A DNA stretch of 64,000 nucleotides from an uncultured archaeon (GTDB taxonomy: Archaea > Altiarchaeota > Altiarchaeia > IMC4 > CAZEGI01): NCBI GenBank assembly GCA_964512105.1, contig CAZEGI010000001.1, forward strand, positions 40,534 through 104,533, written 5' to 3'. The position numbers and the translations under genes are program-made. The notes under the pieces are model-generated. The model was not told the DNA's origin, ran no database searches, and worked only from the letters and a program-made list of their open reading frames with translations. Of the stretch, positions 1 through 64,000 are shown one piece after another. How positions within the stretch are numbered: the stretch's first letter is position 1; every line of letters begins with the position of its first letter.

Positions 1-569
1 TCGTAGATTGCGAAACTCGCTTTTGGATTGCCGTCCCGCGGCTGGCCCACGGAGCCGGGGTTCAGAATTGTTTTTTCGCCGAATTTTTTTATCATCGGCT
101 GGTGGGTGTGCCCGAGCACGAGCAGGTTTTGTTTTATTCCTTCGAGGAATGATTCCATATACGGATGGTGGGGAAAAATGTATTCCTCAAGCGGGTTTCG
201 GGGACTGCCATGGACCATGTAAAAATCCTTGGTTTCGTAAAACAGCGGCAGGGACTTAAGGAATTTCAGGTTCTCGGGTTTCAAATTTTTTTGCGTCCAT
301 TCTATGGCTTTGTATGCTACGGGATTGAAACCTTCCTTCAATTCTATTCTTTTGAAAACCGACGTATCGTTTTCCGCAGCAACAAAATCGTGGTTTCCTA
401 GAATGCAGGGGATTTTTTTGTTTCGTAACATTTCAATAACCTCGTTTGGGAATGGATTGTAGCCGACAAGGTCGCCACAGCAAAAAATCTTCAGGTTTCC
501 TATCTCATTTAGCACTGCTTCTAGAGCCGGAAGATTTCCATGCGGGTCCGCTATGAATGCGACTTTCAT
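1..569 (-). CDS. Calcineurin-like metallophosphoesterase (YfcE/MJ0936-like); the C-terminal end runs off the window
   Basis: Reverse-strand translation from ATG (569-567) reads MKVAFIADPHGNLPALEAVLNEI...CCGDLVGYNPFPNEV...ILGNHD...MVHGSPRNPLEEY...VLGHTHQP. This gives the classic DxH, GD, GNH[DE] and GHxH phosphoesterase motifs. The ORF is absent from the track because it is truncated by the window edge. Confidence 0.7.
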   Translation of the reverse strand, partial: MKVAFIADPHGNLPALEAVLNEIGNLKIFCCGDLVGYNPFPNEVIEMLRNKKIPCILGNHDFVAAENDTSVFKRIELKEGFNPVAYKAIEWTQKNLKPENLKFLKSLPLFYETKDFYMVHGSPRNPLEEYIFPHHPYMESFLEGIKQNLLVLGHTHQPMIKKFGEKTILNPGSVGQPRDGNPKASFAIY

Positions 570-596
570 ATAATAGTATTATAAATTAATTGTTAA

Positions 597-3149
597 TTGC
601 CGAGAATGGATCTGGTCAAGTTAGCCCAGCTGAGGTATCTACCGAAACAGGCGGATGGGGATTTTGAAAAGGGCGACTACAAAAAAGCGCTGCAGAAGTA
701 CCTGAAGATTGCCGAGATAATACTTGAGTCTGAACGTTATTCCGAGCTTGCGCCGTACTACATGAAGATAGCGCAGTGCTATGGAAAGCTGAAGGGTAGA
801 GACGACGAAAGGGAAAAGTTCAACCAAAAGGCTGGCGAGTACTACACCAAGTCCGCGGAGATGCTGAAACGACAGGGCAAGTATCTTGAGGCCGCAAGTT
901 CCTACGGGAACGCGGCAAAGGCCTATGAGAACGCTGGCGATTACAAAACGGCGGCACAGTACTCGGAAAAGGCAGCTAACATCTATTTAGAAAAAAACGA
1001 TAATTTTTCAGCGTCTGCGGAGTACAACAATGCGGCAAAGTATCACGAGCGTGTTGGGGATTCAGGAACCGCCTCGCAGTATTATGTAAAGGCTGGTGAC
1101 ATGGACCTGGAGCTGAAGGATTATCCGTCTGCTGCCGCTTCATACAGCGATGCTGCAAACTGTTACAACCAAGCAGGAAACTACAAAACCGCGATAGATT
1201 ACTATCTTAAGGCGATTGGTTTCGACCAGAGCGCAAAGCGCTACGACGAGGTTGCAAAACTGTACGATCTAATAGCCAAGTGTTATGAGCATCAGGGTGA
1301 CCATAAAAACGCGCTGCGGTATTACATGGAATCCGTAAGGTACAGTAAGGACATCAACGATGCGGTTTCCATCATCAGGAGTTACAAGAATGTTGCCCAG
1401 AGTTATGAAAAACTCGGGGAACATGAAAAATCCATAGAGAACTACATAACGGCTGCTGACCTGAGTTCCGATTTGCGGGATTACGGAAATGCCTTCGAGT
1501 CGTACCTTGGAGCTGCGACGGGTTATGAAAAAACCGGAAATCTCGTCAAGGCCGCGGAGTACTATGCGCTGGCTGCCAAGGCAAGCCTTTCGAACAAGAA
1601 CGAGAGGGATGCCCTGAGGTATTATACACGGGCTACGGAGTTGGGCATAGAACTGGCGAAACGGGAAACGGACAAGGAAAAATCCGCAGGGCATTATATC
1701 CGGGCTGCAGACGGTTTTAGAGACATCAGGGAATATGGAAAAGCCGCCGACAACTACCTGAAATTTGCTGAACTAATGGCTGACGTTAACCACGACAGAG
1801 CGGTCGATGGTTACAAAAAGGCTGCGGAGATGTTTATAGAAATGGACGACCTCTACAGCGCAGGAAACGCGTATGTCATGGCCGGAGAGTTTGTAAACGC
1901 AACGCACAATTACATCAATCACGGGGATGTGATGGTGAAACAGGGGCTGAACCTGCATGCGGCTAACGGTTACATGCGTGCGGCAGAATGTTACCATGAG
2001 CTTAAGAACGAGGAACTTGAGCACGAATACTATGACCGGGCCATATGGAATTACACGCGATACTTCAAGACGAATCAGGATACTGCGGAAAATACGGAAG
2101 AACTGGGGATGATCGCTGAGGCGTATAAGAACGCAGCCGAATGCTACAGAAACCTTAAGGATTTGCAAAAGGCGAGCGACCACTTTAAAGGGGCTGTGGA
2201 ATTTTACAAGCGGGCCGGATGGGAGGATGAAACTACTATCACAAGCGCATTTCTGGCAAAGGTTGATGGAGAACTCGCTGTTGAACACGGTTATTACGAG
2301 AATGCTGATAAACTGCTGAATTCTGCAGTGAAATATTTCGAATCCGCGCTCAAGATTGAGGATTTAACTCCGGTTTATAGAGAACGCCTGAAACAGAATT
2401 TGGAGGACATAAAAAACATCCTGAAGAAGGTCAAGGTAAAACCGGATGTTGTTTTGGAACTCAACGAGCATTCCCGCTGTCCTGTGGGCAAGCAGATGAT
2501 TTTGGATGGTGCGATAAGGAATCTGGGCGAGCACATCATCAGGAAAATCATGTTCCTGTCGCATCTTCCGGAGGAGCTCGAGCTTGAAAAAATTCCGGGC
2601 GAGATTGACGAACTCAAACCGAAGGAGTCCAGGAAGATTGCACTTGTGATTAAGGCCGGTGCTGCGGGAACGTTTAAACTCAAGCCGCTTGAGGCCATCT
2701 ATGAGGACGAGCTTGGAACGAAGTACGTCAAGGCATCCAACGAGGTTCTGATTGATGTGGGTGGCACAGCCGGTGTGAAACTCGGGGGGAGAAAAATTCC
2801 GGGAGCAGACAAAGGCAAGCCGCAAGTGGACTTGGTTTTGGAAAAGCCACCGGCCGTTAAGATGGGCCAGAAATTTTCAATGAATGGGAAGGTGATGAAC
2901 CGGGGCGGTGAGGAGGTTACCGACGTCAGGATTATGCAGAACCTTCCGGATGAGTTCGAACTGGTGAAACCGCCTGAAGAAATCAAGGTCCTGAAACCGG
3001 GTGAAGTGAAGGGTGTGGAGCTCGAGCTGAAAGCACGCAAGCATGGAGAATACAGATTCAGCCCGCTCGAGATGTTTTACCATGACAGGCATGGCGGAAG
3101 GTTCTTCAAGGCGGCTGAGGAAGTGGACGTCGTTGTTAAGAAAAAATAG
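597..3149 (+). CDS. Large cytoplasmic alpha-solenoid repeat protein: about 25 copies of a 20-aa Tyr/Ala repeat (SNAP/TPR-like), with a C-terminal DUF11/CARDB-like beta domain
   Basis: The 850-aa ORF is dominated by tandem units of the form Y-x2-A-A-x2-Y-x3-G-D-Y-x2-A (e.g. YGNAAKAYENAGDYKTAAQ; YSDAANCYNQAGNYKTAIDYYLKA). There is no signal peptide. The last 120 aa or so (KPPAVKMGQKFSMNGKVMNRGGEEVTDVRIMQNLPDEFELV...) resemble a DUF11/CARDB beta-sandwich. Confidence 0.55.
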   Translation: MPRMDLVKLAQLRYLPKQADGDFEKGDYKKALQKYLKIAEIILESERYSELAPYYMKIAQCYGKLKGRDDEREKFNQKAGEYYTKSAEMLKRQGKYLEAASSYGNAAKAYENAGDYKTAAQYSEKAANIYLEKNDNFSASAEYNNAAKYHERVGDSGTASQYYVKAGDMDLELKDYPSAAASYSDAANCYNQAGNYKTAIDYYLKAIGFDQSAKRYDEVAKLYDLIAKCYEHQGDHKNALRYYMESVRYSKDINDAVSIIRSYKNVAQSYEKLGEHEKSIENYITAADLSSDLRDYGNAFESYLGAATGYEKTGNLVKAAEYYALAAKASLSNKNERDALRYYTRATELGIELAKRETDKEKSAGHYIRAADGFRDIREYGKAADNYLKFAELMADVNHDRAVDGYKKAAEMFIEMDDLYSAGNAYVMAGEFVNATHNYINHGDVMVKQGLNLHAANGYMRAAECYHELKNEELEHEYYDRAIWNYTRYFKTNQDTAENTEELGMIAEAYKNAAECYRNLKDLQKASDHFKGAVEFYKRAGWEDETTITSAFLAKVDGELAVEHGYYENADKLLNSAVKYFESALKIEDLTPVYRERLKQNLEDIKNILKKVKVKPDVVLELNEHSRCPVGKQMILDGAIRNLGEHIIRKIMFLSHLPEELELEKIPGEIDELKPKESRKIALVIKAGAAGTFKLKPLEAIYEDELGTKYVKASNEVLIDVGGTAGVKLGGRKIPGADKGKPQVDLVLEKPPAVKMGQKFSMNGKVMNRGGEEVTDVRIMQNLPDEFELVKPPEEIKVLKPGEVKGVELELKARKHGEYRFSPLEMFYHDRHGGRFFKAAEEVDVVVKKK

Positions 3150-3205
3150 CCCGGTTAACCTGTTTTCTGTTACGTTTTAATTCCTTATTCTTAATTAATA
3201 CTGAA

Positions 3206-4159
3206 ATGCCGGAACGCGATAAGGATGTTTACCAGCAGTTTGCACAGATGTACGACGAAATCCACAAGCGGATTGTCGGTGAAGAGGAAACCATAAGGGA
3301 CATAATTATCGCGATATTCGGTGGCGGCCATGTGCTGATTGAGAGTGTTCCGGGCATGGGCAAAACGATGCTTGCCAAGACCATTTCCGAAACGTTAGAC
3401 TGCGACTTCAAGAGGATTCAGTGCACAGCGGACCTTAGGCCGACGGATATAATCGGCAAGATGGCTTTCGACGAGGCTAAGAAGAAATACGTTCTGTCCA
3501 AGGGACCGATATTCACGAACATCCTGCTGATTGACGAAATAAACCGCGCGCCGCCAAAGACACAGTCAGCGCTGCTTGAGGCGATGGCCGAGAAAAATGT
3601 CACCATCGGCGGTGAATCGTACAAAGTGACAGAGCCGTTTATCGTTCTTGCAACGGAAAACCCCGTGGAGCAGGAGGGGACCTTTCCGCTGCCCGAGGCG
3701 CAGAAGGACAGGTTTCTTTTCAAATCGGTTATAAAATACCTCCCCATGGAGGAAGAGATCGCCATTGTGAAGTCAAAGGCGAGGGAGGAGAAGATAAACA
3801 AGATTTTCAACCCGCCTGAGATTTTGATAATACGGGAGGAGATAGCAAAAACCGTCTCAATTTCGGATGCGATTCTGGAGTATGTGGTGAAGATCGTCGA
3901 TGCAACGCGCGAACGGAGGGAGGTCGCAACCGGCGCAAGCCCGAGGGCGTCGATTGCGTTCATGACCGCGACAAAGACCAAGGCGTTTCTTGAGGGAAGG
4001 AACCATGTAACCGCGAAGGACATAAAGGAGATGGCACTCCCGATTTTGAGGCACCGCCTGATATTGAACCCGGACTCGGCGGATTTCGGAGTTACACCGG
4101 ACGACGTTATAACGAAGGTGCTTGAGAGAATCGAAGCACCGGCGGAAAAAAATGTATAA
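3206..4159 (+). CDS. MoxR-family AAA+ ATPase
   Basis: Walker A is GHVLIESVPGMGKTMLAK and Walker B is LLIDEINRAPPKTQSALLEAMAE. The 317-aa length and overall order match MoxR/RavA-type chaperone ATPases. Confidence 0.85.
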   Translation: MPERDKDVYQQFAQMYDEIHKRIVGEEETIRDIIIAIFGGGHVLIESVPGMGKTMLAKTISETLDCDFKRIQCTADLRPTDIIGKMAFDEAKKKYVLSKGPIFTNILLIDEINRAPPKTQSALLEAMAEKNVTIGGESYKVTEPFIVLATENPVEQEGTFPLPEAQKDRFLFKSVIKYLPMEEEIAIVKSKAREEKINKIFNPPEILIIREEIAKTVSISDAILEYVVKIVDATRERREVATGASPRASIAFMTATKTKAFLEGRNHVTAKDIKEMALPILRHRLILNPDSADFGVTPDDVITKVLERIEAPAEKNV

Positions 4160-6191
4160 ACCGACTGTTGTTGCACTGGTGGTTTTGGTGCTGGTCTGGA
4201 GCTGCAGCGCGGAACTTCTTGAGGAGCGCATCAGTGAGGTGTGGAAGCAGACCATGACGGGCATCGGCACGTTTAATGTCGTAGACCTGGACGACGACGG
4301 CTCGAAGGAGATTTTGGTGGCGTTCAACGACAGTATTTTCGTTTTGAATTCTACGGGGAAGATTGCAAAAAGTTATTTGCTGGGCAACACTTCCGGCAGC
4401 ATATATGCGGTTGATGCGGCGGACATAAACGGCAACGGAAGAAAGGAACTTGTTGTCGGGGTCGGGGGAATGCGGGTGATTAATGAATACGGTTTGTACG
4501 GATTTGAAACTCCGGAAAACAAGAGCATAGTGTGGAAAACGAAGGTTCTGCACGAAACCCTTAACACGCGGGGTTCGATTGTTGTGCTGGATTTGAATGG
4601 AAGCGTGTTGTGGAGCGTTGAAACGAACGATAGCGTGAATGCCTTGGGTGTGTGCGACCTTGACGGCAATGTCCCTAAGGAGATTATCGGCGGTGTCGGG
4701 GATTACGCTGTTGATACGTATAATGAGTACAAAGGTACTGATGCCAACGGGACTGCGGTATGGGAGCTTGTTGATTACCCAAAGCAGGACGGCTGGGTTT
4801 ATGTTTTCAACAGCACCGGTGTTTTGAGGTGGGGTTATAAGTTGAAACTCGTATCCGAGGGTAAAGAGGTTGTTGATGCTGACAATAACGTTAAGCGCCT
4901 GCAACTCGTGGACGTAAATCAGGACGGAATTAATGAGATATTCGCGGGCTCGGACAATGGATGGATTTACCTGCTGAACCGCACGGGGAGCTTGGCATGG
5001 AGTTACGGTTTTGGCGGAGCTATAAAATCTATGTACGCGGGAGATATCAACCGTGATAACAAGAGCGAATTTGTTATCGGCTCTGGGGATAACTACATCA
5101 CTGCCCTTGACAGCGGCAGGAGATTGTTGTGGAGGTATCGCCTTGGGGATTTTCCATCTGCTGTATACGTTACGGATTTCAATCTTGACGAGAGTGAGGA
5201 CATATTAGTGGCATCATGGGACCGCTACATCTACTCGTTTGACAAAACAGGGGGCCTGCAGTGGAAATACTTCGTCGGGGAGCGAATTTATTCCATGTTC
5301 GTAGCGGATATAGACAACGATGGCTACGAAGAGATAATTACTGCATCGCCCAACAACCTTACGGTGTTCAAACTGAACGAGAACTACCTGACGAAACAAC
5401 AGGCGGACAGGTACTACAACAAATCTTTGGCATACTTTGAATCTGCGGATTACGGCATAGCCATAATATACGCGCAAAAGGCAAGGGATTTGTACACGCG
5501 CATAGAGGACGGCACGGGCGTATCCAAGGCAAAGAAGATAATCGATGATGTGGAGCGACAACTCAGATTAGATAGAAAACTGAGCGCCGACGAGAAGTAT
5601 ACAGCGGCTTTGAATTTCTACAGCAAGAGCGAGTACGATACCGCGGAGGTTTATGTAAACTCCGCCAAAAGCATATACAAGGAGATAAACGATGATGAGG
5701 GAGTAGGCAAGTGTGATAAACTGCTCGCAAGGATAGAAAACGAACGCACAGTAAAGCGCAGGATTGATGTTGATGCCGTCTATGCAAAAGCCATGCTCGC
5801 TCTGGACTTCAATAACTACACGGCAGCGAGGGACTATGCACTGGAAGCGAGGGAGGATTACAACAACCTCGGTGCAACAAACGATGCGGAAAAATGCGAC
5901 CTTATAATAAACAGGGTTGGCGAGGCGTATTACGAAACTTCACAGCGCTATTTCAATGAAGCCAATTACACGCGGTCGAGGGAATACTCGCAACTCGCGA
6001 AGGAAACGTTCATGCTCACCAGAAACACCGAGGGTGTAACAAAAGTGGAAATGCTTCTAACGCAGCTTGATGCCGCGGAGACGAGCGAGCAAGAACGGCT
6101 ACCTTCGGAACCGAGCACGCTTCCCTACGTGGTTTTTGCTGTTTTGATTGTCGCCTCTGTGGTGATTGTGGTAAGGAGCTTGAGAAAGTAA
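4152..6191 (+). CDS. Membrane-anchored 7-bladed PQQ/FG-GAP-like beta-propeller protein with four C-terminal Tyr/Ala-rich helical repeats and a C-terminal TM anchor
   Basis: ATG at 4152 overlaps the MoxR stop (ATGTATAA). There is a signal/anchor (MYKPTVVALVVLVLVWSCSA) and seven repeats of DxDxDG..E + G.L.W.Y (VDLDDDGSKEILVAF; VDVNQDGINEIFAGSDNGWIYLLNRTGSLAWSY; and others). Then come four ~50-aa repeats (YYNKSLAYFESADYGIAIIYAQKARDLY...) and a C-terminal TM segment, LPYVVFAVLIVASVVIVV. Confidence 0.6.
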   Translation: MYKPTVVALVVLVLVWSCSAELLEERISEVWKQTMTGIGTFNVVDLDDDGSKEILVAFNDSIFVLNSTGKIAKSYLLGNTSGSIYAVDAADINGNGRKELVVGVGGMRVINEYGLYGFETPENKSIVWKTKVLHETLNTRGSIVVLDLNGSVLWSVETNDSVNALGVCDLDGNVPKEIIGGVGDYAVDTYNEYKGTDANGTAVWELVDYPKQDGWVYVFNSTGVLRWGYKLKLVSEGKEVVDADNNVKRLQLVDVNQDGINEIFAGSDNGWIYLLNRTGSLAWSYGFGGAIKSMYAGDINRDNKSEFVIGSGDNYITALDSGRRLLWRYRLGDFPSAVYVTDFNLDESEDILVASWDRYIYSFDKTGGLQWKYFVGERIYSMFVADIDNDGYEEIITASPNNLTVFKLNENYLTKQQADRYYNKSLAYFESADYGIAIIYAQKARDLYTRIEDGTGVSKAKKIIDDVERQLRLDRKLSADEKYTAALNFYSKSEYDTAEVYVNSAKSIYKEINDDEGVGKCDKLLARIENERTVKRRIDVDAVYAKAMLALDFNNYTAARDYALEAREDYNNLGATNDAEKCDLIINRVGEAYYETSQRYFNEANYTRSREYSQLAKETFMLTRNTEGVTKVEMLLTQLDAAETSEQERLPSEPSTLPYVVFAVLIVASVVIVVRSLRK

Positions 6192-6196
6192 TTAAA

Positions 6197-8224
6197 ATGG
6201 AGAAGAGGGCTGGCGTTGTGGTTGTTTTTTTGTTAGTGTTGTTTCTGCTGCCGTTAATGCCTGCACAGCCGGTAAACCTGCAGATAGTTATAAACAACGA
6301 TGCAGAGTACACAAACTCTAGGGATGTTGTGTTAAAGGTGAGTGCAACGAACGCAGACAGTTGCCGCTATAAGAATGCAGGCGAGGACTGGAGTTCATGG
6401 GAAAAGTGGGTTTTTGTTCCGGGCGTTCCACAGACCAAGGGAAAAGATTGGATGCTGTCCGCAGGCGATGGCGCCAAGCAGGTTTATTTCCAGTGTAAGG
6501 ATGAAGATGAACAGTTATCGCAGGTGGTTTCGGACACGATAGTTCTTGATACAGCACCGCCAAGCGGACTGTCAATTTTGATAAACAACGGTGATGAATA
6601 CGCGACTGCGCAGGAGGTTACACTTACACTGTCCGCGAGCGGCGCAAGCGACTGCAGATACAAAAATGAGGACGAAGAATGGGGTTCGTGGGAAAACTAC
6701 GTGGCGGAGAGGTTGTGGAATTTGAGTGCAGGGGATGGTTTGAAGAGTGTTTCCTACCAGTGCAAGGACCTTGCGGAAAATTATGCGGAAACCTCAGACA
6801 CGATAACCCTTGATACGACGATGCCGATTATTGGAATTTTTTTGGTTGATAATGATGCAGATTACACAAACAGCGTAGGGGTAACGCTAAACGTAATTGC
6901 AAGTAATGTTACGGAATGTAGGTATAATGAAAACGAATGGACTGCATGGGAGGATTATGTTACAGAAAAGCCATGGGTGTTGTCGTCGGGTGACGGTTTA
7001 AAGACGGTTTACTGCCAGTGCAGAAATGTCGCGGGGGTGGAATCCGGAATTGTTAATGATTCCATAACCTTGGACAGCACCCCGCCGGAAAACCTTTCAA
7101 TAAGGATAAACCACAATGCGGACTACGCCACAAAAAAATCCGTTGTTCTGAATCTCAACGCAGAGAGCGCGAGCGAATGCCAGCAGAGGAATGAGAATGA
7201 TGCATGGACCGGGTTTGAGGCTTACGGAACGCGAAGGTTGTGGAACCTCAGCGACGGCAACGGTTTGAAAAACGTTTCATACCAATGCGTTGACCCTGCA
7301 GGAAACCCGTCGGTTGTCGTTTATGACCTTATACTTCTGGACAACAATGCGATTCCTCCCGCGCCCGTGATAACAGAACCTGTTAGTGGCGTGATACAGA
7401 ACACTCCGCCGTTAGAGATAAGCGTTGCAGGAACCGCGGAACCGGAAAGGGAAGTTTGGGTTTACGTTAATCTTGTTCTGGTAAACAAAACGGTTGCGGA
7501 TGAATACGGAATTTTTAGTTTGAACCTGACGCTGAACGAAGAAACGAACGTCATAACCGCAAAGGCGCTGAACTACAACGGCATGAGCGAAAGCTCGAAT
7601 GAGGTTGTTGTTTTTGTCACCCCGCAACAACCGACCACGAGGAACGTCTCGTTGTATTTCGGATGGAATTTCTTCACGCTTCCGATAGAGCCGATAGACA
7701 AGAGGCCGGGAATCGTGATGTCCGGACTGGAGTACGACCGCGTTGTAAGGTACAATCCCTCAAAGGAAAAATTCGAGCGATACACGGAAAAAATGCTGGA
7801 ATCCATGCAGACGCTGAAGGAGCTCAGGGCGGGTTATGCGTACTACGTGTTCGTAACAGATAGGGATTACAGGTATCCTGATGCAATAAACCTTGTTATT
7901 ACCGGACCGCTGCCGCAGTACCAGCTCCCGCCGAAAATAACGCTGGTGTACGGCTGGAACAGTTTTGGCATTCCGGAGGAAAGCTATCTTGCAAAGGACA
8001 TACGTTCCGCTCTTGAGAACGTCAGCACCGTGGGCGGCCAAGCCAAATACGCGGATCTTACAGGAAAGTACGAGAAGATTGCACGTTACTCGAAAGCGGA
8101 TGAGCGATTTGAAACCTATGACCCGAATCCTGGTGGTTTGCGAGAGTTCGACACGTTTGAGGTTGGCAAGGCCTATTGGATTTACTACAACGATACGGAA
8201 AGCATTACCATAAGGTTGAGATGA
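6197..8224 (+). CDS. Secreted adhesin-like protein: signal peptide, four tandem ~95-aa two-cysteine modules, Ig-like domain and C-terminal domain
   Basis: Signal peptide MEKRAGVVVVFLLVLFLLPLMPA. Four paralogous modules each carry ...NND.EY....V.L......S.CRYKNE...W..WE.......W.LSAGDGLK.V.YQCKD...... An Ig-like segment (VITEPVSGVIQNTPPLEISVAGTAEPEREVWVYVN...) follows. Confidence 0.55.
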   Translation: MEKRAGVVVVFLLVLFLLPLMPAQPVNLQIVINNDAEYTNSRDVVLKVSATNADSCRYKNAGEDWSSWEKWVFVPGVPQTKGKDWMLSAGDGAKQVYFQCKDEDEQLSQVVSDTIVLDTAPPSGLSILINNGDEYATAQEVTLTLSASGASDCRYKNEDEEWGSWENYVAERLWNLSAGDGLKSVSYQCKDLAENYAETSDTITLDTTMPIIGIFLVDNDADYTNSVGVTLNVIASNVTECRYNENEWTAWEDYVTEKPWVLSSGDGLKTVYCQCRNVAGVESGIVNDSITLDSTPPENLSIRINHNADYATKKSVVLNLNAESASECQQRNENDAWTGFEAYGTRRLWNLSDGNGLKNVSYQCVDPAGNPSVVVYDLILLDNNAIPPAPVITEPVSGVIQNTPPLEISVAGTAEPEREVWVYVNLVLVNKTVADEYGIFSLNLTLNEETNVITAKALNYNGMSESSNEVVVFVTPQQPTTRNVSLYFGWNFFTLPIEPIDKRPGIVMSGLEYDRVVRYNPSKEKFERYTEKMLESMQTLKELRAGYAYYVFVTDRDYRYPDAINLVITGPLPQYQLPPKITLVYGWNSFGIPEESYLAKDIRSALENVSTVGGQAKYADLTGKYEKIARYSKADERFETYDPNPGGLREFDTFEVGKAYWIYYNDTESITIRLR

Positions 8225-9174
8225 TGAGATTTGTAACAATAATAACAATAATGGTCATGATAACGGGCGTGAGCGCGCAGCCGCTGCCGGGAATAGAGGT
8301 CTGGGGACAGGTTGAGAACTATCAGGGTGCAGTGGATAACGCAATGGTTGTTGTAGTGGTTCCGAACACCGGTTACAGCAACACGACCTACACGAACGCG
8401 GACGGGTTTTACGATTTTTTAAGCGTTAATGCAAGTGTTGACGATGTCGTGATAGTAAACGCCACAAAGAACTTCCAGGTCGGTGGAAGTTCCGTGACTG
8501 TTGTGGAAGGTTCGAACCTTTACCGTGCGGATATCACACTTGTTCTGACAGTCATGCTCACCAACGTTGCGCTGGATGTCGGCAACGATACGGAAAAACC
8601 GTTTGAATTTTACGTCCCAGGGAATTTTACCGGAACCTTCATGACGGGGGACTTTTCCGACAGGGTCAACGAGATTTTGATGAAAAACTGCGAATGCGGC
8701 GGGTGTGCGATTGTAGGTGGTGATTGCATCATTCCCTTGAGATTGGGCTCGGATTCGCCTGGAAATTTAACAGTCAACGACCTTTATGTTCAGTACTCTG
8801 TGGGGAAAAGCATCAGGAACGTGAGTTACGGAAATGGCTTCAGATATTCGCGCGGGGGCTGCTGGGAAATCGAGTACGAAACTGTAAGTGGTAGAAAAAC
8901 GATGAACGTTTCGGTTCCGCCCGGACACGATTGCAGCAATCCCCTGAAGTACACGGGTGTGGAGCATGGATATCAGGAAACCGACGACGCGATAAATGAT
9001 GCGATGTATAGGTTGCTTAACGAAACAATGGATGCGGACGGAAACGGTGTTGTGGACAAGATAACTCAGGATGAGTATTTCAACCCGGAAAGCATGGTGT
9101 TCAACGCAGACGGCAGCATCGGAATAAAATCGCTCTGGGGGCCGTCGCTGTTTAAACTTATAGTGTGGATATGA
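8221..9174 (+). CDS. Secreted protein with a carboxypeptidase-regulatory-like (CarbopepD_reg) beta-sandwich domain
   Basis: Start at 8221 (MMRFVTIITIMVMITGVSAQP gives a Sec signal with AQP cleavage) overlaps the upstream stop. The segment VVVVPNTGYSNTTYTNADGFYDF...VVIVNATKNF matches the CarbopepD_reg pattern. The protein is Cys-rich (CECGGCAIVGGDC). Confidence 0.45.
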   Translation: MMRFVTIITIMVMITGVSAQPLPGIEVWGQVENYQGAVDNAMVVVVVPNTGYSNTTYTNADGFYDFLSVNASVDDVVIVNATKNFQVGGSSVTVVEGSNLYRADITLVLTVMLTNVALDVGNDTEKPFEFYVPGNFTGTFMTGDFSDRVNEILMKNCECGGCAIVGGDCIIPLRLGSDSPGNLTVNDLYVQYSVGKSIRNVSYGNGFRYSRGGCWEIEYETVSGRKTMNVSVPPGHDCSNPLKYTGVEHGYQETDDAINDAMYRLLNETMDADGNGVVDKITQDEYFNPESMVFNADGSIGIKSLWGPSLFKLIVWI

Positions 9175-10235
9175 TGGACAACAAGGGATACATTTACACG
9201 CTGATAACGATAACGCTCGCACTGATGCTTTTGAGTCTGGCGCTTTTTTACTTCGAGTCCACAGGAACGAAGGTCGAGGACATATCAACCAAGCTCAGAA
9301 CCGATGAGTTGTATTACTTCGTTGAATCGATGGGATACGATTTGGACAGAAGCGTTCACATAACCGCGCAACGGGCAGCAACCTATGCGATAGATGAGGT
9401 GATAGAAACCGGTAGGGGTTTAGGAGATTACGACATGGAAGGTAGAAACTGCACGGCGTTCGTGTATGGTCTGAACGGCTCGCAGGCTGCGATAGCAGAA
9501 CTCATGCTGTGCGGGACCCTCTACGGCGTCGGCACGGATTCTGCGGAGTACATGCAGAACCACACGCTTCTGGACTGGATTGGGAAAATGGAGAAAGCCG
9601 GCGATGAGCTGAATTTCGATGTTGATATCGAAGTGAAAGGGATAAACCTGTATGCTTACGACATCGGTAACTTTGCGGTTTTGACAATGCTCGATGTAGG
9701 GGTGAAAGACCGTCTGGGAATCAGCGGATACGAGCAGCGTAACATGCCGGTGCTGTCTTTAATTCCGACGAGGGGAATGGAAGATCCGCTCTACCTGCTG
9801 AAAACCAGGGAGCCGGCACTGATTCCGAGGTTTGTTCCGTGCAATGAAAGTGCGGTGGTGGATGCACGCGTTGTGGATTCGTGGATAGACACGCAGTGCT
9901 ATCGTGCCGTGGATTCCGCATACAACGCACCATCGTTCTTTGACAGGATTGATGGCAACCTTTACCTCTCAGAAAAATATCTCGAGCAGAGTTTGTGGTT
10001 GAAAGGTTCACTTGGTTCGGGAGGGAAACTTATTGGTATCGAGAATTTTTTGAATCCCGAAAGGATGAGCAGGTACGGAATTCCGGTTAACGTGAACAAC
10101 ACGTGGGTTGATTATCTGTACTGGCAAAACGTTTCGGGGGAATGTACGGTAAATGGCACGGCACACGCCTACTTCAGGATAGACCAAGGGCACGGTTTGC
10201 TGTACAACATCACGAATCTTAGCTGCAGTATATAA
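9165..10235 (+). CDS. Large pilin-like protein (class-III-signal-like N-terminus; candidate minor pilin/pseudopilin)
   Basis: The N-terminus MDMMDNKG|YIYTLITITLALMLLSLALFYFE is a short charged segment followed by K-G and a ~22-aa hydrophobic helix, which is the prepilin-like architecture. The start overlaps the upstream gene by 10 nt. Confidence 0.4.
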   Translation: MDMMDNKGYIYTLITITLALMLLSLALFYFESTGTKVEDISTKLRTDELYYFVESMGYDLDRSVHITAQRAATYAIDEVIETGRGLGDYDMEGRNCTAFVYGLNGSQAAIAELMLCGTLYGVGTDSAEYMQNHTLLDWIGKMEKAGDELNFDVDIEVKGINLYAYDIGNFAVLTMLDVGVKDRLGISGYEQRNMPVLSLIPTRGMEDPLYLLKTREPALIPRFVPCNESAVVDARVVDSWIDTQCYRAVDSAYNAPSFFDRIDGNLYLSEKYLEQSLWLKGSLGSGGKLIGIENFLNPERMSRYGIPVNVNNTWVDYLYWQNVSGECTVNGTAHAYFRIDQGHGLLYNITNLSCSI

Positions 10236-10255
10236 ATTGTTATTCCTATCTTTTT

Positions 10256-12001
10256 ATGATGGCAGAGAAACCCGACAAACTGAAAGAGAAACTTCTGGAA
10301 CTGCTTCAGATTAGTGGAAAAAGCGGTTTGGATGATGTTGGTAAAAAACTGAAGGTTGACAAGAAACTGCTGCTTCCGGTGGTCGAGGAACTTGCGAGGG
10401 AAGGACGCATCCGGGTCGAGACCCGAATTCTGAAGGACCCGGAGATAGAACTGATTAAAACAGCAGCCGAGAGAAAACCGGATGAAATAAAGGTAGCAAA
10501 GAAGGTTGAGGGGAAGGTTGTTGAATCCTACGACATAGTTGCTGACGACGTTAAACTTCCCGTGAAAATTCTAGAGGTCGGGGATTACGTAAGGCACTAC
10601 GATGTCGCGTTGCCGCATATAGATTTGTCAACGCGTGCGATTCTCGACGAAACCAAGCGCATGCTGGTTGGCGATATCCAGATTGAAACCCGCGAGGCGA
10701 TAGATTCCGAAACCTTCCAGAGGTTGAGGGAAAGATTCGTGATACACTCGAAGGAACGGCTGAAGGATGTTTTAAAGGAGAGGTCCGAAGAGGACATCGG
10801 GCTTTTGTCGAGGGTTTTGGTAAACGAAATGTTGGGTTTGGGTGACCTTGAATACCTACTGCTTGACACGAACCTTGAGGAAGTAACTGTCAACAACAGC
10901 CGGGAACCGGTGTGGGTTTACCACAAAAAACACGGCTGGCTGAAAACGGAGATGATTATTCCGACCGAGGACATGATCAGGAATTATTCCTCGAGAATTG
11001 CGAGGGAAGTCGGCAGGGAGATAACGCACCTCGAGCCGCTGCTGGACGCCCACCTTCTTACGGGAGACAGGTTTAACGCCACGCTGTTCCCGGTATCCAC
11101 GCAGGGCAACACCATAACCATAAGGCGGTTCTCGAGGGTGCCATGGACGATTGTAAACCTCATGTCTGATGAACTTAAAACAGTAAATTCGAGCGTTGCG
11201 GCGTTCCTCTGGCTTGCGGTTGAATATGAGCTAAGTATGCTGGTCACCGGCGGAACCGCTGCTGGAAAAACAACAGTCCTCAATGCAATGATGCCGTTCA
11301 TGCCAGCCAACCAGAGGATAATAACGATGGAGGACACCCGTGAATTGAACCTGCCGGATTACCTGCAGTGGATTTCTCTGGTGAGCAGGCCTCCGAACCC
11401 GCAGGGTGAAGGCGAGGTGTCAATGCTGGATTTGGCAAAAAACGCTTTGAGAATGCGCCCGGACCGCGTTATAATCGGCGAGGTCAGAAGGAGGGAAGAA
11501 ACCGAAGTTTTATTCGAGGCCATGCACACCGGACATTCGGTTTATGGAACCTTCCATGCGGACCGCGCAGCCGAGGTCGTGGAAAGAATCACGAGCCCGC
11601 CGATGAATATTCCGGGCATTGTTCTTGGCTCCCTGCATCTGATCGTAACAACGTATCGCAACAGAAGGACAGGAACGAGAAGAATCTTCGAGATAGCGGA
11701 ACTGTTGAGGACGGAAACCGGAAAGCCGAACCTGAACGTACTTTACATATGGGACCCGAAAACCGACACCACGAAGCCGATGTACCCGAGCATGCGGGTA
11801 AAGGAGGAAATCGAAACGTTCACGGGCATGAGCGAAAAGGAAATCAAGGATAATCTGGACGACAAGCGGATGGTGCTTGAGGTGTTGCTGAAGCAGGGCA
11901 TTTTCGATGTTAACAACGTCGGAAGGATTATAAGCCGCTATTACATGGAACCGGATAAGGTAATCGAAGCCGCAAAACGCGGTAAATCTCTAAAGGAGTA
12001 A
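10256..12001 (+). CDS. Type IV pilus / archaellum-type secretion ATPase (VirB11/PilB/TadA/FlaI family)
   Basis: Walker A is LVTGGTAAGKTTVLNAMM. The Asp box/Walker B region is IITMEDTRELNLP and the His box is RPDRVIIGEVRRREE...EAMHTGHSVYGTFHA. Length is 581 aa. Confidence 0.85.
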   Translation: MMAEKPDKLKEKLLELLQISGKSGLDDVGKKLKVDKKLLLPVVEELAREGRIRVETRILKDPEIELIKTAAERKPDEIKVAKKVEGKVVESYDIVADDVKLPVKILEVGDYVRHYDVALPHIDLSTRAILDETKRMLVGDIQIETREAIDSETFQRLRERFVIHSKERLKDVLKERSEEDIGLLSRVLVNEMLGLGDLEYLLLDTNLEEVTVNNSREPVWVYHKKHGWLKTEMIIPTEDMIRNYSSRIAREVGREITHLEPLLDAHLLTGDRFNATLFPVSTQGNTITIRRFSRVPWTIVNLMSDELKTVNSSVAAFLWLAVEYELSMLVTGGTAAGKTTVLNAMMPFMPANQRIITMEDTRELNLPDYLQWISLVSRPPNPQGEGEVSMLDLAKNALRMRPDRVIIGEVRRREETEVLFEAMHTGHSVYGTFHADRAAEVVERITSPPMNIPGIVLGSLHLIVTTYRNRRTGTRRIFEIAELLRTETGKPNLNVLYIWDPKTDTTKPMYPSMRVKEEIETFTGMSEKEIKDNLDDKRMVLEVLLKQGIFDVNNVGRIISRYYMEPDKVIEAAKRGKSLKE

Positions 12002-12002
12002 G

Positions 12003-12872
12003 ATGGTATCCATCCTGGAATCGGAGCTTGTGGAAACTGCATCGAAACCTTTCAGGAGTACTGCCGAAAGGCTTACGGTTTTGTTCCCGAGTCTGGAATG
12101 GGACCTGAAAAAAGCGGGTTACATAATAGACACGATACAGTTTCTGTCCGTAGTTCTGTATCTCACGACGTTGGTTTTTGTAACTTCCGTGCTTTTTACA
12201 ACGCTCCCCATAATCATGCTTGAGGGCTTTACGAGAACGCTCTACTTTCTTGTGATTTTCTGCGCCGGAGTGAGTGCGCTTACCTTTTTCTACCTGATTA
12301 TCACGCCGCACGCAAGGATGCAGCGGCGTGCGAGACTTATCGACAAGGACCTCGAGTACATGTTGAAGGATATCGAGATACAACTGAGCGCCGGGATACC
12401 GTTGTTCGACACGTTTGTCAACGTGTCCAGGGGGCAGTACGGTGAATGCTCCGCAATAGCCAATGGCATAGTCCAGGAGGTTGAATCCGGTAAGTCCATA
12501 ACGGATGTGCTGAACGATGTCGGAATGTGGTCGCCCTCGGAGTATCTAAGGGGGGTTTTGTGGCAGATTGTGAACGCTGTAAAAACCGGCTCAAACGTGT
12601 CTGAAGTTTTGGGTGCATTGTCGGAGGACATAAGGATAGATAAAAAAAGCAGGATTGAGTCGTACGGGCACGAACTGAATCTCTGGGGTCTGATATACAT
12701 GATGGGTGCGATTATAATGCCGTCGATGGGCGTCACGCTTATGATAATACTGTCAACGTTCCTCGGAGCCAAGATAATAAATGAAAGGCTGCTGTGGATT
12801 ATACTTCTCGCCCTGATGATATTTCAGACCCTGCTGATAACGTTCATAAAAGGCAGGAGGCCGGAGGTTTAG
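12003..12872 (+). CDS. T2SSF-domain polytopic membrane protein (TadB-like half of a split FlaJ/PilC platform)
   Basis: It starts 1 nt after the ATPase stop. It has several TM helices plus a cytoplasmic T2SSF-like segment (DIEIQLSAGIPLFDTFVNVS...GKSITDVL). Together with the next gene it equals a split FlaJ/TadBC. Confidence 0.65.
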   Translation: MVSILESELVETASKPFRSTAERLTVLFPSLEWDLKKAGYIIDTIQFLSVVLYLTTLVFVTSVLFTTLPIIMLEGFTRTLYFLVIFCAGVSALTFFYLIITPHARMQRRARLIDKDLEYMLKDIEIQLSAGIPLFDTFVNVSRGQYGECSAIANGIVQEVESGKSITDVLNDVGMWSPSEYLRGVLWQIVNAVKTGSNVSEVLGALSEDIRIDKKSRIESYGHELNLWGLIYMMGAIIMPSMGVTLMIILSTFLGAKIINERLLWIILLALMIFQTLLITFIKGRRPEV

Positions 12873-12873
12873 A

Positions 12874-14016
12874 ATGACCGATGGAAAAGATTTCAGAGGT
12901 GTGTTAAGAGGCGCACTCGGACCTGTGCTATGGCTTCTGGGGATCATACTCTGGGGCATAAACGCGATTATACTGTTTATCATAATTTCGCTGAAGGCGG
13001 TAATCGACATATTCAAGAGCGTTGTGGTTGTGTTGCCATCGAAACTCGAGAGAATCGTTCCGAGCCCCCTTCAGGGCAGACTGAACCAGCTTCTGGTTTA
13101 CGCCGGAATAAAACGAACGTCAAGCGATGTTATCAGCATAACGCTGATTTACAGTCTGGTATTGAGCATCATGACCTACCTCATCCTCTACATTCTGAAG
13201 GTTTCTATACCTATTTTGTTGATGAGCACGGTGGTTGTATTCATATTTGTGTGGCTGGTAATGTACGCCACCGTGAATTTTCTTATGGAGAAGCGGGCGG
13301 AGATTATAGAGGAGGTTCTGCCCGACATCCTCGACATGATTTCCCAGAACATGATAGCGGGAATGACCACGTACAACGCGCTGTGGTCGGCTGCAAGACC
13401 CGAATTCGGGCCTCTCGCAGTTGAGATACAGACGGTTGCACGAGCTACCCTGGCCGGAACTCCGTTAACAGACGCGCTCATAGGAATGACCAACCGCATA
13501 AAATCAATGCGTCTGGAGAGAAGCGTAAAACTGATTATTCAAGGAATACAGTCCGGCGGTGAACTCCCAAACGTTCTGAAAGGAATATCAGCAGACATGC
13601 GCGCGGAGCACAACCTGAGAAAGGAAATCCGTGCGGAAACCAATATCAACACGATATTCATCCTGTTCTCGATTCTGGTTGGCGCGCCCGTGCTGTTTGC
13701 CGTGTCGTTACAGTTCATAACGATATTTTCCACGCTTTTCTCGAGAATAAACGTATCGGAATTGACAAACATATCCCGGCACACGATGATAACGCTGAGG
13801 GAGCTTTCGATATCGCCTGAATTCTTTATGCAATACGCCATGGCAATACTCATTGTTCTCAGTTTCTACGGCGCGCTTCTCATCGGCCTGGTACGAACGG
13901 GGAAGATTATAACAGGAATACGGAATATACCGATACTGATAATCGTATCCACGGGTGTGTTTTTCTTGGTAAATTATCTGCTTGAGATATTCTTGAGCGG
14001 ATTGATGAGGTTGTAG
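12874..14016 (+). CDS. T2SSF-domain polytopic membrane protein (TadC-like second half of the platform protein)
   Basis: It starts 1 nt after the previous stop. It has TM helices and the cytoplasmic segment EEVLPDILDMISQNMIAGMTTYNALWSAARPEFGPLAVEIQTVARATLAGTPLTDAL, which is typical of GspF/TadC repeats. Confidence 0.65.
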   Translation: MTDGKDFRGVLRGALGPVLWLLGIILWGINAIILFIIISLKAVIDIFKSVVVVLPSKLERIVPSPLQGRLNQLLVYAGIKRTSSDVISITLIYSLVLSIMTYLILYILKVSIPILLMSTVVVFIFVWLVMYATVNFLMEKRAEIIEEVLPDILDMISQNMIAGMTTYNALWSAARPEFGPLAVEIQTVARATLAGTPLTDALIGMTNRIKSMRLERSVKLIIQGIQSGGELPNVLKGISADMRAEHNLRKEIRAETNINTIFILFSILVGAPVLFAVSLQFITIFSTLFSRINVSELTNISRHTMITLRELSISPEFFMQYAMAILIVLSFYGALLIGLVRTGKIITGIRNIPILIIVSTGVFFLVNYLLEIFLSGLMRL

Positions 14017-14078
14017 GATTTAAATACAGAGCAGGAATGTATTATATTCTCGCATCAATTTAGTTAATTCAACGTAAA

Positions 14079-15182
14079 ATGCCGGTGGAAAACAACGGAG
14101 AAAAAACCCCGTATGGTGTGAACAACCAACATCAGGACAGAAAGAAGGCCATCTGCGTTACGCTGACCCAACCAGACAATCCGGTGAGGGTCGAGTGCAA
14201 CACAACGGACGAGATTCTCAGTTTAATCCAGGATGCCAAGATTGCCTGGGTTGACTTCATGGTCTCGGACATTGAGGGTGAGGGTGAAGCGATTGCAACA
14301 CGATTGGGTTTTGGGCCAAACCTTGTTTCGGTCCTGATTAAGGGTTATTACTCGAGCTACGAGGATCGCGATACTGAACTTGGGCTGGTGGTGCCGAATG
14401 TCAGTGTTGAAAAACTCGAGGTTACGGTAACCCCGTTGCTGATACTGATGAGAAAGGGTTTGATTGTAACACTGCACAAGGGTACATCGCGACGTCTTTT
14501 AAAGTTTTCGCGTTATGCAAACACCTTCATGCGCAAGATGCCGCCTGAAACGACGTGGCAGGACGCACTGACCATTGTTCTGACGAGAATTCTGGACGAA
14601 AACAACAGCAGGAACTTCGACCACCTGAGGGAGATAGAGGAACAGGCGGATGAACTCAGCAGGGACCTCATGGACCCGAGAACGCCAAGAACCAAGATCG
14701 GGCCTGAGATATACAACATGAAGCATGCCCTCATAACCTACATGAACGCGCTCTGGGCGACGCTTGACGTGCTGGATTCATTACGATACGGCGATGCCGA
14801 ACTGCTAACGGACAACGCAAAGTTGTTGAGGAGGATAGGCATCCTTGCCGATGATGTCAACAGGCAGCTTTCCCTGAGCGAACACATGAGCGAAGTGCTT
14901 GCTTCAGGACTCGAGGTTTTGCAGACGATTTACAACAACCAGCTCCAGATGCTGAACAACCGTTTGTCTTTGGTGGTAACGTGGCTCACTATTGTTGGCA
15001 CAGCGATACTTATACCAAACACGCTCGCAACGATATATGGAATTCCTGCAATTTCTGAACATATCGATTGGCATTTCACAATCTGGACTATTCTGCTGAC
15101 ATCCATTCTTTCGGCTATTGTAACGTTCTATTACTTCAAATGGAGGGGTAAGATTCCAACATCATCGGAGCATTACGATTGA
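14079..15182 (+). CDS. CorA-family divalent cation channel homolog with an atypical pore motif (Y-G-I-P instead of Y-G-M-N)
   Basis: A ~300-aa soluble N-domain is followed by two C-terminal TM helices (LSLVVTWLTIVGTAILIPNTLATIYGIPAI ... FTIWTILLTSILSAIVTFYYFKW). This aligns with CorA (IFIPLTFIAGIYGMNF) except that GMN becomes GIP. Confidence 0.6.
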   Translation: MPVENNGEKTPYGVNNQHQDRKKAICVTLTQPDNPVRVECNTTDEILSLIQDAKIAWVDFMVSDIEGEGEAIATRLGFGPNLVSVLIKGYYSSYEDRDTELGLVVPNVSVEKLEVTVTPLLILMRKGLIVTLHKGTSRRLLKFSRYANTFMRKMPPETTWQDALTIVLTRILDENNSRNFDHLREIEEQADELSRDLMDPRTPRTKIGPEIYNMKHALITYMNALWATLDVLDSLRYGDAELLTDNAKLLRRIGILADDVNRQLSLSEHMSEVLASGLEVLQTIYNNQLQMLNNRLSLVVTWLTIVGTAILIPNTLATIYGIPAISEHIDWHFTIWTILLTSILSAIVTFYYFKWRGKIPTSSEHYD

Positions 15183-15920
15183 TTATAGATACTCCGCATG
15201 TTTCATTATAACGTTTCCTAAATTTTTAACCTCTCTTTCGCTTAGTCCTGTGCCTTCGGTGTTGTTCTTTATGAACTCCACCAGCTTGTTTGGAGAAACA
15301 ATGCTAACTGTCGGATTTTTTATTTTCAGCACTACTGCGGGGTTTGTGAACACCAGTATACCCTCGACCCATATATGGGGTGTTTTTTTGAATATCTCCC
15401 TTTGATGCCTTAGTATGAAGTCCTTCAGCACCTTTGCGTTTCGCTTAACCTGGTTGCTCGGATTGCCTATCTCGAGCGGGTATGGTTTGCCACGCCTGCC
15501 AATCTTTCTCCTGCCCCAGACATCGCCGTTGCAACTGACCTCCCCGGAATAGTTTTTTGTTTCAACCACAAATATCCCGTTTCTGCCCAGCACGATGTGG
15601 TCAACATCACCGCGGTTCGGCGGGATTACAACGCCGCTGATCAGACAGTAGGTGTCGTCAAGTTTTTTCAGTTCGTTTATAACGATTTTTTCCCCTTCCG
15701 AGCCGCTGCCCCAGATGAGATGCTTTCGGTAGGTGTATATTCCAAGACCATAGGCTATGGGAATCAGAATCAAACCGACTGAAGCGTAAGGTACAATGTC
15801 CATGATGAAAAGTAAAAAACCCAGCAAAATCAACGTCACAAAAATCAGCAGCCTGCTCCTGTTGAGCTGTATGTTCCGCCAGACATAAAGCGTTTCCGTA
15901 TGCTTTTTCAGTAGTATCAT
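15183..15920 (-). CDS. NERD (nuclease-related domain) protein with two N-terminal TM helices
   Basis: GDVDHIVLGRNGIFVVETKNYSGEV matches the NERD core. The N-terminus is hydrophobic (LLIFVTLILLGFLLFIM; LILIPIAYGLGIY). Confidence 0.7.
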   Translation of the reverse strand: MILLKKHTETLYVWRNIQLNRSRLLIFVTLILLGFLLFIMDIVPYASVGLILIPIAYGLGIYTYRKHLIWGSGSEGEKIVINELKKLDDTYCLISGVVIPPNRGDVDHIVLGRNGIFVVETKNYSGEVSCNGDVWGRRKIGRRGKPYPLEIGNPSNQVKRNAKVLKDFILRHQREIFKKTPHIWVEGILVFTNPAVVLKIKNPTVSIVSPNKLVEFIKNNTEGTGLSEREVKNLGNVIMKHAEYL

Positions 15921-15924
15921 TTGG

Positions 15925-15991
15925 AGTTACATTTATATAGGGGTCGAAAGTAATATTTTCCTACTATATATAAAAAGAGAGGTGAAAAAAC
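15925..15991 (+). promoter_or_regulatory. Candidate archaeal promoter (TATA-like TTTATATA / CTATATATAAAAA) and Shine-Dalgarno GAGGTGA upstream of pilin gene 1
   Basis: ...catTTATATAggggtcgaaagtaatattttcctaCTATATATAAAAAgaGAGGTGAaaaaacATG. Two TATA-like boxes are present, and GGAGGTGA-like RBS lies 7 nt before the ATG at 15992. Confidence 0.5.
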
Positions 15992-16483
15992 ATGATTGGA
16001 AGAAGAGGTCAGGGTGCCATGGAGTACCTCATGACCTATGGATGGGCAATCCTGGTGGTTATGATCGTCGGGATTGTCATGTGGCAGTTGGGTATTTTTT
16101 CTATGGGAACCACAACCGTCACAGCGACGGGCTTTAGCAAGATAAAGCCACAGCTCGCCGGAACGGGTGTTTCGGGCAGCACAGGTAAGTTTACGGGGGT
16201 ATTTATGAATGGCGCAGGTTCTGCAGTAAGCGTAAAGAGTGTTACCCTTGAAGGAAAGACTGGTAATTTGGACTGTTCCGCTGCGATTGTTGCATTACCA
16301 TCGGCTCCCGTAGCTGCGGGCGATAACTTCGAGCTGTCAACAACGGCACCGACACACTGTACCGAAACGGGTAATGCCGGCGATGTCTACCAGTTGTTAG
16401 TGACGATAAACTACAACATAAGCATAGGCGGACTGACTACAGACCACTCGGACAGCGGCATAATAAGGGGGCCACTTGAATAA
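15992..16483 (+). CDS. Archaeal type IV pilin (class III signal peptide, QxSxEY motif), paralog 1
   Basis: The N-terminus MIGRRGQGAMEYLMTYGWAILVVMIVGIVMWQLGIF fits the PF04021-like class III signal (Q-x-[SA]-x-E-x3-T, then a hydrophobic helix). The C-terminus GGLTTDHSDSGIIRGPLE is shared with the two downstream paralogs. Confidence 0.8.
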   Translation: MIGRRGQGAMEYLMTYGWAILVVMIVGIVMWQLGIFSMGTTTVTATGFSKIKPQLAGTGVSGSTGKFTGVFMNGAGSAVSVKSVTLEGKTGNLDCSAAIVALPSAPVAAGDNFELSTTAPTHCTETGNAGDVYQLLVTINYNISIGGLTTDHSDSGIIRGPLE

Positions 16484-16545
16484 ACCCTTACTTTTTCTTT
16501 TTTTATTTTTTATTTGTTTTTATTTCCCCTGTTTTATATTTTATT

Positions 16546-17046
16546 ATGAAGTCCAGAAAAGCCCAGTCCGCACTGGAGTATATAACAACGTATGGTTGGG
16601 CCGTGCTCGTTGTACTTATCCTTGGAATTGCGCTGTGGCAGCTCGGAATTTTTCAGACAAGCCCTGCCACGAGTTTTTCCGGTTTTGGCGCTTTAAAGCC
16701 GCAGCTTAGCGGGACGGAATTAAAGCTTTCGGGCAGCACTGCAAACTTTACAGGGATGTTCATAAACGGTTTTGGTGACCGTGTAATCGTTACGGACGTG
16801 AACATCACGGAAAAGTATGGCGGTTGTGCTGCCGACATTACGGTTAACGACAACTTCATAGGACCAAACGGTGTAGTTATCGGGAGGGGGAATTTTTTTG
16901 TTGTGAAGGGAACGGGTATAGATACGGCGGCTGCGTCTGTTGGTGATATCTACGAACTTACGGTGCGGTTTGACTACAACATTTTGGTGGGAGGCACAAA
17001 AACCAATCACTCAGTTTCGGGAGTTATACGTGGTCCTTATGTCTAA
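16546..17046 (+). CDS. Archaeal type IV pilin, paralog 2
   Basis: MKSRKAQSALEYITTYGWAVLVVLILGIALWQLGIF, with the conserved C-terminal ...TNHSVSGVIRGPYV. Confidence 0.8.
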   Translation: MKSRKAQSALEYITTYGWAVLVVLILGIALWQLGIFQTSPATSFSGFGALKPQLSGTELKLSGSTANFTGMFINGFGDRVIVTDVNITEKYGGCAADITVNDNFIGPNGVVIGRGNFFVVKGTGIDTAAASVGDIYELTVRFDYNILVGGTKTNHSVSGVIRGPYV

Positions 17047-17527
17047 GCCGAAAAAATCCCAGGCTGCTGTAGAGTACGTGATGACCTATGGTTGGGCCAT
17101 TCTCGTCATCCTGATAGTCGGGGTGATGATGTGGCAGCTCGGCATTTTCAAGATTGGAGGTCAGACCGCGCCGGGCAGTAGGGGATTTTCACAGATAAGG
17201 CCTCTTGATTGGTCGCTCAAAAAAATAAGCGCAACCGACGGAACCCTTGACATGATAGTGGTGAACGATGCGGGAGTCATACTGCAACTGCCAGCAAACA
17301 GCGTATTCGCGGCCGTTGACCTAGTGAACTGCAGCACGGGGCCAGCAACAGCATACACGAAATTCCGACCGGGTCAGACGATACCCGTAACACTAACGTG
17401 CCAGAATCTTCCTGCAGAATATCAAACAGGGGAGTATTACAGGGCAACCGTTGTAATCAATTACATAAACCCGGCATCGGGTCTTAACCACTCGAGCGTC
17501 GGGATAGTTTTTGGAGGCGTTGAGTAA
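17039..17527 (+). CDS. Archaeal type IV pilin, paralog 3
   Basis: MSKPKKSQAAVEYVMTYGWAILVILIVGVMMWQLGIF. The ATG at 17039 overlaps the stop of paralog 2 (ATGTCTAA). Confidence 0.75.
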   Translation: MSKPKKSQAAVEYVMTYGWAILVILIVGVMMWQLGIFKIGGQTAPGSRGFSQIRPLDWSLKKISATDGTLDMIVVNDAGVILQLPANSVFAAVDLVNCSTGPATAYTKFRPGQTIPVTLTCQNLPAEYQTGEYYRATVVINYINPASGLNHSSVGIVFGGVE

Positions 17528-17621
17528 TAGCAAAACACATTAATTTATGAACTTTTTACATGCGTTTTGATAGCTAGCAAATTGCAATTATAGTTCAAAT
17601 ATTTTTGCAATTTGCTATAAT
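17528..17621. repeat. 95-bp palindromic intergenic element, copy A, the inverted partner of 28127-28220. It has internal 12-bp inverted repeats AGCAAATTGCAA/TTGCAATTTGCT and TIR-like ends
   Basis: The reverse complement of 17528-17621 matches 28127-28220 with a 62-nt perfect core (AATTGCAATTTGCTAGCTATCAAAACGCATGTAAAAAGTTCATAAATTAATGTGTTTTGCTA) plus a 14-nt block. It fills the convergent hisS/pilin intergenic space. Confidence 0.85.
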
Positions 17622-18871
17622 CAGGAAAGTTTTTCAATTAGATTTGCAATCTTCACTTCTTCTTGTTTCTTTTTCCGCATATTTTTAACAACAACGGAGT
17701 TGTTTTTTAATTCTTTTTCGCCGACAATAACCACAAACTCTGCATTAATCCTGTCTGCATACTCGAGAATCTTATCCAGTTTTCTGTCAATCAGGTTCAA
17801 ATCAACCTTCACGTTACCGGGGTTTTTTCTTAGGTTTGCAGCAATACGCCATGCCTGTTCCGTTGTGTTGCCTATCTGCGCTATAACAACTGCCCTTTCC
17901 TTTTTTTCGAGTTTCTTTTTTTGAATTTCGCACGCCTCGACAACCCTGTCGAACCCGAATGCAAACCCAACTGCTGGCGTATCCGGGCCTCCAAAAAGTT
18001 TTACGAGATTGTCGTAACGGCCGCCTCCGCATATCTGGTTTTCCGCACCCAGACCATCAACACGCAACTCGAAAATCATTCCGGTGTAGTATTCCAAGCC
18101 GCGCGCCCTTCCGAGGTTTATGGTGTATTTTGTTTTCAGCATGTCCAGCCAGCCGGCAATCTCCATGAGGCGGTTGAGTTGCTCTGCGGATTTGTTGCTG
18201 TTTCTGAGCAGGGCTGCTGCCTCTCTGAGTTTTTCGCTGCCGCCCTTCATCCCGATGATTTTATAAAAAACCCCGCTGTCCACGAATTTTTTCAAAATTT
18301 CGGTATCGCCCTTGTCTATGCTTGCTATAACAGAGTCATGCTTTTCCTTCGGAACTCTAAAGTCATCAAGCATGCTTCTCAGCAGCCCGATACTTCCGAT
18401 TTCAAGTTCGAACTCCAAACCCAGCGCATTCAGGGAATCAACAGCGACCCGTATGACCTCGGCATCAGCCAAACTATTGTCTGCTCCGATAAGCTCTATT
18501 CCTAACTGCCAGAACTCGCGGTAGCGACCCTTCTGCGGTCTTTCGTATCGAAACATCGGGCAGGAATAGTAAACCTTCAATGGTTTTTGCATGCTTATGA
18601 GTTCGCTCGCGTACATCCTGCACACGGAAGCAGTCATCTCGGGTCTTAAGCAAAGTTCCCTGTCCGATTTGTCCCTGAAAACGTACATGTGCTCCTTGAT
18701 TTCCTCTCCGGATTTGAGTCTGAACAACTCTGCAGGTTCAAACGTCGGGGTCAGAATCTTTCGGTAGTTGTACGCTTTGAACACTCCAGCGATTGCGACC
18801 TCGACAAAATCCCTTTTGCCCATTTCCTCCGGGTTGAAATCCCTGGTTCCGCGGGGTTTCTCGACTTTCAT
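17621..18871 (-). CDS. hisS: Histidyl-tRNA synthetase
   Basis: MKVEKPRGTRDFNPEEMGKR...FRYERPQKGRYREFWQLGIELIG...GGGRYDNLVKLFGG gives class II aaRS motifs 1-3 and the HisRS-specific blocks. Confidence 0.9.
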   Translation of the reverse strand: MKVEKPRGTRDFNPEEMGKRDFVEVAIAGVFKAYNYRKILTPTFEPAELFRLKSGEEIKEHMYVFRDKSDRELCLRPEMTASVCRMYASELISMQKPLKVYYSCPMFRYERPQKGRYREFWQLGIELIGADNSLADAEVIRVAVDSLNALGLEFELEIGSIGLLRSMLDDFRVPKEKHDSVIASIDKGDTEILKKFVDSGVFYKIIGMKGGSEKLREAAALLRNSNKSAEQLNRLMEIAGWLDMLKTKYTINLGRARGLEYYTGMIFELRVDGLGAENQICGGGRYDNLVKLFGGPDTPAVGFAFGFDRVVEACEIQKKKLEKKERAVVIAQIGNTTEQAWRIAANLRKNPGNVKVDLNLIDRKLDKILEYADRINAEFVVIVGEKELKNNSVVVKNMRKKKQEEVKIANLIEKLS

Positions 18872-18912
18872 CCTTATTATTTTTATTTAGGGAACTAAAA
18901 ACAATTTTTTAT

Positions 18913-19458
18913 ATGGAAATCAAAGCCGGCAATTTCTACAAGGTTCTGGCGCCGCGGCCGACGGTTATAATTACAACGATTGACAAAAACGGTAATGTAA
19001 ACGCCGCACCGTTCAGTTTTGTGATGCCGGTTTCCATGAATCCTGCACTCGTCGCATTTGCATCGGGGCATGGCAAACACACGCTTGGGAATGTCCGTGA
19101 AACAAAAGAATTTGTGGTGAACATTCCTCCCGAAAAAATTCTGAAAAAACTGCTTATAACAGCGGAAAATTTTCCGAAGGGCGTGAATGAACTGGAAAAG
19201 GCAGGGCTGACAGAGAAAAAATCGAAACTTGTAAAACCGCCGTGCATTGAGGAATGCATCGCATGGTTCGAATGCGAACTCGAGTTCGAAAAAACCGCAG
19301 GCGACCACGTGATTGTTGTCGGAAGGGTTGTGAATGCGGAAATTGCTGACGGATTTATGAAAGAGAATGGAAATCTTGATGTGAAAAAAGCGAAGCCGTT
19401 GCTTCATCTCGGTGGTAATGAGTTTGCAGTTCCAGAGCGCATTATTGAATCCAAATAA
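18913..19458 (+). CDS. Flavin reductase-like FMN-binding split-barrel domain protein
   Basis: ...YKVLAPRPTVIITTIDKNGNVNAAPFSFVMPVSMNPALVAFAS... is the typical flavin reductase-like domain signature. Confidence 0.7.
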   Translation: MEIKAGNFYKVLAPRPTVIITTIDKNGNVNAAPFSFVMPVSMNPALVAFASGHGKHTLGNVRETKEFVVNIPPEKILKKLLITAENFPKGVNELEKAGLTEKKSKLVKPPCIEECIAWFECELEFEKTAGDHVIVVGRVVNAEIADGFMKENGNLDVKKAKPLLHLGGNEFAVPERIIESK

Positions 19459-21780
19459 TTACCACTCACCAATCCCCATCTGTTTCCCGAGACCCTTGAG
19501 CTGCTCTTCCGAATAACCCAGCGCCTCGAGAATTCTCATGACTGCGGGCAGAAGCTGGTTGTTTATGTAGTATTCCGCATCGTAATCTCCTTCCTTCACG
19601 AAGTCTATGACCACAGATTTGTCGCTGATGCTTTTTCCCCTTCTGGTGACTATGTAGGTTACGATGCTGCCCTCCTTGAAATCTGTTCCCTGCTTCATGG
19701 CTTTTTTTGCAGCGACGATGTGCGGCCCTTCCTGGACATATTCCCCCATCTTCCGCGTTATCTGCGTGTTTATCGCAAGGTCCGCGAGTTTCACCTTCCC
19801 GTCCTTTATGTTTTTTATCGCGTCGCGAACAATGTTGGCCGCCTTTTCGGGACTCCTGTCCTGCAGTATCGCGTTCAGAACCTTTTCCTGGGTTTCCTTC
19901 GCTATGTTGGCCCAGTCCCGCCTTCTCGTTTCCAAACCCTTTACCGTGAGTTTCTTGTGCTCGTCCATCAGGGCGTAGCGCTTTTTCGTGATGAAGATTC
20001 CGCGCGGGTACATGCCCTCGAACTCGAGCTCCATCGAGCCTGGAAGTTTTTTGTTTATGTAATCCTGGAGTGCCTTTGCGCTTTCCTTGATTTTACCCGC
20101 ATCCTTTTCGTTTAATTTTACGATGAAGATGCTGTCGGTATCACCGTAAATCACTTTAAACCCATGCGCTTCCGCGTCTTTTATCGTCTGGTGGATGTAC
20201 TCCCTGCCCCATGCCGTGATTGCTTCTGCGCAGTCCTTGGAATACCATCTCGCACGCGCAAACGCGTAATAACCGTACATGCTGTTCGCCAGAATCTTGA
20301 GGGCCTGTTGCTGGACATCGAGCATCTTTTTTTTCTCAGCGTCCTTCTCCTTGCTCTGCCGCGCTTTGGTTTCCATTCTTTTTGAGATAAGACCTTCAAG
20401 AATTTCAGGAATGAAGCCTTTCTTGTTCTTGCAGAAATAATGTCCTGTCGGGGCTTTGTAACCGTCGTTCTTGCAGCAATCGCAGTCCATGGTTGACGGG
20501 TCAACGTTGTGTGATATGATGATGCTTGGATAAAGTGAGCGGAAGTCGAACAAGAGAATGTTATCGTGAATTCCTTTAACCGGCTCAACGACGTATGCCC
20601 CAACATAGGATTCGCTCTGCCGTTCATTGGCTATGTTGTCTGACGGCCTGTTGGGGATGAGAATTCCTTTTTCGTGCGCCTTTATCATGAGTAACTGTTC
20701 GACGCGCTGGCCGGATGCAAGACGCGAGGTTTCGTATATCGGATGCCGCAGAATGCGCGACAGCTCGTACTCGAGAGGAAGAACCGCAAGCGCGATTTTT
20801 AATGCCGCCCTGACATCGCTTATCGAATACTCCATGAGTTTTTTGAAATCTTCCGCATTTTTCGATTCCCATGAGCGGAATATCTCGCTAACGGTTATTA
20901 AACTTTTTTTCTCCTCTCCGAATATTCCGAGATAAACGTCCTCAAGTCTGTACCTCGGAAAATTAAAGTTCTGCCTGCATATCGGGAAGGTGTCAATGTG
21001 CGGCCGGCCCCTGACCTTGGCCCCAAGATTCATGCCTCTGCGCTCCAATTTTATGTCACTGCCATCAATCCCCAGGTCAAGCTCTATTTTATACTTTGCG
21101 GCCCGGTCTTTGAGGTACGGGAAGTCGAAGTTGTCCGTGTTGTAGCCGGTGATGATGTCGACCCCGCGCTCCTTGACGGTTTCAACGAACTTTTTTATCA
21201 TCTCCTGCTCGTCATCAACGAATTCCACGTATTTCAGGTTGGAGCCGGAAATTTTTTTGTAGGTCCAGACGCGTTCAAACCCCTTTGAATCCGCATACCC
21301 GATTACTATCGCCGGGTCCCGCTCGGCGTTCGGGTCGCCCTTCGGCGCGTAAACCTCGATGTCAAACGCTCCGACGAGGAGGTCTGCGAATTCCGCATCC
21401 TCCATCGGAACAAGTTTCGAATCTATGAGATAGCGGTGAGCGAATGGTATTCCCGCCTCTCTGACTTCCTTGCAGGAATCCAGCGCCTTCACGTGCTCTC
21501 TTAGCTCCGGAACATCCCCTGGTTGTTTTACGATAATTTTTGTAACATCGATTTTTTTGGAGACGTTTATCATTGATTTTTTATCGACCCGAACAACCTT
21601 ATTCAGTCCTCTTAATTCCTTTATGAGTTTGTCTATATCGCTATCGGGAATCGCATAGAAATACGGCTCAAATCCGGAAACTTCCTCAACGTTTCTTTTA
21701 TCCTTTTCCTTGTAGAACAGCCTTATCACGGGCTTTTCGTCCCTTATCGTATAATCAATATCCAGAAGCGTTTTCGACAT
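19459..21780 (-). CDS. polB: Family B DNA polymerase
   Basis: Exo motifs are FDIEVYAP and YNTDNFDFPYL. Polymerase motifs are KILANSMYGYYAF and KVIYGDTDSIFI. The likely start is MSKTLLDIDYTIRDEKPVIRLFYK (21780); the longer ORF to 21942 adds an implausible hydrophobic leader. Confidence 0.9.
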   Translation of the reverse strand: MSKTLLDIDYTIRDEKPVIRLFYKEKDKRNVEEVSGFEPYFYAIPDSDIDKLIKELRGLNKVVRVDKKSMINVSKKIDVTKIIVKQPGDVPELREHVKALDSCKEVREAGIPFAHRYLIDSKLVPMEDAEFADLLVGAFDIEVYAPKGDPNAERDPAIVIGYADSKGFERVWTYKKISGSNLKYVEFVDDEQEMIKKFVETVKERGVDIITGYNTDNFDFPYLKDRAAKYKIELDLGIDGSDIKLERRGMNLGAKVRGRPHIDTFPICRQNFNFPRYRLEDVYLGIFGEEKKSLITVSEIFRSWESKNAEDFKKLMEYSISDVRAALKIALAVLPLEYELSRILRHPIYETSRLASGQRVEQLLMIKAHEKGILIPNRPSDNIANERQSESYVGAYVVEPVKGIHDNILLFDFRSLYPSIIISHNVDPSTMDCDCCKNDGYKAPTGHYFCKNKKGFIPEILEGLISKRMETKARQSKEKDAEKKKMLDVQQQALKILANSMYGYYAFARARWYSKDCAEAITAWGREYIHQTIKDAEAHGFKVIYGDTDSIFIVKLNEKDAGKIKESAKALQDYINKKLPGSMELEFEGMYPRGIFITKKRYALMDEHKKLTVKGLETRRRDWANIAKETQEKVLNAILQDRSPEKAANIVRDAIKNIKDGKVKLADLAINTQITRKMGEYVQEGPHIVAAKKAMKQGTDFKEGSIVTYIVTRRGKSISDKSVVIDFVKEGDYDAEYYINNQLLPAVMRILEALGYSEEQLKGLGKQMGIGEW

Positions 21781-21823
21781 TTTAATTTTATAATATAATA
21801 ATCCCAGAGTATAACATATAAGC

Positions 21824-22471
21824 ATGAAAACCGTTCTTTGGATTAAACTGAAAAACGTTGTGGGTGCATTGAGGGAATTGAGCACCGTTATTGCAGAGAG
21901 GAAAGGCAATATCACATATATAGAACAGATAGGCAGCGGCAACGTAGTTTATCTTTCTCTTGAAATCGAAGGTATAAAAAATAGAAAACCACTGATAGAT
22001 GGTCTAAAAAAGTTAAAACCCGTTCTATCTGTTGAAACGGTTCCGAGTTTTTCCGAGATTTACGGGAAACGGGTTATTGTCATAGGCGGTGGGGCGCAGG
22101 TCGCCGAAGTGGCGAAGGGCGCGATATCGGAGGCCGACAGGCACAACATTCGGGGGGAAAAGATAAGTGTCGATACGATCCCCCTGGTTGGTGAGAGGGA
22201 AATCGCAATGGCTGTCAGGGCAGTTCCAAGACTGCCGAGGGCCAGCATTCTTGTCCTTGCGGGCTCGCTGATGGGTGGCGAGATAACGAAGGCCGTGAAG
22301 GAAGTCAGAAAGGGGAGGATTCCGGTCATATCTTTGAACATGGCCGGCTCGGTTCCGGAAGCTGCAGACATGGTTATCTCGGACCCAATACAGGCAGGAG
22401 TCATGGCCGTGATGAGCATAGCAAAAACCGCATGCTTCGACCTCAAAAAACAGAAGGGCAGAAAATATTAG
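21824..22471 (+). CDS. ACT-domain protein with an uncharacterised C-terminal domain
   Basis: The N-terminus [32 protein letters not shown] has an ACT-like beta-alpha-beta-beta-alpha-beta pattern. The C-terminus [20 protein letters not shown]... has no family I can name. Confidence 0.4.
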
Positions 22472-22476
22472 CTGAT

Positions 22477-23004
22477 TCAATGCACTTCAATCTTCGTCAC
22501 GCCACCCGCCTTGTACACCGCCTTTATGGTTGCGTCCCTGACGGCACTCGCATATTTTTTGTCATCGGATTTTTTGTTTATCCTGAGGATGTATAACGCA
22601 TCCGTGATGCCCGCGTGCTCCAACACAGAAACCAGGAGTTTCTCTAGATTATCTGTGGTTTCTTTCTTAAGGCCAATGTCTGATTGAACCGCCAACGATT
22701 TTATGCCTTCACCCAAAGCGGACGGCATGAGTGAAACCTTTACTGTTTTTTCTTCATCAGATGCAAATCCGGAACACGAAACCGTAAGCCCGTATTTTTC
22801 CCACTGCAGGACGTTTAGATTGTCCATTCCCATGCTTCTCAGAGAATCCGTAATCTTCTCGATATTCTCACTCTTTAGGTTCAGTGTTATTTCCCTGCCG
22901 ATGAGAGACATGCTCAGAACTTCATATTTGGAGAGATTCTCGAAAAGTTTCCCTATGTTGTGCCCGGTGTAGGAACCGCTTATCGCGATACGGTAGTTGG
23001 TCAT
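22477..23004 (-). CDS. Hypothetical protein
   Basis: 175-aa ORF with coding-like composition, packed between neighbours (4-nt overlap with agmatinase). I recognise no motif. Confidence 0.4.
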   Translation of the reverse strand: MTNYRIAISGSYTGHNIGKLFENLSKYEVLSMSLIGREITLNLKSENIEKITDSLRSMGMDNLNVLQWEKYGLTVSCSGFASDEEKTVKVSLMPSALGEGIKSLAVQSDIGLKKETTDNLEKLLVSVLEHAGITDALYILRINKKSDDKKYASAVRDATIKAVYKAGGVTKIEVH

Positions 23005-23843
23005 TTTAGCAACATGAAATCCAGCAGCAGTTTTGCCGCCGTCACGGTCGTTGCGCCGTTGTCGAAGAGTGGGTTTACCTCCATTATATCAAAACCGACG
23101 ATATTGTTTTGTTTTTTTGAGACATTAATAATTTCAATGAGGGTATTTAAGCTTATGCCGTTCGGTTCGGGATTTGAAACCCCCGGTGCAACGGAAGGGT
23201 CTAGAACGTCCATGTCCAGGGTTATGTAAAGATTCTTTCCTTTCGTTTTTTTCAGTAGTTTTTTGATTTTTGTAACATCAACACCGCAATAATCCATTCC
23301 TTTTTCTTTTGCAAATTTTGATTCTTCATTGCTCATGCTTCTAACGCCCATGGATGTTATTTTAACGCCGAGTTCAGAAACACGGCGCATAACCGTCGAG
23401 TGATTCCATTTTTCCCCGAGGTAGTCGTCCCTCAAATCAAGGTGCGCATCTAGATGCAACATGCTGATTTTTTTTCTTTCATTTAAAATTTTTAGTATCG
23501 GGTAGGTTAGGGTATGCTCGCCACCAAGCACAATTGGTACAAAATTTTCATTTTTTTTAAATGTATTTTGCATCGTATGCACAACCCGTTCAAAGGTTTT
23601 TTGCAGATTTCCATGGACAACCTCTATATTTCCAAGATCGCAGAACTTGACATCGAAAAAACTCTTCTTTCCCGATTCCTTCTCCAGCTCCAAAAACTCT
23701 TTTCGTATCTCCAGTGGCGCAAATCTCGAACCCGTGCGATACGTGGATGTGGAATCGAACGGTATTCCGAGAAGTACGAATTTCGCGTCCTCAACCTCGC
23801 AATTCGACTCGAGTATGAGGTTTTTATTTGTGTACAAATCCAT
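23001..23843 (-). CDS. speB: Agmatinase / arginase-family ureohydrolase
   Basis: LLGIPFDSTSTYRTGSRFAPLEIR, GGEHTLTYP, LHLDAHLDLRDDY and TLDMDVLDPSVAPGVSNPEPNG are the Mn-binding arginase-fold motifs. Confidence 0.85.
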   Translation of the reverse strand: MDLYTNKNLILESNCEVEDAKFVLLGIPFDSTSTYRTGSRFAPLEIRKEFLELEKESGKKSFFDVKFCDLGNIEVVHGNLQKTFERVVHTMQNTFKKNENFVPIVLGGEHTLTYPILKILNERKKISMLHLDAHLDLRDDYLGEKWNHSTVMRRVSELGVKITSMGVRSMSNEESKFAKEKGMDYCGVDVTKIKKLLKKTKGKNLYITLDMDVLDPSVAPGVSNPEPNGISLNTLIEIINVSKKQNNIVGFDIMEVNPLFDNGATTVTAAKLLLDFMLLK

Positions 23844-23854
23844 TCTACTTTAGA

Positions 23855-24430
23855 ATGATATACTTTGAGGATATAAAACTTAAAACGCATCCGGAGGTTT
23901 ACGTTCCATGCGATGATTCTTTTTTGCTTGCTGAAAATCTGCGGGTGCAGGAAGAGGACGAGGTTCTGGATGTGGGCACAGGAACCGGAATTCTTGCCAT
24001 CGTTGCTGCCAAAAAAGCGGAATTTATTTTGGCAACGGACATTAATCCGCAGGCGTTGGAATTGGCAAATGAGAATGCACGTTTGAATGGTATGAAGAAC
24101 GTAAAATTTCTGGAAAGCGACCTGTTTGAAAAGATAAATGGAAAGTTCGACCTTGTTATTTTTAATGCTCCGTATCTGCCGTCTTTCGAAAACGACCCGC
24201 TCGGAAGGGCGTGGTCCGGCGGTAAGGACGGAACAGCGGTCATTAAGAAGTTCCTGGAAAACGTATCGGAACATTTGAAAGCCAACGGTAGGATACAGAT
24301 GCTTGTTTCTTCAATTACAAATTTTGAAAAAATAGAAAGCGCCGCAAAGAAAAATAATCTGAAAGTAAAAATCCTAGCGCAAAAAAGGAATTTTTTTGAA
24401 ACATTTTACGTTTTGCTTTTTGAGAGGTAG
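23855..24430 (+). CDS. HemK/PrmC-like SAM-dependent methyltransferase (N5-glutamine / small-MTase family)
   Basis: VLDVGTGTGILAI is the SAM motif I, and VIFNAPYLP is the NPPY-type motif IV. The ORF in the track starts at 23828; the start at 23855 (MIYFEDIKL...) is more likely. Confidence 0.7.
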   Translation: MIYFEDIKLKTHPEVYVPCDDSFLLAENLRVQEEDEVLDVGTGTGILAIVAAKKAEFILATDINPQALELANENARLNGMKNVKFLESDLFEKINGKFDLVIFNAPYLPSFENDPLGRAWSGGKDGTAVIKKFLENVSEHLKANGRIQMLVSSITNFEKIESAAKKNNLKVKILAQKRNFFETFYVLLFER

Positions 24431-24457
24431 TTTTAACCTTATTCCTAATTAATAAAG

Positions 24458-25594
24458 ATGAATTTCAAAAAAATTGAGGATCTGGAAAAGAAATACTACG
24501 CTGGTGTTTTTTCACGGTTACCGGTTGCGGTAGACCATGGAAAAGGCGTTTATCTGTATGATGTTAAAGGTAAGAGGTACCTTGATTTTTTTGCAGGCAT
24601 AGCAGTAAATGTTCTCGGGCATTGCCATCCAAAGGTTACCAAGACAATTGCAAAACAGGCAGGCATGCTGGTACATACGTCAAACTGGCTTTACACAAAA
24701 CCGCAGCTGGAGCTGGCCAAGCTGCTCACAAAAATAACTAAGCAGGATAGGGTTTTTTTCACGAATGACGGTACCGAGGCGGTTGAGGCGGCAATAAAAC
24801 TTGTAAGGTCCACGACAGGAAAAAAAGAGATAATAGCGATGAAAAATGCGTTCCATGGAAGAACCCTCGGCTCATTAAGTCTGACGTGGGACGAAAAATT
24901 CCGCAAACCATTCGAGCCCCTTGTACCTGGAGTGAAGTTTGTCGAATATAACAACGTAAAAAAACTTGAAAGTGCAATAACCGGGAATACCGCGGCCGTG
25001 ATACTTGAACCAATTCAGGGCGAAGCGGGCGTGATAATTCCTGATGTCGGCTATTTGAAAAAAGTGAGGGAGATGACGGAAAGAGAGGGGGTGTTGCTGG
25101 TACTCGACGAGGTCCAGACCGGGTTGGGAAGGACCGGAAAGTTGTTCGCTTACGAACACGAGGATGTTAAACCGGACATTTTGTGCCTGGGAAAGGCGCT
25201 TGGTAACGGGTTCCCGATAGGGGCTGCGCTTTACAATGGAATGGATTTCAAGACCGTGGAGCATGGTGGAACGTTCGTCGGCAATCCGCTGGCGTGCGCT
25301 GTTTCGAAGACCGTTGTTGAGACGGTGATAAATGAGAATCTTCCAAAAAAATCTGCAAAGCTTGGTTTATATCTGCTAAAAGAATTGAAAGAAGGATTGG
25401 GATTACGGGCCCGTGGAAGGGGATTGATGATGGGAATTGAAGTTAAGGACGGTAAGAAGACCGTTTTGGACTTGATAGAACGGAGCGTTCTGACGATACA
25501 CACGAAAAACACGGTCAGGATTTTGCCGCCTCTGATAATCGAGAAAAAACACGCGGATTTGTTTCTTGAGAGGATTGGTAGTTTAAGGGTTTAA
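24458..25594 (+). CDS. argD: Class III PLP aminotransferase (acetylornithine/LysJ-type)
   Basis: GHCHPKV, LVLDEVQTGLGRTGKLFAYEH and the PLP-lysine region LCLGKALGNGFPIGA match it. Confidence 0.85.
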   Translation: MNFKKIEDLEKKYYAGVFSRLPVAVDHGKGVYLYDVKGKRYLDFFAGIAVNVLGHCHPKVTKTIAKQAGMLVHTSNWLYTKPQLELAKLLTKITKQDRVFFTNDGTEAVEAAIKLVRSTTGKKEIIAMKNAFHGRTLGSLSLTWDEKFRKPFEPLVPGVKFVEYNNVKKLESAITGNTAAVILEPIQGEAGVIIPDVGYLKKVREMTEREGVLLVLDEVQTGLGRTGKLFAYEHEDVKPDILCLGKALGNGFPIGAALYNGMDFKTVEHGGTFVGNPLACAVSKTVVETVINENLPKKSAKLGLYLLKELKEGLGLRARGRGLMMGIEVKDGKKTVLDLIERSVLTIHTKNTVRILPPLIIEKKHADLFLERIGSLRV

Positions 25595-25595
25595 C

Positions 25596-26243
25596 ATGCT
25601 TGTCGTTTTGAAAATCGGCGGTAGTCTTTGCAGAGACCCGAAGATCCTTAAAAAACTTCTAAAAAAAATTTCGGCACTTTCGTGTAAATTTGATTTTCTG
25701 GTGGTTCCGGGCGGCGGAGGTTTCGCTGACCTTGTCAGGTCGTATGACAAAAAATTCGAACTAAAACCGGAGATTTCGCATGAGATGGCAATCCTGGCAA
25801 TGGACATCAACGGCCAACTGATTTGTAATTTTAACGGATTTTATCCTGCTTACGATTTGAATTTTAAAAGAAATAAAAAAATTCCGGTGTTGATTCCGTC
25901 GCGGTTTTTATCCAACAAAAAAATCAGGAAAACGTGGGATGTGACTTCGGATTCGATAGCGGCTTACGTTGCCGGATTGATAAATGCCGATATGTTGATT
26001 TTACTCAAGGATGTTGACGGTGTGTTTAGTGGGGACCCCAAGAAGAATAGGGATGTTATCATGTTTGAAAGAATAAACGCAAAGAATCTGAAAAAAATCA
26101 AAAGTTCGTGTCTGGACAAGGAATTCCCGGATTTTATAAAGAAGTTTAAGTTGAAGTCTTATGTTATTAATGGGAAAACCCCGGAAAGGTTAGAAGACCT
26201 GCTGAACGGAAAAAGGTTTGTAGGAACAACGATCGAAGAATGA
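25596..26243 (+). CDS. Amino-acid-kinase-fold protein (short UMP-kinase/isopentenyl-phosphate-kinase-like paralog)
   Basis: MLVVLKIGGSL...VVPGGGGFAD...LILLKDVDGV... and the C-terminal NGKRFVGTTIEE parallel the archaeal PyrH at 36850 (..NGKKFVGTVIE). The specific substrate is unclear. Confidence 0.5.
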   Translation: MLVVLKIGGSLCRDPKILKKLLKKISALSCKFDFLVVPGGGGFADLVRSYDKKFELKPEISHEMAILAMDINGQLICNFNGFYPAYDLNFKRNKKIPVLIPSRFLSNKKIRKTWDVTSDSIAAYVAGLINADMLILLKDVDGVFSGDPKKNRDVIMFERINAKNLKKIKSSCLDKEFPDFIKKFKLKSYVINGKTPERLEDLLNGKRFVGTTIEE

Positions 26244-27103
26244 ATCTTAACGAAAAGGCTTGGCGTTTAATGGATGACGTTATGAGGGGTGGAGAGATTA
26301 AAGCTGATAGATTTAAAACGATGCAAGGTGACGTCATCATTCTTAATTTAAATTTGGTTAAAGATGAGGGTGTAGCCAAAAAAGTTGCGGAGGCGTGCAT
26401 GGGCGGCTTGGGGAAGGTGGATATAGAGAATGATAATTTGGTGGTTGGGTGTAAAGGCAGGGTGGCGCTCGCGACCATGGGCTGTCAGCTTTCGGGCTGG
26501 TCCATAAACGGCGCGCTTGGTTCCGGCCCCGCACGCATTCTCGCAAGAAAGCCGAAGGAGATTTTTAATTTTTTGGGGTACAGTGAAAACGCAAAAAAAG
26601 CAGTGCTTTTTTTGGAAACCGACGGTGGGGTTGGTGAGGATTTATACCGAACTATTCTGGAAAAAACACAAACAGAAAAACTCATGGTCGCTGTGTTTAG
26701 TGGACGTTCGATGGTCGGAAAGATAAATGTTTTGGCACGAGTTCTTGAGATGGCGGTGTTCCGGCTTTATCACCTGGGATACGACATAAGGAATGTGGTT
26801 TACGGAAAAGGTTCTGTGCCGGTACCGAAAAGTAACGACCCAGGTTTATGCAACGACGCGATAATATATTTCGGCTCCGTCCATTTGAAGGTTAAGGGCT
26901 GGGACAAAAATCTTACGGAAAAATGCGTCTCAGGTTCATCGAAGATTCACGGAAAAAGATTCAACGAAATTTTAAAGGACGCAGGGGGCGATTTTTATAA
27001 GATAGACCCCGGGATATTTGCGCCCGCGGAACTGACGGTGAATGATGCAAGAACAGGTAAGAGGTACCATGCGGGTAAAAGGCACAAATATACTAAAAGT
27101 TAA
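26240..27103 (+). CDS. mch: Methenyltetrahydromethanopterin cyclohydrolase
   Basis: VAEACMGGLGKVDIE, GWSINGALGSGPARILARKPKE and FYKIDPGIFAPAELTVNDARTGKRYHAG closely parallel the conserved Mch blocks I recall from methanogen Mch. Confidence 0.75.
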   Translation: MNLNEKAWRLMDDVMRGGEIKADRFKTMQGDVIILNLNLVKDEGVAKKVAEACMGGLGKVDIENDNLVVGCKGRVALATMGCQLSGWSINGALGSGPARILARKPKEIFNFLGYSENAKKAVLFLETDGGVGEDLYRTILEKTQTEKLMVAVFSGRSMVGKINVLARVLEMAVFRLYHLGYDIRNVVYGKGSVPVPKSNDPGLCNDAIIYFGSVHLKVKGWDKNLTEKCVSGSSKIHGKRFNEILKDAGGDFYKIDPGIFAPAELTVNDARTGKRYHAGKRHKYTKS

Positions 27104-27112
27104 TACTTTACG

Positions 27113-27295
27113 ATGGATAAGGAAGTGGTCTTGAGGATTTATGAGTTATTACCAAAGAAGGATTGTGGTAAATGCAGGGAAAAGAAATGCGCCGAGTTTG
27201 CCAGAAGACTGCTAACTGGAGAGAGAAAACTCTACGAATGCCCTGAACTGGATGAAAAATCCGTGGAGGGGATAACGCTCATTCTTGAGGAGTAG
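27113..27295 (+). CDS. Stand-alone putative Fe-S cluster domain protein (PF04060-like, RnfC/CdhE N-terminal type), 60 aa
   Basis: LPKKDCGKCREKKCAEFARRLLTGERKLYECPEL gives the four-Cys pattern LP..DCG.C....C..FA..L..G......C. Confidence 0.5.
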   Translation: MDKEVVLRIYELLPKKDCGKCREKKCAEFARRLLTGERKLYECPELDEKSVEGITLILEE

Positions 27296-28106
27296 CAGCA
27301 TTTATAAAATCGCCCGTGGGGATTGTTAGCTTATTAAGTCGTTCCCTCAAATCAGGGGCAAGGATGTCACGGACTATTATTGAACCTGCGTAGATGTGAT
27401 CATCGTCACCGATGATAAGAACCTTTTTGTCATCAATGATTATGGCATTTTCACTTCCGTATTTCAGATAAAATCCGGGAATGTCGCAGCTGAATGTTTT
27501 ATTGGTGCTTACCATGGTAAGGCCGCTTTCGTTTAGTATTGTGAGTATGGAGCAATTTTCGCCATTCATGATGTAACTGTGTATCGGTGCGTTCGTCTGG
27601 GCATTTATCGCACCAAGCGCATAGTAAATGGCGAGCATGCCCTCTAAACCCCTGCCCGTCAATTCCTCGTCCATGACAAGATTTATCGGGTTAAGGTTTA
27701 GTGCTATATCCCTCGCGCGCTCCATTTTCACTGAGCAGTTTAAATCCGTCATAATACAGGAAAAAACATGGCACGTTTTTAAAAGTTCCGCGTCTGTTGA
27801 GCCCTTTATGGACGCCTCGTTCTTGGTTATGTATATTCCGGTATCGCCTGACTCGATTCGTATTTTTTTACCTTCCTCGCTTATTCTGGCAAGGGACGCC
27901 AACTCCAAGCCGCAGTAAAGTTCCGCCTTTCCTGCTGGCTGGAAGAGGTATATGTCCCACCACTTCTGCAGCTCCGTTAGAGGAACATCGGAACAAACCT
28001 TTGTGTCAAGCGTTAGTGAACAGTTCGAATTTGGTTGGTAGGTAAGGTAAGCAAATCCAAAGACGATTGCAATAACAGCCACAACAACAAAAATCCGTTT
28101 GTCCAT
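27279..28106 (-). CDS. Hypothetical membrane-anchored or secreted Cys-rich protein
   Basis: Probable start MDKRIFVVVAVIAIVFGFAYL (N-terminal TM/signal anchor), with several Cys. No family recognised. Confidence 0.4.
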   Translation of the reverse strand: MDKRIFVVVAVIAIVFGFAYLTYQPNSNCSLTLDTKVCSDVPLTELQKWWDIYLFQPAGKAELYCGLELASLARISEEGKKIRIESGDTGIYITKNEASIKGSTDAELLKTCHVFSCIMTDLNCSVKMERARDIALNLNPINLVMDEELTGRGLEGMLAIYYALGAINAQTNAPIHSYIMNGENCSILTILNESGLTMVSTNKTFSCDIPGFYLKYGSENAIIIDDKKVLIIGDDDHIYAGSIIVRDILAPDLRERLNKLTIPTGDFINAATPQE

Positions 28107-28126
28107 CTTAATTATCTTCCCTAAGA

Positions 28127-28220
28127 TAATAGCAAATTGCAAATATTGAAATTTAATTGCAATTTGCTAGCTATCAAAACGCATGTAAAAAGTTCATAAA
28201 TTAATGTGTTTTGCTATAAT
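28127..28220. repeat. 95-bp palindromic intergenic element, copy B, the inverted partner of 17528-17621
   Basis: See copy A. It sits in the divergent promoter space between 28106(-) and 28226(+) and ends ...TTTTGCTATAATataacATG. Confidence 0.85.
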
Positions 28221-28225
28221 ATAAC

Positions 28226-28795
28226 ATGCGATTTGAAAAACAAAAAAATAACGCAATGAAGCGGCTGAACGCGGCGCTGAGGGAAAAAGAGGTCGATAAG
28301 GAGTTAATTCCGATGATAGAGTATGTGAATTCGCTTAATGACTATTATACAACATCGGGCTGCGCCGGAAGAATTTCACTGCTGCATGATTTGGGTTCAA
28401 AACTTGATAGCGAGATGATAGTGAAATGGCACAGGAAGGTGGAAAACGATGAAATTTTAAGATTAATAAAGCCGGTCAATGGAATCGTCTGGTTTATGTA
28501 CGAACCTATGATAGTGCACATCGTCTCAAGAACCGCCGCCGGGGCAAAAAAAGTCCTCGAGATCGGGCTTTCGTCGGGTTTTAAACGCACGGGAATTAGG
28601 GCATTTAAAGAGGAAAGGTACATGGTCGAGATTTGCTCTACGGAGAGGATAGATGTTCCGGTTGTTGAAAACAAGAAAAGACTCGTTGATGACGATTACG
28701 TAAGATATCTGGTCGGTTTGGCTAACAAAAAATTCGTGCAGGGGCAGAAAAAGTTGGTTAGGCTGGAGAGCAATATTAAAAAGGGCTTACCATAA
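28226..28795 (+). CDS. taw3: tRNA wybutosine/wyosine-synthesizing protein 3 (Taw3/TYW3 family)
   Basis: IPMIEYVNSLNDYYTTSGCAGRISLL matches the TYW3 hallmark (..YFTTSSCSGRI..). Confidence 0.75.
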   Translation: MRFEKQKNNAMKRLNAALREKEVDKELIPMIEYVNSLNDYYTTSGCAGRISLLHDLGSKLDSEMIVKWHRKVENDEILRLIKPVNGIVWFMYEPMIVHIVSRTAAGAKKVLEIGLSSGFKRTGIRAFKEERYMVEICSTERIDVPVVENKKRLVDDDYVRYLVGLANKKFVQGQKKLVRLESNIKKGLP

Positions 28796-28804
28796 TAATG
28801 TGAG

Positions 28805-30217
28805 ATGAACGTAAAGCAGACACGTCCCGGGGTCTGGGAATTTAAGGATGAAGGAATGAACGTTCCCGTGAGGATTTATGCGACCGAAAAACTCTTTGGA
28901 ACGATAGAGGAGGGTGTCTTTAGACAGGCTTCGAACGTTGCAAAACTTCCAGGGATATTGAATGCGAGCATGGTCATGCCAGACGGCCATTACGGTTACG
29001 GTTTTCCTATCGGCGGGGTTGCTGCGTTCGATTTGGAAAAGGGAATCATAAGCCCAGGCGGTGTGGGTTATGACATAAATTGCGGCGTGCGTCTTTTGGT
29101 TTCAAACCTTACTGAAGCGGAGGTAAGACCGAAACTCAGGGAATTGGTGGATGGATTGTTCCACAACATACCTTCGGGTTTAGGCAGCAAATCTAAACTT
29201 CGAGCGTCGGGCGCACAGCTCGAGAGGGCATGCACACTCGGCTCACGGTGGGCTGTTGAAGAAGGTTATGGGGTTGAGGATGACTTAGAACATACAGAGG
29301 AGAATGGTGCAATTCCGGGTGCAGACCCGTCAAAAATCAGCGGCAGGGCAAAAGAACGCGGCCAGCCACAGCTTGGAACGCTTGGTTCTGGAAACCATTT
29401 TCTGGAGGTTCAAAGAGTTGACAGGATTATTGACCCTGAAATCGCAGGGAAATTTGGTATAACGGATGTCGGCCAGATTGCGGTTATGGTGCACTGCGGT
29501 AGCCGGGGCCTGGGTTACCAGATTGCTGACGAAGCTATCCAGACGATGCTCAACGCTTCGCGAAAGTACGGTATAAAACTTCCGGACAATGAACTTGCAT
29601 GTGCCCCGCTGAAGTCGAAGGAAGCGGATGACTACGTTAAAGCGATGTACTGTGCCGTGAATTATGCATTCGCGAACAGACAGGTGATAACGCACTGGGT
29701 AAGAGAAACATTCGAACGTGTTTTTGGTGAAAAAATAGGGTTAAAACTTCTTTATGATGTTTGTCATAATATAGCGAAATTTGAAGAACACGAAGGTTTT
29801 GGAAGGGTGTGTGTCCATAGAAAGGGGGCGACAAGAGCATTTGCTGCAGGCAGGAAGGAGATTCCAGCAGAACTCAGGAACATTGGGCAACCAGTAATCG
29901 TGCCGGGCGACATGGGAACAGCTTCCTACGTGCTTGTCGGAACAGAAACCGCGATGAAGGAATCGTGGGGGAGCGTGTGCCACGGTGCAGGCCGGCTTCT
30001 CTCAAGGACCGCGGCAATAAAGAAAGTCCGCGGCGAGCAGGTTAAGCAGGAACTCGAAAAAAAAGGCCAGGTGGTGCGCTCCGATTCATGGAAAACCCTA
30101 GCTGAGGAAGCACCAATGGCGTACAAGAACGTGGATGATGTCATAAGAAGCGTAGAGTTGGCAGGTTTGTCAAAGCCTGTAGCGAGGATGACACCGTTAG
30201 GGGTTGCGAAGGGTTGA
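28805..30217 (+). CDS. rtcB: RNA-splicing ligase RtcB
   Basis: MPDGHYGYGFPIGGV, GYDINCG, GSGNHFLEVQ, HCGSRGLGYQ and SVCHGAGR are the RtcB metal/GMP-binding motifs. Confidence 0.9.
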   Translation: MNVKQTRPGVWEFKDEGMNVPVRIYATEKLFGTIEEGVFRQASNVAKLPGILNASMVMPDGHYGYGFPIGGVAAFDLEKGIISPGGVGYDINCGVRLLVSNLTEAEVRPKLRELVDGLFHNIPSGLGSKSKLRASGAQLERACTLGSRWAVEEGYGVEDDLEHTEENGAIPGADPSKISGRAKERGQPQLGTLGSGNHFLEVQRVDRIIDPEIAGKFGITDVGQIAVMVHCGSRGLGYQIADEAIQTMLNASRKYGIKLPDNELACAPLKSKEADDYVKAMYCAVNYAFANRQVITHWVRETFERVFGEKIGLKLLYDVCHNIAKFEEHEGFGRVCVHRKGATRAFAAGRKEIPAELRNIGQPVIVPGDMGTASYVLVGTETAMKESWGSVCHGAGRLLSRTAAIKKVRGEQVKQELEKKGQVVRSDSWKTLAEEAPMAYKNVDDVIRSVELAGLSKPVARMTPLGVAKG

Positions 30218-30280
30218 GTTAGTAGCAAGTAATCTGGACTTGTTTAAGTTTATTTATGCATCATATGCTGAATTATTATC

Positions 30281-30766
30281 ATGCGGACGAAAGCAAGGGA
30301 TTACGGGGCTACCCTGAGGGCATTCGGTAGGGCGAAAGCCTTCGGTGAAGAGTTGAGGGATTTTGCAGGCTCTGTTGATCCGGTATACGCTACCCTTGCA
30401 GATGAGTATGAAAGGTTTGTAGCACCTACTTTGCTCAGGAGAGATAGTCCAGTAGTAGGTAAACATAACCTTATTGATCTGATTCGCAAACCTCCGGATA
30501 ATATTAATGCCCTTGGCTTGGATGAAACGGATGTGAGGATAGTGGGGTTTTCTAGAAGGCTTAATAACCCCGACCTCCGTGATGCTTTGGCGAATAACGC
30601 AACCTATTTGATTGCACTAAAACCAGATTCGAATGAATACGAAGAGTTGGTACAGAAGTTCGGGGTAAGTGCATGCAAACGATTCGGAGAAATTCCTACT
30701 CCAAAAGATATAGGTGGTGAAAAGAGGATAGACGAACATGGTAGGACACCTCACAGTCTGGATTAG
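30281..30766 (+). CDS. Hypothetical protein, locally GC-rich
   Basis: 161-aa ORF with a TATA-like TTTATTTATG about 35 nt upstream. I recognise no motif. GC is noticeably higher than in the flanks. Confidence 0.4.
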   Translation: MRTKARDYGATLRAFGRAKAFGEELRDFAGSVDPVYATLADEYERFVAPTLLRRDSPVVGKHNLIDLIRKPPDNINALGLDETDVRIVGFSRRLNNPDLRDALANNATYLIALKPDSNEYEELVQKFGVSACKRFGEIPTPKDIGGEKRIDEHGRTPHSLD

Positions 30767-30774
30767 ATAACAAA

Positions 30775-31569
30775 ATGCCAACAGTCGAATTTGACATTGA
30801 CGAATTGAACGAAGGAATCGGGAAAAAACTCTCCGAGAAGGAACTCCGGGAGATTGTTCCGATGATTGGTGTTGGTCTCGAGAGTATTGCTGACGGAAAA
30901 CTTATTATCGAGGTTTTCCCGAATCGGCCGGACATGCTCAGCATCGAGGGTTTCACGCATGCGTTTAGAGGTTTTCTCGGAATTGAAACCGGAATGAAGG
31001 AACTTACGGTGAGAAACTCGGACGTAAAACTCTTTGTGGATAGCTCCGTGAAAAACGTAAGGCCATTTGTTGTTGCGGGAATGATAAAAAATGTGGAGAT
31101 AGACAACAAAAAGCTGATATCCATAATGAACGTGCAGGAGAAGTTGCACCTTACGCACGGGCAGAACAGAAAGAAGGTCGCGATTGGCGTTCACGACATG
31201 GATAAGGTTAATGCACCGTTTTTCTACAAGGCAGTCAAGCCTGAGGCGGTTTCTTTTGTTCCTTTGGATATGAGTAAGGAGTTAAACCTGAAACAGATTC
31301 TGCAACAGCACCCGAAAGGCAGGGATTACGCTTACACGCTTGAGGGTTTTGAAAAGTATCCGGTAATTGTTGATGGCAAAAACAACGTCTTGTCCTTCCC
31401 GCCGATAATAAACGGAGAGCTTACAAGGGTTACTGAAGAAACACGGAATTTGTTTATGGAACTGACCGGCACGAATCAGCACGCTCTCGAAATTGCGCTG
31501 AATATCGTTGTTAGCTCGATAGCCGACTCTAAGGTGGATGTTTACTCCGTCGAAATAATAAAAAAATAG
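30775..31569 (+). CDS. pheT: Phenylalanyl-tRNA synthetase beta subunit, N-terminal fragment only (B1 + B3/B4 editing region); truncated or split gene
   Basis: MPTVEFDIDELNEGIGKKLSEKELREIVPMIGV...VFPNRPDMLSIEGFTHAFRGFLG matches the archaeal PheT N-terminus. The ORF stops after 264 aa, about half of PheT, and a minus-strand gene follows directly. Confidence 0.65.
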   Translation: MPTVEFDIDELNEGIGKKLSEKELREIVPMIGVGLESIADGKLIIEVFPNRPDMLSIEGFTHAFRGFLGIETGMKELTVRNSDVKLFVDSSVKNVRPFVVAGMIKNVEIDNKKLISIMNVQEKLHLTHGQNRKKVAIGVHDMDKVNAPFFYKAVKPEAVSFVPLDMSKELNLKQILQQHPKGRDYAYTLEGFEKYPVIVDGKNNVLSFPPIINGELTRVTEETRNLFMELTGTNQHALEIALNIVVSSIADSKVDVYSVEIIKK

Positions 31570-31573
31570 GGAA

Positions 31574-31963
31574 TTAAGCGTATCTCTCAGCTATGTTCCC
31601 TATCATCGGCAGCTTGTACTTAATCCCGCGGTATGCCTGGAATATCAGGAGTAACCAAACCAAAATCGTTCCGAGTATCAGAAGGGACCACATCAGCACG
31701 AACAGAAATCCACCACCAAGCAGCAGCGTCACTATAAGCACCGGTGATATGAGAAGTGCAATAAACCAGATAGCAATCACAACGAGGCTTGCGATGATTG
31801 ACTGCATGGCGTGAAACCGCACAAATTTATCGTCCCTCTCGGACAGGTAGACCGACAAACCGCTAAATAAACCGAAGATGTACGTCACCGCAGCTACCAT
31901 GTTGTTTTGTTTTTTTGTGGTCGTTTGGGATTTTTTTGCCGTTGTTTGGGCTTTCCTTGCCAT
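31574..31963 (-). CDS. DUF4870-family small membrane protein
   Basis: MVAAVTYIFGLFSGLSVYLSERDDKFVRFHAMQSIIASLVVIAIWF...AYRGIKYKLPMIGNIAE matches the DUF4870 pattern (D.FVRFHA.QS..., Y.LP.IG). Confidence 0.65.
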   Translation of the reverse strand: MARKAQTTAKKSQTTTKKQNNMVAAVTYIFGLFSGLSVYLSERDDKFVRFHAMQSIIASLVVIAIWFIALLISPVLIVTLLLGGGFLFVLMWSLLILGTILVWLLLIFQAYRGIKYKLPMIGNIAERYA

Positions 31964-32118
31964 TGTATCACCCCCTTATTCATTGTTCGTAGGAGTATAA
32001 AAATCGTATATAAAAACCGCTGGCTAAAGACAAGGTTTTTATAGATAAAACTGTCCCTTTTAATGGACTGTTGGGGTAGTTTTATAGATATAAAAAACGA
32101 AACCCATAATATAGCAGA

Positions 32119-34911
32119 ATGAAAATTAGCAAGATTTACACGCTGTCCTTTGCCATTTCTGCCAACACTGAAAAATCCCTGCTCCAAACCCTCAGCAAGA
32201 AAAAGAACGCCAAGATTGTAAAGGGTTACATGCCTCTGGGCAAGTTCAAAATTTCACGAGCCGAAGAGATAAAAAAAGGCACGATAATCAAGAAGATTTC
32301 ATACGACACGAGAACGAACCACTTTTTTGTTGACCTTGCGCACGGCGACCTCTACTACATGAACAGGATGGGCGCCTTCAAAAAGAATCCGGAAGTGGTC
32401 AAGTCGGATTTCCTGAGGAAGATTATTGACTTCCCGCCTGAGGCAATTTCGCTTCTGGGGCAGCTTCACGAGTTTGGAAGCATTCCATACGACGAGCTAA
32501 ACCAGACGCTTGTGTATGACCTTGCACGCGAGGGATTCATAGACATCTGGGAACCGGAAGCAGACCAGATATTCAACCTCATACGCTCGACCATAGAGCC
32601 GGATGAAGTTATAATGCACAAGCACTTTGTGAAACTCCGCGATTACCTTCCGAACTTCAGCAATTCACGGTATAACCTTGATGTTTTTTTGCACGTAAGT
32701 GAGACCGTTGATGATACCTATACAAAAGATACCATCAGGTATTCGAACGAGAGGGTTTGCGAATTGCTGGAGGGCATATTCGGCGGACACTGCGTCCTAA
32801 CTGGTTTGGTTTATCTGCCATACATAACGTGCATACACATAGAGAAGGACAGGCACGTCTCCGAGGTGTTCTTCCCCCTGTGCGCAAGAGACGCATCGGA
32901 CGTGAAAACCGGTTTTAAGGATGAGGTAAAGCTAAAACCGATAACCTTCATGACCCGGATGGATGCAGCCGGCTCCGTTCCGCTTGAGTCATCGACAATA
33001 AGCTTTTCCGATGTTGCGGATTTGGAGGATGTAAAGGAAAAAATCAGGCGTCTGATAGTTTATCCTCTGGTGAAACCGGAAGTTGCAAAGAAGTTTAAGA
33101 AGGTTGGAGGCGGCAGCGTTCTTTTTTACGGGCCTCCGGGTTGCGGTAAAACGTACATTGCAAGGGCAACGGTCGGCGAGTGCGGACTTTCTTTCTTCAA
33201 CATAAATACAAGCGACATTATTGCCGAGGGTTCCGAGGTGGCAACGAAGAATCTGCACGATGTGTTCATGCGTGCTTCCAAAAACGCACCTACGATTTTA
33301 TTCTTTGATGAGATTGACGCAATCGGCGGGGCCAGAAGCGATAAGGGCTCGCAGAGGGTCGTGGTTAACCAGTTTCTGATGGAGATGGACGGCATTGAAA
33401 CGCTGAGCGAGAACGTGCTGGTTATAGGCTCGACGAACGCGCCGTGGTACCTGGACCCTGCGCTGAGAAGGGCAGGTAGGTTTAATGATTTGATATTCAT
33501 TCCGCCACCCGACCTGAAAACACGGGTGGAGATATTCAAGATACACACGAGGAAAAAACCCATTTCCGAGGATATTGACTTTGAAAAACTTGCGGAGTTG
33601 ACTGAGGGCTATGCCTCATCGGACATAAAGGCGATATGCGATGACGCCATTGAAATACCTTGGGAGGAAGCGCTGCATGGAATTCCGGAAAGAAAGGCCA
33701 ACATGCAGGATTTTAGGTCAGTCATAAAAAAGAGGAAATCCTCACTTACGCCATGGTACAAGTTGGCCGAGCGGGAGATAAAGAAGAGTGGCGAGTCTGA
33801 ATTGTTTAGTGAACTTGCGACGCACATCTTGAAGCATGCGGGCGGTGTAGATGCCGCAGTCAAGCCGGGGGTGACGTTTGCTGACGTCGGTAATATGGAG
33901 GACGTCAAGGAGGAGATAAGGAAGAAGGTTGTTTATCCGATAAAAGACCCAAAACTGGCCGAGAGTTATGGTACAAAGGTTGGCGGCGGAATACTGTTTT
34001 ACGGGCCTCCGGGTTGCGGTAAAACATACATTGCAAGAGCGGCCGCAGGTGAATGCGAGGCAGCGTTCTTCAACATCCGGATTACGGACATATTGGGCGA
34101 GGAAGAAGGTTTGCGAGAAAAGAAGCTAAATTACGTTTTTGACAGGGCATCGAGAAACACGCCAGCGATACTTTTTTTCGATGAGCTTGACGCTATCGGT
34201 GGCAGAAGAGAAACCACAAGGGGTGACGCACGCACGCTTATAAACCAGTTCCTCACGGAAATGGATGGTTTTGAGAAGAAAGAGGGCGTTGTGGTTGTGG
34301 GTTCAACCAACGCACCGTGGGATATCGACCCCGCACTGCGGAGAGCGGGTAGGTTTACGGAGCAGGTTTATGTTCCGCCGCCGAACAAGGAAATGCGAAT
34401 TGAGATATTCAAGATACACGTGAAGAATAAACCCGTGGCAAAGAACATAAACTTCGGAAAGCTTGCGGAACTCACGGAAGGTTATTCGTCAGCAGACATA
34501 AAGGCGATATGCGACCTTGCTGCAGAGATACCGTGGGTTGAGGCGCTGGATGGTAAGGAAAAAAGAGAGATCAACATGCAGGACTTCCTGTCAGTGATAA
34601 AAAAGAGGAACTCTTCCATAATCCCGTGGTTCAAACTCGCAAAGAAACAGCTGAAGGAAAGCGGCGAGCGCGACATCTACGAGGAGTTATGGTTGGATAT
34701 AAAAACGCTCAGCAAAAAATTTGAGGAGAAAGAAAAGGCGGAGGATAAAAAGAAAAGCAAGGACAAGCTCAAGACCGAAAGGGAAAAGCTTGAAAAAATG
34801 ATAAAAACTGCAAAACAGAAGTTTGGCAGGGGCGAAATTGACAAAAGCGTTTACAACGAAATCATGAAGGACTACGAAAAACGGCTGATTGAGATTGAGT
34901 GTTCCGAGTGA
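32119..34911 (+). CDS. Tandem-AAA+ ATPase (CDC48/VCP-like D1+D2) with a novel ~300-aa N-terminal domain and a C-terminal coiled-coil
   Basis: Two AAA modules have Walker A LFYGPPGCGKTYIARA (twice) and Walker B ILFFDEIDAIGG / ILFFDELDAIGG, plus second-region-of-homology arginines. The N-terminal 300 aa show no CDC48-N-like motif. Confidence 0.7.
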   Translation: MKISKIYTLSFAISANTEKSLLQTLSKKKNAKIVKGYMPLGKFKISRAEEIKKGTIIKKISYDTRTNHFFVDLAHGDLYYMNRMGAFKKNPEVVKSDFLRKIIDFPPEAISLLGQLHEFGSIPYDELNQTLVYDLAREGFIDIWEPEADQIFNLIRSTIEPDEVIMHKHFVKLRDYLPNFSNSRYNLDVFLHVSETVDDTYTKDTIRYSNERVCELLEGIFGGHCVLTGLVYLPYITCIHIEKDRHVSEVFFPLCARDASDVKTGFKDEVKLKPITFMTRMDAAGSVPLESSTISFSDVADLEDVKEKIRRLIVYPLVKPEVAKKFKKVGGGSVLFYGPPGCGKTYIARATVGECGLSFFNINTSDIIAEGSEVATKNLHDVFMRASKNAPTILFFDEIDAIGGARSDKGSQRVVVNQFLMEMDGIETLSENVLVIGSTNAPWYLDPALRRAGRFNDLIFIPPPDLKTRVEIFKIHTRKKPISEDIDFEKLAELTEGYASSDIKAICDDAIEIPWEEALHGIPERKANMQDFRSVIKKRKSSLTPWYKLAEREIKKSGESELFSELATHILKHAGGVDAAVKPGVTFADVGNMEDVKEEIRKKVVYPIKDPKLAESYGTKVGGGILFYGPPGCGKTYIARAAAGECEAAFFNIRITDILGEEEGLREKKLNYVFDRASRNTPAILFFDELDAIGGRRETTRGDARTLINQFLTEMDGFEKKEGVVVVGSTNAPWDIDPALRRAGRFTEQVYVPPPNKEMRIEIFKIHVKNKPVAKNINFGKLAELTEGYSSADIKAICDLAAEIPWVEALDGKEKREINMQDFLSVIKKRNSSIIPWFKLAKKQLKESGERDIYEELWLDIKTLSKKFEEKEKAEDKKKSKDKLKTEREKLEKMIKTAKQKFGRGEIDKSVYNEIMKDYEKRLIEIECSE

Positions 34912-35922
34912 TTAGGGATGCCCTGCCACGAGTTTTAAACCCGTTGTTTCTTTGTATCCCAGCATGAGGTTCATGTTCTGGATTGCGTTCCCTGCCGCGC
35001 CTTTTATGAGGTTGTCGATTGCCGATATGACGAGCACGCGTGAATTTTCCGCATCCAGATGAACCGATATGTCGCAGTAATTCGTGTTCAGAACGTCCTT
35101 GACGTATGAAACGTCCATTATCCTCACGAATGGTTCATTTTTGTAAAATGTTTTATAATGATTTTCAAAGTTGATGTTTATAGTAGTTGAGAAAACGTGC
35201 ACGTTCGTCAGAATTCCGCGGATTATGGGGACGAGTGTTGGGGTAAATGATATTTTTATTTTTTTGAAAAAGTTCAGCAGTACTGATTCGATTTCCGGCT
35301 GGTGCCTGTGATCGACCATCTTGTACGGTTTCAGGTTATCGTGTACTTCCGGGTGGTGTATGAAATCTGAAAGTTTTGCGCCAGCCCCGGAGGTTCCGGA
35401 TTTTGCGTCAACGACGATTTTTTCAACATCAAGTTTGTTCTGGAATTTTGCGAGCGGCGCTATCGCCAGAATCGCACCGAGCGCATAGCATCCCGGGTTT
35501 GCAACCAGTTTCGCGTTCTTTATTTTATTCCTGAAAAGTTCCGGAACGCCGTAAACCGCCTGCTTCAGAAGCTCCGGGTTCTTGTGTTTCCCGTAGATTT
35601 TTTCGTAATCGCGTTTATCCTTGAATCTGTAATCCGCAGAGAGGTCGATAACCCTGATTCCCTTGCCCAGTATTCTGGGTGCGTACTCCATGGACTCCGT
35701 ATGTGGGGTTGCTAGGAAAACAACATCCGAGTCCAGCCTGCTTAAACTGAACTCGTGGAATTTTTCGTTGTATATCCCATGCAGATTTCTGTGCAAATCC
35801 GAGACTTTTTTTCCTGCATAAGTTCGTGACGTTGCGGTTATGCCGTCAATTTCGGGGTGATTCACCAGTAATCTCAGTAACTCGCTTCCCGTGTATCCGG
35901 ATGCTCCGACTATTGTGACTTT
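34912..35922 (-). CDS. argC: N-acetyl-gamma-glutamyl-phosphate reductase (ArgC/LysY)
   Basis: MKVTIVGASGYTGSELLRLL, VANPGCYALGAILAIAPL (catalytic Cys) and the semialdehyde-dehydrogenase C-domain match. The start is chosen at MKVTIVG, which overlaps the stop of the downstream gene. Confidence 0.85.
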   Translation of the reverse strand, partial: KVTIVGASGYTGSELLRLLVNHPEIDGITATSRTYAGKKVSDLHRNLHGIYNEKFHEFSLSRLDSDVVFLATPHTESMEYAPRILGKGIRVIDLSADYRFKDKRDYEKIYGKHKNPELLKQAVYGVPELFRNKIKNAKLVANPGCYALGAILAIAPLAKFQNKLDVEKIVVDAKSGTSGAGAKLSDFIHHPEVHDNLKPYKMVDHRHQPEIESVLLNFFKKIKISFTPTLVPIIRGILTNVHVFSTTININFENHYKTFYKNEPFVRIMDVSYVKDVLNTNYCDISVHLDAENSRVLVISAIDNLIKGAAGNAIQNMNLMLGYKETTGLKLVAGHP

Positions 35923-36809
35923 CATTGTATTTTGTGGCAACGCTCCAAAACGTTTGCCCACGTCGGCAAATTCGACTGGCAACCCCACTTTTCTATGACA
36001 AACGAGGCAGCAGCATTACCTATTTTTGCTGCTTCAACGAAATCGTGACCCTTGACGTAACCCGCAATGAACCCTGCATTGAAGGCGTCTCCTGCACCCG
36101 ATGTATCAACGACCTTTGTCCGGTAGGATGATATGGAGATGTTGGTGTTCCGCGTGTAAAGCAGGCAGCCGTCCTTCCCTTTCGTGACGATAAACACCTC
36201 CGGGCCTTGTTTGAAGTCCATCCTGAATCCCAATTCATGCAGATGGTCAAGTTCGTGGGTGTTCAGGATAAAGACCTTTGTTTTTTTCAGAACGCGGTAG
36301 AATTGCGGCGGGATTTTTTCGAACTTAAAGACACCGTAACCGGGATTGTAAACCACGAATTTGTTCTTACACAGCTTTGCAACCTTTTCCTGAAGTTTGA
36401 GATAGGTCCGTGCAAGGTAAATGCACGCGGAATTGTTTATGAACTTTCTATCCGGTTCCAAATTCTCCAGTCCTTCAGTAACGCCCTTGTAGAAGAAACT
36501 CACCTGATTTCCGTCGCTCTTGAAGAACATGGATTTCATTGTGTCGCCAAGGACAACGTTGAAATACTGCCCCACACCGAGATTCTGCATGTACTTTACG
36601 TAATCCTCGACGTCCGAACCGATAACGCTAACCAGTCCGGTTTTCAAACCGAGAACAGAGGCGACGACCGCGGTATTCGCACCCATCCCGCCGTAAAATC
36701 TGTGCGCTTTTAAAACTTCACTGGCCTCGTTTATTTTCGGGAACCTGTCAACCTCATAGAAGTAGTCCATTGCCGTATCCCCGAATACCAAGAGGTCGAG
36801 TTTCTCCAT
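35922..36809 (-). CDS. PfkB-family carbohydrate/nucleoside kinase (ribokinase-like)
   Basis: VVDTSGAGDAFNAGFIAG is the PfkB signature 2, with the N-terminal GG/ATP-lid region. Confidence 0.75.
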   Translation of the reverse strand: MEKLDLLVFGDTAMDYFYEVDRFPKINEASEVLKAHRFYGGMGANTAVVASVLGLKTGLVSVIGSDVEDYVKYMQNLGVGQYFNVVLGDTMKSMFFKSDGNQVSFFYKGVTEGLENLEPDRKFINNSACIYLARTYLKLQEKVAKLCKNKFVVYNPGYGVFKFEKIPPQFYRVLKKTKVFILNTHELDHLHELGFRMDFKQGPEVFIVTKGKDGCLLYTRNTNISISSYRTKVVDTSGAGDAFNAGFIAGYVKGHDFVEAAKIGNAAASFVIEKWGCQSNLPTWANVLERCHKIQ

Positions 36810-36849
36810 TTTACGGTTATTTATTAGAAGTAATCATTAAGAATATAAG

Positions 36850-37536
36850 ATGAAAATCGTTATATCGCTTGGCGGGTCGGTTTTTTTACAGGACGGGATT
36901 GATGTTGCCTACATAAGGAATTTCTCATCGCTGATAAATGGGTTGTGCAAAAAACACCTCCTGGCGATAGTTGCTGGTGGTGGGAAAGTAGCGAGGGACT
37001 ACATAAAAATTGCAAGGAACTTCGGAGCTTCCGAGATGTTCTGCGACCTTATGGGAATCGAGGCAACGCGGCTGAACGCAAGGTTGTTATCTGCGGCCAT
37101 AGGCGACGCCGCAAATCTTGAGCCGCCGAAGGATTATGTCGGAGCGATGAAGGCGATGGATTTCGGGAAGGTTGTAGTAATGGGTGGCACCGATCCCGGA
37201 CATTCAACAGATGCGGTTGCCGCACTTCTCGCGGAATACATACGTGCGGATTTGCTGATTAACGCGACGAACGTTGAGGCCGTGTACGATAAGGACCCGA
37301 AAAAACACAAAGATGCGAAAAAACTGGGGCGGATTACAGTGGACAGGCTGATAGACCTCGTGAAGAATGAATCCATAGGCGCAGGACAGTACAAACTCAT
37401 GGATTTGCTTGCAGCAAAAATAATCCAGAGGTCGAAGATAAAAACCTTCGTTCTGAACGGCAGAAACTTAAAGAATCTGGAAAACGCGATAAACGGCAAA
37501 AAATTCGTAGGAACCGTAATCGAAAATGGAGTATGA
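36850..37536 (+). CDS. pyrH: Archaeal-type UMP kinase
   Basis: MKIVISLGGSV, AIVAGGGKVAR, VVMGGTDPGHSTDAVAALLAE, ADLLINATNVEAVYDKDPKK and NGKKFVGTVIE match. Confidence 0.85.
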   Translation: MKIVISLGGSVFLQDGIDVAYIRNFSSLINGLCKKHLLAIVAGGGKVARDYIKIARNFGASEMFCDLMGIEATRLNARLLSAAIGDAANLEPPKDYVGAMKAMDFGKVVVMGGTDPGHSTDAVAALLAEYIRADLLINATNVEAVYDKDPKKHKDAKKLGRITVDRLIDLVKNESIGAGQYKLMDLLAAKIIQRSKIKTFVLNGRNLKNLENAINGKKFVGTVIENGV

Positions 37537-38224
37537 GATAAAGAACAGGCCTGCATACCCGATGCTTGTCGTTTCCCTCGGTGCTGGGGAAAAAATTACC
37601 GCGGAGGCAGGGGCATTAGTTTACATGACGCCAAACGTTCAGTTAGAGACGCGGATGCGCAGCGGCATTCTGCGGTCGTTAAAGGTGTCGGTTCTCGGCG
37701 GACAGTCATTTTTTGTTAATGATTATTTTGTTAAGAATGGTTTAGGCGAAATCGGCTTTGTTGCTGCCCCGACCGGCGATATAGAGGTTTTTGAATTGAT
37801 GGGTAACGGTTACGTACTGCAGAGTTCCGCATACATCGCATCCACTTCGGGAATTGCATTGGATACCGAATGGCAGGGCTTCAAAGGAATTTTCGCACAG
37901 GGGTTGTTCATGGTGAAAGCCGCGGGGAGCGGAAAGTTGTTCATAAACGTTTTCGGCGCGATAGAGAAAAAAGTTCTGAAAGCAGGCGAACACCTTATCG
38001 TGGATAACTTTCATCTGGTTGCATTCAGCGATACCTGCAGGTACAGCATAAAAAAGGTCGGTGGTTTGAAGTCAACCATTTTGAGCGGCGAGGGTCTTGT
38101 GGTCGATATTGAAGGTCCAGGAGAAGTACACCTGCAGACCAAGAGCGTGCGGGAACTGGTGGCGTGGTTGTGGACGCTGCTCGAGCCAAGGGTTTCGACA
38201 ATGTTGAGTAGCAGGGCGCGTTAG
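37526..38224 (+). CDS. AIM24/TIGR00266-family (DUF124) protein
   Basis: The overall pattern ...VVSLGAGEKITAEAGALVYMTPNVQLETRM...GIFAQGLFMVKAAGSGKLFINVFGAIEK... matches the AIM24 beta-rich fold family. Confidence 0.6.
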   Translation: MEYEIKNRPAYPMLVVSLGAGEKITAEAGALVYMTPNVQLETRMRSGILRSLKVSVLGGQSFFVNDYFVKNGLGEIGFVAAPTGDIEVFELMGNGYVLQSSAYIASTSGIALDTEWQGFKGIFAQGLFMVKAAGSGKLFINVFGAIEKKVLKAGEHLIVDNFHLVAFSDTCRYSIKKVGGLKSTILSGEGLVVDIEGPGEVHLQTKSVRELVAWLWTLLEPRVSTMLSSRAR

Positions 38225-39135
38225 ACAAAATCCAGCCACTTTACGTATTTTTTATTCTCACCACGGATAATCCCGAAGAATTTTTCCTGGAGTTTTTTGG
38301 TTATCGGTCCAGGCTTGCCTATTCTGTGACCGTCAATCTCGCGTACCGGGGTGACCTCGGCTGCCGTTCCCGTGAAGAATACCTCGTCCGCGTCAAGAAG
38401 CCGGCGCTTGGTTATGTCTTTTTCTTTTACTTTAATCCCGCTGTCCTTCGCAAGCGTCATTATGCTGTCGCGGGTTATTCCGATGAGAATGCTTGCGTTT
38501 TCGGGCGGCGTGTACAGAACGCCTTTCTTTACTATGAATATGTTTTCTCCGGGGCCCTCTGCAACAAAGCCGCGGTGGTCGAGCATTATCGCCTCGTCGC
38601 ATCCTTTTTTCAGGGCATCGACCTTTGCCAATATTGAATTTATGTACTGGCCGCACGCCTTTGCTTTGTTAGGAAGCGCTTTCGGACTTATTCTTTCGTG
38701 TGAGGATATGCAACATTTTATTCCGTTCTTAAGGCCGTCCTCCCCGAGGTAGGTCCCCCAGGACCAAACAGCTATTGCTACATTCACCACGGAGTTTAGC
38801 GGGTTCAGACCCATCTCCCCATAGCCGCGATAAACTATCGGCCGTATGTAACATGCCTCCAGTTTGTTCGCCCGTATCAGCAATTTTGTGGCCTCGCACA
38901 TTTCATTGACCGTGTACGGCATTTTTATGAAATAGAATTCCGCAGATTTCTCGAGGCGTTTCATGTGGTCTTTAAGGCGGAACACCGCCGGACCGTTCAC
39001 GGTGTTGTAGCAGCGTATACCCTCAAAAACGCCGGAGCCGTAGTGAAGCGCATGGGTCAGTACATGAATCTTTGCGTCTTTCCAGTTTACCAATGCGCCG
39101 TCCATCCAGATTTTATCTACGGTTTGTATTGGCAT
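38221..39135 (-). CDS. ilvE: Branched-chain amino acid aminotransferase
   Basis: IWMDGALVNWKDAKIHVLTHALHYGSGVFEGIRCY and fold-type IV PLP motifs (EAFFTGTAAEVTPV) match. Confidence 0.85.
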   Translation of the reverse strand: MPIQTVDKIWMDGALVNWKDAKIHVLTHALHYGSGVFEGIRCYNTVNGPAVFRLKDHMKRLEKSAEFYFIKMPYTVNEMCEATKLLIRANKLEACYIRPIVYRGYGEMGLNPLNSVVNVAIAVWSWGTYLGEDGLKNGIKCCISSHERISPKALPNKAKACGQYINSILAKVDALKKGCDEAIMLDHRGFVAEGPGENIFIVKKGVLYTPPENASILIGITRDSIMTLAKDSGIKVKEKDITKRRLLDADEVFFTGTAAEVTPVREIDGHRIGKPGPITKKLQEKFFGIIRGENKKYVKWLDFV

Positions 39136-39141
39136 TTTGCA

Positions 39142-40182
39142 TCATATCGGGTATTCGAATATTGTTTCTTTACCGTTTTTTATTACTTTTACGTACGGTT
39201 CTTCGACGACTTTCCCAATTTCGGACATTCCATACTCTTTTCCATGCTTTTCCAGTATGTTATCGGCATTTTCTTTGTTCGTTATTACGCAAAAACCGAT
39301 GCCCATGTTGAAGGTTCTGTACATCTCCTTGTCTGATATCTTGCCAAGTTCCTGAATTTTCTTGAAAATCATTTGCGGTTCGGGTGGCTTGTCCACGATG
39401 AATCCGTACTTTGTCACGCGGCTCAGGTTGGTTATACCCCCGCCGGTTATGTTCACGAGGCCGTGAATTTCGTAATTCTCGAGTAAATTTAAAACCTCGT
39501 GGACGTATATGCGTGTTGGCTGAAGCAGGGCGGACCACATGTCTTTTGGCAACACTTTCCTTGCCAGCGTTAACCCGTTGCTGTGGATACCGCTACTCTT
39601 AAATCCGAGAACAACGTCTCCTGGGATAACTCTTTCGCCTGTCACGATTTTTTCTTTTTTTGCAACGCCCAGCACAGTGGCTGCAAGGTCAAAGCCGCGG
39701 TTGTTTAAGCCGACGATTGTGTCCGGGAGCGTGGCGGTCTCGCCACCTATAATCGCAATGTCTGCCTGTTTCGCGCCCTCGCACATGCCTATGGAGATTT
39801 CCCTTGCAAGTTCCGGATCTGTGTTCTGCATCGCAAGATAATCAACCATTGCTATGGGTGTTGCACCAACGCAGATTGCATCATTAACGTTCATCGCAAC
39901 AACATCAATGCCGATAGTATCGAATTTGTTGAGTTCCTGTGCAACCAGAACCTTGGAGCCAACGCCATCCGCGCACAGCGTGAGGGCATAATCGCCCATG
40001 TCTATGAGGTTCGCGAAATGTCCGATGTCGGTCAAAACCTGACCAACCTTGCCCTCGCGATACTTGAACGTTTTTTTGACCCAGCTGCATATGCCCCTTA
40101 TTGCCAGATCTTCCCTCCGTATGTCAACGCCCGCCTTTGCATACGTATCGGGTTTTTCTTTGGGTTTTCTGTCTATTTTCAT
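39142..40182 (-). CDS. purM: Phosphoribosylformylglycinamidine cyclo-ligase (AIR synthetase)
   Basis: YAKAGVDI, DGVGSKVLVAQ, VNDAICVGATP and GGETATLP match the PurM family. Confidence 0.85.
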   Translation of the reverse strand: MKIDRKPKEKPDTYAKAGVDIRREDLAIRGICSWVKKTFKYREGKVGQVLTDIGHFANLIDMGDYALTLCADGVGSKVLVAQELNKFDTIGIDVVAMNVNDAICVGATPIAMVDYLAMQNTDPELAREISIGMCEGAKQADIAIIGGETATLPDTIVGLNNRGFDLAATVLGVAKKEKIVTGERVIPGDVVLGFKSSGIHSNGLTLARKVLPKDMWSALLQPTRIYVHEVLNLLENYEIHGLVNITGGGITNLSRVTKYGFIVDKPPEPQMIFKKIQELGKISDKEMYRTFNMGIGFCVITNKENADNILEKHGKEYGMSEIGKVVEEPYVKVIKNGKETIFEYPI

Positions 40183-40203
40183 GGCGATGTGTTTTAATAG
40201 TGT

Positions 40204-40965
40204 TTATTGGCTTAAATCTTTAGAGTTGAGATTAAAGAAATCCGCCGCATTGGAAGTTGTTCTTTTTGAAACCGTCTGAAAATCGGTTTCCGTAAGCTCG
40301 GCTATTTTTTTTGCCGCGAATTTCAGGTTTGCGGGTTCGTTTCTCGTTTTTGGTTTTGGCGAAAGCCACGGAGAATCTGTTTCCAGGACAATGTGGTCCA
40401 GAGGAATTTTTTTTACGAGTTCCTGTTTTTGTTTCGAGTTGACGACGGACGTGGGGATAGATAACAAACAACCGAATGAAATTGCGTCATTCGCCTGCTC
40501 CAGACTTCCGGAGAAGCAGTGAAGCAGAGCGGGTTTTTCATTTTCCTTTAGGATTTTTATCACGTCATGCTCAGCATCCCTTGAATGGACGACCAGCGGC
40601 AGGTCGAGTTTTTTGCTTAACTCGATGAACCTTACAAAGTTTTCCTTTTGCTTCTCTCTTTTTTTATTGTCTTTTATCCAGTAGTAGTCCAGACCAACTT
40701 CACCGATGCCGACAATTTCATTTTTGTTTTTTTCTATCAAACCAGTAGTAAGCTGCAGTGTTTCCGGGTTAAGTATTGTTGGTGTCAAACCGAGAGTAAG
40801 AAAGACCCCGTTGTTTTTAACTATCCTGAGCGATTTCTCAAAAAAATCCGGGTTCACGCATGAGGTTACGACACGGATGTTTTCCCTTCTCGCGTTTTCT
40901 AAAACCCTTTTTAGATCGGTGTCGAAACTTTTGTCATCTAAGTGCGAATGAACATCGATCAGCAT
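40204..40965 (-). CDS. tatD: TatD-family metal-dependent hydrolase / DNase
   Basis: MLIDVHSHLDDKSF, VVHSRDAEHD and LHCFSG are the TatD metal-binding motifs. Confidence 0.8.
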   Translation of the reverse strand: MLIDVHSHLDDKSFDTDLKRVLENARRENIRVVTSCVNPDFFEKSLRIVKNNGVFLTLGLTPTILNPETLQLTTGLIEKNKNEIVGIGEVGLDYYWIKDNKKREKQKENFVRFIELSKKLDLPLVVHSRDAEHDVIKILKENEKPALLHCFSGSLEQANDAISFGCLLSIPTSVVNSKQKQELVKKIPLDHIVLETDSPWLSPKPKTRNEPANLKFAAKKIAELTETDFQTVSKRTTSNAADFFNLNSKDLSQ

Positions 40966-41708
40966 TTTAGGATTTCTATTTTGTCGCCAACCCGTGCATT
41001 TAGTTTTCTTGCTGCATTTCCGCGGTTTACGTCAACTTCCAAAAAACCGCTGCTGCCCTCAAGAACCAAGAGTCCACCGGATGAAACATCACTAAACGTT
41101 TTGACGAATTTTGCACTATGCTTCTTATTTTTGAGTTTTATGATTAATTCGTCATTAATCTTGAATTTTTTATCGCACGTTGTGATTATGTTTCCGAAGG
41201 CATCGATGTATGCGACGCTGTTCTTTTTCAGAATTAGTTTTTTTATTTTTTGTTTTTTGTTACCAAGGGTTTCTGGTTTTTCGTCAAGGGACAGCCTTGC
41301 GGCTATTGGTGCAAATATGTCGCGACCATGGAACGTTTGCGAAATTTTGCCTGGGAGTTTACTTTTGTCTATCTCGATTATTTTTTTGATGTTTCTGTTT
41401 TTCAGCACGGGGGAGAAAATGCCGTTGTCTGGGCCGACAAAAATTCCATTATCGGTTTCGATTATTGTTTCCTTCCGCGTTCCGCCGACACCGGGGTCTA
41501 CGACCACGATGTGAATGGTGCTTTTCGGGAAATAATCAACGACTTGCAATAGAAAAAACGCGCCCTCAACGATGTTGTATTTGCTAATTTTATGGGTTAA
41601 ATCCACGATTTTCACATCTGGATTTATTGACAAAATTCGACCTTTGATTTGCGCAACATAAAGGTCGTCACCAAAATCGGTGGTCAGCGTTATTAGGTTA
41701 GATTTCAT
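40959..41708 (-). CDS. SAM hydroxide adenosyltransferase family (DUF62; fluorinase/chlorinase-like)
   Basis: MKSNLITLTTDFGDDLYVAQIKG and HIVVVDPGVGGTR are the DUF62/SalL-FlA N-domain motifs. The start at 41708 overlaps hisA by 11 nt; the longer ORF in the track to 41816 is unlikely. Confidence 0.65.
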   Translation of the reverse strand: MKSNLITLTTDFGDDLYVAQIKGRILSINPDVKIVDLTHKISKYNIVEGAFFLLQVVDYFPKSTIHIVVVDPGVGGTRKETIIETDNGIFVGPDNGIFSPVLKNRNIKKIIEIDKSKLPGKISQTFHGRDIFAPIAARLSLDEKPETLGNKKQKIKKLILKKNSVAYIDAFGNIITTCDKKFKINDELIIKLKNKKHSAKFVKTFSDVSSGGLLVLEGSSGFLEVDVNRGNAARKLNARVGDKIEILKC

Positions 41709-42405
41709 TCTTGAATTGTATCTTCCCTTCGTACAGTGCTTTTCCGACAATCGCGCCCCACGCCTCTGCTTCCTTTGTGTCCTCAAGGTCCTGTTCGGTG
41801 GAAATTCCGCCTGCAACGATTACCGGTTTTGTGGTTGAAGAAACAACCTTTGCTATCCTCGCCTTGTTTATGCCCTGCATTCTGCCTTCAACATCAACGT
41901 TCGTGTACAGAAACCCCCAGCAGCGGTCCTCGAGTTCTTTCATTAGCTCCGTGGTTTTGAATTCTGTTTTCTCCTGCCAGCCTTTGACCACAATGGTGTC
42001 CTGCTTCGAATCGAGAGCGATTATAACGCGGTTGAGCCCGAACTCCTTTTCTAACTTTCGTATTATAATAAAATTGTTTTTGTAATCGTTTATTGCAAGC
42101 GTGCCGAGAATCACCCTGTCCATGCCCATCCTCAGGGCGGTTTGCGCTTTTTCGTAATCCCTTATCCCGCCGCCGAAATGCACTTTTGCTCCGGTTTGTC
42201 TTTTTATCTCCCAAACGGTTTTTAGGTTGTCGGCATCGCCGAAGGTGGCATCGAGGTCGATAACGTGCAAAATTTCCGCTCCGAGATAACGCCAGTTTTT
42301 TGCTATCGTCACCGGGTCGCCGTAAAACTTTTCCGTTCCGGGTTTTCCGCCAACGAGCTGTGCACATTTCCCTCCATATATGTCAATTGCTGGAATGACC
42401 TTCAT
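41698..42405 (-). CDS. hisA: ProFAR isomerase HisA (HisA/HisF TIM-barrel)
   Basis: MKVIPAIDIYGGKCAQLV, ILHVIDLDA, FGGGIR and VIVAGGIST match. Confidence 0.8.
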   Translation of the reverse strand: MKVIPAIDIYGGKCAQLVGGKPGTEKFYGDPVTIAKNWRYLGAEILHVIDLDATFGDADNLKTVWEIKRQTGAKVHFGGGIRDYEKAQTALRMGMDRVILGTLAINDYKNNFIIIRKLEKEFGLNRVIIALDSKQDTIVVKGWQEKTEFKTTELMKELEDRCWGFLYTNVDVEGRMQGINKARIAKVVSSTTKPVIVAGGISTEQDLEDTKEAEAWGAIVGKALYEGKIQFKNEI

Positions 42406-43679
42406 TTTATGTTTTTTCGTAAATCCGCTATCGCTTCCGTAGTCTGAAGTGGCTGTTTTTTATTTTTGATTTTTTCGTACGTTTTTTCCGACAGCAGGTT
42501 TTTTAATTCGATTCTGAGCTCGTCGCATGCCTGTTTTAGGGCAACGTGCGATTCTGAATCGTATTTCAAAAAACAGACCACCCCAATGTAACTATTCCTA
42601 TGCGAAGTTAAATAATCCGCGACCCTTCTTTTTGTTACTTCGATGTATCTCTTTTTTATTTCATCCGTTTCCTTGCTTTCGTCCCAATCGTATGAGTTGA
42701 AAGGGTAACAGTCTTCGAACTCCCTCGGAACAACGCCCGCGTTGCTCAGCATAAGTTCGTGGATTTCGTCGCGGTTCTTTAAGCCCTTCAGAACGTTTAT
42801 TATTTTTTTGTGGGTTTCGGATTCCAAATACGGTTTTTTGTACGAGCATGGCAGGAACAGCGCGACCTTCTTTTTTTCCGGCGGAGCGTACCACCTGTTG
42901 AGGTAGTCCTGCCAGATTTCGAAGTAAGGGTGGGTTAAAAATTCCTCCCCGACCCCAACAAGGGGTTTCTTCAGGCGGTTGGGGAAGTTTGGTATAAAGC
43001 GAAACGTTTCTGCATCAAATTCAATCCTCTTGTTTCCTGCATATTTTTTCGTTAATTCAAAAAATTCTTTTTTCGACAAAAAATTCCATTCCCCGTTCAG
43101 CCACAGGTTGAACAGCTGTGAATTTTTATGCGGAAGCGTGTTTATTAGGACTATTGAATCCGAGTGCTTTAGCGCATAACCAACGGATTCATCCAGACTT
43201 TTCCTGACGTTTTTCACGAACGGCGGGTTTACGAGGATGTACGTTCTTAGTTTTACCCCGTGCTTTTTTAGAATTCTGGCTGCGTCTTCGTAGTTCTTGA
43301 GCGTGAACCCCTTGTTGATTTTTTTCAGAATTTTGTCGTCTGCAACCTCTAAACCGATGGCCACGATTAATTGCAAATCTCTGAATTCATTTAACTTCTC
43401 ATCGGTTATGAATTCCGGCCGTGACTCTATCATAAGTTTTTTTATTTTCCTCTCTTTTAGGTTTCTTACGAAATATTCCCTGACTTTCAGGGAAACCTGT
43501 TTATCGTCCAGAAAACTTCCGGAGCCGAAGACCTTGACGCCGGTCATGTTTTTCAGTTTTTTGAAGAACTGCTCCATGCGGCCTTTAAGCTGCTCTTGTG
43601 AGATTTCACTCGTGCTGTAGCCGCAGAATATGCACCTGCTCCAAGAACACCTTCCGGGAAGAATCAACACCGAATCCAT
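42402..43679 (-). CDS. Radical-SAM-like protein with a noncanonical CX4CX2C motif and a C-terminal domain of unknown function (archaeosine RaSEA-like?)
   Basis: N-terminal LPGRCSWSRCIFCGY. The C-terminal region ALFLPCSYKKPY...GVVCFLKYDSE has no family I can name with confidence. Confidence 0.45.
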   Translation of the reverse strand: MDSVLILPGRCSWSRCIFCGYSTSEISQEQLKGRMEQFFKKLKNMTGVKVFGSGSFLDDKQVSLKVREYFVRNLKERKIKKLMIESRPEFITDEKLNEFRDLQLIVAIGLEVADDKILKKINKGFTLKNYEDAARILKKHGVKLRTYILVNPPFVKNVRKSLDESVGYALKHSDSIVLINTLPHKNSQLFNLWLNGEWNFLSKKEFFELTKKYAGNKRIEFDAETFRFIPNFPNRLKKPLVGVGEEFLTHPYFEIWQDYLNRWYAPPEKKKVALFLPCSYKKPYLESETHKKIINVLKGLKNRDEIHELMLSNAGVVPREFEDCYPFNSYDWDESKETDEIKKRYIEVTKRRVADYLTSHRNSYIGVVCFLKYDSESHVALKQACDELRIELKNLLSEKTYEKIKNKKQPLQTTEAIADLRKNIK

Positions 43680-43690
43680 GTTTCAGCACA

Positions 43691-44617
43691 TCAGTAGCCG
43701 CGCTCACGAAGTTTTTTCTGCTCCTCGCGTATGCGCGCAAGTTCGTCGCGTATGCTTTGCACCGTTACGGCTTCCTTTTCCTCGCGCATCTTTCTTTCAG
43801 CATCTCCTGTGAGGTTCAACAGAACGCCATGAAGCAGTTTCTTTTTTATGGACACTATGTTTTTCAACTCAAGCTCCGCCACCCATTCCAATACCGTATG
43901 CTCGTCAATCCCGATTTCCCTTGCCGCATTTCTGGCAGTCATTTCACCCTTTTGCTTCAGGAGTTTTACTAGGTCTTCTTTTGTCTTTTCGCTTGTCTGA
44001 AAATCGCTTCCGTACAAAAATTCTTCTTCCGATGGTTTTGGTGCGGATGTTTTTTCTTTAACCGGCTCCTGCGGAAGTTCGCCTCGTTCTTCCCTCGGTT
44101 CAAGACCCGCCTTCATGCGCTCCTGCTTTAACAGTTCTTCCTGTTTTTTCAGTTCTTCCTCTAATTTTAGCCGTGCCATGCGAACTTTTTTGAGTTCGCT
44201 TTCTTTTTTCAGAAGTTCTTCCTTCTCTTTCTTTAGCAGCTGCTCTATATTTTTCTTCCTGAGTGTTTCTCTTCTCTCCTTTATTGCCGTAAGCCGGTCA
44301 AGAACGGATTGCCTTATCCGGAGTGTCGGGTTTCCAAGGTAGCGATCATCAACCCGTATCAACCCGCGTTTTTCGAGAGCGTTGGCCCATTTGTCTACGG
44401 TTTTGATTGGCAGACCGAGCGTCTTTGACGCATCGCTTACACGAATCTCGCCGATGTTTACTATTAGTTTCAGCAGGTCCTTGGGCGTTTTCCCCTCCCT
44501 CTTCTGCTTTTCGACATCTATGAGTCTTTGTAATTTCTCGATTTCGTCTTTTCTGTTTTTCTCATTACGCATCATCTTCTTCCATTCCTTGCGTTTTTCC
44601 CATAACTCGTCCTGCAT
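43691..44617 (-). CDS. Coiled-coil protein with winged-helix-like DNA-binding segments
   Basis: Lys/Glu-rich heptad-like stretch (LKKEKEELLKKESELKKVRMARLKLEEELKKQEELLKQ) plus two HTH-like segments (ASKTLGLPIKTVDKWANALEKRGLI; AAREIGIDEHTVLEWVAELE). Confidence 0.45.
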   Translation of the reverse strand: MQDELWEKRKEWKKMMRNEKNRKDEIEKLQRLIDVEKQKREGKTPKDLLKLIVNIGEIRVSDASKTLGLPIKTVDKWANALEKRGLIRVDDRYLGNPTLRIRQSVLDRLTAIKERRETLRKKNIEQLLKKEKEELLKKESELKKVRMARLKLEEELKKQEELLKQERMKAGLEPREERGELPQEPVKEKTSAPKPSEEEFLYGSDFQTSEKTKEDLVKLLKQKGEMTARNAAREIGIDEHTVLEWVAELELKNIVSIKKKLLHGVLLNLTGDAERKMREEKEAVTVQSIRDELARIREEQKKLRERGY

Positions 44618-44667
44618 TTTTTTAACCTACACCACTCTAATATATATGAAAGCTAGGCGGCATAAAA

Positions 44668-46110
44668 ATGATGTTGGAGACAACGAAGGACATTAAGATA
44701 CCCAAAGATCCAATCGAACGAGTAATCGGACAGGATAACGCAGTCTCTAAGGTTAAGCTGGCAATACGACAGAGGAGACATTTGTTGTTGGTCGGCCCAC
44801 CAGGAATTGGTAAATCCATGTTGGCGATGGGTCTAGCAGCACATCTACCAAAACCAAGAGATGAGGTGTCTGTGGTACACAACCCAAAAAACGAAAACCG
44901 ACCCCTGCTGGAGGTGCGAAGTAGGGGGGAGATAATGAAGGGGGGGTTGGTTTCGGGGGTTAGAGGTAGGGTGGTTGCTCCGACAGAGGTTCCAACGTTT
45001 GTTGCAGAGCGCCTTGGTTTTAGATGCTCTTCCTGCGGCGATATAAGTTCTTCGAGGAATGTTGTGTGCCCACGGTGCGGGGCAGCAAAGCGGGGTAAAC
45101 TCTCGCGCGGTAAGCGTCTGTCGCCGTTTGGTGACATAATAACGGAGATATTCGAGATTGGTACGGTAGAGCCAGAAATTGAGGTTCAACTAACGTACGG
45201 TGATAACGCCAAAAAAACGGTTGTTTACCAGAGGATAGACGAAACACGCATAAGGATTGTTGATAAAGATGAGCTAGAAAGTAGCAGGAAATCACCCGAT
45301 AGGAAGCTCGTAAATACGATACTGCCGCTGAACAGGCAGTTGTTCGTCGGGGTTAGTGGTGCCTCAGAAACCGAACTTTTAGGTGACATCAGACACGACC
45401 CGTACGGGGGCCACCCGCAGATAGGAACGCCGGCGTATTTGAGGGTTGTTCCCGGCGCAATCCATGAAGCGCACGAGGGTGTTTTGTTCGTTGACGAAAT
45501 CTCACACCTCGGGCATCTGCAGAATTACGTGCTTACGGCCCTGCAGGAAAAAAAGTTTCCGATTGTCGGCAGGAACCCGCACTCCGCCGGCGCCTCCGTT
45601 AAGGTCAACGACGTTCCGTGCGATTTTATATTTGTGGGGGCATGCAACATAGGCGAGCTTGAGAGCATCCTTCCGCCGCTGAGGTCACGAATACTCGGAA
45701 ACGGATATGAGATACTGTTAAACACGACCATGCCCGATAACAGCGCCAATAGAGATAAATTGGTGAGGTTTATCGCACAGGAGATAGAGAAGGATGGGAG
45801 GATACCGCACGCCAACCGCGGCGCCATGGGGGAGATTGTTGCGGAGGCCAAGAAAAAGGCCAAGGAGATGGATAACGCAAGGGACGCACTCACCCTGCGG
45901 CTCAGAGATCTTGGCGGAATTGTGCGTTTGGCTGGCGACCTGGCTGTTGATGACGGTTCCAAGGTAATAGAGAAAAAACACGTGAAGCGGGCCATAAGTG
46001 AGGCAAAATCCATCGAGCACCAGCTTTTTGACAGATACGGCTCCGTGTGGAGCGGATTGAAGAAGGACGAGCCATATTTAGAGCATGGGGGGGCCGACGG
46101 CTATGTATAG
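44668..46110 (+). CDS. Lon-related AAA+ ATPase without a protease domain, carrying an inserted C4 zinc ribbon
   Basis: Walker A is LLLVGPPGIGKSMLAMGLAAHLP and Walker B is VLFVDEISHL; the sensor/arginine-finger region RSRILGNGYEI resembles the LonB ATPase module. CSSCGDISSSRNVVCPRCG is inserted. No Ser-Lys protease domain follows. Confidence 0.55.
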   Translation: MMLETTKDIKIPKDPIERVIGQDNAVSKVKLAIRQRRHLLLVGPPGIGKSMLAMGLAAHLPKPRDEVSVVHNPKNENRPLLEVRSRGEIMKGGLVSGVRGRVVAPTEVPTFVAERLGFRCSSCGDISSSRNVVCPRCGAAKRGKLSRGKRLSPFGDIITEIFEIGTVEPEIEVQLTYGDNAKKTVVYQRIDETRIRIVDKDELESSRKSPDRKLVNTILPLNRQLFVGVSGASETELLGDIRHDPYGGHPQIGTPAYLRVVPGAIHEAHEGVLFVDEISHLGHLQNYVLTALQEKKFPIVGRNPHSAGASVKVNDVPCDFIFVGACNIGELESILPPLRSRILGNGYEILLNTTMPDNSANRDKLVRFIAQEIEKDGRIPHANRGAMGEIVAEAKKKAKEMDNARDALTLRLRDLGGIVRLAGDLAVDDGSKVIEKKHVKRAISEAKSIEHQLFDRYGSVWSGLKKDEPYLEHGGADGYV

Positions 46111-46143
46111 GGGGGTCACTTCCTGTATTTGATGTAATCAAGA

Positions 46144-47451
46144 ATGAACGGTGTTGTTCTTATATCGCCTGCGTGTGGTGGGATTGTAGAGTCTGGCGGG
46201 ATTTACTATTCTTCTTTTCCGCTTGGTCTGGGGTATATCGGCGCGGTTTTAAGGGAGAACGGAATCCGTGTCAGTGCGGTTGACTGCGAGGTTGAGAAGC
46301 GACCGTTAAATGAAGTTGAACGTGTTTTAAAAAAAGAGTCGCCATCTGTTGTTGGTATTAGTGTCACGAGCCGGACGCTGCCATTTGTTTACGGACTGGT
46401 GAATCACATAAAACGTTTGGGGTTGGACACACCGGTCGTTGTTGGCGGACCACACATAACTGCTGACCCGGACATTGTTCCTCTGCTTGGTGCGGACTAT
46501 GGTTTTGCCGGAGAATGTGAGTATTCTTTCTTGGAATTTTTGAGCGGGGGGGTTTATAATGCCCGCGTGTCTGATGTTCCTGGATTGATAACGAGTCAGG
46601 ACGGCAGATTACGGGTAAACAAACCAGCAAAAATAACCGATCTAAACACACTACCATTTCCTGGCCGCAAACTTTTCAGGCTAGAGAAATACAAATTTAC
46701 GCCAATCCTAACGTCGCGCGGGTGTTCATTTAATTGCGCATTCTGCGCGCAGGCAGGAAGCGGCGTTCGGTTTAGACGCCCCGAGAACGTAGTTAGTGAG
46801 GTGGAAGAATGCGCAGCGGGGGGTAACAAGATAGATTTTGTGGATGATGTATTTACCGTAGATAAAAAAAGGGTGTTGCGTGTTTGCGAGTTGATGAAGG
46901 ACGCAAAGATAAACGTGAAGTGGGCGTGCACCACGCGCGCAGATTTGGTTGATTACGATATTTTGAGAGAGATGTATGCTGCCGGTTGTTGGTATATTTC
47001 CTTTGGTGTTGAGTCCGGCTCCGAGAGGATAAGGCAAGAAATCGGAAAGGGACTGAGCAACAAAAAGATAATTGATGCGTTTAGGAATTGTAGGATGATA
47101 GGCATCAAAACGCGCGCATACGGTATGTTTGGTCATCCTGGAGAAACCCCGGGGGAGATGAAAAGCACGATAGATTTTATATGCGGTCTGGACGCGACGG
47201 ACGCGTTGTTCATGCCGACGGACATCGTTCCAGGAACGCGGCTTTACACGCTCTCCTTGAAGGAAGGCCGAATAGATGGCGGCGTCTGGGAGAGTTACAT
47301 GCGGGGATTAGAAGAATATCCGATATATATTCCCAAGAACGTATATGTGGAGGAGGTCTTCGGGTTCGTGGAATCTGCTTACCGGTCGTTTTACGGCCGA
47401 CGGGCATACAATAAAATAAAAAACGCCCTTCAAAAATGGATGAAAACATAA
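46144..47451 (+). CDS. B12-binding-domain radical SAM protein (class B)
   Basis: The N-terminal Rossmann-like B12 domain (VVGISVTSRT...VVVGGPHITADPD) is followed by the radical SAM CX3CX2C motif (TSRGCSFNCAFCAQ). Confidence 0.75.
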   Translation: MNGVVLISPACGGIVESGGIYYSSFPLGLGYIGAVLRENGIRVSAVDCEVEKRPLNEVERVLKKESPSVVGISVTSRTLPFVYGLVNHIKRLGLDTPVVVGGPHITADPDIVPLLGADYGFAGECEYSFLEFLSGGVYNARVSDVPGLITSQDGRLRVNKPAKITDLNTLPFPGRKLFRLEKYKFTPILTSRGCSFNCAFCAQAGSGVRFRRPENVVSEVEECAAGGNKIDFVDDVFTVDKKRVLRVCELMKDAKINVKWACTTRADLVDYDILREMYAAGCWYISFGVESGSERIRQEIGKGLSNKKIIDAFRNCRMIGIKTRAYGMFGHPGETPGEMKSTIDFICGLDATDALFMPTDIVPGTRLYTLSLKEGRIDGGVWESYMRGLEEYPIYIPKNVYVEEVFGFVESAYRSFYGRRAYNKIKNALQKWMKT

Positions 47452-49040
47452 GGTGCCGGATCAATCTTGGTTTGCTTGACCGCGTTGGTTGGTACGGTTT
47501 GGAGAAGGAGTTTTTTGATGTTTTGGTTGTTGGTTCCGGCGTTGCTGGGCTTAGAACAGCAATCGAAATCCTGAACAGAAAAGATGTCTCCTTGGCGATC
47601 ATCACAAAAGATTCGAGAGAGAGCAACAGCAAGTATGCGCAGGGCGGCATAGCCGTGGCGCTTGGGGAAAGGGACAACGCAAGACTGCACGTAAGAGACA
47701 CCATGAACGTTGGTGCTGGTTTGTGTGATGTAAGGACGGTAAACATTGTTGTGAAGGAGGCTCCGGAACGCGTAAAGGAACTTGTTGGGTGGGGGTGTAC
47801 GTTTGATAAGTCAAACAGGAACTTTGATTTTGGTCTCGAATCCGCGCATTCGGTGGCAAGGATAGTGCACTACAAAGACAAAACGGGTGATGTTTTGTGC
47901 GATGTCCTGAAGAAGAAGGTTTCAGAGCGCTCTCCGGTGTGGTTTGACGGATGTTTTTGCGTGGATTTTTTGTTGAATCGTGGGTTTGTCGGTGTTCTGG
48001 TTTTGGACAAACACGAGGAACTGAAACTTCTGTTGGCCAAGGCGTGCGTCTTGGCAAGCGGGGGGGTTGGGCAGATATATTCAAACACAACAAATCCTTT
48101 GGGTTCGACAGGAGACGGGATAGCGATGGGTTATCGTGCTGGTGCGTTGCTGCGGGGCATGGAGTTTGTACAGTTCCATCCTACCGCGCTCTCCGCCGAG
48201 ACGGTTGGTGGGCGGTGTTTTTTAATATCCGAATCCGTCCGTGGAGCCGGGGCGTTTTTAGTTAATTCGGTCGGGGAGCGGTTCATGGGTAAGTACTCCC
48301 GTAATAAGGACCTTGCTACGAGAGACGTTGTTTCTCGTGCGATTTGGAACGAAATGTTGGGTGGGCGCTCTGTTTTTTTAGACATGCGTCTTTTAGACGG
48401 GTCTTTTGTAAGGCGCCGCTTTCCGACGATAGTAAAAGAGTGCGAACGGAACGGCATTGACGTCTCCGTCGATTTACTGCCTATTGTTCCTGCAGCGCAT
48501 TACCTAGTCGGCGGTATAAAAACGGATTTGTTCGGGCGGTGTAATATTGGTGGGATTTTTGTTGTTGGTGAAGCCGCATCCACCGGCCTGCACGGCGCAA
48601 ACCGACTTGCATCAAACTCTCTTGCAGAGGCCCTTGTTTTCGGGCGGCGTTGTGGTGTCGGTGTTTTAAGATACATTGAAAAAAACGAACAGAAAAAACC
48701 GGCCCCCCCAAAGGGCAGAAGAGTGCGGCCGCGTGGGTTTTTTGGTGGGGTGTCTAAGATTAAAAACAAGATTCAGGAATCCTGTTGGGGGGGATTAGGA
48801 ATTCTCCGGTCAAGACAGTCAATAACGGACGGTTTATTGATGCTGAAAAGCGTTGAGGGGGAGTTAGGCACTACATTATTTTTGAGTAGGGAGTATTTTG
48901 AAGCGGTTAATATGCTAACCGTTGCGAAACTTGTTGGGGTGGCGGCCATGAAGAGAAAAGAGAGCCGAGGGGCACACTATAGAAGCGACTACCCGAAAAA
49001 AATAGATTCTTGGAGAAAAAACATAAATATAACAAGATAA
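47436..49040 (+). CDS. nadB: L-aspartate oxidase (fumarate-reductase flavoprotein family)
   Basis: The FAD dinucleotide motif DVLVVGSGVAGLRTA, AQGGIAVAL, HYLVGGIKTD and RLASNSLAEALVFG match the NadB/SdhA family. NadB is preferred because of its size (534 aa) and because nadC is nearby. Confidence 0.65.
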   Translation: MDENIRCRINLGLLDRVGWYGLEKEFFDVLVVGSGVAGLRTAIEILNRKDVSLAIITKDSRESNSKYAQGGIAVALGERDNARLHVRDTMNVGAGLCDVRTVNIVVKEAPERVKELVGWGCTFDKSNRNFDFGLESAHSVARIVHYKDKTGDVLCDVLKKKVSERSPVWFDGCFCVDFLLNRGFVGVLVLDKHEELKLLLAKACVLASGGVGQIYSNTTNPLGSTGDGIAMGYRAGALLRGMEFVQFHPTALSAETVGGRCFLISESVRGAGAFLVNSVGERFMGKYSRNKDLATRDVVSRAIWNEMLGGRSVFLDMRLLDGSFVRRRFPTIVKECERNGIDVSVDLLPIVPAAHYLVGGIKTDLFGRCNIGGIFVVGEAASTGLHGANRLASNSLAEALVFGRRCGVGVLRYIEKNEQKKPAPPKGRRVRPRGFFGGVSKIKNKIQESCWGGLGILRSRQSITDGLLMLKSVEGELGTTLFLSREYFEAVNMLTVAKLVGVAAMKRKESRGAHYRSDYPKKIDSWRKNINITR

Positions 49041-49041
49041 A

Positions 49042-49941
49042 ATGAAGGTAAAAGACATACGAATAAAAAACAGCAGCAGGATACGAGACCTAACAAAACA
49101 ACTTCCTGCGACGGGGTTTCAGGCTACGGAAGTTGGGCGGGGCGTAGAATTAATAAAAAGAATGAAAAGGGAAAAATGTACTATTTTTTTGAGTTTTACC
49201 GCAAACCTTGTTGCCTCGGGTCTCCGGGGCGTTATAGTTGATTTCATCCGTAAGGGGCTCGTTGATGTTGTAATAACAACGGGTGGCGCGATAGACCACG
49301 ACATCATACGCTCCTTTAGGGATTACGAATTGGGTGGCTTTGATGCGAACGATGTTCGTTTACATAAACGGGGAATAAACCGGTTGGGCAACATACTTAT
49401 CCCGAACGAGAGGTACGTGTTGCTGGAAGAAAGAGTGCAGGGAATTTTAAGTGATATATACAAAAGAAAGAAAACGATTTCGACGAAAGAAGTTATAACC
49501 GAAATCGCCGCCAACCTAAGAGATAGGAACTCGATTTTAAACAATTGTTATAAAAAAAACATACCGGTTTTTTCGCCCGGAATAATTGATTCCGCAGTTG
49601 GTTTGCAGATGTTTTTTTTCAAACAAAAACACAAGGATTTCGTTCTTGACGCAACGGCGGACATGTCCGAACTTTTTGACTGTGTTTTTGAAGCAAAAAA
49701 AACCGGGGGCGTTGTTCTTGGTGGGGGCATATCAAAACACCATCTCCTTGGTGCGAATTTGTTGCGTGGTGGTTTGGATTATGCGGTTTACGTCACAACC
49801 GCCACACCCTTTGACGGCTCCTTATCCGGGGCGCACGCGAGTGAGGGAAGGGCGTGGGGCAAAATATCGGAAAAGGGAAAGGAGGCCACAATCTACGGAG
49901 ACGCAACCATAATCTTCCCCTTGATCGTTGGAAGTTTGTAG
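49042..49941 (+). CDS. dys: Deoxyhypusine synthase
   Basis: FTANLVASGLRGVIVDFIRKGLVDVVITTGGAIDHDIIRSF...INRLGNILIPNERY matches the DHS family (human FTSNLISSGIRE...VLVTTAGGVEEDLIK...RIGNLLVPNENY). I rejected quinolinate synthase. Confidence 0.75.
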   Translation: MKVKDIRIKNSSRIRDLTKQLPATGFQATEVGRGVELIKRMKREKCTIFLSFTANLVASGLRGVIVDFIRKGLVDVVITTGGAIDHDIIRSFRDYELGGFDANDVRLHKRGINRLGNILIPNERYVLLEERVQGILSDIYKRKKTISTKEVITEIAANLRDRNSILNNCYKKNIPVFSPGIIDSAVGLQMFFFKQKHKDFVLDATADMSELFDCVFEAKKTGGVVLGGGISKHHLLGANLLRGGLDYAVYVTTATPFDGSLSGAHASEGRAWGKISEKGKEATIYGDATIIFPLIVGSL

Positions 49942-50082
49942 TGCCTAACTCACAGCGGATTAAACGGAGCGCACGTTCAAGTGTTTAACGGTTTTGTGTA
50001 GTGCAGCTAAGCGAGTGAAACGAGCGCACGCTGCACATGTTTTGATCAACCTTTTGTTAAAAGGTTGTTGTAGTGCCTAACT
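49936..50082. repeat. Direct-repeat region: TTGTAGTGCCTAACT (49936-49950 and 50068-50082), a degenerate middle copy (49985-50001), a duplicated GAGCGCACG, and hairpin AACCTTTTgttAAAAGGTT (50048-50066)
   Basis: Read directly from the sequence. The first copy overlaps the dys stop codon and the last lies about 28 nt upstream of the small basic ORF. Confidence 0.8.
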
Positions 50083-50109
50083 TTTATACCTGCGTTCGTA
50101 ATGCCTACC

Positions 50110-50280
50110 ATGTACATACGAAAAAAAACCATAAAGGGGAAGGAATACTACTACCTCGTGCGCTCCGTAAGGGAAGGCAAAAACGTAAGGCAGGCGTTTC
50201 TTGCATACCTCGGGACAGAAAAACCGGACAAAAAAGAGCTAAAGAAAATCGGAGTAAAGTACGGAAAAAATAAACCCTAA
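50110..50280 (+). CDS. Small basic protein (56 aa), putative nucleic-acid-binding
   Basis: MYIRKKTIKGKEYYYLVRSVREGKNVRQAFLAYLGTEKPDKKELKKIGVKYGKNKP. It is below the length cutoff of the ORF track. The overlapping 66-aa ORF in the track (50073..50273) is a poly-K/R low-complexity frame and was rejected. Confidence 0.45.
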   Translation: MYIRKKTIKGKEYYYLVRSVREGKNVRQAFLAYLGTEKPDKKELKKIGVKYGKNKP

Positions 50281-51254
50281 ACTGATTTTTTCTCCTTGTT
50301 CTTTCTCGTTTCTTCTGTTGTTTGCGTTTCCCTAAACGCCTCACCCAACGCGGCCATCCCCCCCAACGCCCCGGTCGTTTCCAAAGGGAGAAAAACCTTG
50401 GTTGATTTTCCGTCAGAAATCTTCCCCAGGGCATCAAGGTATTTCACCGCCAACAGGTCTTTTGTCGGGTTACCCTTATGTATCGCCTCGTAAACCGACT
50501 CAATCGCCCGGGCCTCGCCGTCGGCAACCGTTTCCTTCTTATACTTCTCCGCCTCAGCGAGTTTTTTCGTTGCCTGGTATTTTCCTTCCGCACCAAGTAT
50601 GTCTGCCTGTTTCTGGCCTTCCGCACGCAGTATCTGTGACTGCTTAATGCCTTCGGCCTCAAGTATCGCTGCCCTTTTTGTACGCTCTGCCTTCATCTGG
50701 CGGCTCATAGCTTCTGCAATGTCTCTTGGGGGCTCTATTTTTTGTATCTCAACGCGCGTTATCCTAACCCCCCACATATCTGTCGCGTCATCAAGTATCT
50801 GTTTTAACTCCAGGTTAATGCGTTCCCTTGAAATAAGCGTCTGGTCTAAACTCATGTCACCCATTATGTTTCTCAGGTTCGTTTGGGCCAGCTTAACGGC
50901 GGCGTCCTCGAACATGGCGACATTATACATGACCTTGACAGGATCCGTAACCTTAAAATAAATAACGGCGTCTACCCCAACACCAACGTTATCCTTTGTG
51001 ATAACCTCCTGCGCGGGCACGTCTATCAGAGTTTCGCGCATATCCACCTTAAGGATGGCCTCTACCTGGGGGATGATAAAATTTAACCCCGGACCAAGCG
51101 TGCGGTTGTATTTACCCCAACGCTCTACCACCGCGCGCTCATAAGGTCGGACTATCCTTACGCTTCTGATAGCGAACACCAAAACCAATACAAAAAAAGC
51201 AATAAAAAACACCCGCAACAAGGTGTTGCTAAATATCGCATCCATTAGTGCCAT
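50277..51254 (-). CDS. SPFH/band-7 (stomatin/prohibitin-like) membrane protein
   Basis: An N-terminal TM (LLRVFFIAFFVLVLVFAI) is followed by an SPFH domain (IVRPYERAVVERWGKYNRTLGPGLNFIIP...DAVIYFKVTDPVKV) and a coiled-coil tail. The start is chosen at MALMDAIF. Confidence 0.8.
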   Translation of the reverse strand: MALMDAIFSNTLLRVFFIAFFVLVLVFAIRSVRIVRPYERAVVERWGKYNRTLGPGLNFIIPQVEAILKVDMRETLIDVPAQEVITKDNVGVGVDAVIYFKVTDPVKVMYNVAMFEDAAVKLAQTNLRNIMGDMSLDQTLISRERINLELKQILDDATDMWGVRITRVEIQKIEPPRDIAEAMSRQMKAERTKRAAILEAEGIKQSQILRAEGQKQADILGAEGKYQATKKLAEAEKYKKETVADGEARAIESVYEAIHKGNPTKDLLAVKYLDALGKISDGKSTKVFLPLETTGALGGMAALGEAFRETQTTEETRKNKEKKSV

Positions 51255-51372
51255 TTTCTGCTTCTTATATTTACGCAACCAAGCCTTTAAAAGCACAGAA
51301 AACAGGAAGTGACCCCCCACAGGGGCCTTTTTTATACTCCCACCAATAGATAACAATCAACTTATGTGAGGG

Positions 51373-51648
51373 ATGGAAGTGGGCAAACGACTTTCTGAAA
51401 TGTACGGGCTTGATATATACACACAAAACGCAGAACGGGTTGGTCGGGTGGAGGACATTGTCCTGAATCTAGAAAAAGGGGGGGTCATGAAACTCTGCCT
51501 CAAACCACTAAAAGGGCAGTCGCTGCAGACCGAAGACATCAGACAAATACTGCAAGCAGAAAGCATCGGCTATGATGATATATCTGTTATCGGGGAGATA
51601 ATCCTTGTTGAAAAGGCCCCGCAAGCACCCACAAAACTAAAAGGTTAA
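51373..51648 (+). CDS. PRC-barrel domain protein
   Basis: LSEMYGLDIYTQNAERVGRVEDIVLNLEKGGV is the PRC-barrel pattern (G..V....G..lG.V.D...d...G.). Confidence 0.6.
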   Translation: MEVGKRLSEMYGLDIYTQNAERVGRVEDIVLNLEKGGVMKLCLKPLKGQSLQTEDIRQILQAESIGYDDISVIGEIILVEKAPQAPTKLKG

Positions 51649-51682
51649 CTCGTTCTAAACATCTGCATGAATGTTCTAGAAA

Positions 51683-52525
51683 ATGATGCACCGAAAAATT
51701 TTGGAGGGAAAACTTCTGCAATTTGTTAAGGAAGACGCGGGCGTATCTGATATCACCCTGCACTTTACTCCGGATAAAAAGGTCAGCGCGGAAATTATCG
51801 CCAACGACACCGGAATTTTGGCCGGTGCGCATGAACTAAACACACTTTTTGAACTCTTCGGCGTAAAAGTAAAAAAACACTCCAACGACGGCGACAAAAT
51901 ACGGAAGGGGCAGGCAGTTTTCATTCTAACTGGAAACTCCCGCGACATTCTTCTTGTGAAACGAACCGCACTGAGCATACTGTCGAGGATGTCCGGAATA
52001 GCGACTGCAACAAAACAGTTTATAGATTCGGCCAAAAAATCAAATCCTCGGGTTAGGGTCGCAGCCACGCGAAAAACAACGCCCGGGTTCAGATACTTTG
52101 AAAAGTGTGCCGTTAGGGTTGCGGGGGGCGACACGCACCGCTTAACCCTGTCCGAAGAGGTTTTGATAAAAAAGGAACACCTGAAACTATTCAAAGACCT
52201 TGCGTCTGCGATACAGGCCGCAAAGAGACAAACGAGTTTCGTCCACAAGATTGAAGTTGAGGTCGATAAGGTTGAGAATGCGCTAATCGCGGCGAAAGAA
52301 GGCGCAGACATAATAATGCTGGACAACATGTCCGCAGGCAACGTACAAAAAACAATAAAAAAATTAAACGAACTCGGGCTTAGGAAAAACGTTATTCTGG
52401 AGGTTTCCGGCGGAATAACCCTCCAAAACATTCAAACATACGCCAAGGCCGGCCCCGACATCATTTCCGTCGGCGAGATAACAAAAAACACGAAGGCAAT
52501 AGACTTCTCTTTGAATCTGAGATAA
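51683..52525 (+). CDS. nadC: Nicotinate-nucleotide pyrophosphorylase (quinolinate phosphoribosyltransferase)
   Basis: AATRKTTPGFRYFEKCAVRVAGGDTHRL and ADIIMLDNMS are the NadC signatures. Confidence 0.85.
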   Translation: MMHRKILEGKLLQFVKEDAGVSDITLHFTPDKKVSAEIIANDTGILAGAHELNTLFELFGVKVKKHSNDGDKIRKGQAVFILTGNSRDILLVKRTALSILSRMSGIATATKQFIDSAKKSNPRVRVAATRKTTPGFRYFEKCAVRVAGGDTHRLTLSEEVLIKKEHLKLFKDLASAIQAAKRQTSFVHKIEVEVDKVENALIAAKEGADIIMLDNMSAGNVQKTIKKLNELGLRKNVILEVSGGITLQNIQTYAKAGPDIISVGEITKNTKAIDFSLNLR

Positions 52526-52527
52526 GG

Positions 52528-52836
52528 ATGTTCATTCTTGTTTATCTAACTGCCGGAAACGAACAGGAAGCCAAAAAAATAGCGGAAACCCTCGTGACTG
52601 AGAAACTGGTTGCATGTGTTAATTACTTTCCGATTAACTCGGTTTACGAATGGAAAAATAAACTTGAAAAAACAACCGAGTTTGTGCTGATTTGCAAAAC
52701 CAAAAAGGAAAAATTCAAGAGTTTGGAGAAACGGGTTAGGAAGATTCATTCCTATGAGAACCCGGCGATAGTGGCCCTGGATATTGTTGACGGTAGCAAA
52801 ATCTTTTTGGACTGGATAAACGATCAGACCAAATAA
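52528..52836 (+). CDS. cutA: CutA1 divalent-cation tolerance protein
   Basis: VYLTAGNEQEAKKIAETLVTEKLVACVNYFP..SVYEWKNK...E..L..KT matches the CutA1 family. Confidence 0.8.
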   Translation: MFILVYLTAGNEQEAKKIAETLVTEKLVACVNYFPINSVYEWKNKLEKTTEFVLICKTKKEKFKSLEKRVRKIHSYENPAIVALDIVDGSKIFLDWINDQTK

Positions 52837-53016
52837 GATTTTTATTCATAACTCCTAATAGAATTAAAAATGTTTCGTTCTCTATGTGTGGATGGGGTGG
52901 TAAAAGACCCAGTTATCAGTGCGCTAATAACGGGCGAAATAATCGCATTGCTGGCTTTGACCATCCCCTTGGCCATAGCAAGGGCGTTTATGTTGTCAAT
53001 AGGGTTGTAAGACAGG

Positions 53017-53454
53017 ATGACACTGAAGTTTAATCCGCTCATGCGAAGGGTAGAGGTAACCCTTTTGATTTTAGTGTCAATCTCTGCTGTTTCTTTTGCA
53101 GGCTATGCAGTAACAACCAATGAATTGTTCATGTGGAGAAGCATCGCCCTCGGCTTTTCCGTTTCTCTTTTGCTTTTTTTGTTGTACCCGACAGCAAGAG
53201 GCATAAAAAGGGGCGATGTCGTTATGGTTTCGGTATGGCGGGAGATAGAAACACCAACCATTACGGAATCGTACATCGATGACCTACCGACAATCGCATT
53301 GGAAAACGGCAGGAAAAATTCAAGAATACACGTCCAGCTCTGGGATGGAAGCAAAGGCATAGTTGAAATAGAAAGCTACGGTTTTATAACTCCCGCCGAG
53401 GGGAAACTTCTGGAAACGGAAATGCCCGTGAGGAACCGTTATCTAAACCCGTAA
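53017..53454 (+). CDS. Small membrane protein with a C-terminal beta domain (NfeD-like?)
   Basis: Two N-terminal TM helices plus a soluble C-terminus (GIKRGDVVMVSVWREI...GIVEIESYGF). The NfeD assignment is tentative. Confidence 0.35.
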   Translation: MTLKFNPLMRRVEVTLLILVSISAVSFAGYAVTTNELFMWRSIALGFSVSLLLFLLYPTARGIKRGDVVMVSVWREIETPTITESYIDDLPTIALENGRKNSRIHVQLWDGSKGIVEIESYGFITPAEGKLLETEMPVRNRYLNP

Positions 53455-54026
53455 TCCCTAAGAATCTTGCGGCCTTTTGTCAGGTCGATTATTTTTGACG
53501 GTACCCCGTGCTTGCATCTTCCTGCATCCAAAACCAACGAAACGGAATCCAGAACACTTTTTTCTATTTCGTTAATGTCCGCTGGAGCAGGCTTTCCTGA
53601 AACATTTGCAGACGTCGTCACTATCGGTTTGCCAAAATTTTTTATTATCTCTCTAGTCAGAGGATGGTTTATTATTCTGATTCCTACGGTGCCAAGACAA
53701 GCCGTAATCAAGTTAGGCACTACACTTTTTTTCTTGACAATAAACGTGTAAGGCCCATCCATTCTCTCCGCTATAAACCTCTCCTGTTCGTTGTCGATTT
53801 CGGCATATGTTTTCGCCATTTTCAGATCAGAAAAAGCAACAGACAATGGCTTATCCTTCTCACGTTTTTTTATTTCAAAAATTTTGGCAACGTTCCGTGA
53901 AAAAATACTGCAGCCGATGCCGTAAACCGTATCTGTCGGATAAATTATGATGTTGCCTTTTTCGAGTTCATTAACAACCTCACCAACAATATCCTGATTT
54001 TCAGAACCCACCCTAAGAATTCTCAT
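53439..54026 (-). CDS. tsaC: YrdC/Sua5-family L-threonylcarbamoyladenylate synthase (TsaC-like)
   Basis: IIIYPTDTVYGIGCSI, SVAFSD and RIINHPLTREIIKNFGKPIVTTSANVSGKP are YrdC motifs. The start is chosen at MRILRVG (54026); the ORF in the track to 54149 is an unlikely extension. Confidence 0.8.
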   Translation of the reverse strand: MRILRVGSENQDIVGEVVNELEKGNIIIYPTDTVYGIGCSIFSRNVAKIFEIKKREKDKPLSVAFSDLKMAKTYAEIDNEQERFIAERMDGPYTFIVKKKSVVPNLITACLGTVGIRIINHPLTREIIKNFGKPIVTTSANVSGKPAPADINEIEKSVLDSVSLVLDAGRCKHGVPSKIIDLTKGRKILRDYGFR

Positions 54027-54027
54027 C

Positions 54028-54183
54028 TCACGGACCTTCAAATCCGCAACTTCCGCAGACGTACTTTGCACCGAGACCCCGGCAGGAACTGCATCTCGTG
54101 ATTTTTTCCTTACCGCAAACCGGGCAGTTAAACTCGACGTATCTCTCAACTACCTCTTTACCGCAACTGCTGCATTTTTTCAT
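54028..54183 (-). CDS. Four-CxxC zinc-ribbon small protein (51 aa), not in the ORF track
   Basis: Reverse translation gives MKKCSSCGKEVVERYVEFNCPVCGKEKITRCSSCRGLGAKYVCGSCGFEGP. Its stop TGA overlaps the tsaC-like ATG (GTGAGATG). Confidence 0.6.
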   Translation of the reverse strand: MKKCSSCGKEVVERYVEFNCPVCGKEKITRCSSCRGLGAKYVCGSCGFEGP

Positions 54184-54216
54184 GGAAGTAATAATTACGC
54201 AATATCATATTTAAAT

Positions 54217-54735
54217 ATGGCTGAAGTAATCGCAAAGCGGGGTGACATAACAAAACTAACGGTTGACGCCATAGTGAACCCGGCGAACTCATCCGGAACC
54301 ATGGGCGGTGGCGTTGCTCTGGCGATAAAAAAAGCAGGTGGCGACAGAATCGAGGAGGAAGCAGTAAGGAAATCACCGGTTCCGATTGGTGAAGCGGTTG
54401 CAACAGCGGCAGGAAAACTAAATGCCAAGTTTGTAATACACGCCCCAACCATGGAGAAATCAGCAGAGTTAATAACAACAAAAAACGTGCTTTTGGCAAC
54501 AACGGCGGCACTTAATTGTGCCAAAAATTTAAAAGTAAAAAGCATCGCTTTTCCGGGAATGGGCACGGGCGTTGGCGGCGTCCCGAAAAAACAGGCAGCA
54601 ATTGCGATGGTTAGTGAGATAAACAAATTTGTTAAAAAGAACCCAGACGCGTTTGATGCCGTATTTTTGATAGGATACGATAATTCTTTATACACGGAAT
54701 TCGAAAATGCACTCCGAACCAAAGCCAGGAGATAG
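54217..54735 (+). CDS. Macro-domain protein (ADP-ribose / O-acetyl-ADP-ribose binding, Af1521-like)
   Basis: GDITKLTVDAIVNPANSSGTMGGGVALAIKKAGG and AFPGMGTGVGGVP match the macro domain. Confidence 0.8.
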   Translation: MAEVIAKRGDITKLTVDAIVNPANSSGTMGGGVALAIKKAGGDRIEEEAVRKSPVPIGEAVATAAGKLNAKFVIHAPTMEKSAELITTKNVLLATTAALNCAKNLKVKSIAFPGMGTGVGGVPKKQAAIAMVSEINKFVKKNPDAFDAVFLIGYDNSLYTEFENALRTKARR

Positions 54736-56011
54736 GGTCGAGATTGTAACGGAAAGCGAAACATACCGCGGATTTGTCATGCCGAGGCCGGAGCTTGCGG
54801 GCGACAGACACCTCGTGTTAAAACTTGAGAACGGTTACAACATCGGCATAGAAAAAAACAAAATAAAAAAGATAAACATCATCGAAAAAATAAAAGAGAA
54901 AAAAAATATTGAAAGGGCGGCGGTAAAGGAAGATAAGAATAAAGCAACCGTGTCCGTGCTCTCTACGGGCGGAACAATCTCCTCCCGGGTTGATTACCGT
55001 ACGGGCGGCGTTTATGCGAGCTACACGGCCAAGGATTTGCTTGAGGTCGCCCCAGAACTGAATGACATCGCCAACATAAAATCCCGTTTTTTGATGAATA
55101 TCATGTCCGAAGACATGAACCCGAAACTCTGGATAAAAATTGCAAGGGAAGTTGCTGAAGAACTCAAAAAATCGGATGGCGTTGTCGTCACGCATGGAAC
55201 GGACACCATGCACTATTCGACGGCTGCGGTGAGTTTTTTGCTCAGGGATTTACACAAACCAGTCGTTTTTACCGGTTCTCAACGTTCAACGGACCGTGGT
55301 TCTTCGGATTGTTTCGTCAACCTCATATGTTCAGCGATACTTGCAAAAAGCGACATTGCCGGCGTTTCCTTGGTTATGCACGGATCCTTGAACGATAATT
55401 ATTGTTTTGCGCATCGCGGAACAAAGGTAAGGAAAATGCACACCTCCCGCAGGGACGCGTTCCAGAGCATAAATGATAAACCTTTAGCAAAAATTTATCC
55501 CAGTGGAAAGATAGAGGTGTTGAATAAAAATTATCCAAAAAGAAAAGAAGGTAAGGTAACCGTTGATGATAAATTAGAAGAAAAAGTAGCATTCATAAAA
55601 ATCTACCCAGGAATGAATCCCGAAATAGTGGATTTTTACCTTGGTAAAGGTTACAAAGGCATCGTTTTCGAGGGAACTGCGCTGGGGCACGTTCCTACCA
55701 CCCTAAAGGAAACCAGCATTATACCTAAGATAGAGCTGGCAAAGGACAGAGGTGTTGCAATGGCAATGACAACTCAGTGCCTATTTGGGCGCGTGCACCC
55801 GCACGTCTATGCAAATCTACGCGAGGTCAGTTCCTGTGGCGTGATATATTGCGAGGATATGCTTCCAGAAACAGCCTACGTCAAACTAATGTGGGTTTTA
55901 GGTCATACAAGTAAGTCAGAAGAAGTCAAGAAACTTATGCTGACAAACATTGCGGGCGAAATAACTCCCAGAACGCACATAGACGAAACTATTCTTTCAA
56001 CTTCTTTATGA
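54707..56011 (+). CDS. gatD: Glu-tRNA(Gln) amidotransferase subunit D
   Basis: The N-terminal GatD-specific domain (GDRVEIVTESETYRGFVMP) is followed by an asparaginase fold (VLSTGGTISS, VTHGTDTMHYS). Confidence 0.85.
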   Translation: MHSEPKPGDRVEIVTESETYRGFVMPRPELAGDRHLVLKLENGYNIGIEKNKIKKINIIEKIKEKKNIERAAVKEDKNKATVSVLSTGGTISSRVDYRTGGVYASYTAKDLLEVAPELNDIANIKSRFLMNIMSEDMNPKLWIKIAREVAEELKKSDGVVVTHGTDTMHYSTAAVSFLLRDLHKPVVFTGSQRSTDRGSSDCFVNLICSAILAKSDIAGVSLVMHGSLNDNYCFAHRGTKVRKMHTSRRDAFQSINDKPLAKIYPSGKIEVLNKNYPKRKEGKVTVDDKLEEKVAFIKIYPGMNPEIVDFYLGKGYKGIVFEGTALGHVPTTLKETSIIPKIELAKDRGVAMAMTTQCLFGRVHPHVYANLREVSSCGVIYCEDMLPETAYVKLMWVLGHTSKSEEVKKLMLTNIAGEITPRTHIDETILSTSL

Positions 56012-56285
56012 CCTCTAAAACGTCCTTCAGCGAGTTGTAAATAAGGAACGAATTTCTAAGTCGTTCCGAGTTCGTGTCACCCAGCTCAGTTGACTTACTG
56101 AGCTGCTGATACTGCTCCTCATTAAGCGTCACCATTATCTTCTTTCTCATATCTATCCCCCAGAGCTACTATATATGTATGATATATGTCTGATAACTTA
56201 TAAATGGTAAATATATCTGTAAACGCCAAAATCGGTCATTTACGCCGGAATTTTGACTTATCCTAGCGCTCGATGCATATCGATT

Positions 56286-57437
56286 TTATTTTGCGAGTAA
56301 CCTTCGTGCATTATCCGAAAGGCCGTAAACATACTGGATTCTGCCAGCCCTTTTTTCCTTACTGCAACGTATAACAAGCGGATAAGGCACCCCAGGCTTT
56401 CTTTTTACCTCCTCTGGATTAAGCCCTCGGAGTTTCCTTATCAATGAACCTATGCTCCTGATGTCCTTCCCCAAGACATCCGATAACTCCGTTATGCTCA
56501 TGGATTCACGTTCCATTAACAACTTCACAATTTCGAGTTGCGTCGGGGACAATTCATCAGTAAAATCGCCGCTGGGCACCGCTTTTTCCACTGTTATGCC
56601 TGGGCTTAATTCGGACTCAAAATCCTCCACTTCGGGTTCAATTTTTTCTTCATATGTGTGTGTTCCTAACAACTCCTCCACAACCCTGTCCGTAATCTCA
56701 AATATTTCCCTCTTTGCGCAACCCTCTAAAACGGTCTGGCCGTTCTCCAAAAGAAGTCTCGGAACGCTGTTTGCAGACTCTGCAAGTCGCTTTATGCCGG
56801 CCTCCGTGAATGGTGCGGTCCCCTTACCTTTGACCCACGCTATGCGGTTTTTTACAATTTCAACCAGCTGCTCGGTGGTCAGGGGCTTTAGCGTTATCGT
56901 CCTTGATTTCCTGTCCCTAAACGCGCTCTCAGCGGTAATTCTATCCACCAAACTACTCAGACCGAAGAACATCATAAAGACATTGTCTGCCCTGTCATTC
57001 AGTATCCTGAGCCACTTAAACAACCCGTCATCATATTCATGGGCTTCATCAAACAGGATGAGTAGCCTCTTTTTACCAAGGTTTTTTTGCAGAAAATCGC
57101 CAACAGACGTTCTATCCATATTCCTTGCTGATAAACGTTTCCAAAACGGCAGTGTGCTGATAATTCTTCTCGCAACGTTTTCTTCTGGTTCATATGCGTC
57201 AAATGAGACAACATAGTCTACGCCTATCGGTTTTTTCATCATGATCTGGTTCATAAATGTTGTTTTTCCATAGCCGATAGGTGCAGTAACCACTATTATT
57301 CTATCCCAGCCGCCGACAGATTCGCAAACCTGCCTGTACTCATCAACACGCCCTATTATCGGTATGTCTAAAGAGGTCGATTTTATGAATGGGCTCTTTG
57401 ACCAACCATAATGTACGTAGTACTCGTTTCTGTCCAT
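56286..57437 (-). CDS. AAA+ ATPase (ExeA/AAA_22-like, Orc1-like architecture) with a C-terminal winged-helix domain
   Basis: The N-terminus YYVHYGWSKSPF...IIGRVDEYRQV matches the ExeA pattern. Walker A is VTAPIGYGKTTF and Walker B is LLILFDEAHEY. The C-terminal ITELSDVLGKDIRSIGSLIRKL is wHTH-like. Confidence 0.6.
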   Translation of the reverse strand: MDRNEYYVHYGWSKSPFIKSTSLDIPIIGRVDEYRQVCESVGGWDRIIVVTAPIGYGKTTFMNQIMMKKPIGVDYVVSFDAYEPEENVARRIISTLPFWKRLSARNMDRTSVGDFLQKNLGKKRLLILFDEAHEYDDGLFKWLRILNDRADNVFMMFFGLSSLVDRITAESAFRDRKSRTITLKPLTTEQLVEIVKNRIAWVKGKGTAPFTEAGIKRLAESANSVPRLLLENGQTVLEGCAKREIFEITDRVVEELLGTHTYEEKIEPEVEDFESELSPGITVEKAVPSGDFTDELSPTQLEIVKLLMERESMSITELSDVLGKDIRSIGSLIRKLRGLNPEEVKRKPGVPYPLVIRCSKEKRAGRIQYVYGLSDNARRLLAK

Positions 57438-57583
57438 TTCAAGTCACAAAAATAATTCACATGACTTACATCTAAATATACTCGTTGCAATTTAAAAATA
57501 AACCGTGTTTTTGCAATGAAAGTAAGTCATAATACTAAGTCAAAGTAAGTCACAAAGATACGTCATGACTTACTTTTATTTTT
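57438..57583. promoter_or_regulatory. Repeat-dense intergenic region: AAGTCA-N15-TGACTT; AGTAAGTCA (x2), TAAGTCA, and the perfect 9-bp inverted repeat AGTAAGTCA-N13-TGACTTACT; the stretch between is AT-rich with TTGCAA boxes
   Basis: Read directly: 57521-57529, 57536-57542, 57544-57552 and 57566-57574. The same 9-mer TGACTTACT also sits at 56091-56099 on the far side of the ATPase gene. Confidence 0.7.
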
Positions 57584-57613
57584 ATGTTACAAATCTTTAG
57601 AAATAACTGGAAA

Positions 57614-58870
57614 ATGTTAGTCGGAATAGACGACACGGATTCATTAAAGGGAATGTGCACAACGTATCTGGCTGCAATAATATCGCGAGAGTTGGATGTT
57701 TATGGCTATCCGCGTCTTATACGGCTAAACCCAAACATCCCATACAAGACACGCGGCAATGGCGCAGTTATGCTGAATATCAACGGGAATTCCAGAACAA
57801 TAAAGAGCACGGTTTTAAAACTCGTCAAGAAACTATCACAACTGGATGATAAAAAAACCAACCCCGGAGTAGTTTTTCTCGAAAATCCAGAAAAAGAAAA
57901 AATAAAAATTCTGAACAATTTTTACAGGCGGGTGGTTTCCGAACTTGTGACAATCAGGGATGCGGAGAACGTTGCAGAAAAGGTTAATGCAGACGTCCAC
58001 AAATTCAAAAACGGAAGAGGAATCATCGGCGCTCTGGCAGCAATCGGCGCAGTTCTTGATGATAAGACCTACGAAATGATAGGGTATCGTCATCCGAATA
58101 ACTACGGAAAGGCCCGCAGAATTGATAGGGAATCTGTTTATAAAATGAACGAGAAATTCTATCCAAAACTGTTCGATACCATCGACCCGGAAACAAAGCG
58201 CATCCTGATAACGCCGCGCGGCTATGATCCGATCTTATTCGGAATCCGTGGCGAAGACCCAAAAGAACTCGAGTCTGCGTTCAGGCAACTTAAAATTTAC
58301 GAACCTCTTGAACTAAAACTGATTTTTGAAACAAACCAGGCAACCGACTCCCACCTCAGAAAAAAGAAAATAACCGACATTAAACCGTACGATTGTGTTA
58401 TCGTTGACGGGCATATTACACAAAAACCAAAAACGCTAGAAGGCGGCCATGTGGTTTTTAATATCCAGGACTCATCAACAAACATGGATTGTGCTGCCTA
58501 CGAACCAACAGGCGGGTTTAGGGACATCGTGAAACAGTTGGAAGTGGGGGATTACGTGGAAGCATGCGGGGGCGTCGGCAAATACAAAAAAACAATCAAT
58601 CTCGAAAAAATCAGAATTTTGGAACTGAACAAAAAATACGAAAATGTAGTGCCTAACTGCTGCAACAAAAAAATGACCTCCGCCGGAAAAAACAAGGGCT
58701 ACAAGTGCAGAAAATGCGGTAAACGAATACGGAGTCATGAAATTAAGTCAAGAGAAGTCAGGAGAAATCTTGAACTTAGGAGTTATGAAGTTCCGCCGCG
58801 GGCGAGAAGACACCTAAGCAAACCGCTCGTGAGGGAATCACTTCAATCTTCTAATCAACTCCTCTTTTGA
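57614..58870 (+). CDS. tiaS: tRNA(Ile2) 2-agmatinylcytidine synthetase
   Basis: The N-terminus MLVGIDDTDSLKGMCTTYLAA is the TiaS hallmark. There is a C-terminal Zn ribbon (CRKCGKRI). Confidence 0.8.
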   Translation: MLVGIDDTDSLKGMCTTYLAAIISRELDVYGYPRLIRLNPNIPYKTRGNGAVMLNINGNSRTIKSTVLKLVKKLSQLDDKKTNPGVVFLENPEKEKIKILNNFYRRVVSELVTIRDAENVAEKVNADVHKFKNGRGIIGALAAIGAVLDDKTYEMIGYRHPNNYGKARRIDRESVYKMNEKFYPKLFDTIDPETKRILITPRGYDPILFGIRGEDPKELESAFRQLKIYEPLELKLIFETNQATDSHLRKKKITDIKPYDCVIVDGHITQKPKTLEGGHVVFNIQDSSTNMDCAAYEPTGGFRDIVKQLEVGDYVEACGGVGKYKKTINLEKIRILELNKKYENVVPNCCNKKMTSAGKNKGYKCRKCGKRIRSHEIKSREVRRNLELRSYEVPPRARRHLSKPLVRESLQSSNQLLF

Positions 58871-59197
58871 TGGAACTTCTCCGGTGGACACAACCTCATC
58901 ATCAACAACGATTCCTGGCGTTGAGGCAATCTGGTGCGTCAATGCTTCAAGAACAACATCGCTGTTGGCAACCACAGCAGGCGTCTTTTTTATTTCATCG
59001 ACGGAAGAATACACATTCAACACGTCCCCTTCTATATCTGCTGCACTTCCGGGTTTCAAATTATCCCCGTCTATCAGCTTCTCGACAAAATCCTTACCCT
59101 CCTTAAGGCCAACTTCTTTTACGACCTCTCTAACAACTCTTCGTGCCTCTGGGCACTTTGGGCATTTAATTCCCGTGTACAAAACAATCCTTGCCAT
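58838..59197 (-). CDS. Thioredoxin-fold protein (CPKC; glutaredoxin/NrdH-like)
   Basis: MARIVLYTGIKCPKCPEARRVV... has the thioredoxin-fold CxxC near the N-terminus and sits adjacent to nrdD. Confidence 0.55.
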   Translation of the reverse strand: MARIVLYTGIKCPKCPEARRVVREVVKEVGLKEGKDFVEKLIDGDNLKPGSAADIEGDVLNVYSSVDEIKKTPAVVANSDVVLEALTHQIASTPGIVVDDEVVSTGEVPSKEELIRRLK

Positions 59198-59202
59198 CTT
59201 AA

Positions 59203-61593
59203 TCAGAAATCAAGGTCGCTGTTCCAGCCATTGACACCCTGAAGTTCGATACTCTTCTTTATATCGTCTGGAAGCTCCACCGGCTTACCACCCAATCCGT
59301 AGCGTTTCCTTTCCCTCAGCTCAGTAAGTTTTCCTTTATTCCAACCACCAACGTTCTGATAGTAGCCCGTTATTCTGGACCACCAGTCAAGGTTTTTGGA
59401 ACCGCATTTCGGGCAGATGTTCGTCAAACCGCTTGTCGTATAATTGCATTCTTTGCAGACCGAAAGGTCCTTTGTATACGAATAATACTGAATTGCCGTC
59501 TGTGTCGCGATTTTTTCCGTTAACTCGTAAATGCCTTCGGCTTTTGGTGTCGATTCCCCAAGCCAAACATGCGTCATCGCCCCACCATCCGTCAGCGGAT
59601 GGAAAGAACCCTCGATTTTCAACCTCTTCCAGAGTGGAACATCCGCCGATGGTCTGACATGGAACGAATTTGTGTAATATGCCTCGTCGCCCCTGCCGTT
59701 CGCAACAAACCTCTTTCCGTATTTCTTGTTGTCTATCTGTGCCAGTCTATAAGCGCAAGATTCAGCAGGGGTTCTTGCAAGTGAAAAGTTAAGTTTCGTT
59801 TCCTTTCTGAATTCGGCTACGGTATCCTTCATCTTCTTCATCACCTTCAGACCGAATTTCCATGCGTTATCGGATTCATGCATCTCTTCACCCAGATGCG
59901 CCTTTAAAAGTTCATTCATTCCAACCAGACCGACAATAAAGCTCTGCCTGTCGGTTTCCAGGTAGCGAGCCCCTTTTTTGTCGATTGGCTGGTTCATGAA
60001 CGGCAACAACCCGTTTTTCAGGTTTCTCTCTATTATTCTGCGCTTCAGAAGCAGGACGTTCTTGGCCTTTTCCATCCTGCTTCTCAGCAGGGCAAATAAC
60101 TTTTCGTCATTCCCGTTTGCTTCATAGGCGATTTGCGGAAGATTTATTGTAACAACCTGCAGTGCACCACCGCGAATGGTTCCATTTACGACATCATCAG
60201 ATGTACTCGCATCATCCAAGGGCATCAAAAAAGAGCAGCACTGGTAACACGCGAACTCCGGCATGTACGGCTGGTTGATTATGTAATACGGCGTTCCGAA
60301 CTTTGCAGCAAGCGCGGAAACCTTCAGCAATTCTTCTTTATGTTCCCCTTTCTTGAAATCCTCAGGATAAACCTGAACCTCGAACTTCGGGAAAATGAAC
60401 GGTTTGCCCACATAGTCGCCGCCGGAATAAACATCGAGAAGCGCGTTAAACAGAAGCTTTATCTCGTCCTCAAAATCCGAGTACGTGACCCGCTCCCTCA
60501 CCTTTCCGGACGGCGTTATTGCCGGAATGTCCTTGAATTTTTTCGGTGCAGACATATCGCAATCAATGCTGCTGAAAACCGTTTGTCCGCCGCGTGCAAC
60601 GTACATCTGCGACATTTCATAGATGAACATCTGTGCCAGCTGTTTCACCCTATCGTAGTCCAAGCCCTCAATATAAGGAGCCATGAACGTGTTGAAGTAA
60701 CTGAAACCCTGACCGCCGGCACAGTTTGTCTGAGCTGCCGCCAGAATCTTTGCTGCATGCAGGAACGCAACCTCGGGACGTTTTGCGGGACCGGCAATCG
60801 CGGTATGATTGCCAACACCGTCCGCCTTAAAACCGTTTTTCAGGAAAAATCTCACGTCGTGCGAAAAACAGAACGGTCTCGTCGGGAAGTAATCCAGATC
60901 ATGGATGTGGATTTCACCGGCCATGTGCGCATCCGCGAGTTCGATGGGCAGAACGTTTATCAGCGCGTATTCTTTTGAAATCTGGTCAGCCATTAACTTA
61001 TGCACGGTTTCGGGGTTGTACTGCAGATTCGCGTTTTCCTTTGAACCGTGCTCCACAAGATTGCGGACATCGTAAACGGGCATCCCTAATCTTGTATACT
61101 TCGCACGCGCCTTTTCCAGTCCGTGCTCCAGCAGTTTTACATTTACCAATTCCCTTATAAGCGGAGCCGTGACGTAATTCAACTTCAAATGCCCAATCTC
61201 CTTTTCAACCGCCTTCGCTATAGTTTCAGCATGTATCTTATCCAGACCGGTTTCCTTAATCAGCGATTTTACTATCCTTCCCCTGTCAAAAACGTCCAGC
61301 GTCGTTTTTGATGTTCTGACTTTCAGGCCCGACCGATACATATAATTTTCAGCAATCTTCGGGTTTTCTTTTTTTAATCTCGTGTAAACTATTTTTCGTA
61401 TCTCGCTTGTTGTAGTGCCATCATCTACCGTTTCCGCAATCTTTGAGGCAATCTTTGAAGCGAGAACGAAAGAGGCACCGGCATTCATGCAGCTCGCGAT
61501 AATCTTGTCGACATTAAACTCCTGAAGGGCATTGTTGTTTTTTTTGACCTTCACTTTTTTATTGTTTTCCAGTATAGCCCATCGCATCGCCAT
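59203..61593 (-). CDS. nrdD: Anaerobic ribonucleoside-triphosphate reductase (class III) with an ATP-cone
   Basis: The N-terminal ATP-cone (VKKNNNALQEFNVDKII) is followed by the glycyl-radical RNR core. There is a C-terminal Zn ribbon CKECNY...CPKCG and a glycyl radical motif SRITGYY. Confidence 0.85.
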   Translation of the reverse strand: MAMRWAILENNKKVKVKKNNNALQEFNVDKIIASCMNAGASFVLASKIASKIAETVDDGTTTSEIRKIVYTRLKKENPKIAENYMYRSGLKVRTSKTTLDVFDRGRIVKSLIKETGLDKIHAETIAKAVEKEIGHLKLNYVTAPLIRELVNVKLLEHGLEKARAKYTRLGMPVYDVRNLVEHGSKENANLQYNPETVHKLMADQISKEYALINVLPIELADAHMAGEIHIHDLDYFPTRPFCFSHDVRFFLKNGFKADGVGNHTAIAGPAKRPEVAFLHAAKILAAAQTNCAGGQGFSYFNTFMAPYIEGLDYDRVKQLAQMFIYEMSQMYVARGGQTVFSSIDCDMSAPKKFKDIPAITPSGKVRERVTYSDFEDEIKLLFNALLDVYSGGDYVGKPFIFPKFEVQVYPEDFKKGEHKEELLKVSALAAKFGTPYYIINQPYMPEFACYQCCSFLMPLDDASTSDDVVNGTIRGGALQVVTINLPQIAYEANGNDEKLFALLRSRMEKAKNVLLLKRRIIERNLKNGLLPFMNQPIDKKGARYLETDRQSFIVGLVGMNELLKAHLGEEMHESDNAWKFGLKVMKKMKDTVAEFRKETKLNFSLARTPAESCAYRLAQIDNKKYGKRFVANGRGDEAYYTNSFHVRPSADVPLWKRLKIEGSFHPLTDGGAMTHVWLGESTPKAEGIYELTEKIATQTAIQYYSYTKDLSVCKECNYTTSGLTNICPKCGSKNLDWWSRITGYYQNVGGWNKGKLTELRERKRYGLGGKPVELPDDIKKSIELQGVNGWNSDLDF

Positions 61594-61697
61594 TCTATTT
61601 TTCCAAATCTCCGCTTGGAATTTCAGTAATGAATATAATTACGTAAATAAAAATGTTGCACTATCAACAAGGATAGTTTCTTTTCAAACCAAAAAAA

Positions 61698-61919
61698 TCA
61701 AACAGCGTCAACCCTCTTGATTCCCTTTACCTTTTCCTTTAAAGTTCTTTCAATCCCCATCTGCAGAGTCATCTGCGACATAGGACAACCCGCGCACGCA
61801 CCCCGCAATTTTACTTTAACCACGCCGCCATCAACACCTACAAGCTCGACATCGCCGCCGTCCGCCTGCAGCATCGGCCTTATCTCTTCGAGAACCTTTT
61901 CAACCTCGTCTTTTTTCAT
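61698..61919 (-). CDS. NifU-like (Nfu) Fe-S cluster scaffold domain protein
   Basis: VLEEIRPMLQADGGDVELVGVDGGVVKVKLRGACAGCPMSQMTLQMGIE is the NifU C-terminal domain with its CxxC. Confidence 0.8.
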   Translation of the reverse strand: MKKDEVEKVLEEIRPMLQADGGDVELVGVDGGVVKVKLRGACAGCPMSQMTLQMGIERTLKEKVKGIKRVDAV

Positions 61920-62167
61920 TTCCTCAATGCCTGCTCTATCCTAGCCCTATCGAATCCGACCACAATCTCGCCAGCAATATCCAAAACCGGAACACCGAGC
62001 TGCCCACTCTTCTCCACCATCTCGCGTGCGGCCTCCTGGTCTTCCGCGACGTTTATCTCCTCAAAGGCCACGCCGCCCTTTTTCAGATACTCTTTTGCCA
62101 TGGTGCAGTACGGACACGTTGGTGTTGAGTAAACAATAACTTTTTTTCCAGCCATTTTACCCCCCAA
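61916..62167 (-). CDS. grx: Glutaredoxin
   Basis: KKVIVYSTPTCPYCTMAKEYL...GVPVL is the classic CPYC glutaredoxin fold. Confidence 0.8.
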   Translation of the reverse strand: MGGKMAGKKVIVYSTPTCPYCTMAKEYLKKGGVAFEEINVAEDQEAAREMVEKSGQLGVPVLDIAGEIVVGFDRARIEQALRK

Positions 62168-62654
62168 CCGTTATCTTTGGCAAATCCATAACCTTATCTG
62201 CCGGCACCATAAACTCCGAATCGTCTATCGCTGTTTCTTCGCAACTCACCCGTGTTTTGTCCATCGCTTTTACGTCCTCCTCCGAAACAAAACCCTGCTC
62301 ACCAGCCGTTTTAATGTCATAGCTCATTCTTATCCATTTGTCTGTTCTGCTCATGTAAATATACAGATATTCACCATCGACGACGCCCCTAACAATGACC
62401 CCCCCAATCGTTCCATCATATCTCACTCGGTTGCCCTTAACCTTCATCTCCATCGTTCCGTCATCCACTTTTACATCGCACTTATACGAACCGCTAGCAA
62501 AAACATCCCCAGAACTTACGGTAGAACTCTCCTTGACTGTCGTTTGAGCCAAGGTCGTCTGGATGCTTGTGGTTTCTTCCTCTTTTGTCTCTGCGATGCA
62601 ACCAACCGCAAAAATACAAATTAGGACTAAAATAAAAACTAATGCTTTTTTCAT
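62157..62654 (-). CDS. Hypothetical secreted / lipoprotein-like protein
   Basis: Start MKKALVFILVLICIFAVGCIAE (signal peptide with Cys). The mature part is Thr/Ser-rich. No family recognised. Confidence 0.4.
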   Translation of the reverse strand: MKKALVFILVLICIFAVGCIAETKEEETTSIQTTLAQTTVKESSTVSSGDVFASGSYKCDVKVDDGTMEMKVKGNRVRYDGTIGGVIVRGVVDGEYLYIYMSRTDKWIRMSYDIKTAGEQGFVSEEDVKAMDKTRVSCEETAIDDSEFMVPADKVMDLPKITVGG

Positions 62655-62690
62655 GCCATTATCTAATACCCGAATAAACATAAAAGCAAG

Positions 62691-63893
62691 ATGCTCGATT
62701 ACCTACTGCTAACACTCATTGGGTGTTTGATTGGTGTGATAACCGGTCTAACTCCGGGCTTGCATGTGAACACCGTAACCCTCATTGGCCTTTCCATGTT
62801 TCCGGTGCTTGGTCTCACACCGCTCCAGTTCGCAGCCATAATGATCGCCGTCTCCATAACCCAAAATTTCCTTGATTTCATACCTGCCATATTCGTCGGC
62901 GTTCCTGAAGAAAGAACCGCGCTCAGCATACTGCCAACGCACAAACTGCTCTTACAGGGCAAGGCCCTCGAGGCTGTAAAGCTCACGGCGTACGGCAGTT
63001 TACTCGGGGTTGCCTTTTCGCTTCTGCTTTTGGTGCCCGCGTTGTTCATAATCCCGATAATCTACGAAAGTATTCGCGGATTTGTTGTATGGGTCGTCCT
63101 TATCGCGGTGCTGTTTCTAATCCTGCGCGAAAAAACCCAGGAAAAAATTATGTGGTCAGTCGCAGTGTTCCTGCTTTCCGGCTATTTTGGATTAACCATA
63201 TTCAAACTTAAAATCGTTTCCTCCACCCAGGTCTTGTTTCCGGCATTCGCAGGGCTGTTCGGTTTATCCACCATCATCTTTTCCCTAAAAGAAAAAACAA
63301 CAAAAATACCGCAGGACAGGTTCGCCCCTTTTCAATTCGACAGAAAACTTCTGTTTTCCGGGTTTCTCGGCTCTCTTGGCGGTGTAATCGTCGGGGTTCT
63401 GCCATCCATGAGCCCCTCGCAGATAGGCATAATAATGTCGGAAATTTTCGGAGGAAGCGTGAGAAATTTTCTTGTGTCGCTCAGCGCAATAAACACCTCC
63501 GACGCAATTTACTCTCTGGTTTCATTGTATACCATCAACAATCCGCGCAGCGGCGTTGCAACCATGCTCGGAAAAATAATAACAATAAACTTCAGCACTC
63601 TCATGTTGTTTACCGGCGTGATAGCTTTCAGTGCGGCGATTGCAACCTTCCTGCACCTGAAAACAGGGAAACTTGCAATAGCGTTCGTTGACAAAATAAA
63701 CTACCGGCTTCTCTGCATGGCATCGCTCGTACTCGTTTTATTTTTAATTTACGTATTCAACGGCATTTTCGGAATTCTGCTCTCGATGTTGGCGATGTCA
63801 ATCGGCATGCTGCCAATACTAACCGGAACGAGCAGAACGCATGCCATGGGCATTCTGGTTGTGCCAACGGTTTTTTATTTTTTAGGACTGTAA
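62691..63893 (+). CDS. TctA-family (DUF112) polytopic membrane transporter subunit
   Basis: The N-terminus LIGCLIGVITGLTPGLHVNTVTLIGLS and a later repeat LGGVIVGVLPSMSPSQIGIIMSE match the two GxxPG-type repeats of TctA. Confidence 0.6.
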   Translation: MLDYLLLTLIGCLIGVITGLTPGLHVNTVTLIGLSMFPVLGLTPLQFAAIMIAVSITQNFLDFIPAIFVGVPEERTALSILPTHKLLLQGKALEAVKLTAYGSLLGVAFSLLLLVPALFIIPIIYESIRGFVVWVVLIAVLFLILREKTQEKIMWSVAVFLLSGYFGLTIFKLKIVSSTQVLFPAFAGLFGLSTIIFSLKEKTTKIPQDRFAPFQFDRKLLFSGFLGSLGGVIVGVLPSMSPSQIGIIMSEIFGGSVRNFLVSLSAINTSDAIYSLVSLYTINNPRSGVATMLGKIITINFSTLMLFTGVIAFSAAIATFLHLKTGKLAIAFVDKINYRLLCMASLVLVLFLIYVFNGIFGILLSMLAMSIGMLPILTGTSRTHAMGILVVPTVFYFLGL

Positions 63894-63910
63894 CTCATAT
63901 ACAGTAACGA

Positions 63911-64000
63911 TGGATGAAGAAATAAAACTGGAAATACTCGAATATTGGCTCAAGAACCCGGACGAGGTCGGTAAAATCCCGAAGGAGTTGGAGAGCAGTG
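63911..64000 (+). CDS. Start of an unidentified gene (runs off the window)
   Basis: MDEEIKLEILEYWLKNPDEVGKIPKELESS... Only 30 codons are visible. Confidence 0.3.

Follow-up and report, generated by a model that had tools for sequence, protein, structure and literature searches.

The window, meaning the whole 64,000-nucleotide stretch of archaeal DNA analyzed here, contains a MoxR-type ATPase gene set directly followed by the genes of a type IV pilus. We see an even chance that this region is a conserved Altiarchaeota-type neighborhood of two adjoining modules, one a MoxR system that lacks VWA and the other a type IV pilus operon, with the roles proposed below. Module A (597 to 6191) comprises G0, the MoxR AAA+ ATPase, and G2, which is translationally coupled to MoxR. 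Module B (8218 to 17527) comprises G4, G5, the assembly ATPase, two platform proteins of half size, a NERD protein in the membrane, and three pilins that carry Q at +1 and E at +5. Functional coupling of the MoxR module with the pilus is offered as a hypothesis and not as one proven machine. The features are as follows, with an arrow before position +1 of pilin-like N termini.

597 to 3149, plus strand: G0, an 850-aa cytoplasmic scaffold (Pfam SNAP, 1.5e-31; TPR_12, 1e-29; TRAP_beta; NPCBM_assoc)
3206 to 4159, plus strand: MoxR-type AAA+ ATPase (Pfam AAA_3, 1.5e-59, and AAA_lid_2)
4152 to 6191, plus strand: G2, a surface-anchored propeller (Pfam FG-GAP_3, 4.9e-19)
6197 to 8224, plus strand: G3, a secreted 675-aa protein (module alignment; weak Pfam match, 2.4e-5)
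8218/8221 to 9174, plus strand: G4, a secreted protein (weak CarboxypepD_reg match, 5.7e-5, 23.8 bits against a cut-off of 32.3 bits)
9165/9171 to 10235, plus strand: G5, a large pilin-like protein (class-III-like N terminus NKG↓YIYT; ATG 9171 is the start in the metagenome gene call)
10256 to 12001, plus strand: type IV pilus assembly ATPase of the VirB11/FlaI/CpaF family (Pfam T2SSE, 1.9e-34)
12003 to 12872, plus strand: platform protein, first half, TadB/TadC-like (one T2SSF domain, 1.8e-13; four TM-like segments)
12874 to 14016, plus strand: platform protein, second half (one T2SSF domain, 3.4e-13; six TM-like segments)
14079 to 15182, plus strand: CorA-type Mg2+ transporter (Pfam CorA, 1.7e-32)
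15183 to 15920, minus strand: membrane-tethered NERD-domain protein (Pfam NERD, 2.3e-23)
15992 to 16483, plus strand: pilin 1 (RRG↓QGAMEY...)
16546 to 17046, plus strand: pilin 2 (RKA↓QSALEY...)
17042 to 17527, plus strand: pilin 3 (KKS↓QAAVEY...; its start overlaps the pilin 2 stop)

The gene array is real, and a first-pass annotation of this DNA is partly confirmed: ORF calling and Pfam searches recovered every gene that it named, and its domain assignments are correct, except that the CarboxypepD_reg call for G4 is only a weak match below the cut-off. ORF calling and Pfam place eight plus-strand genes within 3206 to 14016, not the ten consecutive genes counted earlier, in the order MoxR, propeller, two secreted proteins, pilin-like protein, pilus ATPase, and two platform halves, with three pilin genes after them. 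Ten are reached only by adding G0 upstream and CorA downstream. The start of the propeller gene overlaps the MoxR stop by 8 nt (ATGTATAA). A gap of 5 nt separates the propeller from G3, G3 overlaps G4 at ATGATGA and G4 overlaps G5 at ATGA, and single nucleotides separate the ATPase from TadB and TadB from TadC. Junctions thus range from −8 to +5 nt, mostly as had been described, except for a 20-nt gap between G5 and the ATPase. The interval between the platform genes and the pilins holds CorA on the plus strand and the NERD gene on the minus strand.

The MoxR ATPase has an intact P-loop (PGMGKT, read from the translation) and a Walker B motif (ILLIDE, by pattern search), and its best solved relative is 2R44 (9.1e-77). 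Its homologs fall into more than 100 clusters at 57 to 73% identity, and all of the named ones are Altiarchaeota. No VWA or DUF58 domain was found among the 46 ORFs scanned in the window or in eight related loci, in line with the earlier remark that no VWA domain is visible. The probable partner of MoxR, and the best candidate for that role, is G0, which was overlooked in the first-pass annotation and lies upstream of the coordinates considered there. G0 consists of TPR/SNAP-like repeats (approximately aa 1 to 600) followed by two C-terminal BatD/CARDB/NPCBM_assoc-like beta-sandwich domains, and topology prediction detected neither a TM segment nor a signal peptide. The MoxR neighborhood includes G0 in eight of nine related contexts. 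A G0 homolog immediately adjoins MoxR in L004, L092, L094, L095, and L097; in L010 and L091, a single gene stands between the two. The pair is kept in L097, where the pilus is elsewhere. Homologs of G0 in relatives carry C-terminal degenerate KaiC-like domains (DUF7504 or DUF835, the latter presumably KaiC-like given its Pfam clan) or precede a gene for a KaiC-like ATPase; the window's own G0 has no such domain. Archaeal pilus loci are known to have KaiC-family ATPases among their cytoplasmic partners (PMC4858521). We propose that G0 fills the role usually held by a VWA adaptor, recruiting MoxR on the cytoplasmic side, where MoxR would power the ATP-dependent assembly or remodeling of an envelope complex. 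Its likely target would be either the motor/platform of the pilus or the propeller prior to its export.

The gene order G0-MoxR-propeller-...-G4-G5-ATPase-two T2SSF genes-NERD (minus strand)-pilin is also found in L010, L091, L092, L094, and L095, and L004 has the same order until its contig ends. A seventh lineage has the MoxR module together with G4 and G5 as far as its contig reaches. These lineages are deeply diverged, since their arginyl-tRNA synthetases (ArgRS) are only 48 to 56% identical (G0, 26 to 31%; propeller, 27 to 31%; MoxR, 66 to 69%; pilus ATPase, 55 to 61%). The MoxR-propeller-pilus order recurs in six further lineages, and this shared order argues for a link between the MoxR module and the pilus. 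The scattering in relatives that had been named as evidence against a link is nonetheless seen in part: the genes are apart in a derived Altiarchaeota clade, where pilus loci lack MoxR within 10 kb (L012, L014, L015, L016, and L022). L097 has MoxR and G0 without a pilus; it belongs to the same assembly as L014, with G0-MoxR and the G5-ATPase pair on different contigs and a propeller gene 9 kb from MoxR. In L093, MoxR stands alone, adjoining a 16S rRNA gene. Five relatives have an antisense Sm_multidrug_ex membrane gene between the MoxR/propeller and pilus modules, so cotranscription of both modules is not conserved. In the window, this position is taken by G3, and therefore the modules form one co-directional array here. 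G3, an adhesin-like protein built of four ~90-aa modules (two Cys in each) plus an Ig-like (Glucodextran_B-like) domain and a C-terminal region, had no homolog by tblastn in 97 related loci and is specific to the window's lineage. The single transcription unit proposed in the first-pass annotation is therefore a layout peculiar to this lineage.

The foremost alternative is that the modules are adjacent by inherited collinearity only, with module A being a general envelope or stress-tolerance MoxR system (compare the Bacteroides Bat operon) that has no functional tie to the pilus and sits in a slowly rearranging part of the chromosome. Upstream housekeeping genes (flavoprotein, NadA, Hjc, and ArgRS) are collinear too, so the adjacency may be inherited rather than selected, and both the antisense split in five relatives and the separation of the modules in the derived clade fit this explanation. 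So do the BatD-like and TPR domains of G0, which are typical MoxR companions in Bat-type operons. However, the order has held at only ~50% ArgRS identity despite indels within the cluster across lineages (G3, CorA, KaiC, and NUDIX), and in L015, a propeller homolog again lies ~1.5 kb from a pilin gene in a different arrangement. In addition, the KaiC-like domains on G0 homologs are of a class linked with the motors of archaeal pili and archaella (PMC4858521). The order 3′ of the pilins is not conserved among relatives, and no histidyl-tRNA synthetase (HisRS) homolog was found in L010. We consider inherited collinearity a serious possibility, though one that we lean against.

The topology of G2 bears on a second alternative, the original proposal that all of these genes form one operon for a dedicated apparatus of adhesion or host attachment, with MoxR working on the propeller directly. 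G2 begins with a signal peptide, after which come an FG-GAP beta-propeller bearing Ca loops of the DxDxDG type, a stalk of helical repeats (aa 410 to 647), and a C-terminal TM anchor. Its AF2 model (pLDDT of 84) contains 31 strands followed by nine helices and the TM helix, and Foldseek returned only generic 8/9-blade propellers and the ITFG2/BBS type. Only ~5 residues lie in the cytoplasm past the anchor (topology and AF2), which leaves no cytoplasmic face of the propeller for MoxR to act on; because the propeller is extracellular, cytoplasmic MoxR cannot contact folded G2. The tightly packed co-directional array, with its 8-nt MoxR/propeller overlap, and the several secreted proteins with repeat or Ig-like modules do favor a single apparatus, but the single-array layout is unique to the window's lineage, and the attachment to a host is pure conjecture, with nothing pointing to one. 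We therefore find this proposal unlikely. Under the two-module explanation, the propeller would be a fixed binding or anchoring partner at the cell surface, without direct MoxR contact.

The pilus ATPase has a winged-helix-looking N-terminal extension of ~88 aa, and its ortholog in L094 has a weak MarR_2 match. PDB matches are to 2OAP (1.6e-73), FlaI (1.2e-52), and CpaF (2.9e-47), and the NCBIfam FlaI score of 270 bits is under the 550-bit cut-off. Its closest genomic relatives are from Altiarchaeota and DPANN archaea, and in an NJ tree of the pilus ATPase, the MoxR-linked loci form the basal grade of the Altiarchaeota clade. The three pilin paralogs reported earlier are present at 15992 to 17527, but their Pfam Class_IIIsignal match is weak (E = 0.11); they are identified as pilins by the motif [G/A/S]↓Q-x-x-x-E with a hydrophobic helix and by their conserved place, since pilin homologs directly follow TadC in DPANN and Altiarchaeota loci. 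Pilin 1 has its own AT-rich upstream region, a GAGGTGA ribosome-binding site, and a long T-rich run after the gene; it is probably the major pilin. CorA is absent at the equivalent position in all related loci; it is a lineage-specific insertion and probably lies outside the system.

G4 and G5 are Altiarchaeota-specific families without a Pfam model. The N-terminal ~115 aa of G4, weakly CarboxypepD_reg-like, differ from lineage to lineage, while the last ~200 aa make up a conserved domain that contains Cys, ends in ...LWGPxxxKLIVW, and is always encoded directly before G5. This domain carries different N-terminal modules in the window, in L004 (a 1418-aa Disaggr_repeat protein), and in L098 (a Thr/Ser-rich 586-aa protein). 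In G5, a long hydrophobic helix at the N terminus is joined to a globular alpha/beta domain, and the AF2 model is pilin-like; no close relative of the globular fold was found. We infer that the pilus is an adhesive filament on which G4 and G5 may form a minor-pilin/adaptor complex displaying variable binding modules.

The pilus might instead serve DNA uptake or exchange, working with the conserved membrane-tethered NERD (nuclease-related) protein, which has N-terminal TM segment(s), one scored by prediction and a second read by eye from the sequence. Homologs of this protein (48 to 60% identity) occur in the same place in L010, L011, L013, L015, L091, L092, L094, L095, and L098, antisense after the second platform gene, with intervening genes in L092 and L098. 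The gene thus keeps its place in or beside the pilus module in at least nine related loci, within the platform-pilin interval where both are seen. Nevertheless, judging from the sequence, the NERD domain seems to lie on the cytoplasmic side, no further DNA-translocation component is present, and the variable heads of G4 give it the look of an adhesin; a DNA-uptake pilus is improbable on these grounds. Such a function would be compatible with the explanation preferred for module A.

That module A is a conflict (defense) system of the bpMoxR ternary type is scarcely credible: MoxR has a secondary Pfam match to bpMoxR (2.5e-9, 37 bits), but AAA_3 scores 200 bits, PADLOC gave only weak generic matches, module A contains neither a vWA nor an effector gene, the propellers of such systems are of the cytoplasmic WD40 type while G2 is a secreted FG-GAP propeller, and the locus is stable, chromosomal, and syntenic in its flanks, with no variable, island-like distribution.

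Compared with known systems, module A resembles Bat-type MoxR systems (MRP type, AAA_3; DUF58/VWA partners) in its AAA_3 and AAA_lid_2 ATPase near 2R44 and in the adjoining TPR and BatD-like beta-sandwich domains. It differs in lacking VWA and DUF58 in the window and eight related loci, in having the TPR and BatD-like parts fused in one cytoplasmic protein without TM segments, and in the translational coupling of MoxR to an FG-GAP surface propeller. PilY1-type adhesins of bacterial type IV pili are Ca-binding beta-propellers encoded with pilus genes, and G2 is like them in this general description. [quoted passage not shown] The described MoxR-vWA-beta-propeller ternary conflict family (PMC7159879) shares side-by-side MoxR and beta-propeller genes and the weak bpMoxR match, whereas the window has no vWA or effector, a secreted FG-GAP propeller, and no support from PADLOC. 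Module B is most like Epd-type archaeal pili ("clade 1" of Makarova, Koonin and Albers 2016, PMC4858521), by components rather than by a reference tree. Both have an ATPase of the VirB11/FlaI family, a platform encoded by two separate T2SSF genes, several Q(+1) pilins with a hydrophobic helix, additional proteins in the locus that are pilin-like or secreted and adhesin-like, and, in relatives of the window, cytoplasmic KaiC-like proteins. Unlike in Epd-type loci, no EppA or other prepilin peptidase, DUF2341 adhesin, or FleN/MinD ATPase was found in the window's locus, the ATPase has Archaeoglobus GspE (2OAP) as its closest solved relative and its nearest genomic relatives in Altiarchaeota/DPANN, and G4 and G5 belong to Altiarchaeota-specific families. 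The first-pass annotation knew of no described archaeal pilus locus that combines MoxR, propeller, and adhesins, but there is a precedent for a MoxR-type ATPase beside an archaeal pilus: thaumarchaeal type IV pilus loci of subclade 4A have a linked pair of vWA and GvpN-like MoxR ATPase genes, proposed to regulate or modulate the pilus (PMC4858521). They share with the window a MoxR-superfamily ATPase gene adjoining the pilus locus, but the window's ATPase is of another subfamily (GvpN model, 36 bits against a 267-bit cut-off), has no vWA partner, and belongs to another phylum and, by the components of its locus, to another pilus clade. Overall, the window shows a conserved neighborhood in which a MoxR module lacking VWA adjoins a type IV pilus operon, a variation on these known systems.

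An ORF map and Pfam scans of the window recovered every gene named in a first-pass annotation, which had proposed one co-directional supercluster of MoxR ATPase, propeller, adhesins, and type IV pilus genes. Eight genes, not the ten counted in that annotation, occupy 3206-14016, and three pilin genes lie downstream:

3206-4159, plus strand: MoxR ATPase (Pfam AAA_3, 1.5e-59, and AAA_lid_2, 8.7e-20; PDB 2R44, 9.1e-77)
4152-6191, plus strand: G2, an FG-GAP propeller (Pfam)
6197-8224, plus strand: G3, a secreted protein of 675 aa with four ~90-aa modules of two Cys each (alignment)
8218-9174, plus strand: G4, a secreted protein with a sub-threshold CarboxypepD_reg match
9165/9171-10235, plus strand: G5, 354/356 aa, with a pilin-like N-terminus
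10256-12001, plus strand: T2SSE ATPase (Pfam T2SSE, 1.9e-34)
12003-12872, plus strand: first T2SSF protein, with a single T2SSF domain (Pfam, 1.8e-13)
12874-14016, plus strand: second T2SSF protein, with a single T2SSF domain (Pfam, 3.4e-13)
15992-17527, plus strand: three paralogous pilins, with N-terminal motifs and a hydrophobic helix

The junctions had been described as overlapping or nearly so, and this was seen at ATGTATAA, ATGATGA, ATGA, and two 1-nt gaps; G5 and the ATPase gene are separated by a 20-nt gap. The remainder of the window carries housekeeping genes, including those for methenyl-H4MPT cyclohydrolase, RtcB, PolB, and HisRS, and an Rfam scan of the window found no RNA family. 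A second AAA+ protein (44668-46110, plus strand, 480 aa) has a Mg_chelatase-like N-terminus and a later Sigma54_activat-like part with an insert between them; it is followed directly by a B12-binding radical SAM gene (46144-47451), and no VWA protein is encoded near it. A 930-aa protein (32119-34911, plus strand) has two Cdc48-like AAA domains behind ~320 N-terminal aa that match no family. Two minus-strand ORFs surrounded by housekeeping genes, 22477-23004 (175 aa) and 27279-28142 (287 aa), belong to no Pfam family.

The propeller had been put forward as the partner of MoxR, a proposal that overlooked the gene directly upstream, G0 (597-3149, 850 aa). G0 lacks both a signal peptide and a TM segment; it is built from TPR/SNAP-like repeats with two BatD/CARDB/NPCBM_assoc/TRAP_beta-type beta-sandwich domains behind them. 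Pfam matches in G0 and its homologs comprise TPR_12, SNAP, CARDB, NPCBM_assoc, and BatD (1.2e-8 in L010 and 7.5e-11 in L092; L numbers denote homologous loci fetched from related genomes). The homologs are longer (924-1736 aa), and either carry degenerate KaiC-like domains at the C-terminal end (DUF7504 and DUF835, the latter of which we take to be KaiC-like from its Pfam clan) or, in L010, have a separate KaiC-like ATPase gene behind them. The window's G0 has no KaiC-like part. That no VWA domain is visible, as had been noted, was borne out: Pfam matched neither VWA nor DUF58 in the 46 ORFs scanned across the 64-kb window, in the G0, MoxR, and propeller proteins of L004, L010, L091, and L092, or in the precomputed lists for L094, L095, and L097. 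Pfam also ruled out a VWA or DUF58 domain hidden inside G0 or its longer homologs, and the modelled fold of the G5 globular domain is not VWA. KaiC-family ATPases recur as cytoplasmic partners at archaeal pilus loci, and thaumarchaeal pilus loci are tied to a vWA/GvpN-type MoxR pair (PMC4858521). These precedents and the KaiC-like parts together make the best argument that G0 and MoxR act on the pilus machinery.

Among solved structures, the pilus ATPase is closest to Archaeoglobus GspE (2OAP, 1.6e-73), then FlaI (1.2e-52), and then CpaF. It has a Walker B-like motif and an N-terminal extension of ~88 aa common to its MoxR-linked relatives, which in the L094 ortholog contains a weak MarR_2 match. 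A core of (G5)-ATPase-TadB-TadC-pilin, where TadB and TadC are the two T2SSF platform halves, is kept across Altiarchaeota and DPANN archaea. The G5 family has no Pfam model, and its named members are from Altiarchaeota only. The G5 N-terminus carries the conserved motif K-G-Y-x-Y-T, and the model places a 76-residue N-terminal helix before a globular domain predicted to be a new fold; searches with the G5 and pilin 1 sequences against the PDB gave no match. The C-terminal ~200 aa of G4 are conserved and invariably precede G5, and its N-terminal part varies: the window has a CarboxypepD_reg-like one, L004 a Disaggr_repeat region, and L098 a Thr/Ser-rich one. This fusion of one C-terminal domain to differing N-terminal parts fits a putative adaptor that displays exchangeable binding heads.

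The pilin motifs (RRG|QGAMEY, RKA|QSALEY, and KKS|QAAVEY) are clear and each is followed by a hydrophobic helix, with the Pfam Class_IIIsignal match reaching just E = 0.11; the position of a pilin behind TadC is conserved. Pilin 1, preceded by an AT-rich region and a ribosome-binding site of its own and followed by a T-rich run, is probably the major pilin. This long T-rich run (16484-16545, TTTTTCTTTTTTTATTTTTTATTTGTTTTTATTT) looks like an archaeal terminator, in which case pilin 1 would be monocistronic. The genes for pilins 2 and 3, which overlap, are probably cotranscribed. No prepilin peptidase (PibD/EppA, peptidase A24) was found among the 46 scanned ORFs of the 64-kb window; its gene commonly lies elsewhere in the genome and may do so here.

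Synteny was assessed from gene tables and by a tblastn comparison of every window protein with 97 fetched loci. The named nearest homologs of MoxR (≤73% identity), G5, and the pilus ATPase (55-65%) are almost all from Altiarchaeota, with DPANN archaea next nearest for the ATPase. The window is of metagenomic origin, and its placement in Altiarchaeota is based on these homologs together with the synteny. A recurring order, ArgRS (minus strand), G0-like, MoxR, propeller, (small two-TM protein), Sm_multidrug_ex (minus strand), G4-like, G5-like, T2SSE, T2SSF, T2SSF, NERD (minus strand), and pilin, is found with the upstream ArgRS in L091, L092, L094, and L095, except that the pilin precedes NERD in L092. 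L010 has this order without the antisense gene, its contig cutting off the upstream end, and L004 has it as far as the contig end. We withdrew a reading of L004 as having the MoxR module but no pilus, since tblastn identified genes of 1418 and 516 aa there as G4 and G5 homologs and the contig stops before the ATPase. Identities among the recurring-order lineages are 66-69% for MoxR, 55-61% for the pilus ATPase, 48-56% for ArgRS, 33-45% for G5, 27-31% for the propeller, and 26-31% for G0; judged by protein sequence, these lineages are deeply diverged. In a neighbor-joining tree of the pilus ATPase, the MoxR-linked loci form a basal grade of the Altiarchaeota clade. A metagenome-contig scan anchored on MoxR returned three loci, none of them relevant.

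The linkages are not equally constant. G0 is near MoxR in eight of nine contexts; in six the two genes adjoin directly, and in L010 and L091 a KaiC-like or NUDIX gene interrupts the pair. MoxR and the propeller are tightly adjacent in seven. G0-MoxR is thus the most constant linkage and MoxR-propeller the next, and the pilus link is a regional one that can break. In L004, L091, L092, L094, and L095 the propeller and G4 have an antisense membrane gene between them, and the two modules are separate transcription units there. In the window this position is held by G3, which has no homolog in any of the 97 related loci by tblastn. MoxR is absent from the derived-clade pilus loci L012, L014, L015, L016, and L022, each with ~10 kb of upstream sequence. 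In L097, from the same assembly as L014, ~9 kb of housekeeping genes separate G0-MoxR from a downstream aIF5A-propeller pair. In L015 such a pair lies ~1.5 kb from a pilin gene, and the pilus operon is inverted. These arrangements suggest that an ancestral cluster was broken by inversion and a ~9-kb housekeeping insertion. Throughout the derived clade, the propeller homolog sits beside an aIF5A gene (L097 12603-14241; L015 17125-19612). L093, from another Altiarchaeales lineage, has MoxR alone, adjoining tRNA and 16S rRNA genes; the 2-kb ORF-free stretch upstream of this ortholog (L093 7693-9761) contains a tRNA gene and the 16S rRNA 3' end on the minus strand, with no G0 gene. A small protein with two TM segments and a winged-helix-looking tail directly follows the propeller elsewhere (L091 13091-13585, L092 13412-13993, L094 13291-13839); the window contains no homolog of it or of the antisense Sm_multidrug_ex gene.

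We propose two adjoining modules. The pilus filament would be adhesive and include an adaptor complex of G4 and G5, and G0 would recruit MoxR in the cytoplasm, standing in for a VWA adaptor. MoxR might then assist assembly or remodelling of the pilus motor and platform or keep the propeller precursor export competent, leaving the propeller as a fixed surface partner. We give this reading as a whole about an even chance of being correct. The main rival, possible if on the unlikely side, is that the adjacency is inherited collinearity and that G0, MoxR, and the propeller form an envelope system of the Bat-like kind with no relation to the pilus; the collinearity also takes in unrelated upstream flavoprotein, NadA, Hjc, and ArgRS genes. 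If the link is merely positional, the locus reduces to a pilus operon and a neighboring MoxR gene, both of them ordinary.

Topology bears on the first-pass suggestion that MoxR acts on a cytoplasmic face of the propeller. G2 begins with a signal sequence, and its propeller, in which 31 strands are modelled, carries six strict DxDxDGxxE Ca-loop motifs. Next come a stalk modelled as a nine-helix repeat and a C-terminal TM helix, with just RSLRK after it; fold searches returned generic 8/9-blade and ITFG2/BBS-type propellers and nothing else. Because of the signal sequence, the C-terminal TM helix, and the five-residue tail, G2 is assigned as extracellular and membrane anchored, and as modelled the folded protein cannot be reached by cytoplasmic MoxR. 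A single-operon apparatus in which MoxR touches the propeller directly is therefore improbable, with topology and the arrangement in relatives both against it.

The platform genes and pilins are separated by a CorA Mg2+ transporter gene (14079-15182, plus strand), inserted in this lineage only, and then by an antisense gene (15183-15920, minus strand) for a membrane-tethered, nuclease-related NERD protein. L098 has a methyltransferase gene and an 1128-aa gene at the CorA position; the platform-NERD junction thus tolerates insertions. NERD lies in or beside the pilus module, mostly at the same place, in at least nine Altiarchaeota loci (48-60% identity), and it could be a hint of DNA handling or a conserved passenger. 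The conserved NERD gene suggests a role for the pilus in DNA uptake, which would be compatible with the two-module reading and which we regard as quite doubtful.

All component families are known, and the pilus machinery is of a standard archaeal type. Three features appear undescribed in the literature searched: the consistent pairing of MoxR with a TPR/BatD-like scaffold, coupled to an FG-GAP surface propeller without a VWA partner; the location, recurrent in one grade of Altiarchaeota, of this MoxR module beside a pilus operon; and the G4/G5 families. MoxR ATPases are widespread and their substrates are mostly unknown; to our knowledge, nearly all MoxR models go through a VWA adaptor. A VWA-less MoxR stably paired with a TPR/BatD-like scaffold offers a well-defined case in which to test an alternative adaptor. 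Should the pilus link prove functional, the biogenesis of archaeal type IV pili would gain a layer of AAA+ chaperone action. The boldest reading, which we consider rather unlikely, is a VWA-independent MoxR system in Altiarchaeota, in which a giant cytoplasmic TPR and Ig-like (beta-sandwich) scaffold, with a KaiC-like domain in relatives, takes the place of the VWA adaptor; through it, ATP hydrolysis by MoxR would be coupled to the assembly or anchoring of both a type IV pilus and an integrin-like surface propeller. If true, such a system would define a new class of chaperone for pilus/envelope assembly. Altiarchaeota are uncultivated and noted for unusual surface structures, and we know of no description of their pili. 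The G4/G5 pair combines a conserved adaptor domain, whose heads are swappable, with a large pilin-like protein and offers a concrete candidate for the way in which pilus binding is diversified.

The MoxR module shares the AAA_3-plus-lid ATPase and the TPR and BatD-like accessory domains with MRP/Bat-type MoxR-VWA systems but differs in having no adjacent VWA or DUF58 partner. The window MoxR scores 37 bits against bpMoxR versus 200 against AAA_3, and its propeller neighbor is a secreted FG-GAP protein; a bpMoxR-type ternary conflict system is scarcely credible, given the absence of a vWA protein and the negative PADLOC result. A defense-system reading of the locus was rejected, PADLOC giving weak generic matches only. 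Compared with the thaumarchaeal vWA/GvpN pair, MoxR reaches 35.8 bits against TIGR02640 GvpN (cut-off, 266.8), and there is no vWA (ArnB-like) protein. The pilus module matches archaeal type IV (Tad/Fla-like) pili in its VirB11/FlaI-family ATPase and its T2SSF platform encoded by two adjacent genes, and the two-TadC layout and Q(+1) pilins are consistent with clade 1 (Epd-type) archaeal pili.

Follow-up and report, generated by a model that had tools for sequence, protein, structure and literature searches.

The gene at positions 6197..8224 (forward strand) of the window, i.e. the whole stretch of 64,000 nucleotides analyzed here, probably encodes a Sec-exported, BIg-like stalk made of cysteine-pair modules and followed by a C-terminal binding or attachment module (we put the probability of this reading at about 0.6). 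The four modules do not amount to a new type of domain: they are an archaeal, presumably disulfide-bearing offshoot of an Ig-like repeat that is very common among microbial surface proteins. The module finding is in itself modest; the C-terminal domain, which is less well charted, offers a more useful lead.

The gene and the predicted export of its product

The open reading frame is complete (ATG start, stop codon included) and encodes 675 residues. The properties computed from the sequence are those of an acidic protein (pI 4.4) of 75.6 kDa, or about 73 kDa in its mature form. Residues 1–23 (6197..6265, forward strand) form the sole hydrophobic segment. They read MEKRAG-VVVVFLLVLFLLPLM-PA/QP, where the slash marks a cleavage site read off the sequence rather than computed, and have the look of a Sec-type signal peptide, not of a class III (pilin) one. 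Inspection by eye, with no predictor, showed that the N-terminus (MEKRAGVVVVFLL…PAQP) is devoid of the Q/[GSA]A[ML]EY…GW motif found in the three pilins of the locus. The signal may be cleaved or may act as a signal anchor. Export of the protein is deduced from this single N-terminal segment, from the acidic pI and from the number of N-x-S/T sequons (11, versus 6.6 ± 2.3 expected). A preliminary description of this DNA had proposed that the protein is secreted and contains homologous extracellular domains, which is backed by the lone hydrophobic segment and by the homology of the modules.

An identical protein is present on six metagenomic contigs, and at 90% identity it forms a cluster of one member. 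No relative of the gene was found in the GTDB species-representative genomes. A scan of the same genomes indicated that the neighboring ATPase is nearest to those of Altiarchaeales MAGs (55–65% identity), and a Hjc resolvase gene carried by the same contig was counted toward an archaeal context. Judging from sequence, the source would be an uncultivated archaeal relative of the Altiarchaeota, and the product a protein that is secreted or exposed on its surface. Searches for tRNAs and Rfam families across the window gave nothing. The minus-strand open reading frames at 6016..6312, 6318..6575 and 7760..8248 were discarded as mechanical, low-complexity translations opposite a well-supported gene.

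Four tandem modules and a fifth Ig-like domain

The signal is followed by four BIg-like modules, all on the forward strand: module 1 (6269..6562, aa 25–122, Cys56 and Cys100), module 2 (6563..6826, aa 123–210, Cys153 and Cys189), module 3 (6827..7087, aa 211–297, Cys241 and Cys275, with an additional Cys273) and module 4 (7088..7360, aa 298–388, Cys328 and Cys364). Their homology, already noticed in the preliminary description, was confirmed by pairwise BLASTP (E = 1.5e-18 to 9.6e-29, far past chance). In a MAFFT alignment of the four, identity between modules ranged from 38 to 51%, with 21 invariant columns. The modules are not of a uniform length of about 95 residues, as had been proposed, but span 87–98 residues; in module 1, a 10-residue insertion separates the WE motif from the next strand. 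The codon-aligned DNA of the modules is just 48–57% identical, which indicates that the duplication is old and is no artefact of assembly. The consensus that had been quoted, CRYKNE..W..WE ... W.LSAGDGLK.V.YQCKD, is present, in a degenerate form in modules 3 and 4; module 4 also retains DxAGN, a motif shared with the family at large, and module 1 scored 102 bits (E = 3e-31) with the family profile. There are indeed two aligned cysteines per module; all nine cysteines of the protein fall in the modules, in two aligned columns plus the extra Cys273.

We modeled the structure on module 2. The AlphaFold2 model (pLDDT 96.9) is a seven-strand Ig/Fn3-like sandwich with a Greek-key arrangement and significant similarity to several Ig-like families, as expected for an E-set/Ig-like fold. 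A Foldseek comparison of this one module, which had been suggested as a check, indicated a resemblance to SiiE BIg, PKD and Fn3 domains. The TM-scores were about 0.7 with SoxY and SiiE, and 0.65–0.72 (E = 1.7e-3 to 6e-3) with the chains of 2yn3, in agreement with a SiiE-like Ig fold.

The Ig-like region said to follow the modules was also found. This fifth Ig-like domain differs in type from the modules and has no cysteines (7361..7621, forward strand, aa 389–475). Residues 388–469 matched Pfam Glucodextran_B with an E-value of 2.4e-5, which is below threshold in bits (24.6, versus a cut-off of 27), and the only database homologues of the domain carry Big_6 (two Ig-domain matches, obtained in a word-index search with the C-terminal half). 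Together, the four modules and this fifth domain would most likely make up a semi-rigid spacer about 15–20 nm long.

The C-terminal domain

The last part of the protein (aa 476–675) is, as had been stated, a separate domain. It consists of a repeat a (7622..7921, forward strand, aa 476–575), which reads 'YFGWNFFTLP ... RYNPSKEKFERY ... AGYAYYVFV', and a repeat b (7922..8221, forward strand, aa 576–675), which reads 'VYGWNSFGIP ... RYSKADERFETY ... VGKAYWIYY'. The two halves are homologous, both by BLASTP (E = 3e-7) and by profile-profile comparison with hhalign (99.9%, E = 4e-32), and the internally duplicated 'GWN…GxGYW' domain of about 190–200 residues was confidently modeled. It had no match in Pfam-A, NCBIfam or the PDB, by sequence or by fold, and a literature search for the GWNLIS motif returned no papers. 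Relatives of the domain were collected by an exhaustive HMMER search, a word-index profile search having given only 17. In uncultivated archaea and bacteria, many secreted proteins that are otherwise unrelated carry the domain at one end; of 53 full-length homologues, 38 have it at the very C-terminus. Its partner domains include CARDB, lamin-tail, Big_5, alginate lyase, apiosidase-like and P-domain.

We propose that the C-terminal domain is the likely working end of the protein, and that it would bind or attach to a glycan or to a component of the cell envelope. The modules would serve to keep the rest of the protein distant from this binding target, which is the orientation on the cell that we tentatively propose. 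There is also a possible, but tentative, reading that reaches beyond this one protein. According to it, the 'GWN…GxGYW' domain is an undescribed archaeal and bacterial family, with a fold that has no solved representative. As a terminal module, it would tether secreted proteins of many kinds (lyases, Ig arrays, lamin-tail, CARDB and RHS proteins) to a polymer of the cell envelope or to a glycan of the environment, and the two-cysteine modules would be a new, disulfide-locked archaeal subfamily of BIg repeats acting as its stalk. Should it indeed serve in surface attachment or glycan binding, the domain would help to annotate a class of 'hypothetical' surface proteins in DPANN, Altiarchaeota, ANME and candidate bacterial phyla.

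The type IV pilus context

The gene is surrounded by co-directional genes, all on the forward strand. Upstream are those of a MoxR AAA+ ATPase (3206..4159) and of a membrane-anchored FG-GAP beta-propeller/TPR protein (4152..6191), the latter ending 5 nt before the start codon of our gene. Downstream are a 316-residue secreted protein (g316, 8224..9174), whose start overlaps the stop codon of our gene, a 354-residue protein with a pilin-like N-terminal helix (g354, 9171..10235), a T2SSE/PilB-type ATPase (10259..12001) and two T2SSF/PilC-type membrane proteins (12003..12872 and 12874..14016). These downstream genes (8224..14016) overlap or nearly abut. Three paralogous type IV pilins of about 160 residues, with class III signal peptides, are encoded nearby (15992..16483, 16546..17046 and 17039..17527).

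Being packed so tightly with the genes of a type IV pilus machine, the gene could have a more specific role. The protein might be a dedicated component of the adjoining pilus-like system, for instance a pilus-associated adhesin or a co-assembled accessory surface factor, as its spacing from the FG-GAP gene, its overlap with the next gene and the common direction of the whole set would suggest. We nevertheless consider this rather unlikely, because the protein has neither the class III signal peptide nor the pilin-like N-terminus of the pilins of the locus, and because the genes around it are conserved in its absence. A syntenic Altiarchaeota locus (L006) has kept MoxR, FG-GAP, g316, g354, the ATPase and both T2SSF proteins, but contains 434 bp in place of our gene. 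Furthermore, neither of the domains of the protein was found in 80 related ATPase loci, save for one small fragment of the C-terminal domain in locus L015. The gene therefore looks like a lineage-specific insertion. The idea of a pilin or pilus subunit proper was rejected on the type of signal peptide and on the absence from syntenic loci.

The cysteine pair and the conserved motifs

In the family at large, the two cysteine columns are usually occupied by Met (56%) and Phe (53%), and the cysteines are thus not a family signature. Both cysteines were found together in 24 cases, a single one in 7 (1 + 6) and neither in 321 (Fisher p = 1.5e-30, a value that overstates the case since the co-variation rests on few independent events, in about 8 proteins with both cysteines in all modules). 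The Cys-Cys subfamily is archaeal. This strong co-occurrence, in columns that are otherwise hydrophobic in the family, suggests a disulfide. In the model, both cysteines are on predicted strands of the sandwich, the third and the sixth (model residues 30–35 and 59–68), which we take to be adjacent from the Ig/Fn3 topology. One disulfide per module, as the preliminary description had surmised, is therefore plausible, and the predicted structure and the co-variation suggest that it may be peculiar to the archaeal subfamily. Most likely, Met and Phe were jointly replaced by the cysteine pair in this archaeal sub-lineage, which would provide each module with one stabilizing disulfide. Such a paired replacement would represent a tidy case of natural disulfide engineering in extracellular archaeal domains.

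The proposal that SAGDGLK and the conserved Trp form a binding loop was not upheld. These residues are conserved family-wide, whatever the protein context (G 96%, K 89%, W 82%), and SAGDGLK maps, in the model, to the hairpin turn that precedes the long strand 59–68. This argues for a structural role rather than for a specific binding loop. It also bears on the idea that the modules themselves are the binding part, for example as Ca2+-dependent adhesive or homophilic domains using the SAGDGLK loop, and that the C-terminal domain only anchors the protein. Such a role would agree with the fact that relatives such as SiiE are adhesins built from BIg repeats, with the conservation of Asp/Asn at the module boundaries (IN-x-G at the start, D-x-I-x-LD-xx-P at the end), with the weak match of 5 of 100 family members to a model of Ca2+-stabilized tandem-repeat adhesins, and with the behavior of the C-terminal domain as a terminal tag on diverse proteins. 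However, bacterial and archaeal proteins with as many as 11 module copies keep the GDGxK motif and the Trp, which is the pattern of a scaffold rather than of ligand-specific loops, and the location of the motif in the turn points in the same direction; binding by the modules is, in our opinion, unlikely. In the stalk that we favor, GDGxK, the Trp residues and the LDxxxP tail would be family-wide elements of the scaffold or of the junctions, and not a ligand-specific loop.

Size of the module family and its relation to curated models

The possibility that the modules are a new extracellular domain, raised in the preliminary description, was contradicted by the finding that each is one among hundreds of copies of a widespread surface-protein repeat of about 90 residues. 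We found 270 homologues, and the best 120 of these 270 hold 699 module copies, with up to 11 per protein. The hosts are both bacteria and archaea, and include Omnitrophota, Chloroflexi, Bacteroidota, Paenibacillus, Diapherotrites and Thermoplasmata.

The preliminary description had not placed the module in a known family. None of the curated models of Pfam and NCBIfam (PKD, CARDB and He_PIG among them) matched the window modules at E ≤ 10, and searching them one by one against Pfam at this threshold gave nothing relevant (0 of 4). Thus, the confident match to an existing domain that had been named as the decisive counter-evidence was not encountered. With NCBIfam, the protein gave just a 14.6-bit match to the OmpL47-type model NF047446 (E = 0.034, versus a cut-off of 40 bits), confined to aa 353–372 in module 4.

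Other members of the family were closer to curated models. Among 100 of them, 44 matched NF047446 at E ≤ 1 (best E = 1.4e-9), and sub-threshold matches were obtained with Big_13 (37/100), Big_7 (20/100) and DUF7743 (14/100); of PKD, CARDB and He_PIG, PKD_6 alone was found, once (E = 0.048). The gathering cut-off of Big_13 (PF19077) is 27 bits, which single modules do not reach, multi-copy proteins passing it by their summed score only. The best modules, those of a Paenibacillus protein (P0030), scored 23.8–23.9 bits over profile positions 22–102 of 102. In the PDB, the best sequence match of the module profile was SiiE (2yn3, E = 0.14).

A family unrelated to any described one would fit with the lack of Pfam matches for the four modules, with the low NCBIfam score, with the absence of any PDB sequence below E = 0.14 and with the fact that bacterial members too remain slightly under the Big_13 cut-off. 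Yet the predicted fold is an ordinary Ig/Fn3/PKD-like one, which counts against a new domain, and we hold this to be improbable. We favor the view that the modules are BIg (E-set) sandwiches of about 90 residues, from a repeat family that is very large and poorly curated and to which, among named families, Big_13 and the OmpL47-type repeat would be nearest. The placement of the window modules in the BIg superfamily is transitive, through the family members and the fold. The cut-offs of existing models now leave out hundreds of copies in the surface proteins of bacteria and archaea, and the module would merit a curated family of its own within the Ig-like (E-set) clan.

Finally, a structural subunit of an S-layer or of the hamus (the grappling hook of Altiarchaeum) is very improbable: the hamus subunit is beta-rich, Sec-exported, of about 97 kDa and has an S_layer_N (PF05123) N-terminus (PMC4460559), and our protein, likewise predicted to be beta-rich and Sec-exported and from an organism related to Altiarchaeota, is set apart (by description) by its 75.6 kDa and by the absence of S_layer_N in the Pfam scan, and is not conserved in relatives (single-member cluster).

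Comparison with known systems

The protein has the same layout as periscope proteins, i.e. a signal peptide, a tandem Ig-like array and a distinct terminal domain, and Big_13 is among the folds listed for them (PMC9704523). The repeats of periscope proteins are, however, near-identical in DNA and variable in number, while the 48–57% DNA identity between our modules rules out repeats of this type, recombinational length variation not being expected at such a divergence. The host is also archaeal in our case, and there is no cell-wall sorting motif. PKD and Fn3 domains resemble the module in predicted fold, with an identity of 10–18% and no match to their sequence models. DUF7743 (PF24893) and Big_7 (PF17957) give partial, sub-threshold matches in family members and are precomputed on many homologues, but they cover only part of the profile (e.g. 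positions 16–73 of 120 for DUF7743) and leave the window modules unmatched.

The OmpL47-type model NF047446 is the curated model touched by most family members, and it likewise describes repeated domains of a surface-exposed protein (OmpL47 of Leptospira). It differs from the module in its length (68 positions versus about 90), and the match with our protein spans 20 residues. Big_13 (PF19077), of which SiiE 2yn3 is the structural exemplar (PMC9704523), differs by the lack of the cysteine pair of the window subfamily and by an identity of 14–20% between the modules and SiiE domains. Like the module, it is a beta-sandwich of about 90–100 residues that secreted surface proteins use in long tandem arrays, and it has the strand motifs '…dG.kt.…D.AGN…D'.

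Domain organization of the exported protein

A single ORF with an ATG start (6197..8224, + strand) encodes a protein of 675 aa. Six metagenomic contigs, drawn from at least three samples (two of them JGI metagenomes and one an SRA run), encode the identical protein, and in clustering at 90% identity it was the sole member of its cluster. Its sole hydrophobic segment is aa 1-23 (MEKRAG-VVVVFLLVLFLLPLM-PAQP), and the remaining sequence is hydrophilic, with an acidic pI of 4.4. It contains 11 N-x-S/T sequons vs 6.6 +/- 2.3 expected from shuffled sequences, a count of 11 being reached in 100 of 2000 shuffles. These features all fit an exported protein, and we show below that it is modular, with five Ig-like domains in a row and a terminal duplicated domain.

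Modules 1 to 4 (aa 25-122, 123-210, 211-297, and 298-388; + strand) are homologous head-to-tail repeats, as stated in the preliminary description. They share 38-51% identity, with 21 invariant columns in their alignment, and pairwise BLASTP gave E = 1.5e-18 to 9.6e-29. The duplication is ancient, since DNA identity is merely 48-57%. The Ig-like region and further domain noticed after the modules were located at aa 389-475 and aa 476-675 (+ strand). The former is a fifth Ig-like domain of a type unlike the modules, with a Glucodextran_B-type match (24.6 bits vs a cut-off of 27); it has few homologues, and these carry Big_6.

The modules belong to a widespread family

A database search with the whole protein yielded 270 homologues, and an HMM of the four modules found 699 copies in 120 listed homologues, frequently 7-11 in tandem. 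The named hosts include Omnitrophota, Chloroflexi, Bacteroidota, Paenibacillus, Desantisbacteria, Spirochaetaceae, Diapherotrites, and Thermoplasmata, among others. Judged from these sequence matches, the module is no orphan and belongs to a family present in many bacterial and archaeal proteins. The consensus of 352 full-length copies starts with S-I-x-I-N-x-G-A-x-Y-T-N-S-x-x-V-T-L-x-L-S-A-x-G-A-x-E-M-R-F-S-N-D-G…W-S-x-W-E-P-Y and continues with …K-x-W-T-L-S-x-G-D-G-x-K-T-V-Y-V-Q-F-R-D-x-A-G-N-x-S…S-D-T-I-x-L-D-T-T-P-P. The Trp residues (82% and 69%), GDGxK (G 96%, K 89%), and the LDxxxP tail are thus common to the whole family, whatever the host or protein context.

Module 2 was modelled with AlphaFold2 from a 100-sequence module alignment (pLDDT 96.9, pTM 0.85) as a six-stranded sandwich with an additional short bridge. 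Foldseek against the PDB, a check proposed initially, retrieved SoxY and SiiE BIg, CbhA Fn3-like, and PKD domains (TM 0.6-0.72, identity 14-20%), so that the module is an Ig-like (E-set) domain without a close solved relative. The claim of a new extracellular domain does not hold up, and this interpretation is right only in part: the modules have no curated match and form an uncurated sub-family, but their fold is Ig-like and their copies are numerous.

Cysteine pairs

All nine Cys of the protein lie inside the modules. The claim of two conserved Cys per module held in 4/4 modules, at two aligned columns (56/100, 153/189, 241/275, and 328/364), module 3 containing the extra Cys273. In the family, these columns are mostly occupied by Met (56%; also Val, Ile) and Phe (53%; also Val, Tyr), and Cys is found in only 7-8% of the copies. 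Both Cys were present in 24 copies, one in 7, and none in 321 (Fisher p 1.5e-30), but the 24 copies belong to only some eight proteins whose scored modules all have both Cys, so that independent events are few. Where this could be judged, the Cys-Cys proteins are archaeal: the record for P0050 names a Diapherotrites archaeon, and the gene for P0046 adjoins an archaeal ribosomal-protein operon with S4e, RNase P p29, and SUI1. In the model, the Cys positions fall in strands at residues 30-35 and 59-68, which by analogy with Fn3/PKD-type topology would be the adjacent C and F strands; alternation and the family consensus indicate that the side chains would face the core. A stabilising intradomain disulfide in each module, particular to an archaeal sub-lineage, is therefore a well-motivated prediction.

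The archaeal Cys-Cys relatives P0033, P0046, and P0085 have a lipobox-like start ('LLAGCPGG') and, at the other end, one or two copies of the Cys-rich motif 'DEHGC.ASAGYTWCE.L.ECI..WET.CP' (four Cys per copy).

The C-terminal domain

The modules are ordinary Ig-like repeats, probably of a stalk, in an uncurated sub-family with an archaeal variant containing a predicted disulfide, and the better lead within this ORF is its unannotated C-terminal domain (aa 476-675), the least charted stretch. This separate domain consists of two diverged, homologous repeats (BLASTP E 3e-7; profile-profile hhalign, 99.9% probability, E 4e-32) with the signatures 'L-x-x-GWN-[LF]-[IFV]-S-[LI]-P' and 'G-[KR]-[GA]-YW-[IV]'. 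Exhaustive HMMER found relatives in 161 representative clusters (E<=1e-3), with hosts including Aenigmarchaeota, a Euryarchaeota MAG, ANME-1, Poribacteria, and Brevefilum. In 53 full-length matches, it was at the extreme C-terminus in 38, internal in 10, and N-terminal in 5. Partners include CARDB, lamin-tail, Big_5, alginate lyase, an apiosidase-like domain, the proprotein-convertase P-domain, and RHS-associated proteins. No Pfam or NCBIfam model covered it in 34 members or 10 full proteins, and no PDB sequence matched at E<=1; it shows a weak jelly-roll/CBM-like resemblance. It is a conserved terminal module of proteins whose passenger domains are unrelated to one another, some of them being polysaccharide-active enzymes.

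Genomic neighbourhood

The gene is part of a compact cluster of co-directional genes. It is preceded by genes (597..6191, +) for a TPR protein (850 aa), a MoxR AAA+ ATPase, and a membrane-anchored protein with FG-GAP beta-propeller and TPR regions. The MoxR ATPase additionally matches Pfam bpMoxR, which stands for the MoxR of 'MoxR-vWA-beta-propeller' systems. Our gene is followed by genes for a 316-aa secreted protein, a 354-aa protein (9171..10235, +), a PilB-like ATPase (10259..12001, +), two PilC-like proteins (12003..14016, +), and CorA. The 354-aa protein, which matches no Pfam family, has at its N-terminus a pilin-like helix (MMDNKG-YIYTLITITLALMLLSLALF). It adjoins the same ATPase in Altiarchaeota and many DPANN (Aenigmatarchaeota, Micrarchaeota, Woesearchaeota; identity 21-44%) and appears to be a conserved pilus-system component that has no name. 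About 2 kb beyond the cluster are three paralogous type IV pilins of ~160 aa (15992..16483, 16546..17046, and 17039..17527; +) with class III signals (…RGQ|GAMEY…, the first reading …RGQ|GAMEYLMTYGWAILVV…, …KAQ|SALEY…, and …KSQ|AAVEY…); a NERD-domain protein with two N-terminal transmembrane segments (15183..15920, −) is encoded between CorA and the pilins. Between them, the pilins, the ATPase, and the PilC-like genes constitute a complete archaeal type IV pilus locus.

The ATPase shares 55-65% identity with its counterparts in Altiarchaeales and Altiarchaeota MAGs. The best syntenic relative, Altiarchaeota locus L006, keeps MoxR, FG-GAP, the 316-aa and 354-aa protein genes, the ATPase, and two T2SSF genes; the retained TPR/MoxR/FG-GAP order suggests that the MoxR/propeller module is coupled to the pilus operon. 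At the site corresponding to our gene, L006 has only 434 bp. Neither of the domain types of our protein was present in 80 related ATPase loci, save a small fragment in one (L015), and the protein has no class III signal. From these findings, we take the gene to be a lineage-specific insertion that entered a conserved pilus operon, rather than a core part of the pilus machine, and co-expression with the operon is likely.

Neither tRNA genes nor, at gathering score, members of any Rfam family were found in the 64-kb window (1..64000). GC content is 42-50%, with strand-switch-like GC-skew changes near 18-22 kb, 38-44 kb, and from 50 kb onward.

Proposed mode of action

At an assumed ~4 nm per Ig-like domain, a general value, the four BIg-like modules, each probably disulfide-locked, and the fifth Ig-like domain would act as a spacer about 15-20 nm long. 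The C-terminal domain would be the binding end, for a glycan or envelope component, as suggested by its occurrence on unrelated passengers including polysaccharide-active enzymes, its two repeats, and its jelly-roll/CBM-like resemblance. If the signal is cleaved, for which PA|QP is a plausible site, this domain would tether the protein, with the Ig array reaching outward. If it is a signal anchor instead, the array would be a stalk and the C-terminal domain a distal head.

Comparison with described domain families

None of the four modules had a relevant Pfam match at E<=10, and He_PIG, CARDB, or PKD, a confident match to which had been named as refuting novelty, were not among their matches. 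Among 100 diverse family members, Pfam Big_13 was found in 37, Big_7 in 20, and DUF7743 in 14, multi-copy proteins reaching the sequence threshold only through summed scores. The NCBIfam OmpL47-type domain matched 44 of these 100 (best E 1.4e-9); our whole protein gave a 14.6-bit match to it and nothing else in NCBIfam. The modules are best described as an uncurated sub-family beside Big_13 and the OmpL47-type domain. The four modules do not match Big_13, and single Paenibacillus modules stay under its cut-off (23.8-23.9 bits vs 27, profile positions 22-102 of 102). Against PDB sequences, the module profile aligned with SiiE 2yn3 (E 0.14) on 'dG.kt…D.AGN'; 2yn3 is the structural exemplar of Big_13 (PMC9704523).

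Follow-up and report, generated by a model that had tools for sequence, protein, structure and literature searches.

Inverted copies of a palindromic element around a 10.5-kb archaeal gene block as probable insertions of a small non-autonomous transposon

Two similar palindromic sequences lie in opposite orientations on either side of a 10.5-kb block of genes in a 64,000-nt stretch of DNA from an uncultured archaeon (hereafter the window, with positions counted from its first letter). This arrangement raised the question of what the pair represents, and an initial annotation had put forward three options: a MITE-like mobile element, a repeated regulatory or structural site, or a substrate for inversion of the intervening segment. 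Our analyses indicated that each copy is probably an independent insertion of a ~90-bp non-autonomous DNA transposon (MITE), one of a family spread among uncultured archaea.

The two copies and their insertion sites

The inverted pair proposed by the initial annotation was present, as copy A at 17528-17617 (plus strand) and copy B at 28130-28216 (minus strand). A repeat search delimited arms at 17527-17598 and 28146-28217 (72 nt, 97% complementary), and the longest exact common run proved to be 64 nt (17527-17590 against 28154-28217) rather than the perfect core of 62 nt described earlier. For the intervals to which an overall identity of about 85% had been assigned, a global alignment gave 87 matches over 98 columns. 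A 47-nt piece of the core matched the window twice against 0 matches expected (100 shuffles), and both a pattern search and an nhmmer profile identified only copies A and B within the window. The 12-bp inverted repeat AGCAAATTGCAA...TTGCAATTTGCT was found in both copies as described, and RNA folding, which had been suggested as a check, gave two hairpins on either strand (z-scores -2.8 to -4.7). At 87-90 nt, the elements in the window are too short for a protein, and variants of the family range from 45 to ~180 nt.

Each element consists of two abutted palindromic ends, hp1 (45 nt) and hp2 (43 nt). Copy A (17528-17617, plus strand) has TAA on both sides, at 17525-17527 and 17618-17620. The left target-site duplication (17525-17527, plus strand) doubles as the stop codon of a pilin-like gene (17039-17527), and an ORF of 201 codons terminates exactly at these positions. 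It is followed by hp1 (17528-17572, plus strand), which runs as TAGCAAAACACAT, a 19-nt loop and ATGCGTTTTGATA and has two mismatches in its stem. The 2-nt linker GC (17573-17574, plus strand) joins this end module to hp2 (17575-17617, plus strand), composed of TAGCAAATTGCAA, a 17-nt loop and TTGCAATTTGCTA, with a perfect 13-bp stem. The right target-site duplication (TAA, 17618-17620, plus strand) abuts the stop codon of hisS, which lies on the minus strand (stop 17621-17623, TCA on the plus strand), and copy A fills the 93 nt between the pilin-like gene and hisS.

Copy B (28130-28216, minus strand) is located between a gene for a 275-aa protein (ATG at 28106, minus strand) and TYW3 (ATG at 28226), and is likewise bounded by TAA on the plus strand. 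The duplication on its hp2 side (28127-28129, plus strand) is followed by hp2 (28130-28169, minus strand), whose stem is as in copy A and whose 14-nt loop differs from that of copy A by three substitutions and a 3-nt deletion; with the duplication not counted, hp2 is 20 nt from the ATG of the 275-aa gene. A 2-nt linker (28170-28171, minus strand) leads to hp1 (28172-28216, minus strand), which is identical to hp1 of copy A, and the duplication on the hp1 side (TAA, 28217-28219, plus strand) ends 6 nt before the TYW3 ATG. On the plus strand the loop of this hp1 reads ATAAATTAAT, 21-30 nt upstream of that ATG.

The gene context matched that given in the initial annotation, with copy A between convergent genes and copy B between divergent genes. 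Elsewhere in the window, the genes of convergent pairs mostly overlap or are separated by 0-5 nt, indicating that the 93 nt at the site of copy A were made by the element. Copy A would have inserted at the pilin-like gene's stop codon, TAA, with the convergent hisS stop codon directly adjacent, and copy B would have split a divergent intergenic region of 29 nt (the reconstructed length before insertion). The expected empty sites would read GAGTAATCAGG or CCCTAAGATAATATAACATG, with a single triplet in each. Contigs from the same population all carry the element at these sites, and the nearest relatives at TYW3 are only 50-56% identical. In one distant relative (L061), an orthologue of the 275-aa gene (E 3e-50) and TYW3 are divergent across a 33-nt spacer that is without the element.

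Most of the space that would have held the promoters of two essential-looking genes has been replaced by copy B. TATA boxes of TYW3 and of the 275-aa gene would be expected at the positions now occupied by the AT-rich loops of the element, and we hypothesize that these loops may act as TATA boxes at this site. Copy B, with its putative promoter, offers a simple case in which to test whether archaeal MITEs donate promoters.

Dispersal, flanking triplets and anatomy of the family

The pattern AGCAAATTGCAA-N8-30-TTGCAATTTGCT matched 33 loci in species genomes (596 Gb), about 24 of which were archaeal and built as hp1-linker-hp2, and one MAG often contained several of them (2-4 copies in several MAGs). 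These archaeal copies were in Woesearchaeota, Micrarchaeota and Methanosarcinales-labelled MAGs, the taxonomic labels being those of the submitters and the bins possibly contaminated. The bacterial matches (Aquimarina, Clostridia and others) were longer, different hairpins without TAGC/TWA ends, and were set aside as a 12-mer shared by chance, 596 Gb of sequence containing a very large number of hairpins.

For the host organism, whose nearest named Mch homologues are from Altiarchaeota, a metagenome scan with the hp1 arm identified three more insertion sites (L048, L046 and L053) on contigs of host-like composition, assigned by a tetranucleotide profile that correlated with that of the window at r 0.89-0.96, compared with 0.1-0.7 for other organisms. 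With copies A and B, the host organism has at least five sites. The element at L048 is 100% identical to copy A and has different flanks, that at L046 is a 147-nt variant with four hairpins, and that at L053 is a 52-nt derivative with a single hairpin. A 45-nt solo form was found at L029, and TAGC-headed hairpins form arrays at L013 as well as at L046. Three copies in the MAG CAYYLB01 (L020, L037 and L038) were identical to one another and had different flanks, indicating recent activity elsewhere. Between organisms of different labelled phyla, copies reached ~85% identity (one case each, the sequences being compared by eye) and the proteins of the organisms sharing them were only 30-50% identical, a pattern that suggests horizontal spread among co-occurring DPANN-type archaea.

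A copy located after pilin-like genes in a related organism (L050) was considered as an orthologue of copy A and rejected, as its orientation and position differ. Three scans of viral contigs (one with hp2 and two with hp1 types) gave 0 matches and hence no evidence of a virus vector. Neither the window type nor the GCGAATCTCG type matched a plasmid in blastn, and a literature search for the arm sequences returned chance primer matches only.

In 25 independent insertions the three nucleotides before TAGC were the same as the three after GCTA. The duplicated triplets were TAA/TAA or TTA/TTA, in either element orientation, in 24 of these 25 and TTG/TTG in the other (L025), and the flanks of three further insertions differed by one base. 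Complementary flanks (TTA...TAA) did not occur among the insertions compared. The TAA stop codon of a long ORF was the target in 5 of 22 insertions; such stop codons have been hit repeatedly, in genomes with almost no intergenic DNA. The proposal of a MITE-like mobile element was supported by these target-site duplications together with the extra copies in other contexts, L048 among them, and the elements combine small size and no coding capacity, terminal inverted repeats, a target-site duplication and copies at unrelated loci.

With two palindromic ends joined directly, the family is among the smallest of MITE architectures. Each end (43-45 nt across units) is opened by TAGC and closed by GCTA, and the linker between hp1 and hp2 varies across the family from 2 to 3 nt. 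The terminal tips, TAGCAAA(A/T), are perfect over 7-8 nt at both ends, and the full 45-nt ends in inverted orientation are 60-70% identical (z 2.4-6.5). An alignment of hp1 with the reverse complement of hp2 beat the direct alignment in six of nine members by identity and in all nine by score; one end tends to be an imperfect inverted copy of the other.

The hp1 stem covaries: six of its 12 pairs change on both sides and none on one side only, with 94% of cells paired, at loci retrieved with a search pattern from which hp1 was absent. The invariance of hp2 among the genome matches is a product of that search pattern. The same two mismatches in the inner arm of hp1 were present in copies A and B, L048 and L050, and the hp1 stem was perfect in L046, L022 and L026. 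As the first four copies spread with these mismatches, pairing of the inner arm is not needed for spread. A loop-loop ("kissing") pairing of hp1 with hp2 was also considered and rejected. Just 70% of cells were paired, some double changes were present, and the flipped hp2 loop of L022 breaks the pairing. We read this pairing as probable residual homology of the inverted ends rather than a selected tertiary contact.

Mode of movement and alternative explanations

From the TWA duplication, and from the ends being inverted relative to each other, we infer that the enzyme responsible would be a DDE transposase of the IS5 / PIF-Harbinger kind. Acting in trans, the transposase would recognise the TAGCRAAT tips; a 3-nt staggered cut at a T-A/T-A target would precede insertion of the element, and repair would then duplicate the triplet. 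Pfam analysis of essentially all window genes identified no transposase or recombinase, neither an autonomous parent nor a transposase was found in ~400 kb of related loci or in the 10 kb left of the window, and there was no further copy of the element in 10 kb beyond the window. A search for a full-length parent found no TWATAGC...GCTATWA end pairs 260-5000 nt apart with similar tips, and all-against-all BLASTP of 483 ORFs from the loci revealed no recurring transposase-like protein. Of hp1, three loci tried as parents (L051, L054 and L055) have no more than the initial 20-odd nt, placed behind a TAA stop codon and leading into unrelated sequence, and each is a remnant or chance match. The family is itself a marker for locating its transposase.

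The palindromic ends, the 45-nt solo form (L029) and the TAGC-headed arrays (L046 and L013) are unusual for DDE MITEs and recall hairpin elements that are moved in single-stranded form. An alternative that we regard as unlikely, though as the likeliest of those considered, sees the TAGC-headed hairpins as modules of the REP/BIME or IS200/IS605-PATE type that an HUH tyrosine enzyme (Y1, RAYT/TnpA-like) mobilises as single strands. There would then be no true duplication, the TAA on one side being a cleavage or target triplet and that on the other an identical triplet at the element end. IS200/IS605 is reported to be the most abundant archaeal IS family and to be present in >65% of Micrarchaeota genomes (PMC13343696), an abundance that favours this alternative. 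The units also form compact, stable 43-45-nt hairpins whose stem pairs covary and whose 4-nt head is fixed. Like REP elements in BIMEs, they are found alone (L029), paired in inverted orientation, or four together in an array (L046, L013). However, the flanking triplets match even for the atypical TTG of L025, as a staggered cut and repair would predict, and the presence of both TAA and TTA at a fixed hp1-to-hp2 orientation would mean that an HUH enzyme must act on either strand. The ends tend toward inverted, not direct, copies, and the host's subfamily spread despite its two hp1 stem mismatches. IS608 has a spacing between guide and cleavage site; here the foot of the hairpin abuts the triplet, leaving no room for spacing of that type. 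At the loci examined we saw no Y1 gene, and no small gene recurred beside the copies as a RAYT-like gene would.

A broader version of this alternative, which we hold to be similarly improbable, is that the TAGC modules are an archaeal counterpart of REP/BIME, multiplying singly, in pairs and in arrays via an HUH-type enzyme, spreading horizontally across phyla and doubling as portable stop, terminator and TATA-box cassettes in compact genomes. If this were true, TYW3 and the 275-aa gene at copy B would be driven from element-borne promoters.

It is considerably harder to reconcile our data with a host-encoded element (a terminator or promoter cassette, a small RNA gene or an operator of a dimeric regulator) that is vertically conserved and not mobile, and we consider this very unlikely. 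Such an element would suit the filling of whole intergenic regions, the stable fold on both strands, the T-runs and AT-rich, TATA-like loops, and the recurrence of the 10-mer found upstream of TYW3 at 16-25 nt upstream of the gene at 606. Against it, there was no Rfam match, the whole window giving 0 matches at gathering thresholds and a permissive search around copy A giving only a chance-level score (18 bits, E 0.59). The neighbouring genes are unrelated, the settings are convergent, divergent and co-directional with the element in both orientations, and the orthologous spacer in L061 is without it. In addition, insertion events are indicated by the 3-nt duplications and by the occurrence of identical copies at more than one locus. 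The presence of the element at unrelated loci and in unrelated archaea, in both orientations and each time with a 3-nt duplication, left the regulatory or structural site of the initial annotation unsupported as its primary nature; a secondary effect on promoters at copy B is possible.

The least credible explanation, and one to which we attach almost no weight, is that the inverted pair is a crossover site for inversion of the 17.6-28.1-kb segment, whether as a programmed switch or by frequent homologous recombination. An inverted repeat with 64 perfectly matching nt at a distance of 10.5 kb could be a recombination substrate, and the break points of some assemblies fall within the element (L003 and L006 begin 38 nt before TYW3), but contig breaks are expected of any repeat present three or more times, and the family explains those in assemblies of these lineages. 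TAA...TAA is found on the plus strand at both copies, whereas a single inversion would yield TAA...TTA at each, and copy A equals L048 over its whole length, indicating that its hp2 half was not exchanged with copy B. When both orientations were looked for, as had been suggested, all nine informative metagenome contigs had the same one, with hisS beside the pilin-like gene in L008-L012 and the 275-aa gene beside TYW3 in L001, L002, L004 and L005. The domains of the flanking genes included no recombinase or invertase adjoining either copy. There is no evidence for the inversion substrate that had been proposed, and the opposite orientation of the two copies about the 10.5-kb block is incidental. 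The puzzle of a palindromic pair bracketing 10.5 kb is largely resolved, as two transposon insertions and not a genome switch.

Comparison with known systems

As a probable MITE family, the elements most invite comparison with Tourist-like MITEs and with PIF-Harbinger and IS5-family (IS427/IS1031-type) MITEs, which are likewise short and non-coding, have terminal inverted repeats and a 3-bp TWA (TAA/TTA) duplication, occur as many dispersed copies and depend on a transposase in trans, as we propose here. Unlike those MITEs, the family described here is one for which no cognate IS or transposase was found, its ~90 bp are nearly all ends, each end is a palindrome, and its hosts are DPANN-type and other uncultured archaea. 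The Correia elements (CREE/NEMIS) of Neisseria are also intergenic MITEs (~100-150 bp) with a short duplication that lie near gene ends and starts, can supply promoter elements and can flank genes as inverted copies. They differ in that they duplicate TA, are bacterial, contain an IHF site and have simple inverted repeats of 26 bp.

REP, BIME and REPIN sequences, which RAYT (Y1 HUH) transposases mobilise, resemble the family in being small palindromes whose 4-nt head is fixed (GTAG in theirs, TAGC in the present family), and in their inverted pairs, alternating arrays, placement at gene 3' ends and covarying stems. To our knowledge, REP elements are without target-site duplication and have been described from bacteria alone. 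In contrast, the 3-nt duplication is consistent in the family described here, and no RAYT-like gene was seen beside its copies. IS200/IS605-derived PATEs share a non-autonomous nature, hairpin ends and archaeal occurrence. However, the end hairpins of PATE and IS200/IS605 share one orientation on a single strand, and insertion is 3' of a fixed 4-5-nt target with no duplication, whereas the present family has inverted ends and duplicated flanks, the latter in both orientations.

Archaeal MITEs known from earlier work include SM1-SM4 of Sulfolobus and the elements of a bulk MITE-Tracker census (PMC11602168). That census places the top archaeal MITE densities in Ca. Altiarchaeum hamiconexum and in a Woesearchaeal genome (PMC11602168), hosts of the kinds that carry the present family. 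It also stresses the genus specificity of MITEs (PMC11602168), whereas here identity of up to ~85% extends across organisms whose proteins are only 30-50% identical.

The inverted pair and its two insertion sites

A repeat search identified two complementary arms, 17527–17598 and 28146–28217 (72 nt, 97% complementary), in the two copies of the element, copy A (17528–17617, plus strand) and copy B (28130–28216, minus strand), that flank a 10.5-kb block. This confirmed the inverted pair described in the initial annotation; the perfect core was also present, with a length of 64 nt (17527–17590 against 28154–28217) and not 62 nt. The two intervals originally compared have 87 identical positions in common, and almost all differences between the copies are within one hairpin loop. 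The window contained a 47-nt segment of this core twice, against zero occurrences expected, and pattern searches and an nhmmer profile identified no third copy there. Folding of either strand, as had been suggested, gave two hairpins (RNA-fold z-scores of −2.8 to −4.7; copy A folded as DNA, −3.5 and −4.4).

Both the convergent and the divergent setting were as originally described. Copy A entirely fills a 93-nt gap between a pilin-like gene (plus strand) and hisS (minus strand), and copy B lies between a gene for a 275-aa membrane protein (minus strand) and TYW3 (plus strand). At site A (GAG TAA–element–TAA TCA GG) the first TAA is the pilin-like stop codon and TCA is that of hisS on the other strand. 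The two stops abutted each other before insertion, an arrangement typical of this genome, since the other convergent pairs in the window mostly overlap or are 0–5 nt apart. Site B (CAT–20 nt–TAA–element–TAA–TATAAC–ATG) implies a divergent spacer of 29 nt before insertion. The same divergent pair in a relative (contig L061; 32% identity, E 3e-50, for the 275-aa gene and 50% for TYW3) has a 33-nt spacer and no element, which, given the evolutionary distance, may be regarded as an empty site only loosely.

The genome is extremely compact. Across all gene pairs in the window, most of those that are convergent or co-directional either overlap or have ≤10 nt between them, and the gap in several divergent pairs is ≤11 nt, so that many promoters must lie within neighbouring genes. 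At site B, the element places its AT-rich loops where TATA boxes would be expected in this genome, making promoter donation by copy B plausible; upstream of the TYW3 ATG, ATAAATTAAT lies at 21–30 nt, and this 10-mer recurs 16–25 nt ahead of the gene at 606. Most family members are farther from gene starts than copy B, and a host-regulatory site, one of the readings initially offered, is unsupported.

Preceding copy A, 10256–17527 contains T2SSE, two T2SSF genes, CorA and NERD genes and then three tandem paralogues (~162 aa each, sharing a conserved N-terminal hydrophobic segment and unmatched in Pfam and NCBIfam), and looks like an archaeal type-IV-pilin-like cluster. On L050, a related metagenome contig, these paralogues recur and an element variant in the opposite orientation comes after them. 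Beside an AAA_22 ATPase gene (56286–57437, minus strand), whose identity as Orc1/Cdc6 was unconfirmed by NCBIfam, a 146-nt divergent spacer (57438–57583) contains GTAAGTCA(Y)/TGACTTAC at least five times, with both orientations represented, and could be an operator array or a cluster resembling origin-recognition boxes. The window RtcB (28805–30217, 470 aa) has no intein; the RtcB genes of the nearest relatives (L059:8095–11055, 986 aa; L061:7038–8843, 601 aa) have inteins, with Intein_splicing/LAGLIDADG or PT-HINT matches.

Additional copies and the flanking triplets

A metagenome scan using the window's hp1 (the 45-nt palindromic end module) left arm as query identified further copies on contigs with tetranucleotide correlations to the window of 0.89–0.96, as for the window's own fragments; foreign loci gave 0.1–0.7. 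The additional copies sought were thus found: one in another context that matches copy A at 100% identity (L048), a 147-nt variant whose hp1 is perfect and in which two additional hairpins separate hp1 from hp2, the 43-nt module at the other end (L046/L047), and a 52-nt derivative in which the hp1 outer arm is fused to the hp2 outer arm (L053/L057). These indicate at least five insertion sites in the host organism. The best named relatives of the host Mch are from Candidatus Altiarchaeota (45–49% identity) and the closest relative of its TYW3 has ≤56% identity, which places the host in a deep, sparsely sampled lineage.

The longer variants (L046:6196–6348, L013:7784–7973 and L050:1541–1684) have extra short GC-rich hairpins, located between hp1 and hp2 in the first two and within the hp2 loop in L050. 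One is again TAGC-headed (TAGCGGATGTCAT...), and nested insertion and modular growth are candidate origins. Two copies in the same Micrarchaeota MAG (L022:4136–4232 and L026:453–549) have hp2 loops that are roughly reverse complements (AATAATTGAACTT... in one and ...AAGTTCAATTATT in the other), a loop flip between perfect hairpin arms and a miniature of the proposed inversion.

Scanning one genome per species with AGCAAATTGCAA-N8-30-TTGCAATTTGCT matched 33 loci. About 10 were bacterial, with different, longer hairpins and none of the end features, and were rejected as chance sharing of the 12-mer. Those from Aquimarina/Flavobacteriaceae (L024, L030, L031) and Clostridia (L021, L028, L040) have AGCAAATTGCAA arms, longer stems and no TAGC/TWA ends (TWA being TAA or TTA); the three flavobacterial hairpins are near-identical and could form a bacterial repeat family of their own. 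The archaeal carriers were six Woesearchaeota MAGs, three Methanosarcinales-labelled MAGs and one Micrarchaeota MAG with four copies. Nearly all archaeal loci have the same architecture of hp1 (TAGC...GCTA), a 2–3-nt linker and hp2 (TAGCAAATTGCAA-loop-TTGCAATTTGCTA), the constancy of hp2 among these loci being an ascertainment effect. The hp1 stem varies by subfamily (GCGAATCTCG, GCAAAACACAT, GGCAAATCTCG, GTAAAGCGCG) and its pairing is kept despite this divergence: 6 of 12 pairs are altered on both sides and none on one side only, and 94% of cells are paired, far above column-shuffle and slid-partner controls. As hp1 was absent from the search pattern, its covariation is not an ascertainment effect.

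The triplet preceding TAGC matched that following GCTA in 25 independent insertions; the flanks were TTG/TTG in a single case (L025) and otherwise TAA/TAA or TTA/TTA, irrespective of the hp1-to-hp2 orientation. Another three insertions mismatch at one base. None of the insertions compared had the complementary TTA...TAA flanks expected if the triplet belonged to the inverted repeat. The matching triplets, which the proposed check for target-site duplications had sought, are a 3-bp duplication of a TWA target. Recent activity is indicated by copies that are identical yet occupy separate loci and differ in their flanks (copy A and L048; L020, L037 and L038 from one MAG). How the insertions spare coding sequence is telling: the target was the stop codon TAA that ends a long ORF in 5 of 22, the element's own TAG supplies the stop in two and another two abut a stop codon.

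Orientation of the 10.5-kb block

The initial annotation had also listed, as one possibility, that the pair is a substrate for inversion, to be sought as both orientations of the block. Of the metagenome contigs, which came from several samples, the nine that were informative all have the window orientation, and no recombinase gene was found near the copies. Plus-strand flanks are TAA...TAA at both copies; a single crossover would give TAA...TTA at each, so there has been no net inversion since insertion. Copy A is the same as L048 end to end, indicating that its hp2 half was not exchanged with that of copy B. Two contigs (L003 and L006) stop inside the element, as assemblies do at a repeat with three or more copies. 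Rare recombinants may exist below the level of assembled contigs, and the inversion reading is unsupported. Contigs L066 and L067 (49 kb and 117 kb), which come from two independent assemblies, both stop ~1.1 kb past the window's right-hand TctA gene, their ends lying within 14 nt; this shared end has no element copy and could derive from another repeat or a strain-variable region.

Element class and comparison with known systems

The pair are MITE insertions: the element is non-coding, is present in multiple dispersed copies, has inverted ends and is bordered by a 3-bp duplication. Of the readings initially proposed, this one is supported on the criteria tested, namely size, inverted ends, duplication and copy number. 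MITEs are expected in these lineages, as a 2024 census ranked Candidatus Altiarchaeum hamiconexum and a Woesearchaeal genome highest among archaea in MITE density (PMC11602168), and a 2026 survey found that Altiarchaeota have the highest median IS content among archaeal phyla (PMC13343696). The census emphasises genus specificity of MITEs (PMC11602168); the window copies are ~85% identical (read by eye) to those of the Micrarchaeota MAG, and the proteins of the two organisms are 34–37% identical. A literature search for the arm sequences gave no match in a relevant context. What seems new, as characterisation of a family that may already stand in the census catalogue, is the two-palindrome architecture, the TWA duplication with stop-codon targets and the presence of the element in such different organisms.

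The duplication of TWA is the hallmark of DDE transposases of the IS5/PIF-Harbinger kind. An enzyme of this kind is favoured for that reason, and also because the duplication holds even for the atypical TTG, because TAA and TTA both occur at fixed element orientation and because hp1 is an inverted rather than direct copy of hp2, a relation consistent by alignment score. The host subfamily (copies A and B and L048) and the related L050 have two mismatches in the hp1 inner arm; its spread despite these suggests that the outer tips, and not the hairpin as such, matter. Searches of the window, related loci and sequence beyond the window found no transposase or full-length parent, and no copies were found in viral contigs or plasmids.

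On the criteria tested, the element did not fit REP/RAYT, PATE, invertible segments or Rfam families. We consider its main rival identity, as a REP/BIME-like or IS200/IS605-derived PATE-like element, improbable. The features that recall REP/BIMEs or IS200/IS605-derived PATEs are those that are unusual in comparison with DDE MITEs: the palindromic ends themselves, a solo 45-nt unit flanked by a duplication of its own (L029) and the arrays of TAGC-headed hairpins (L046, L013).
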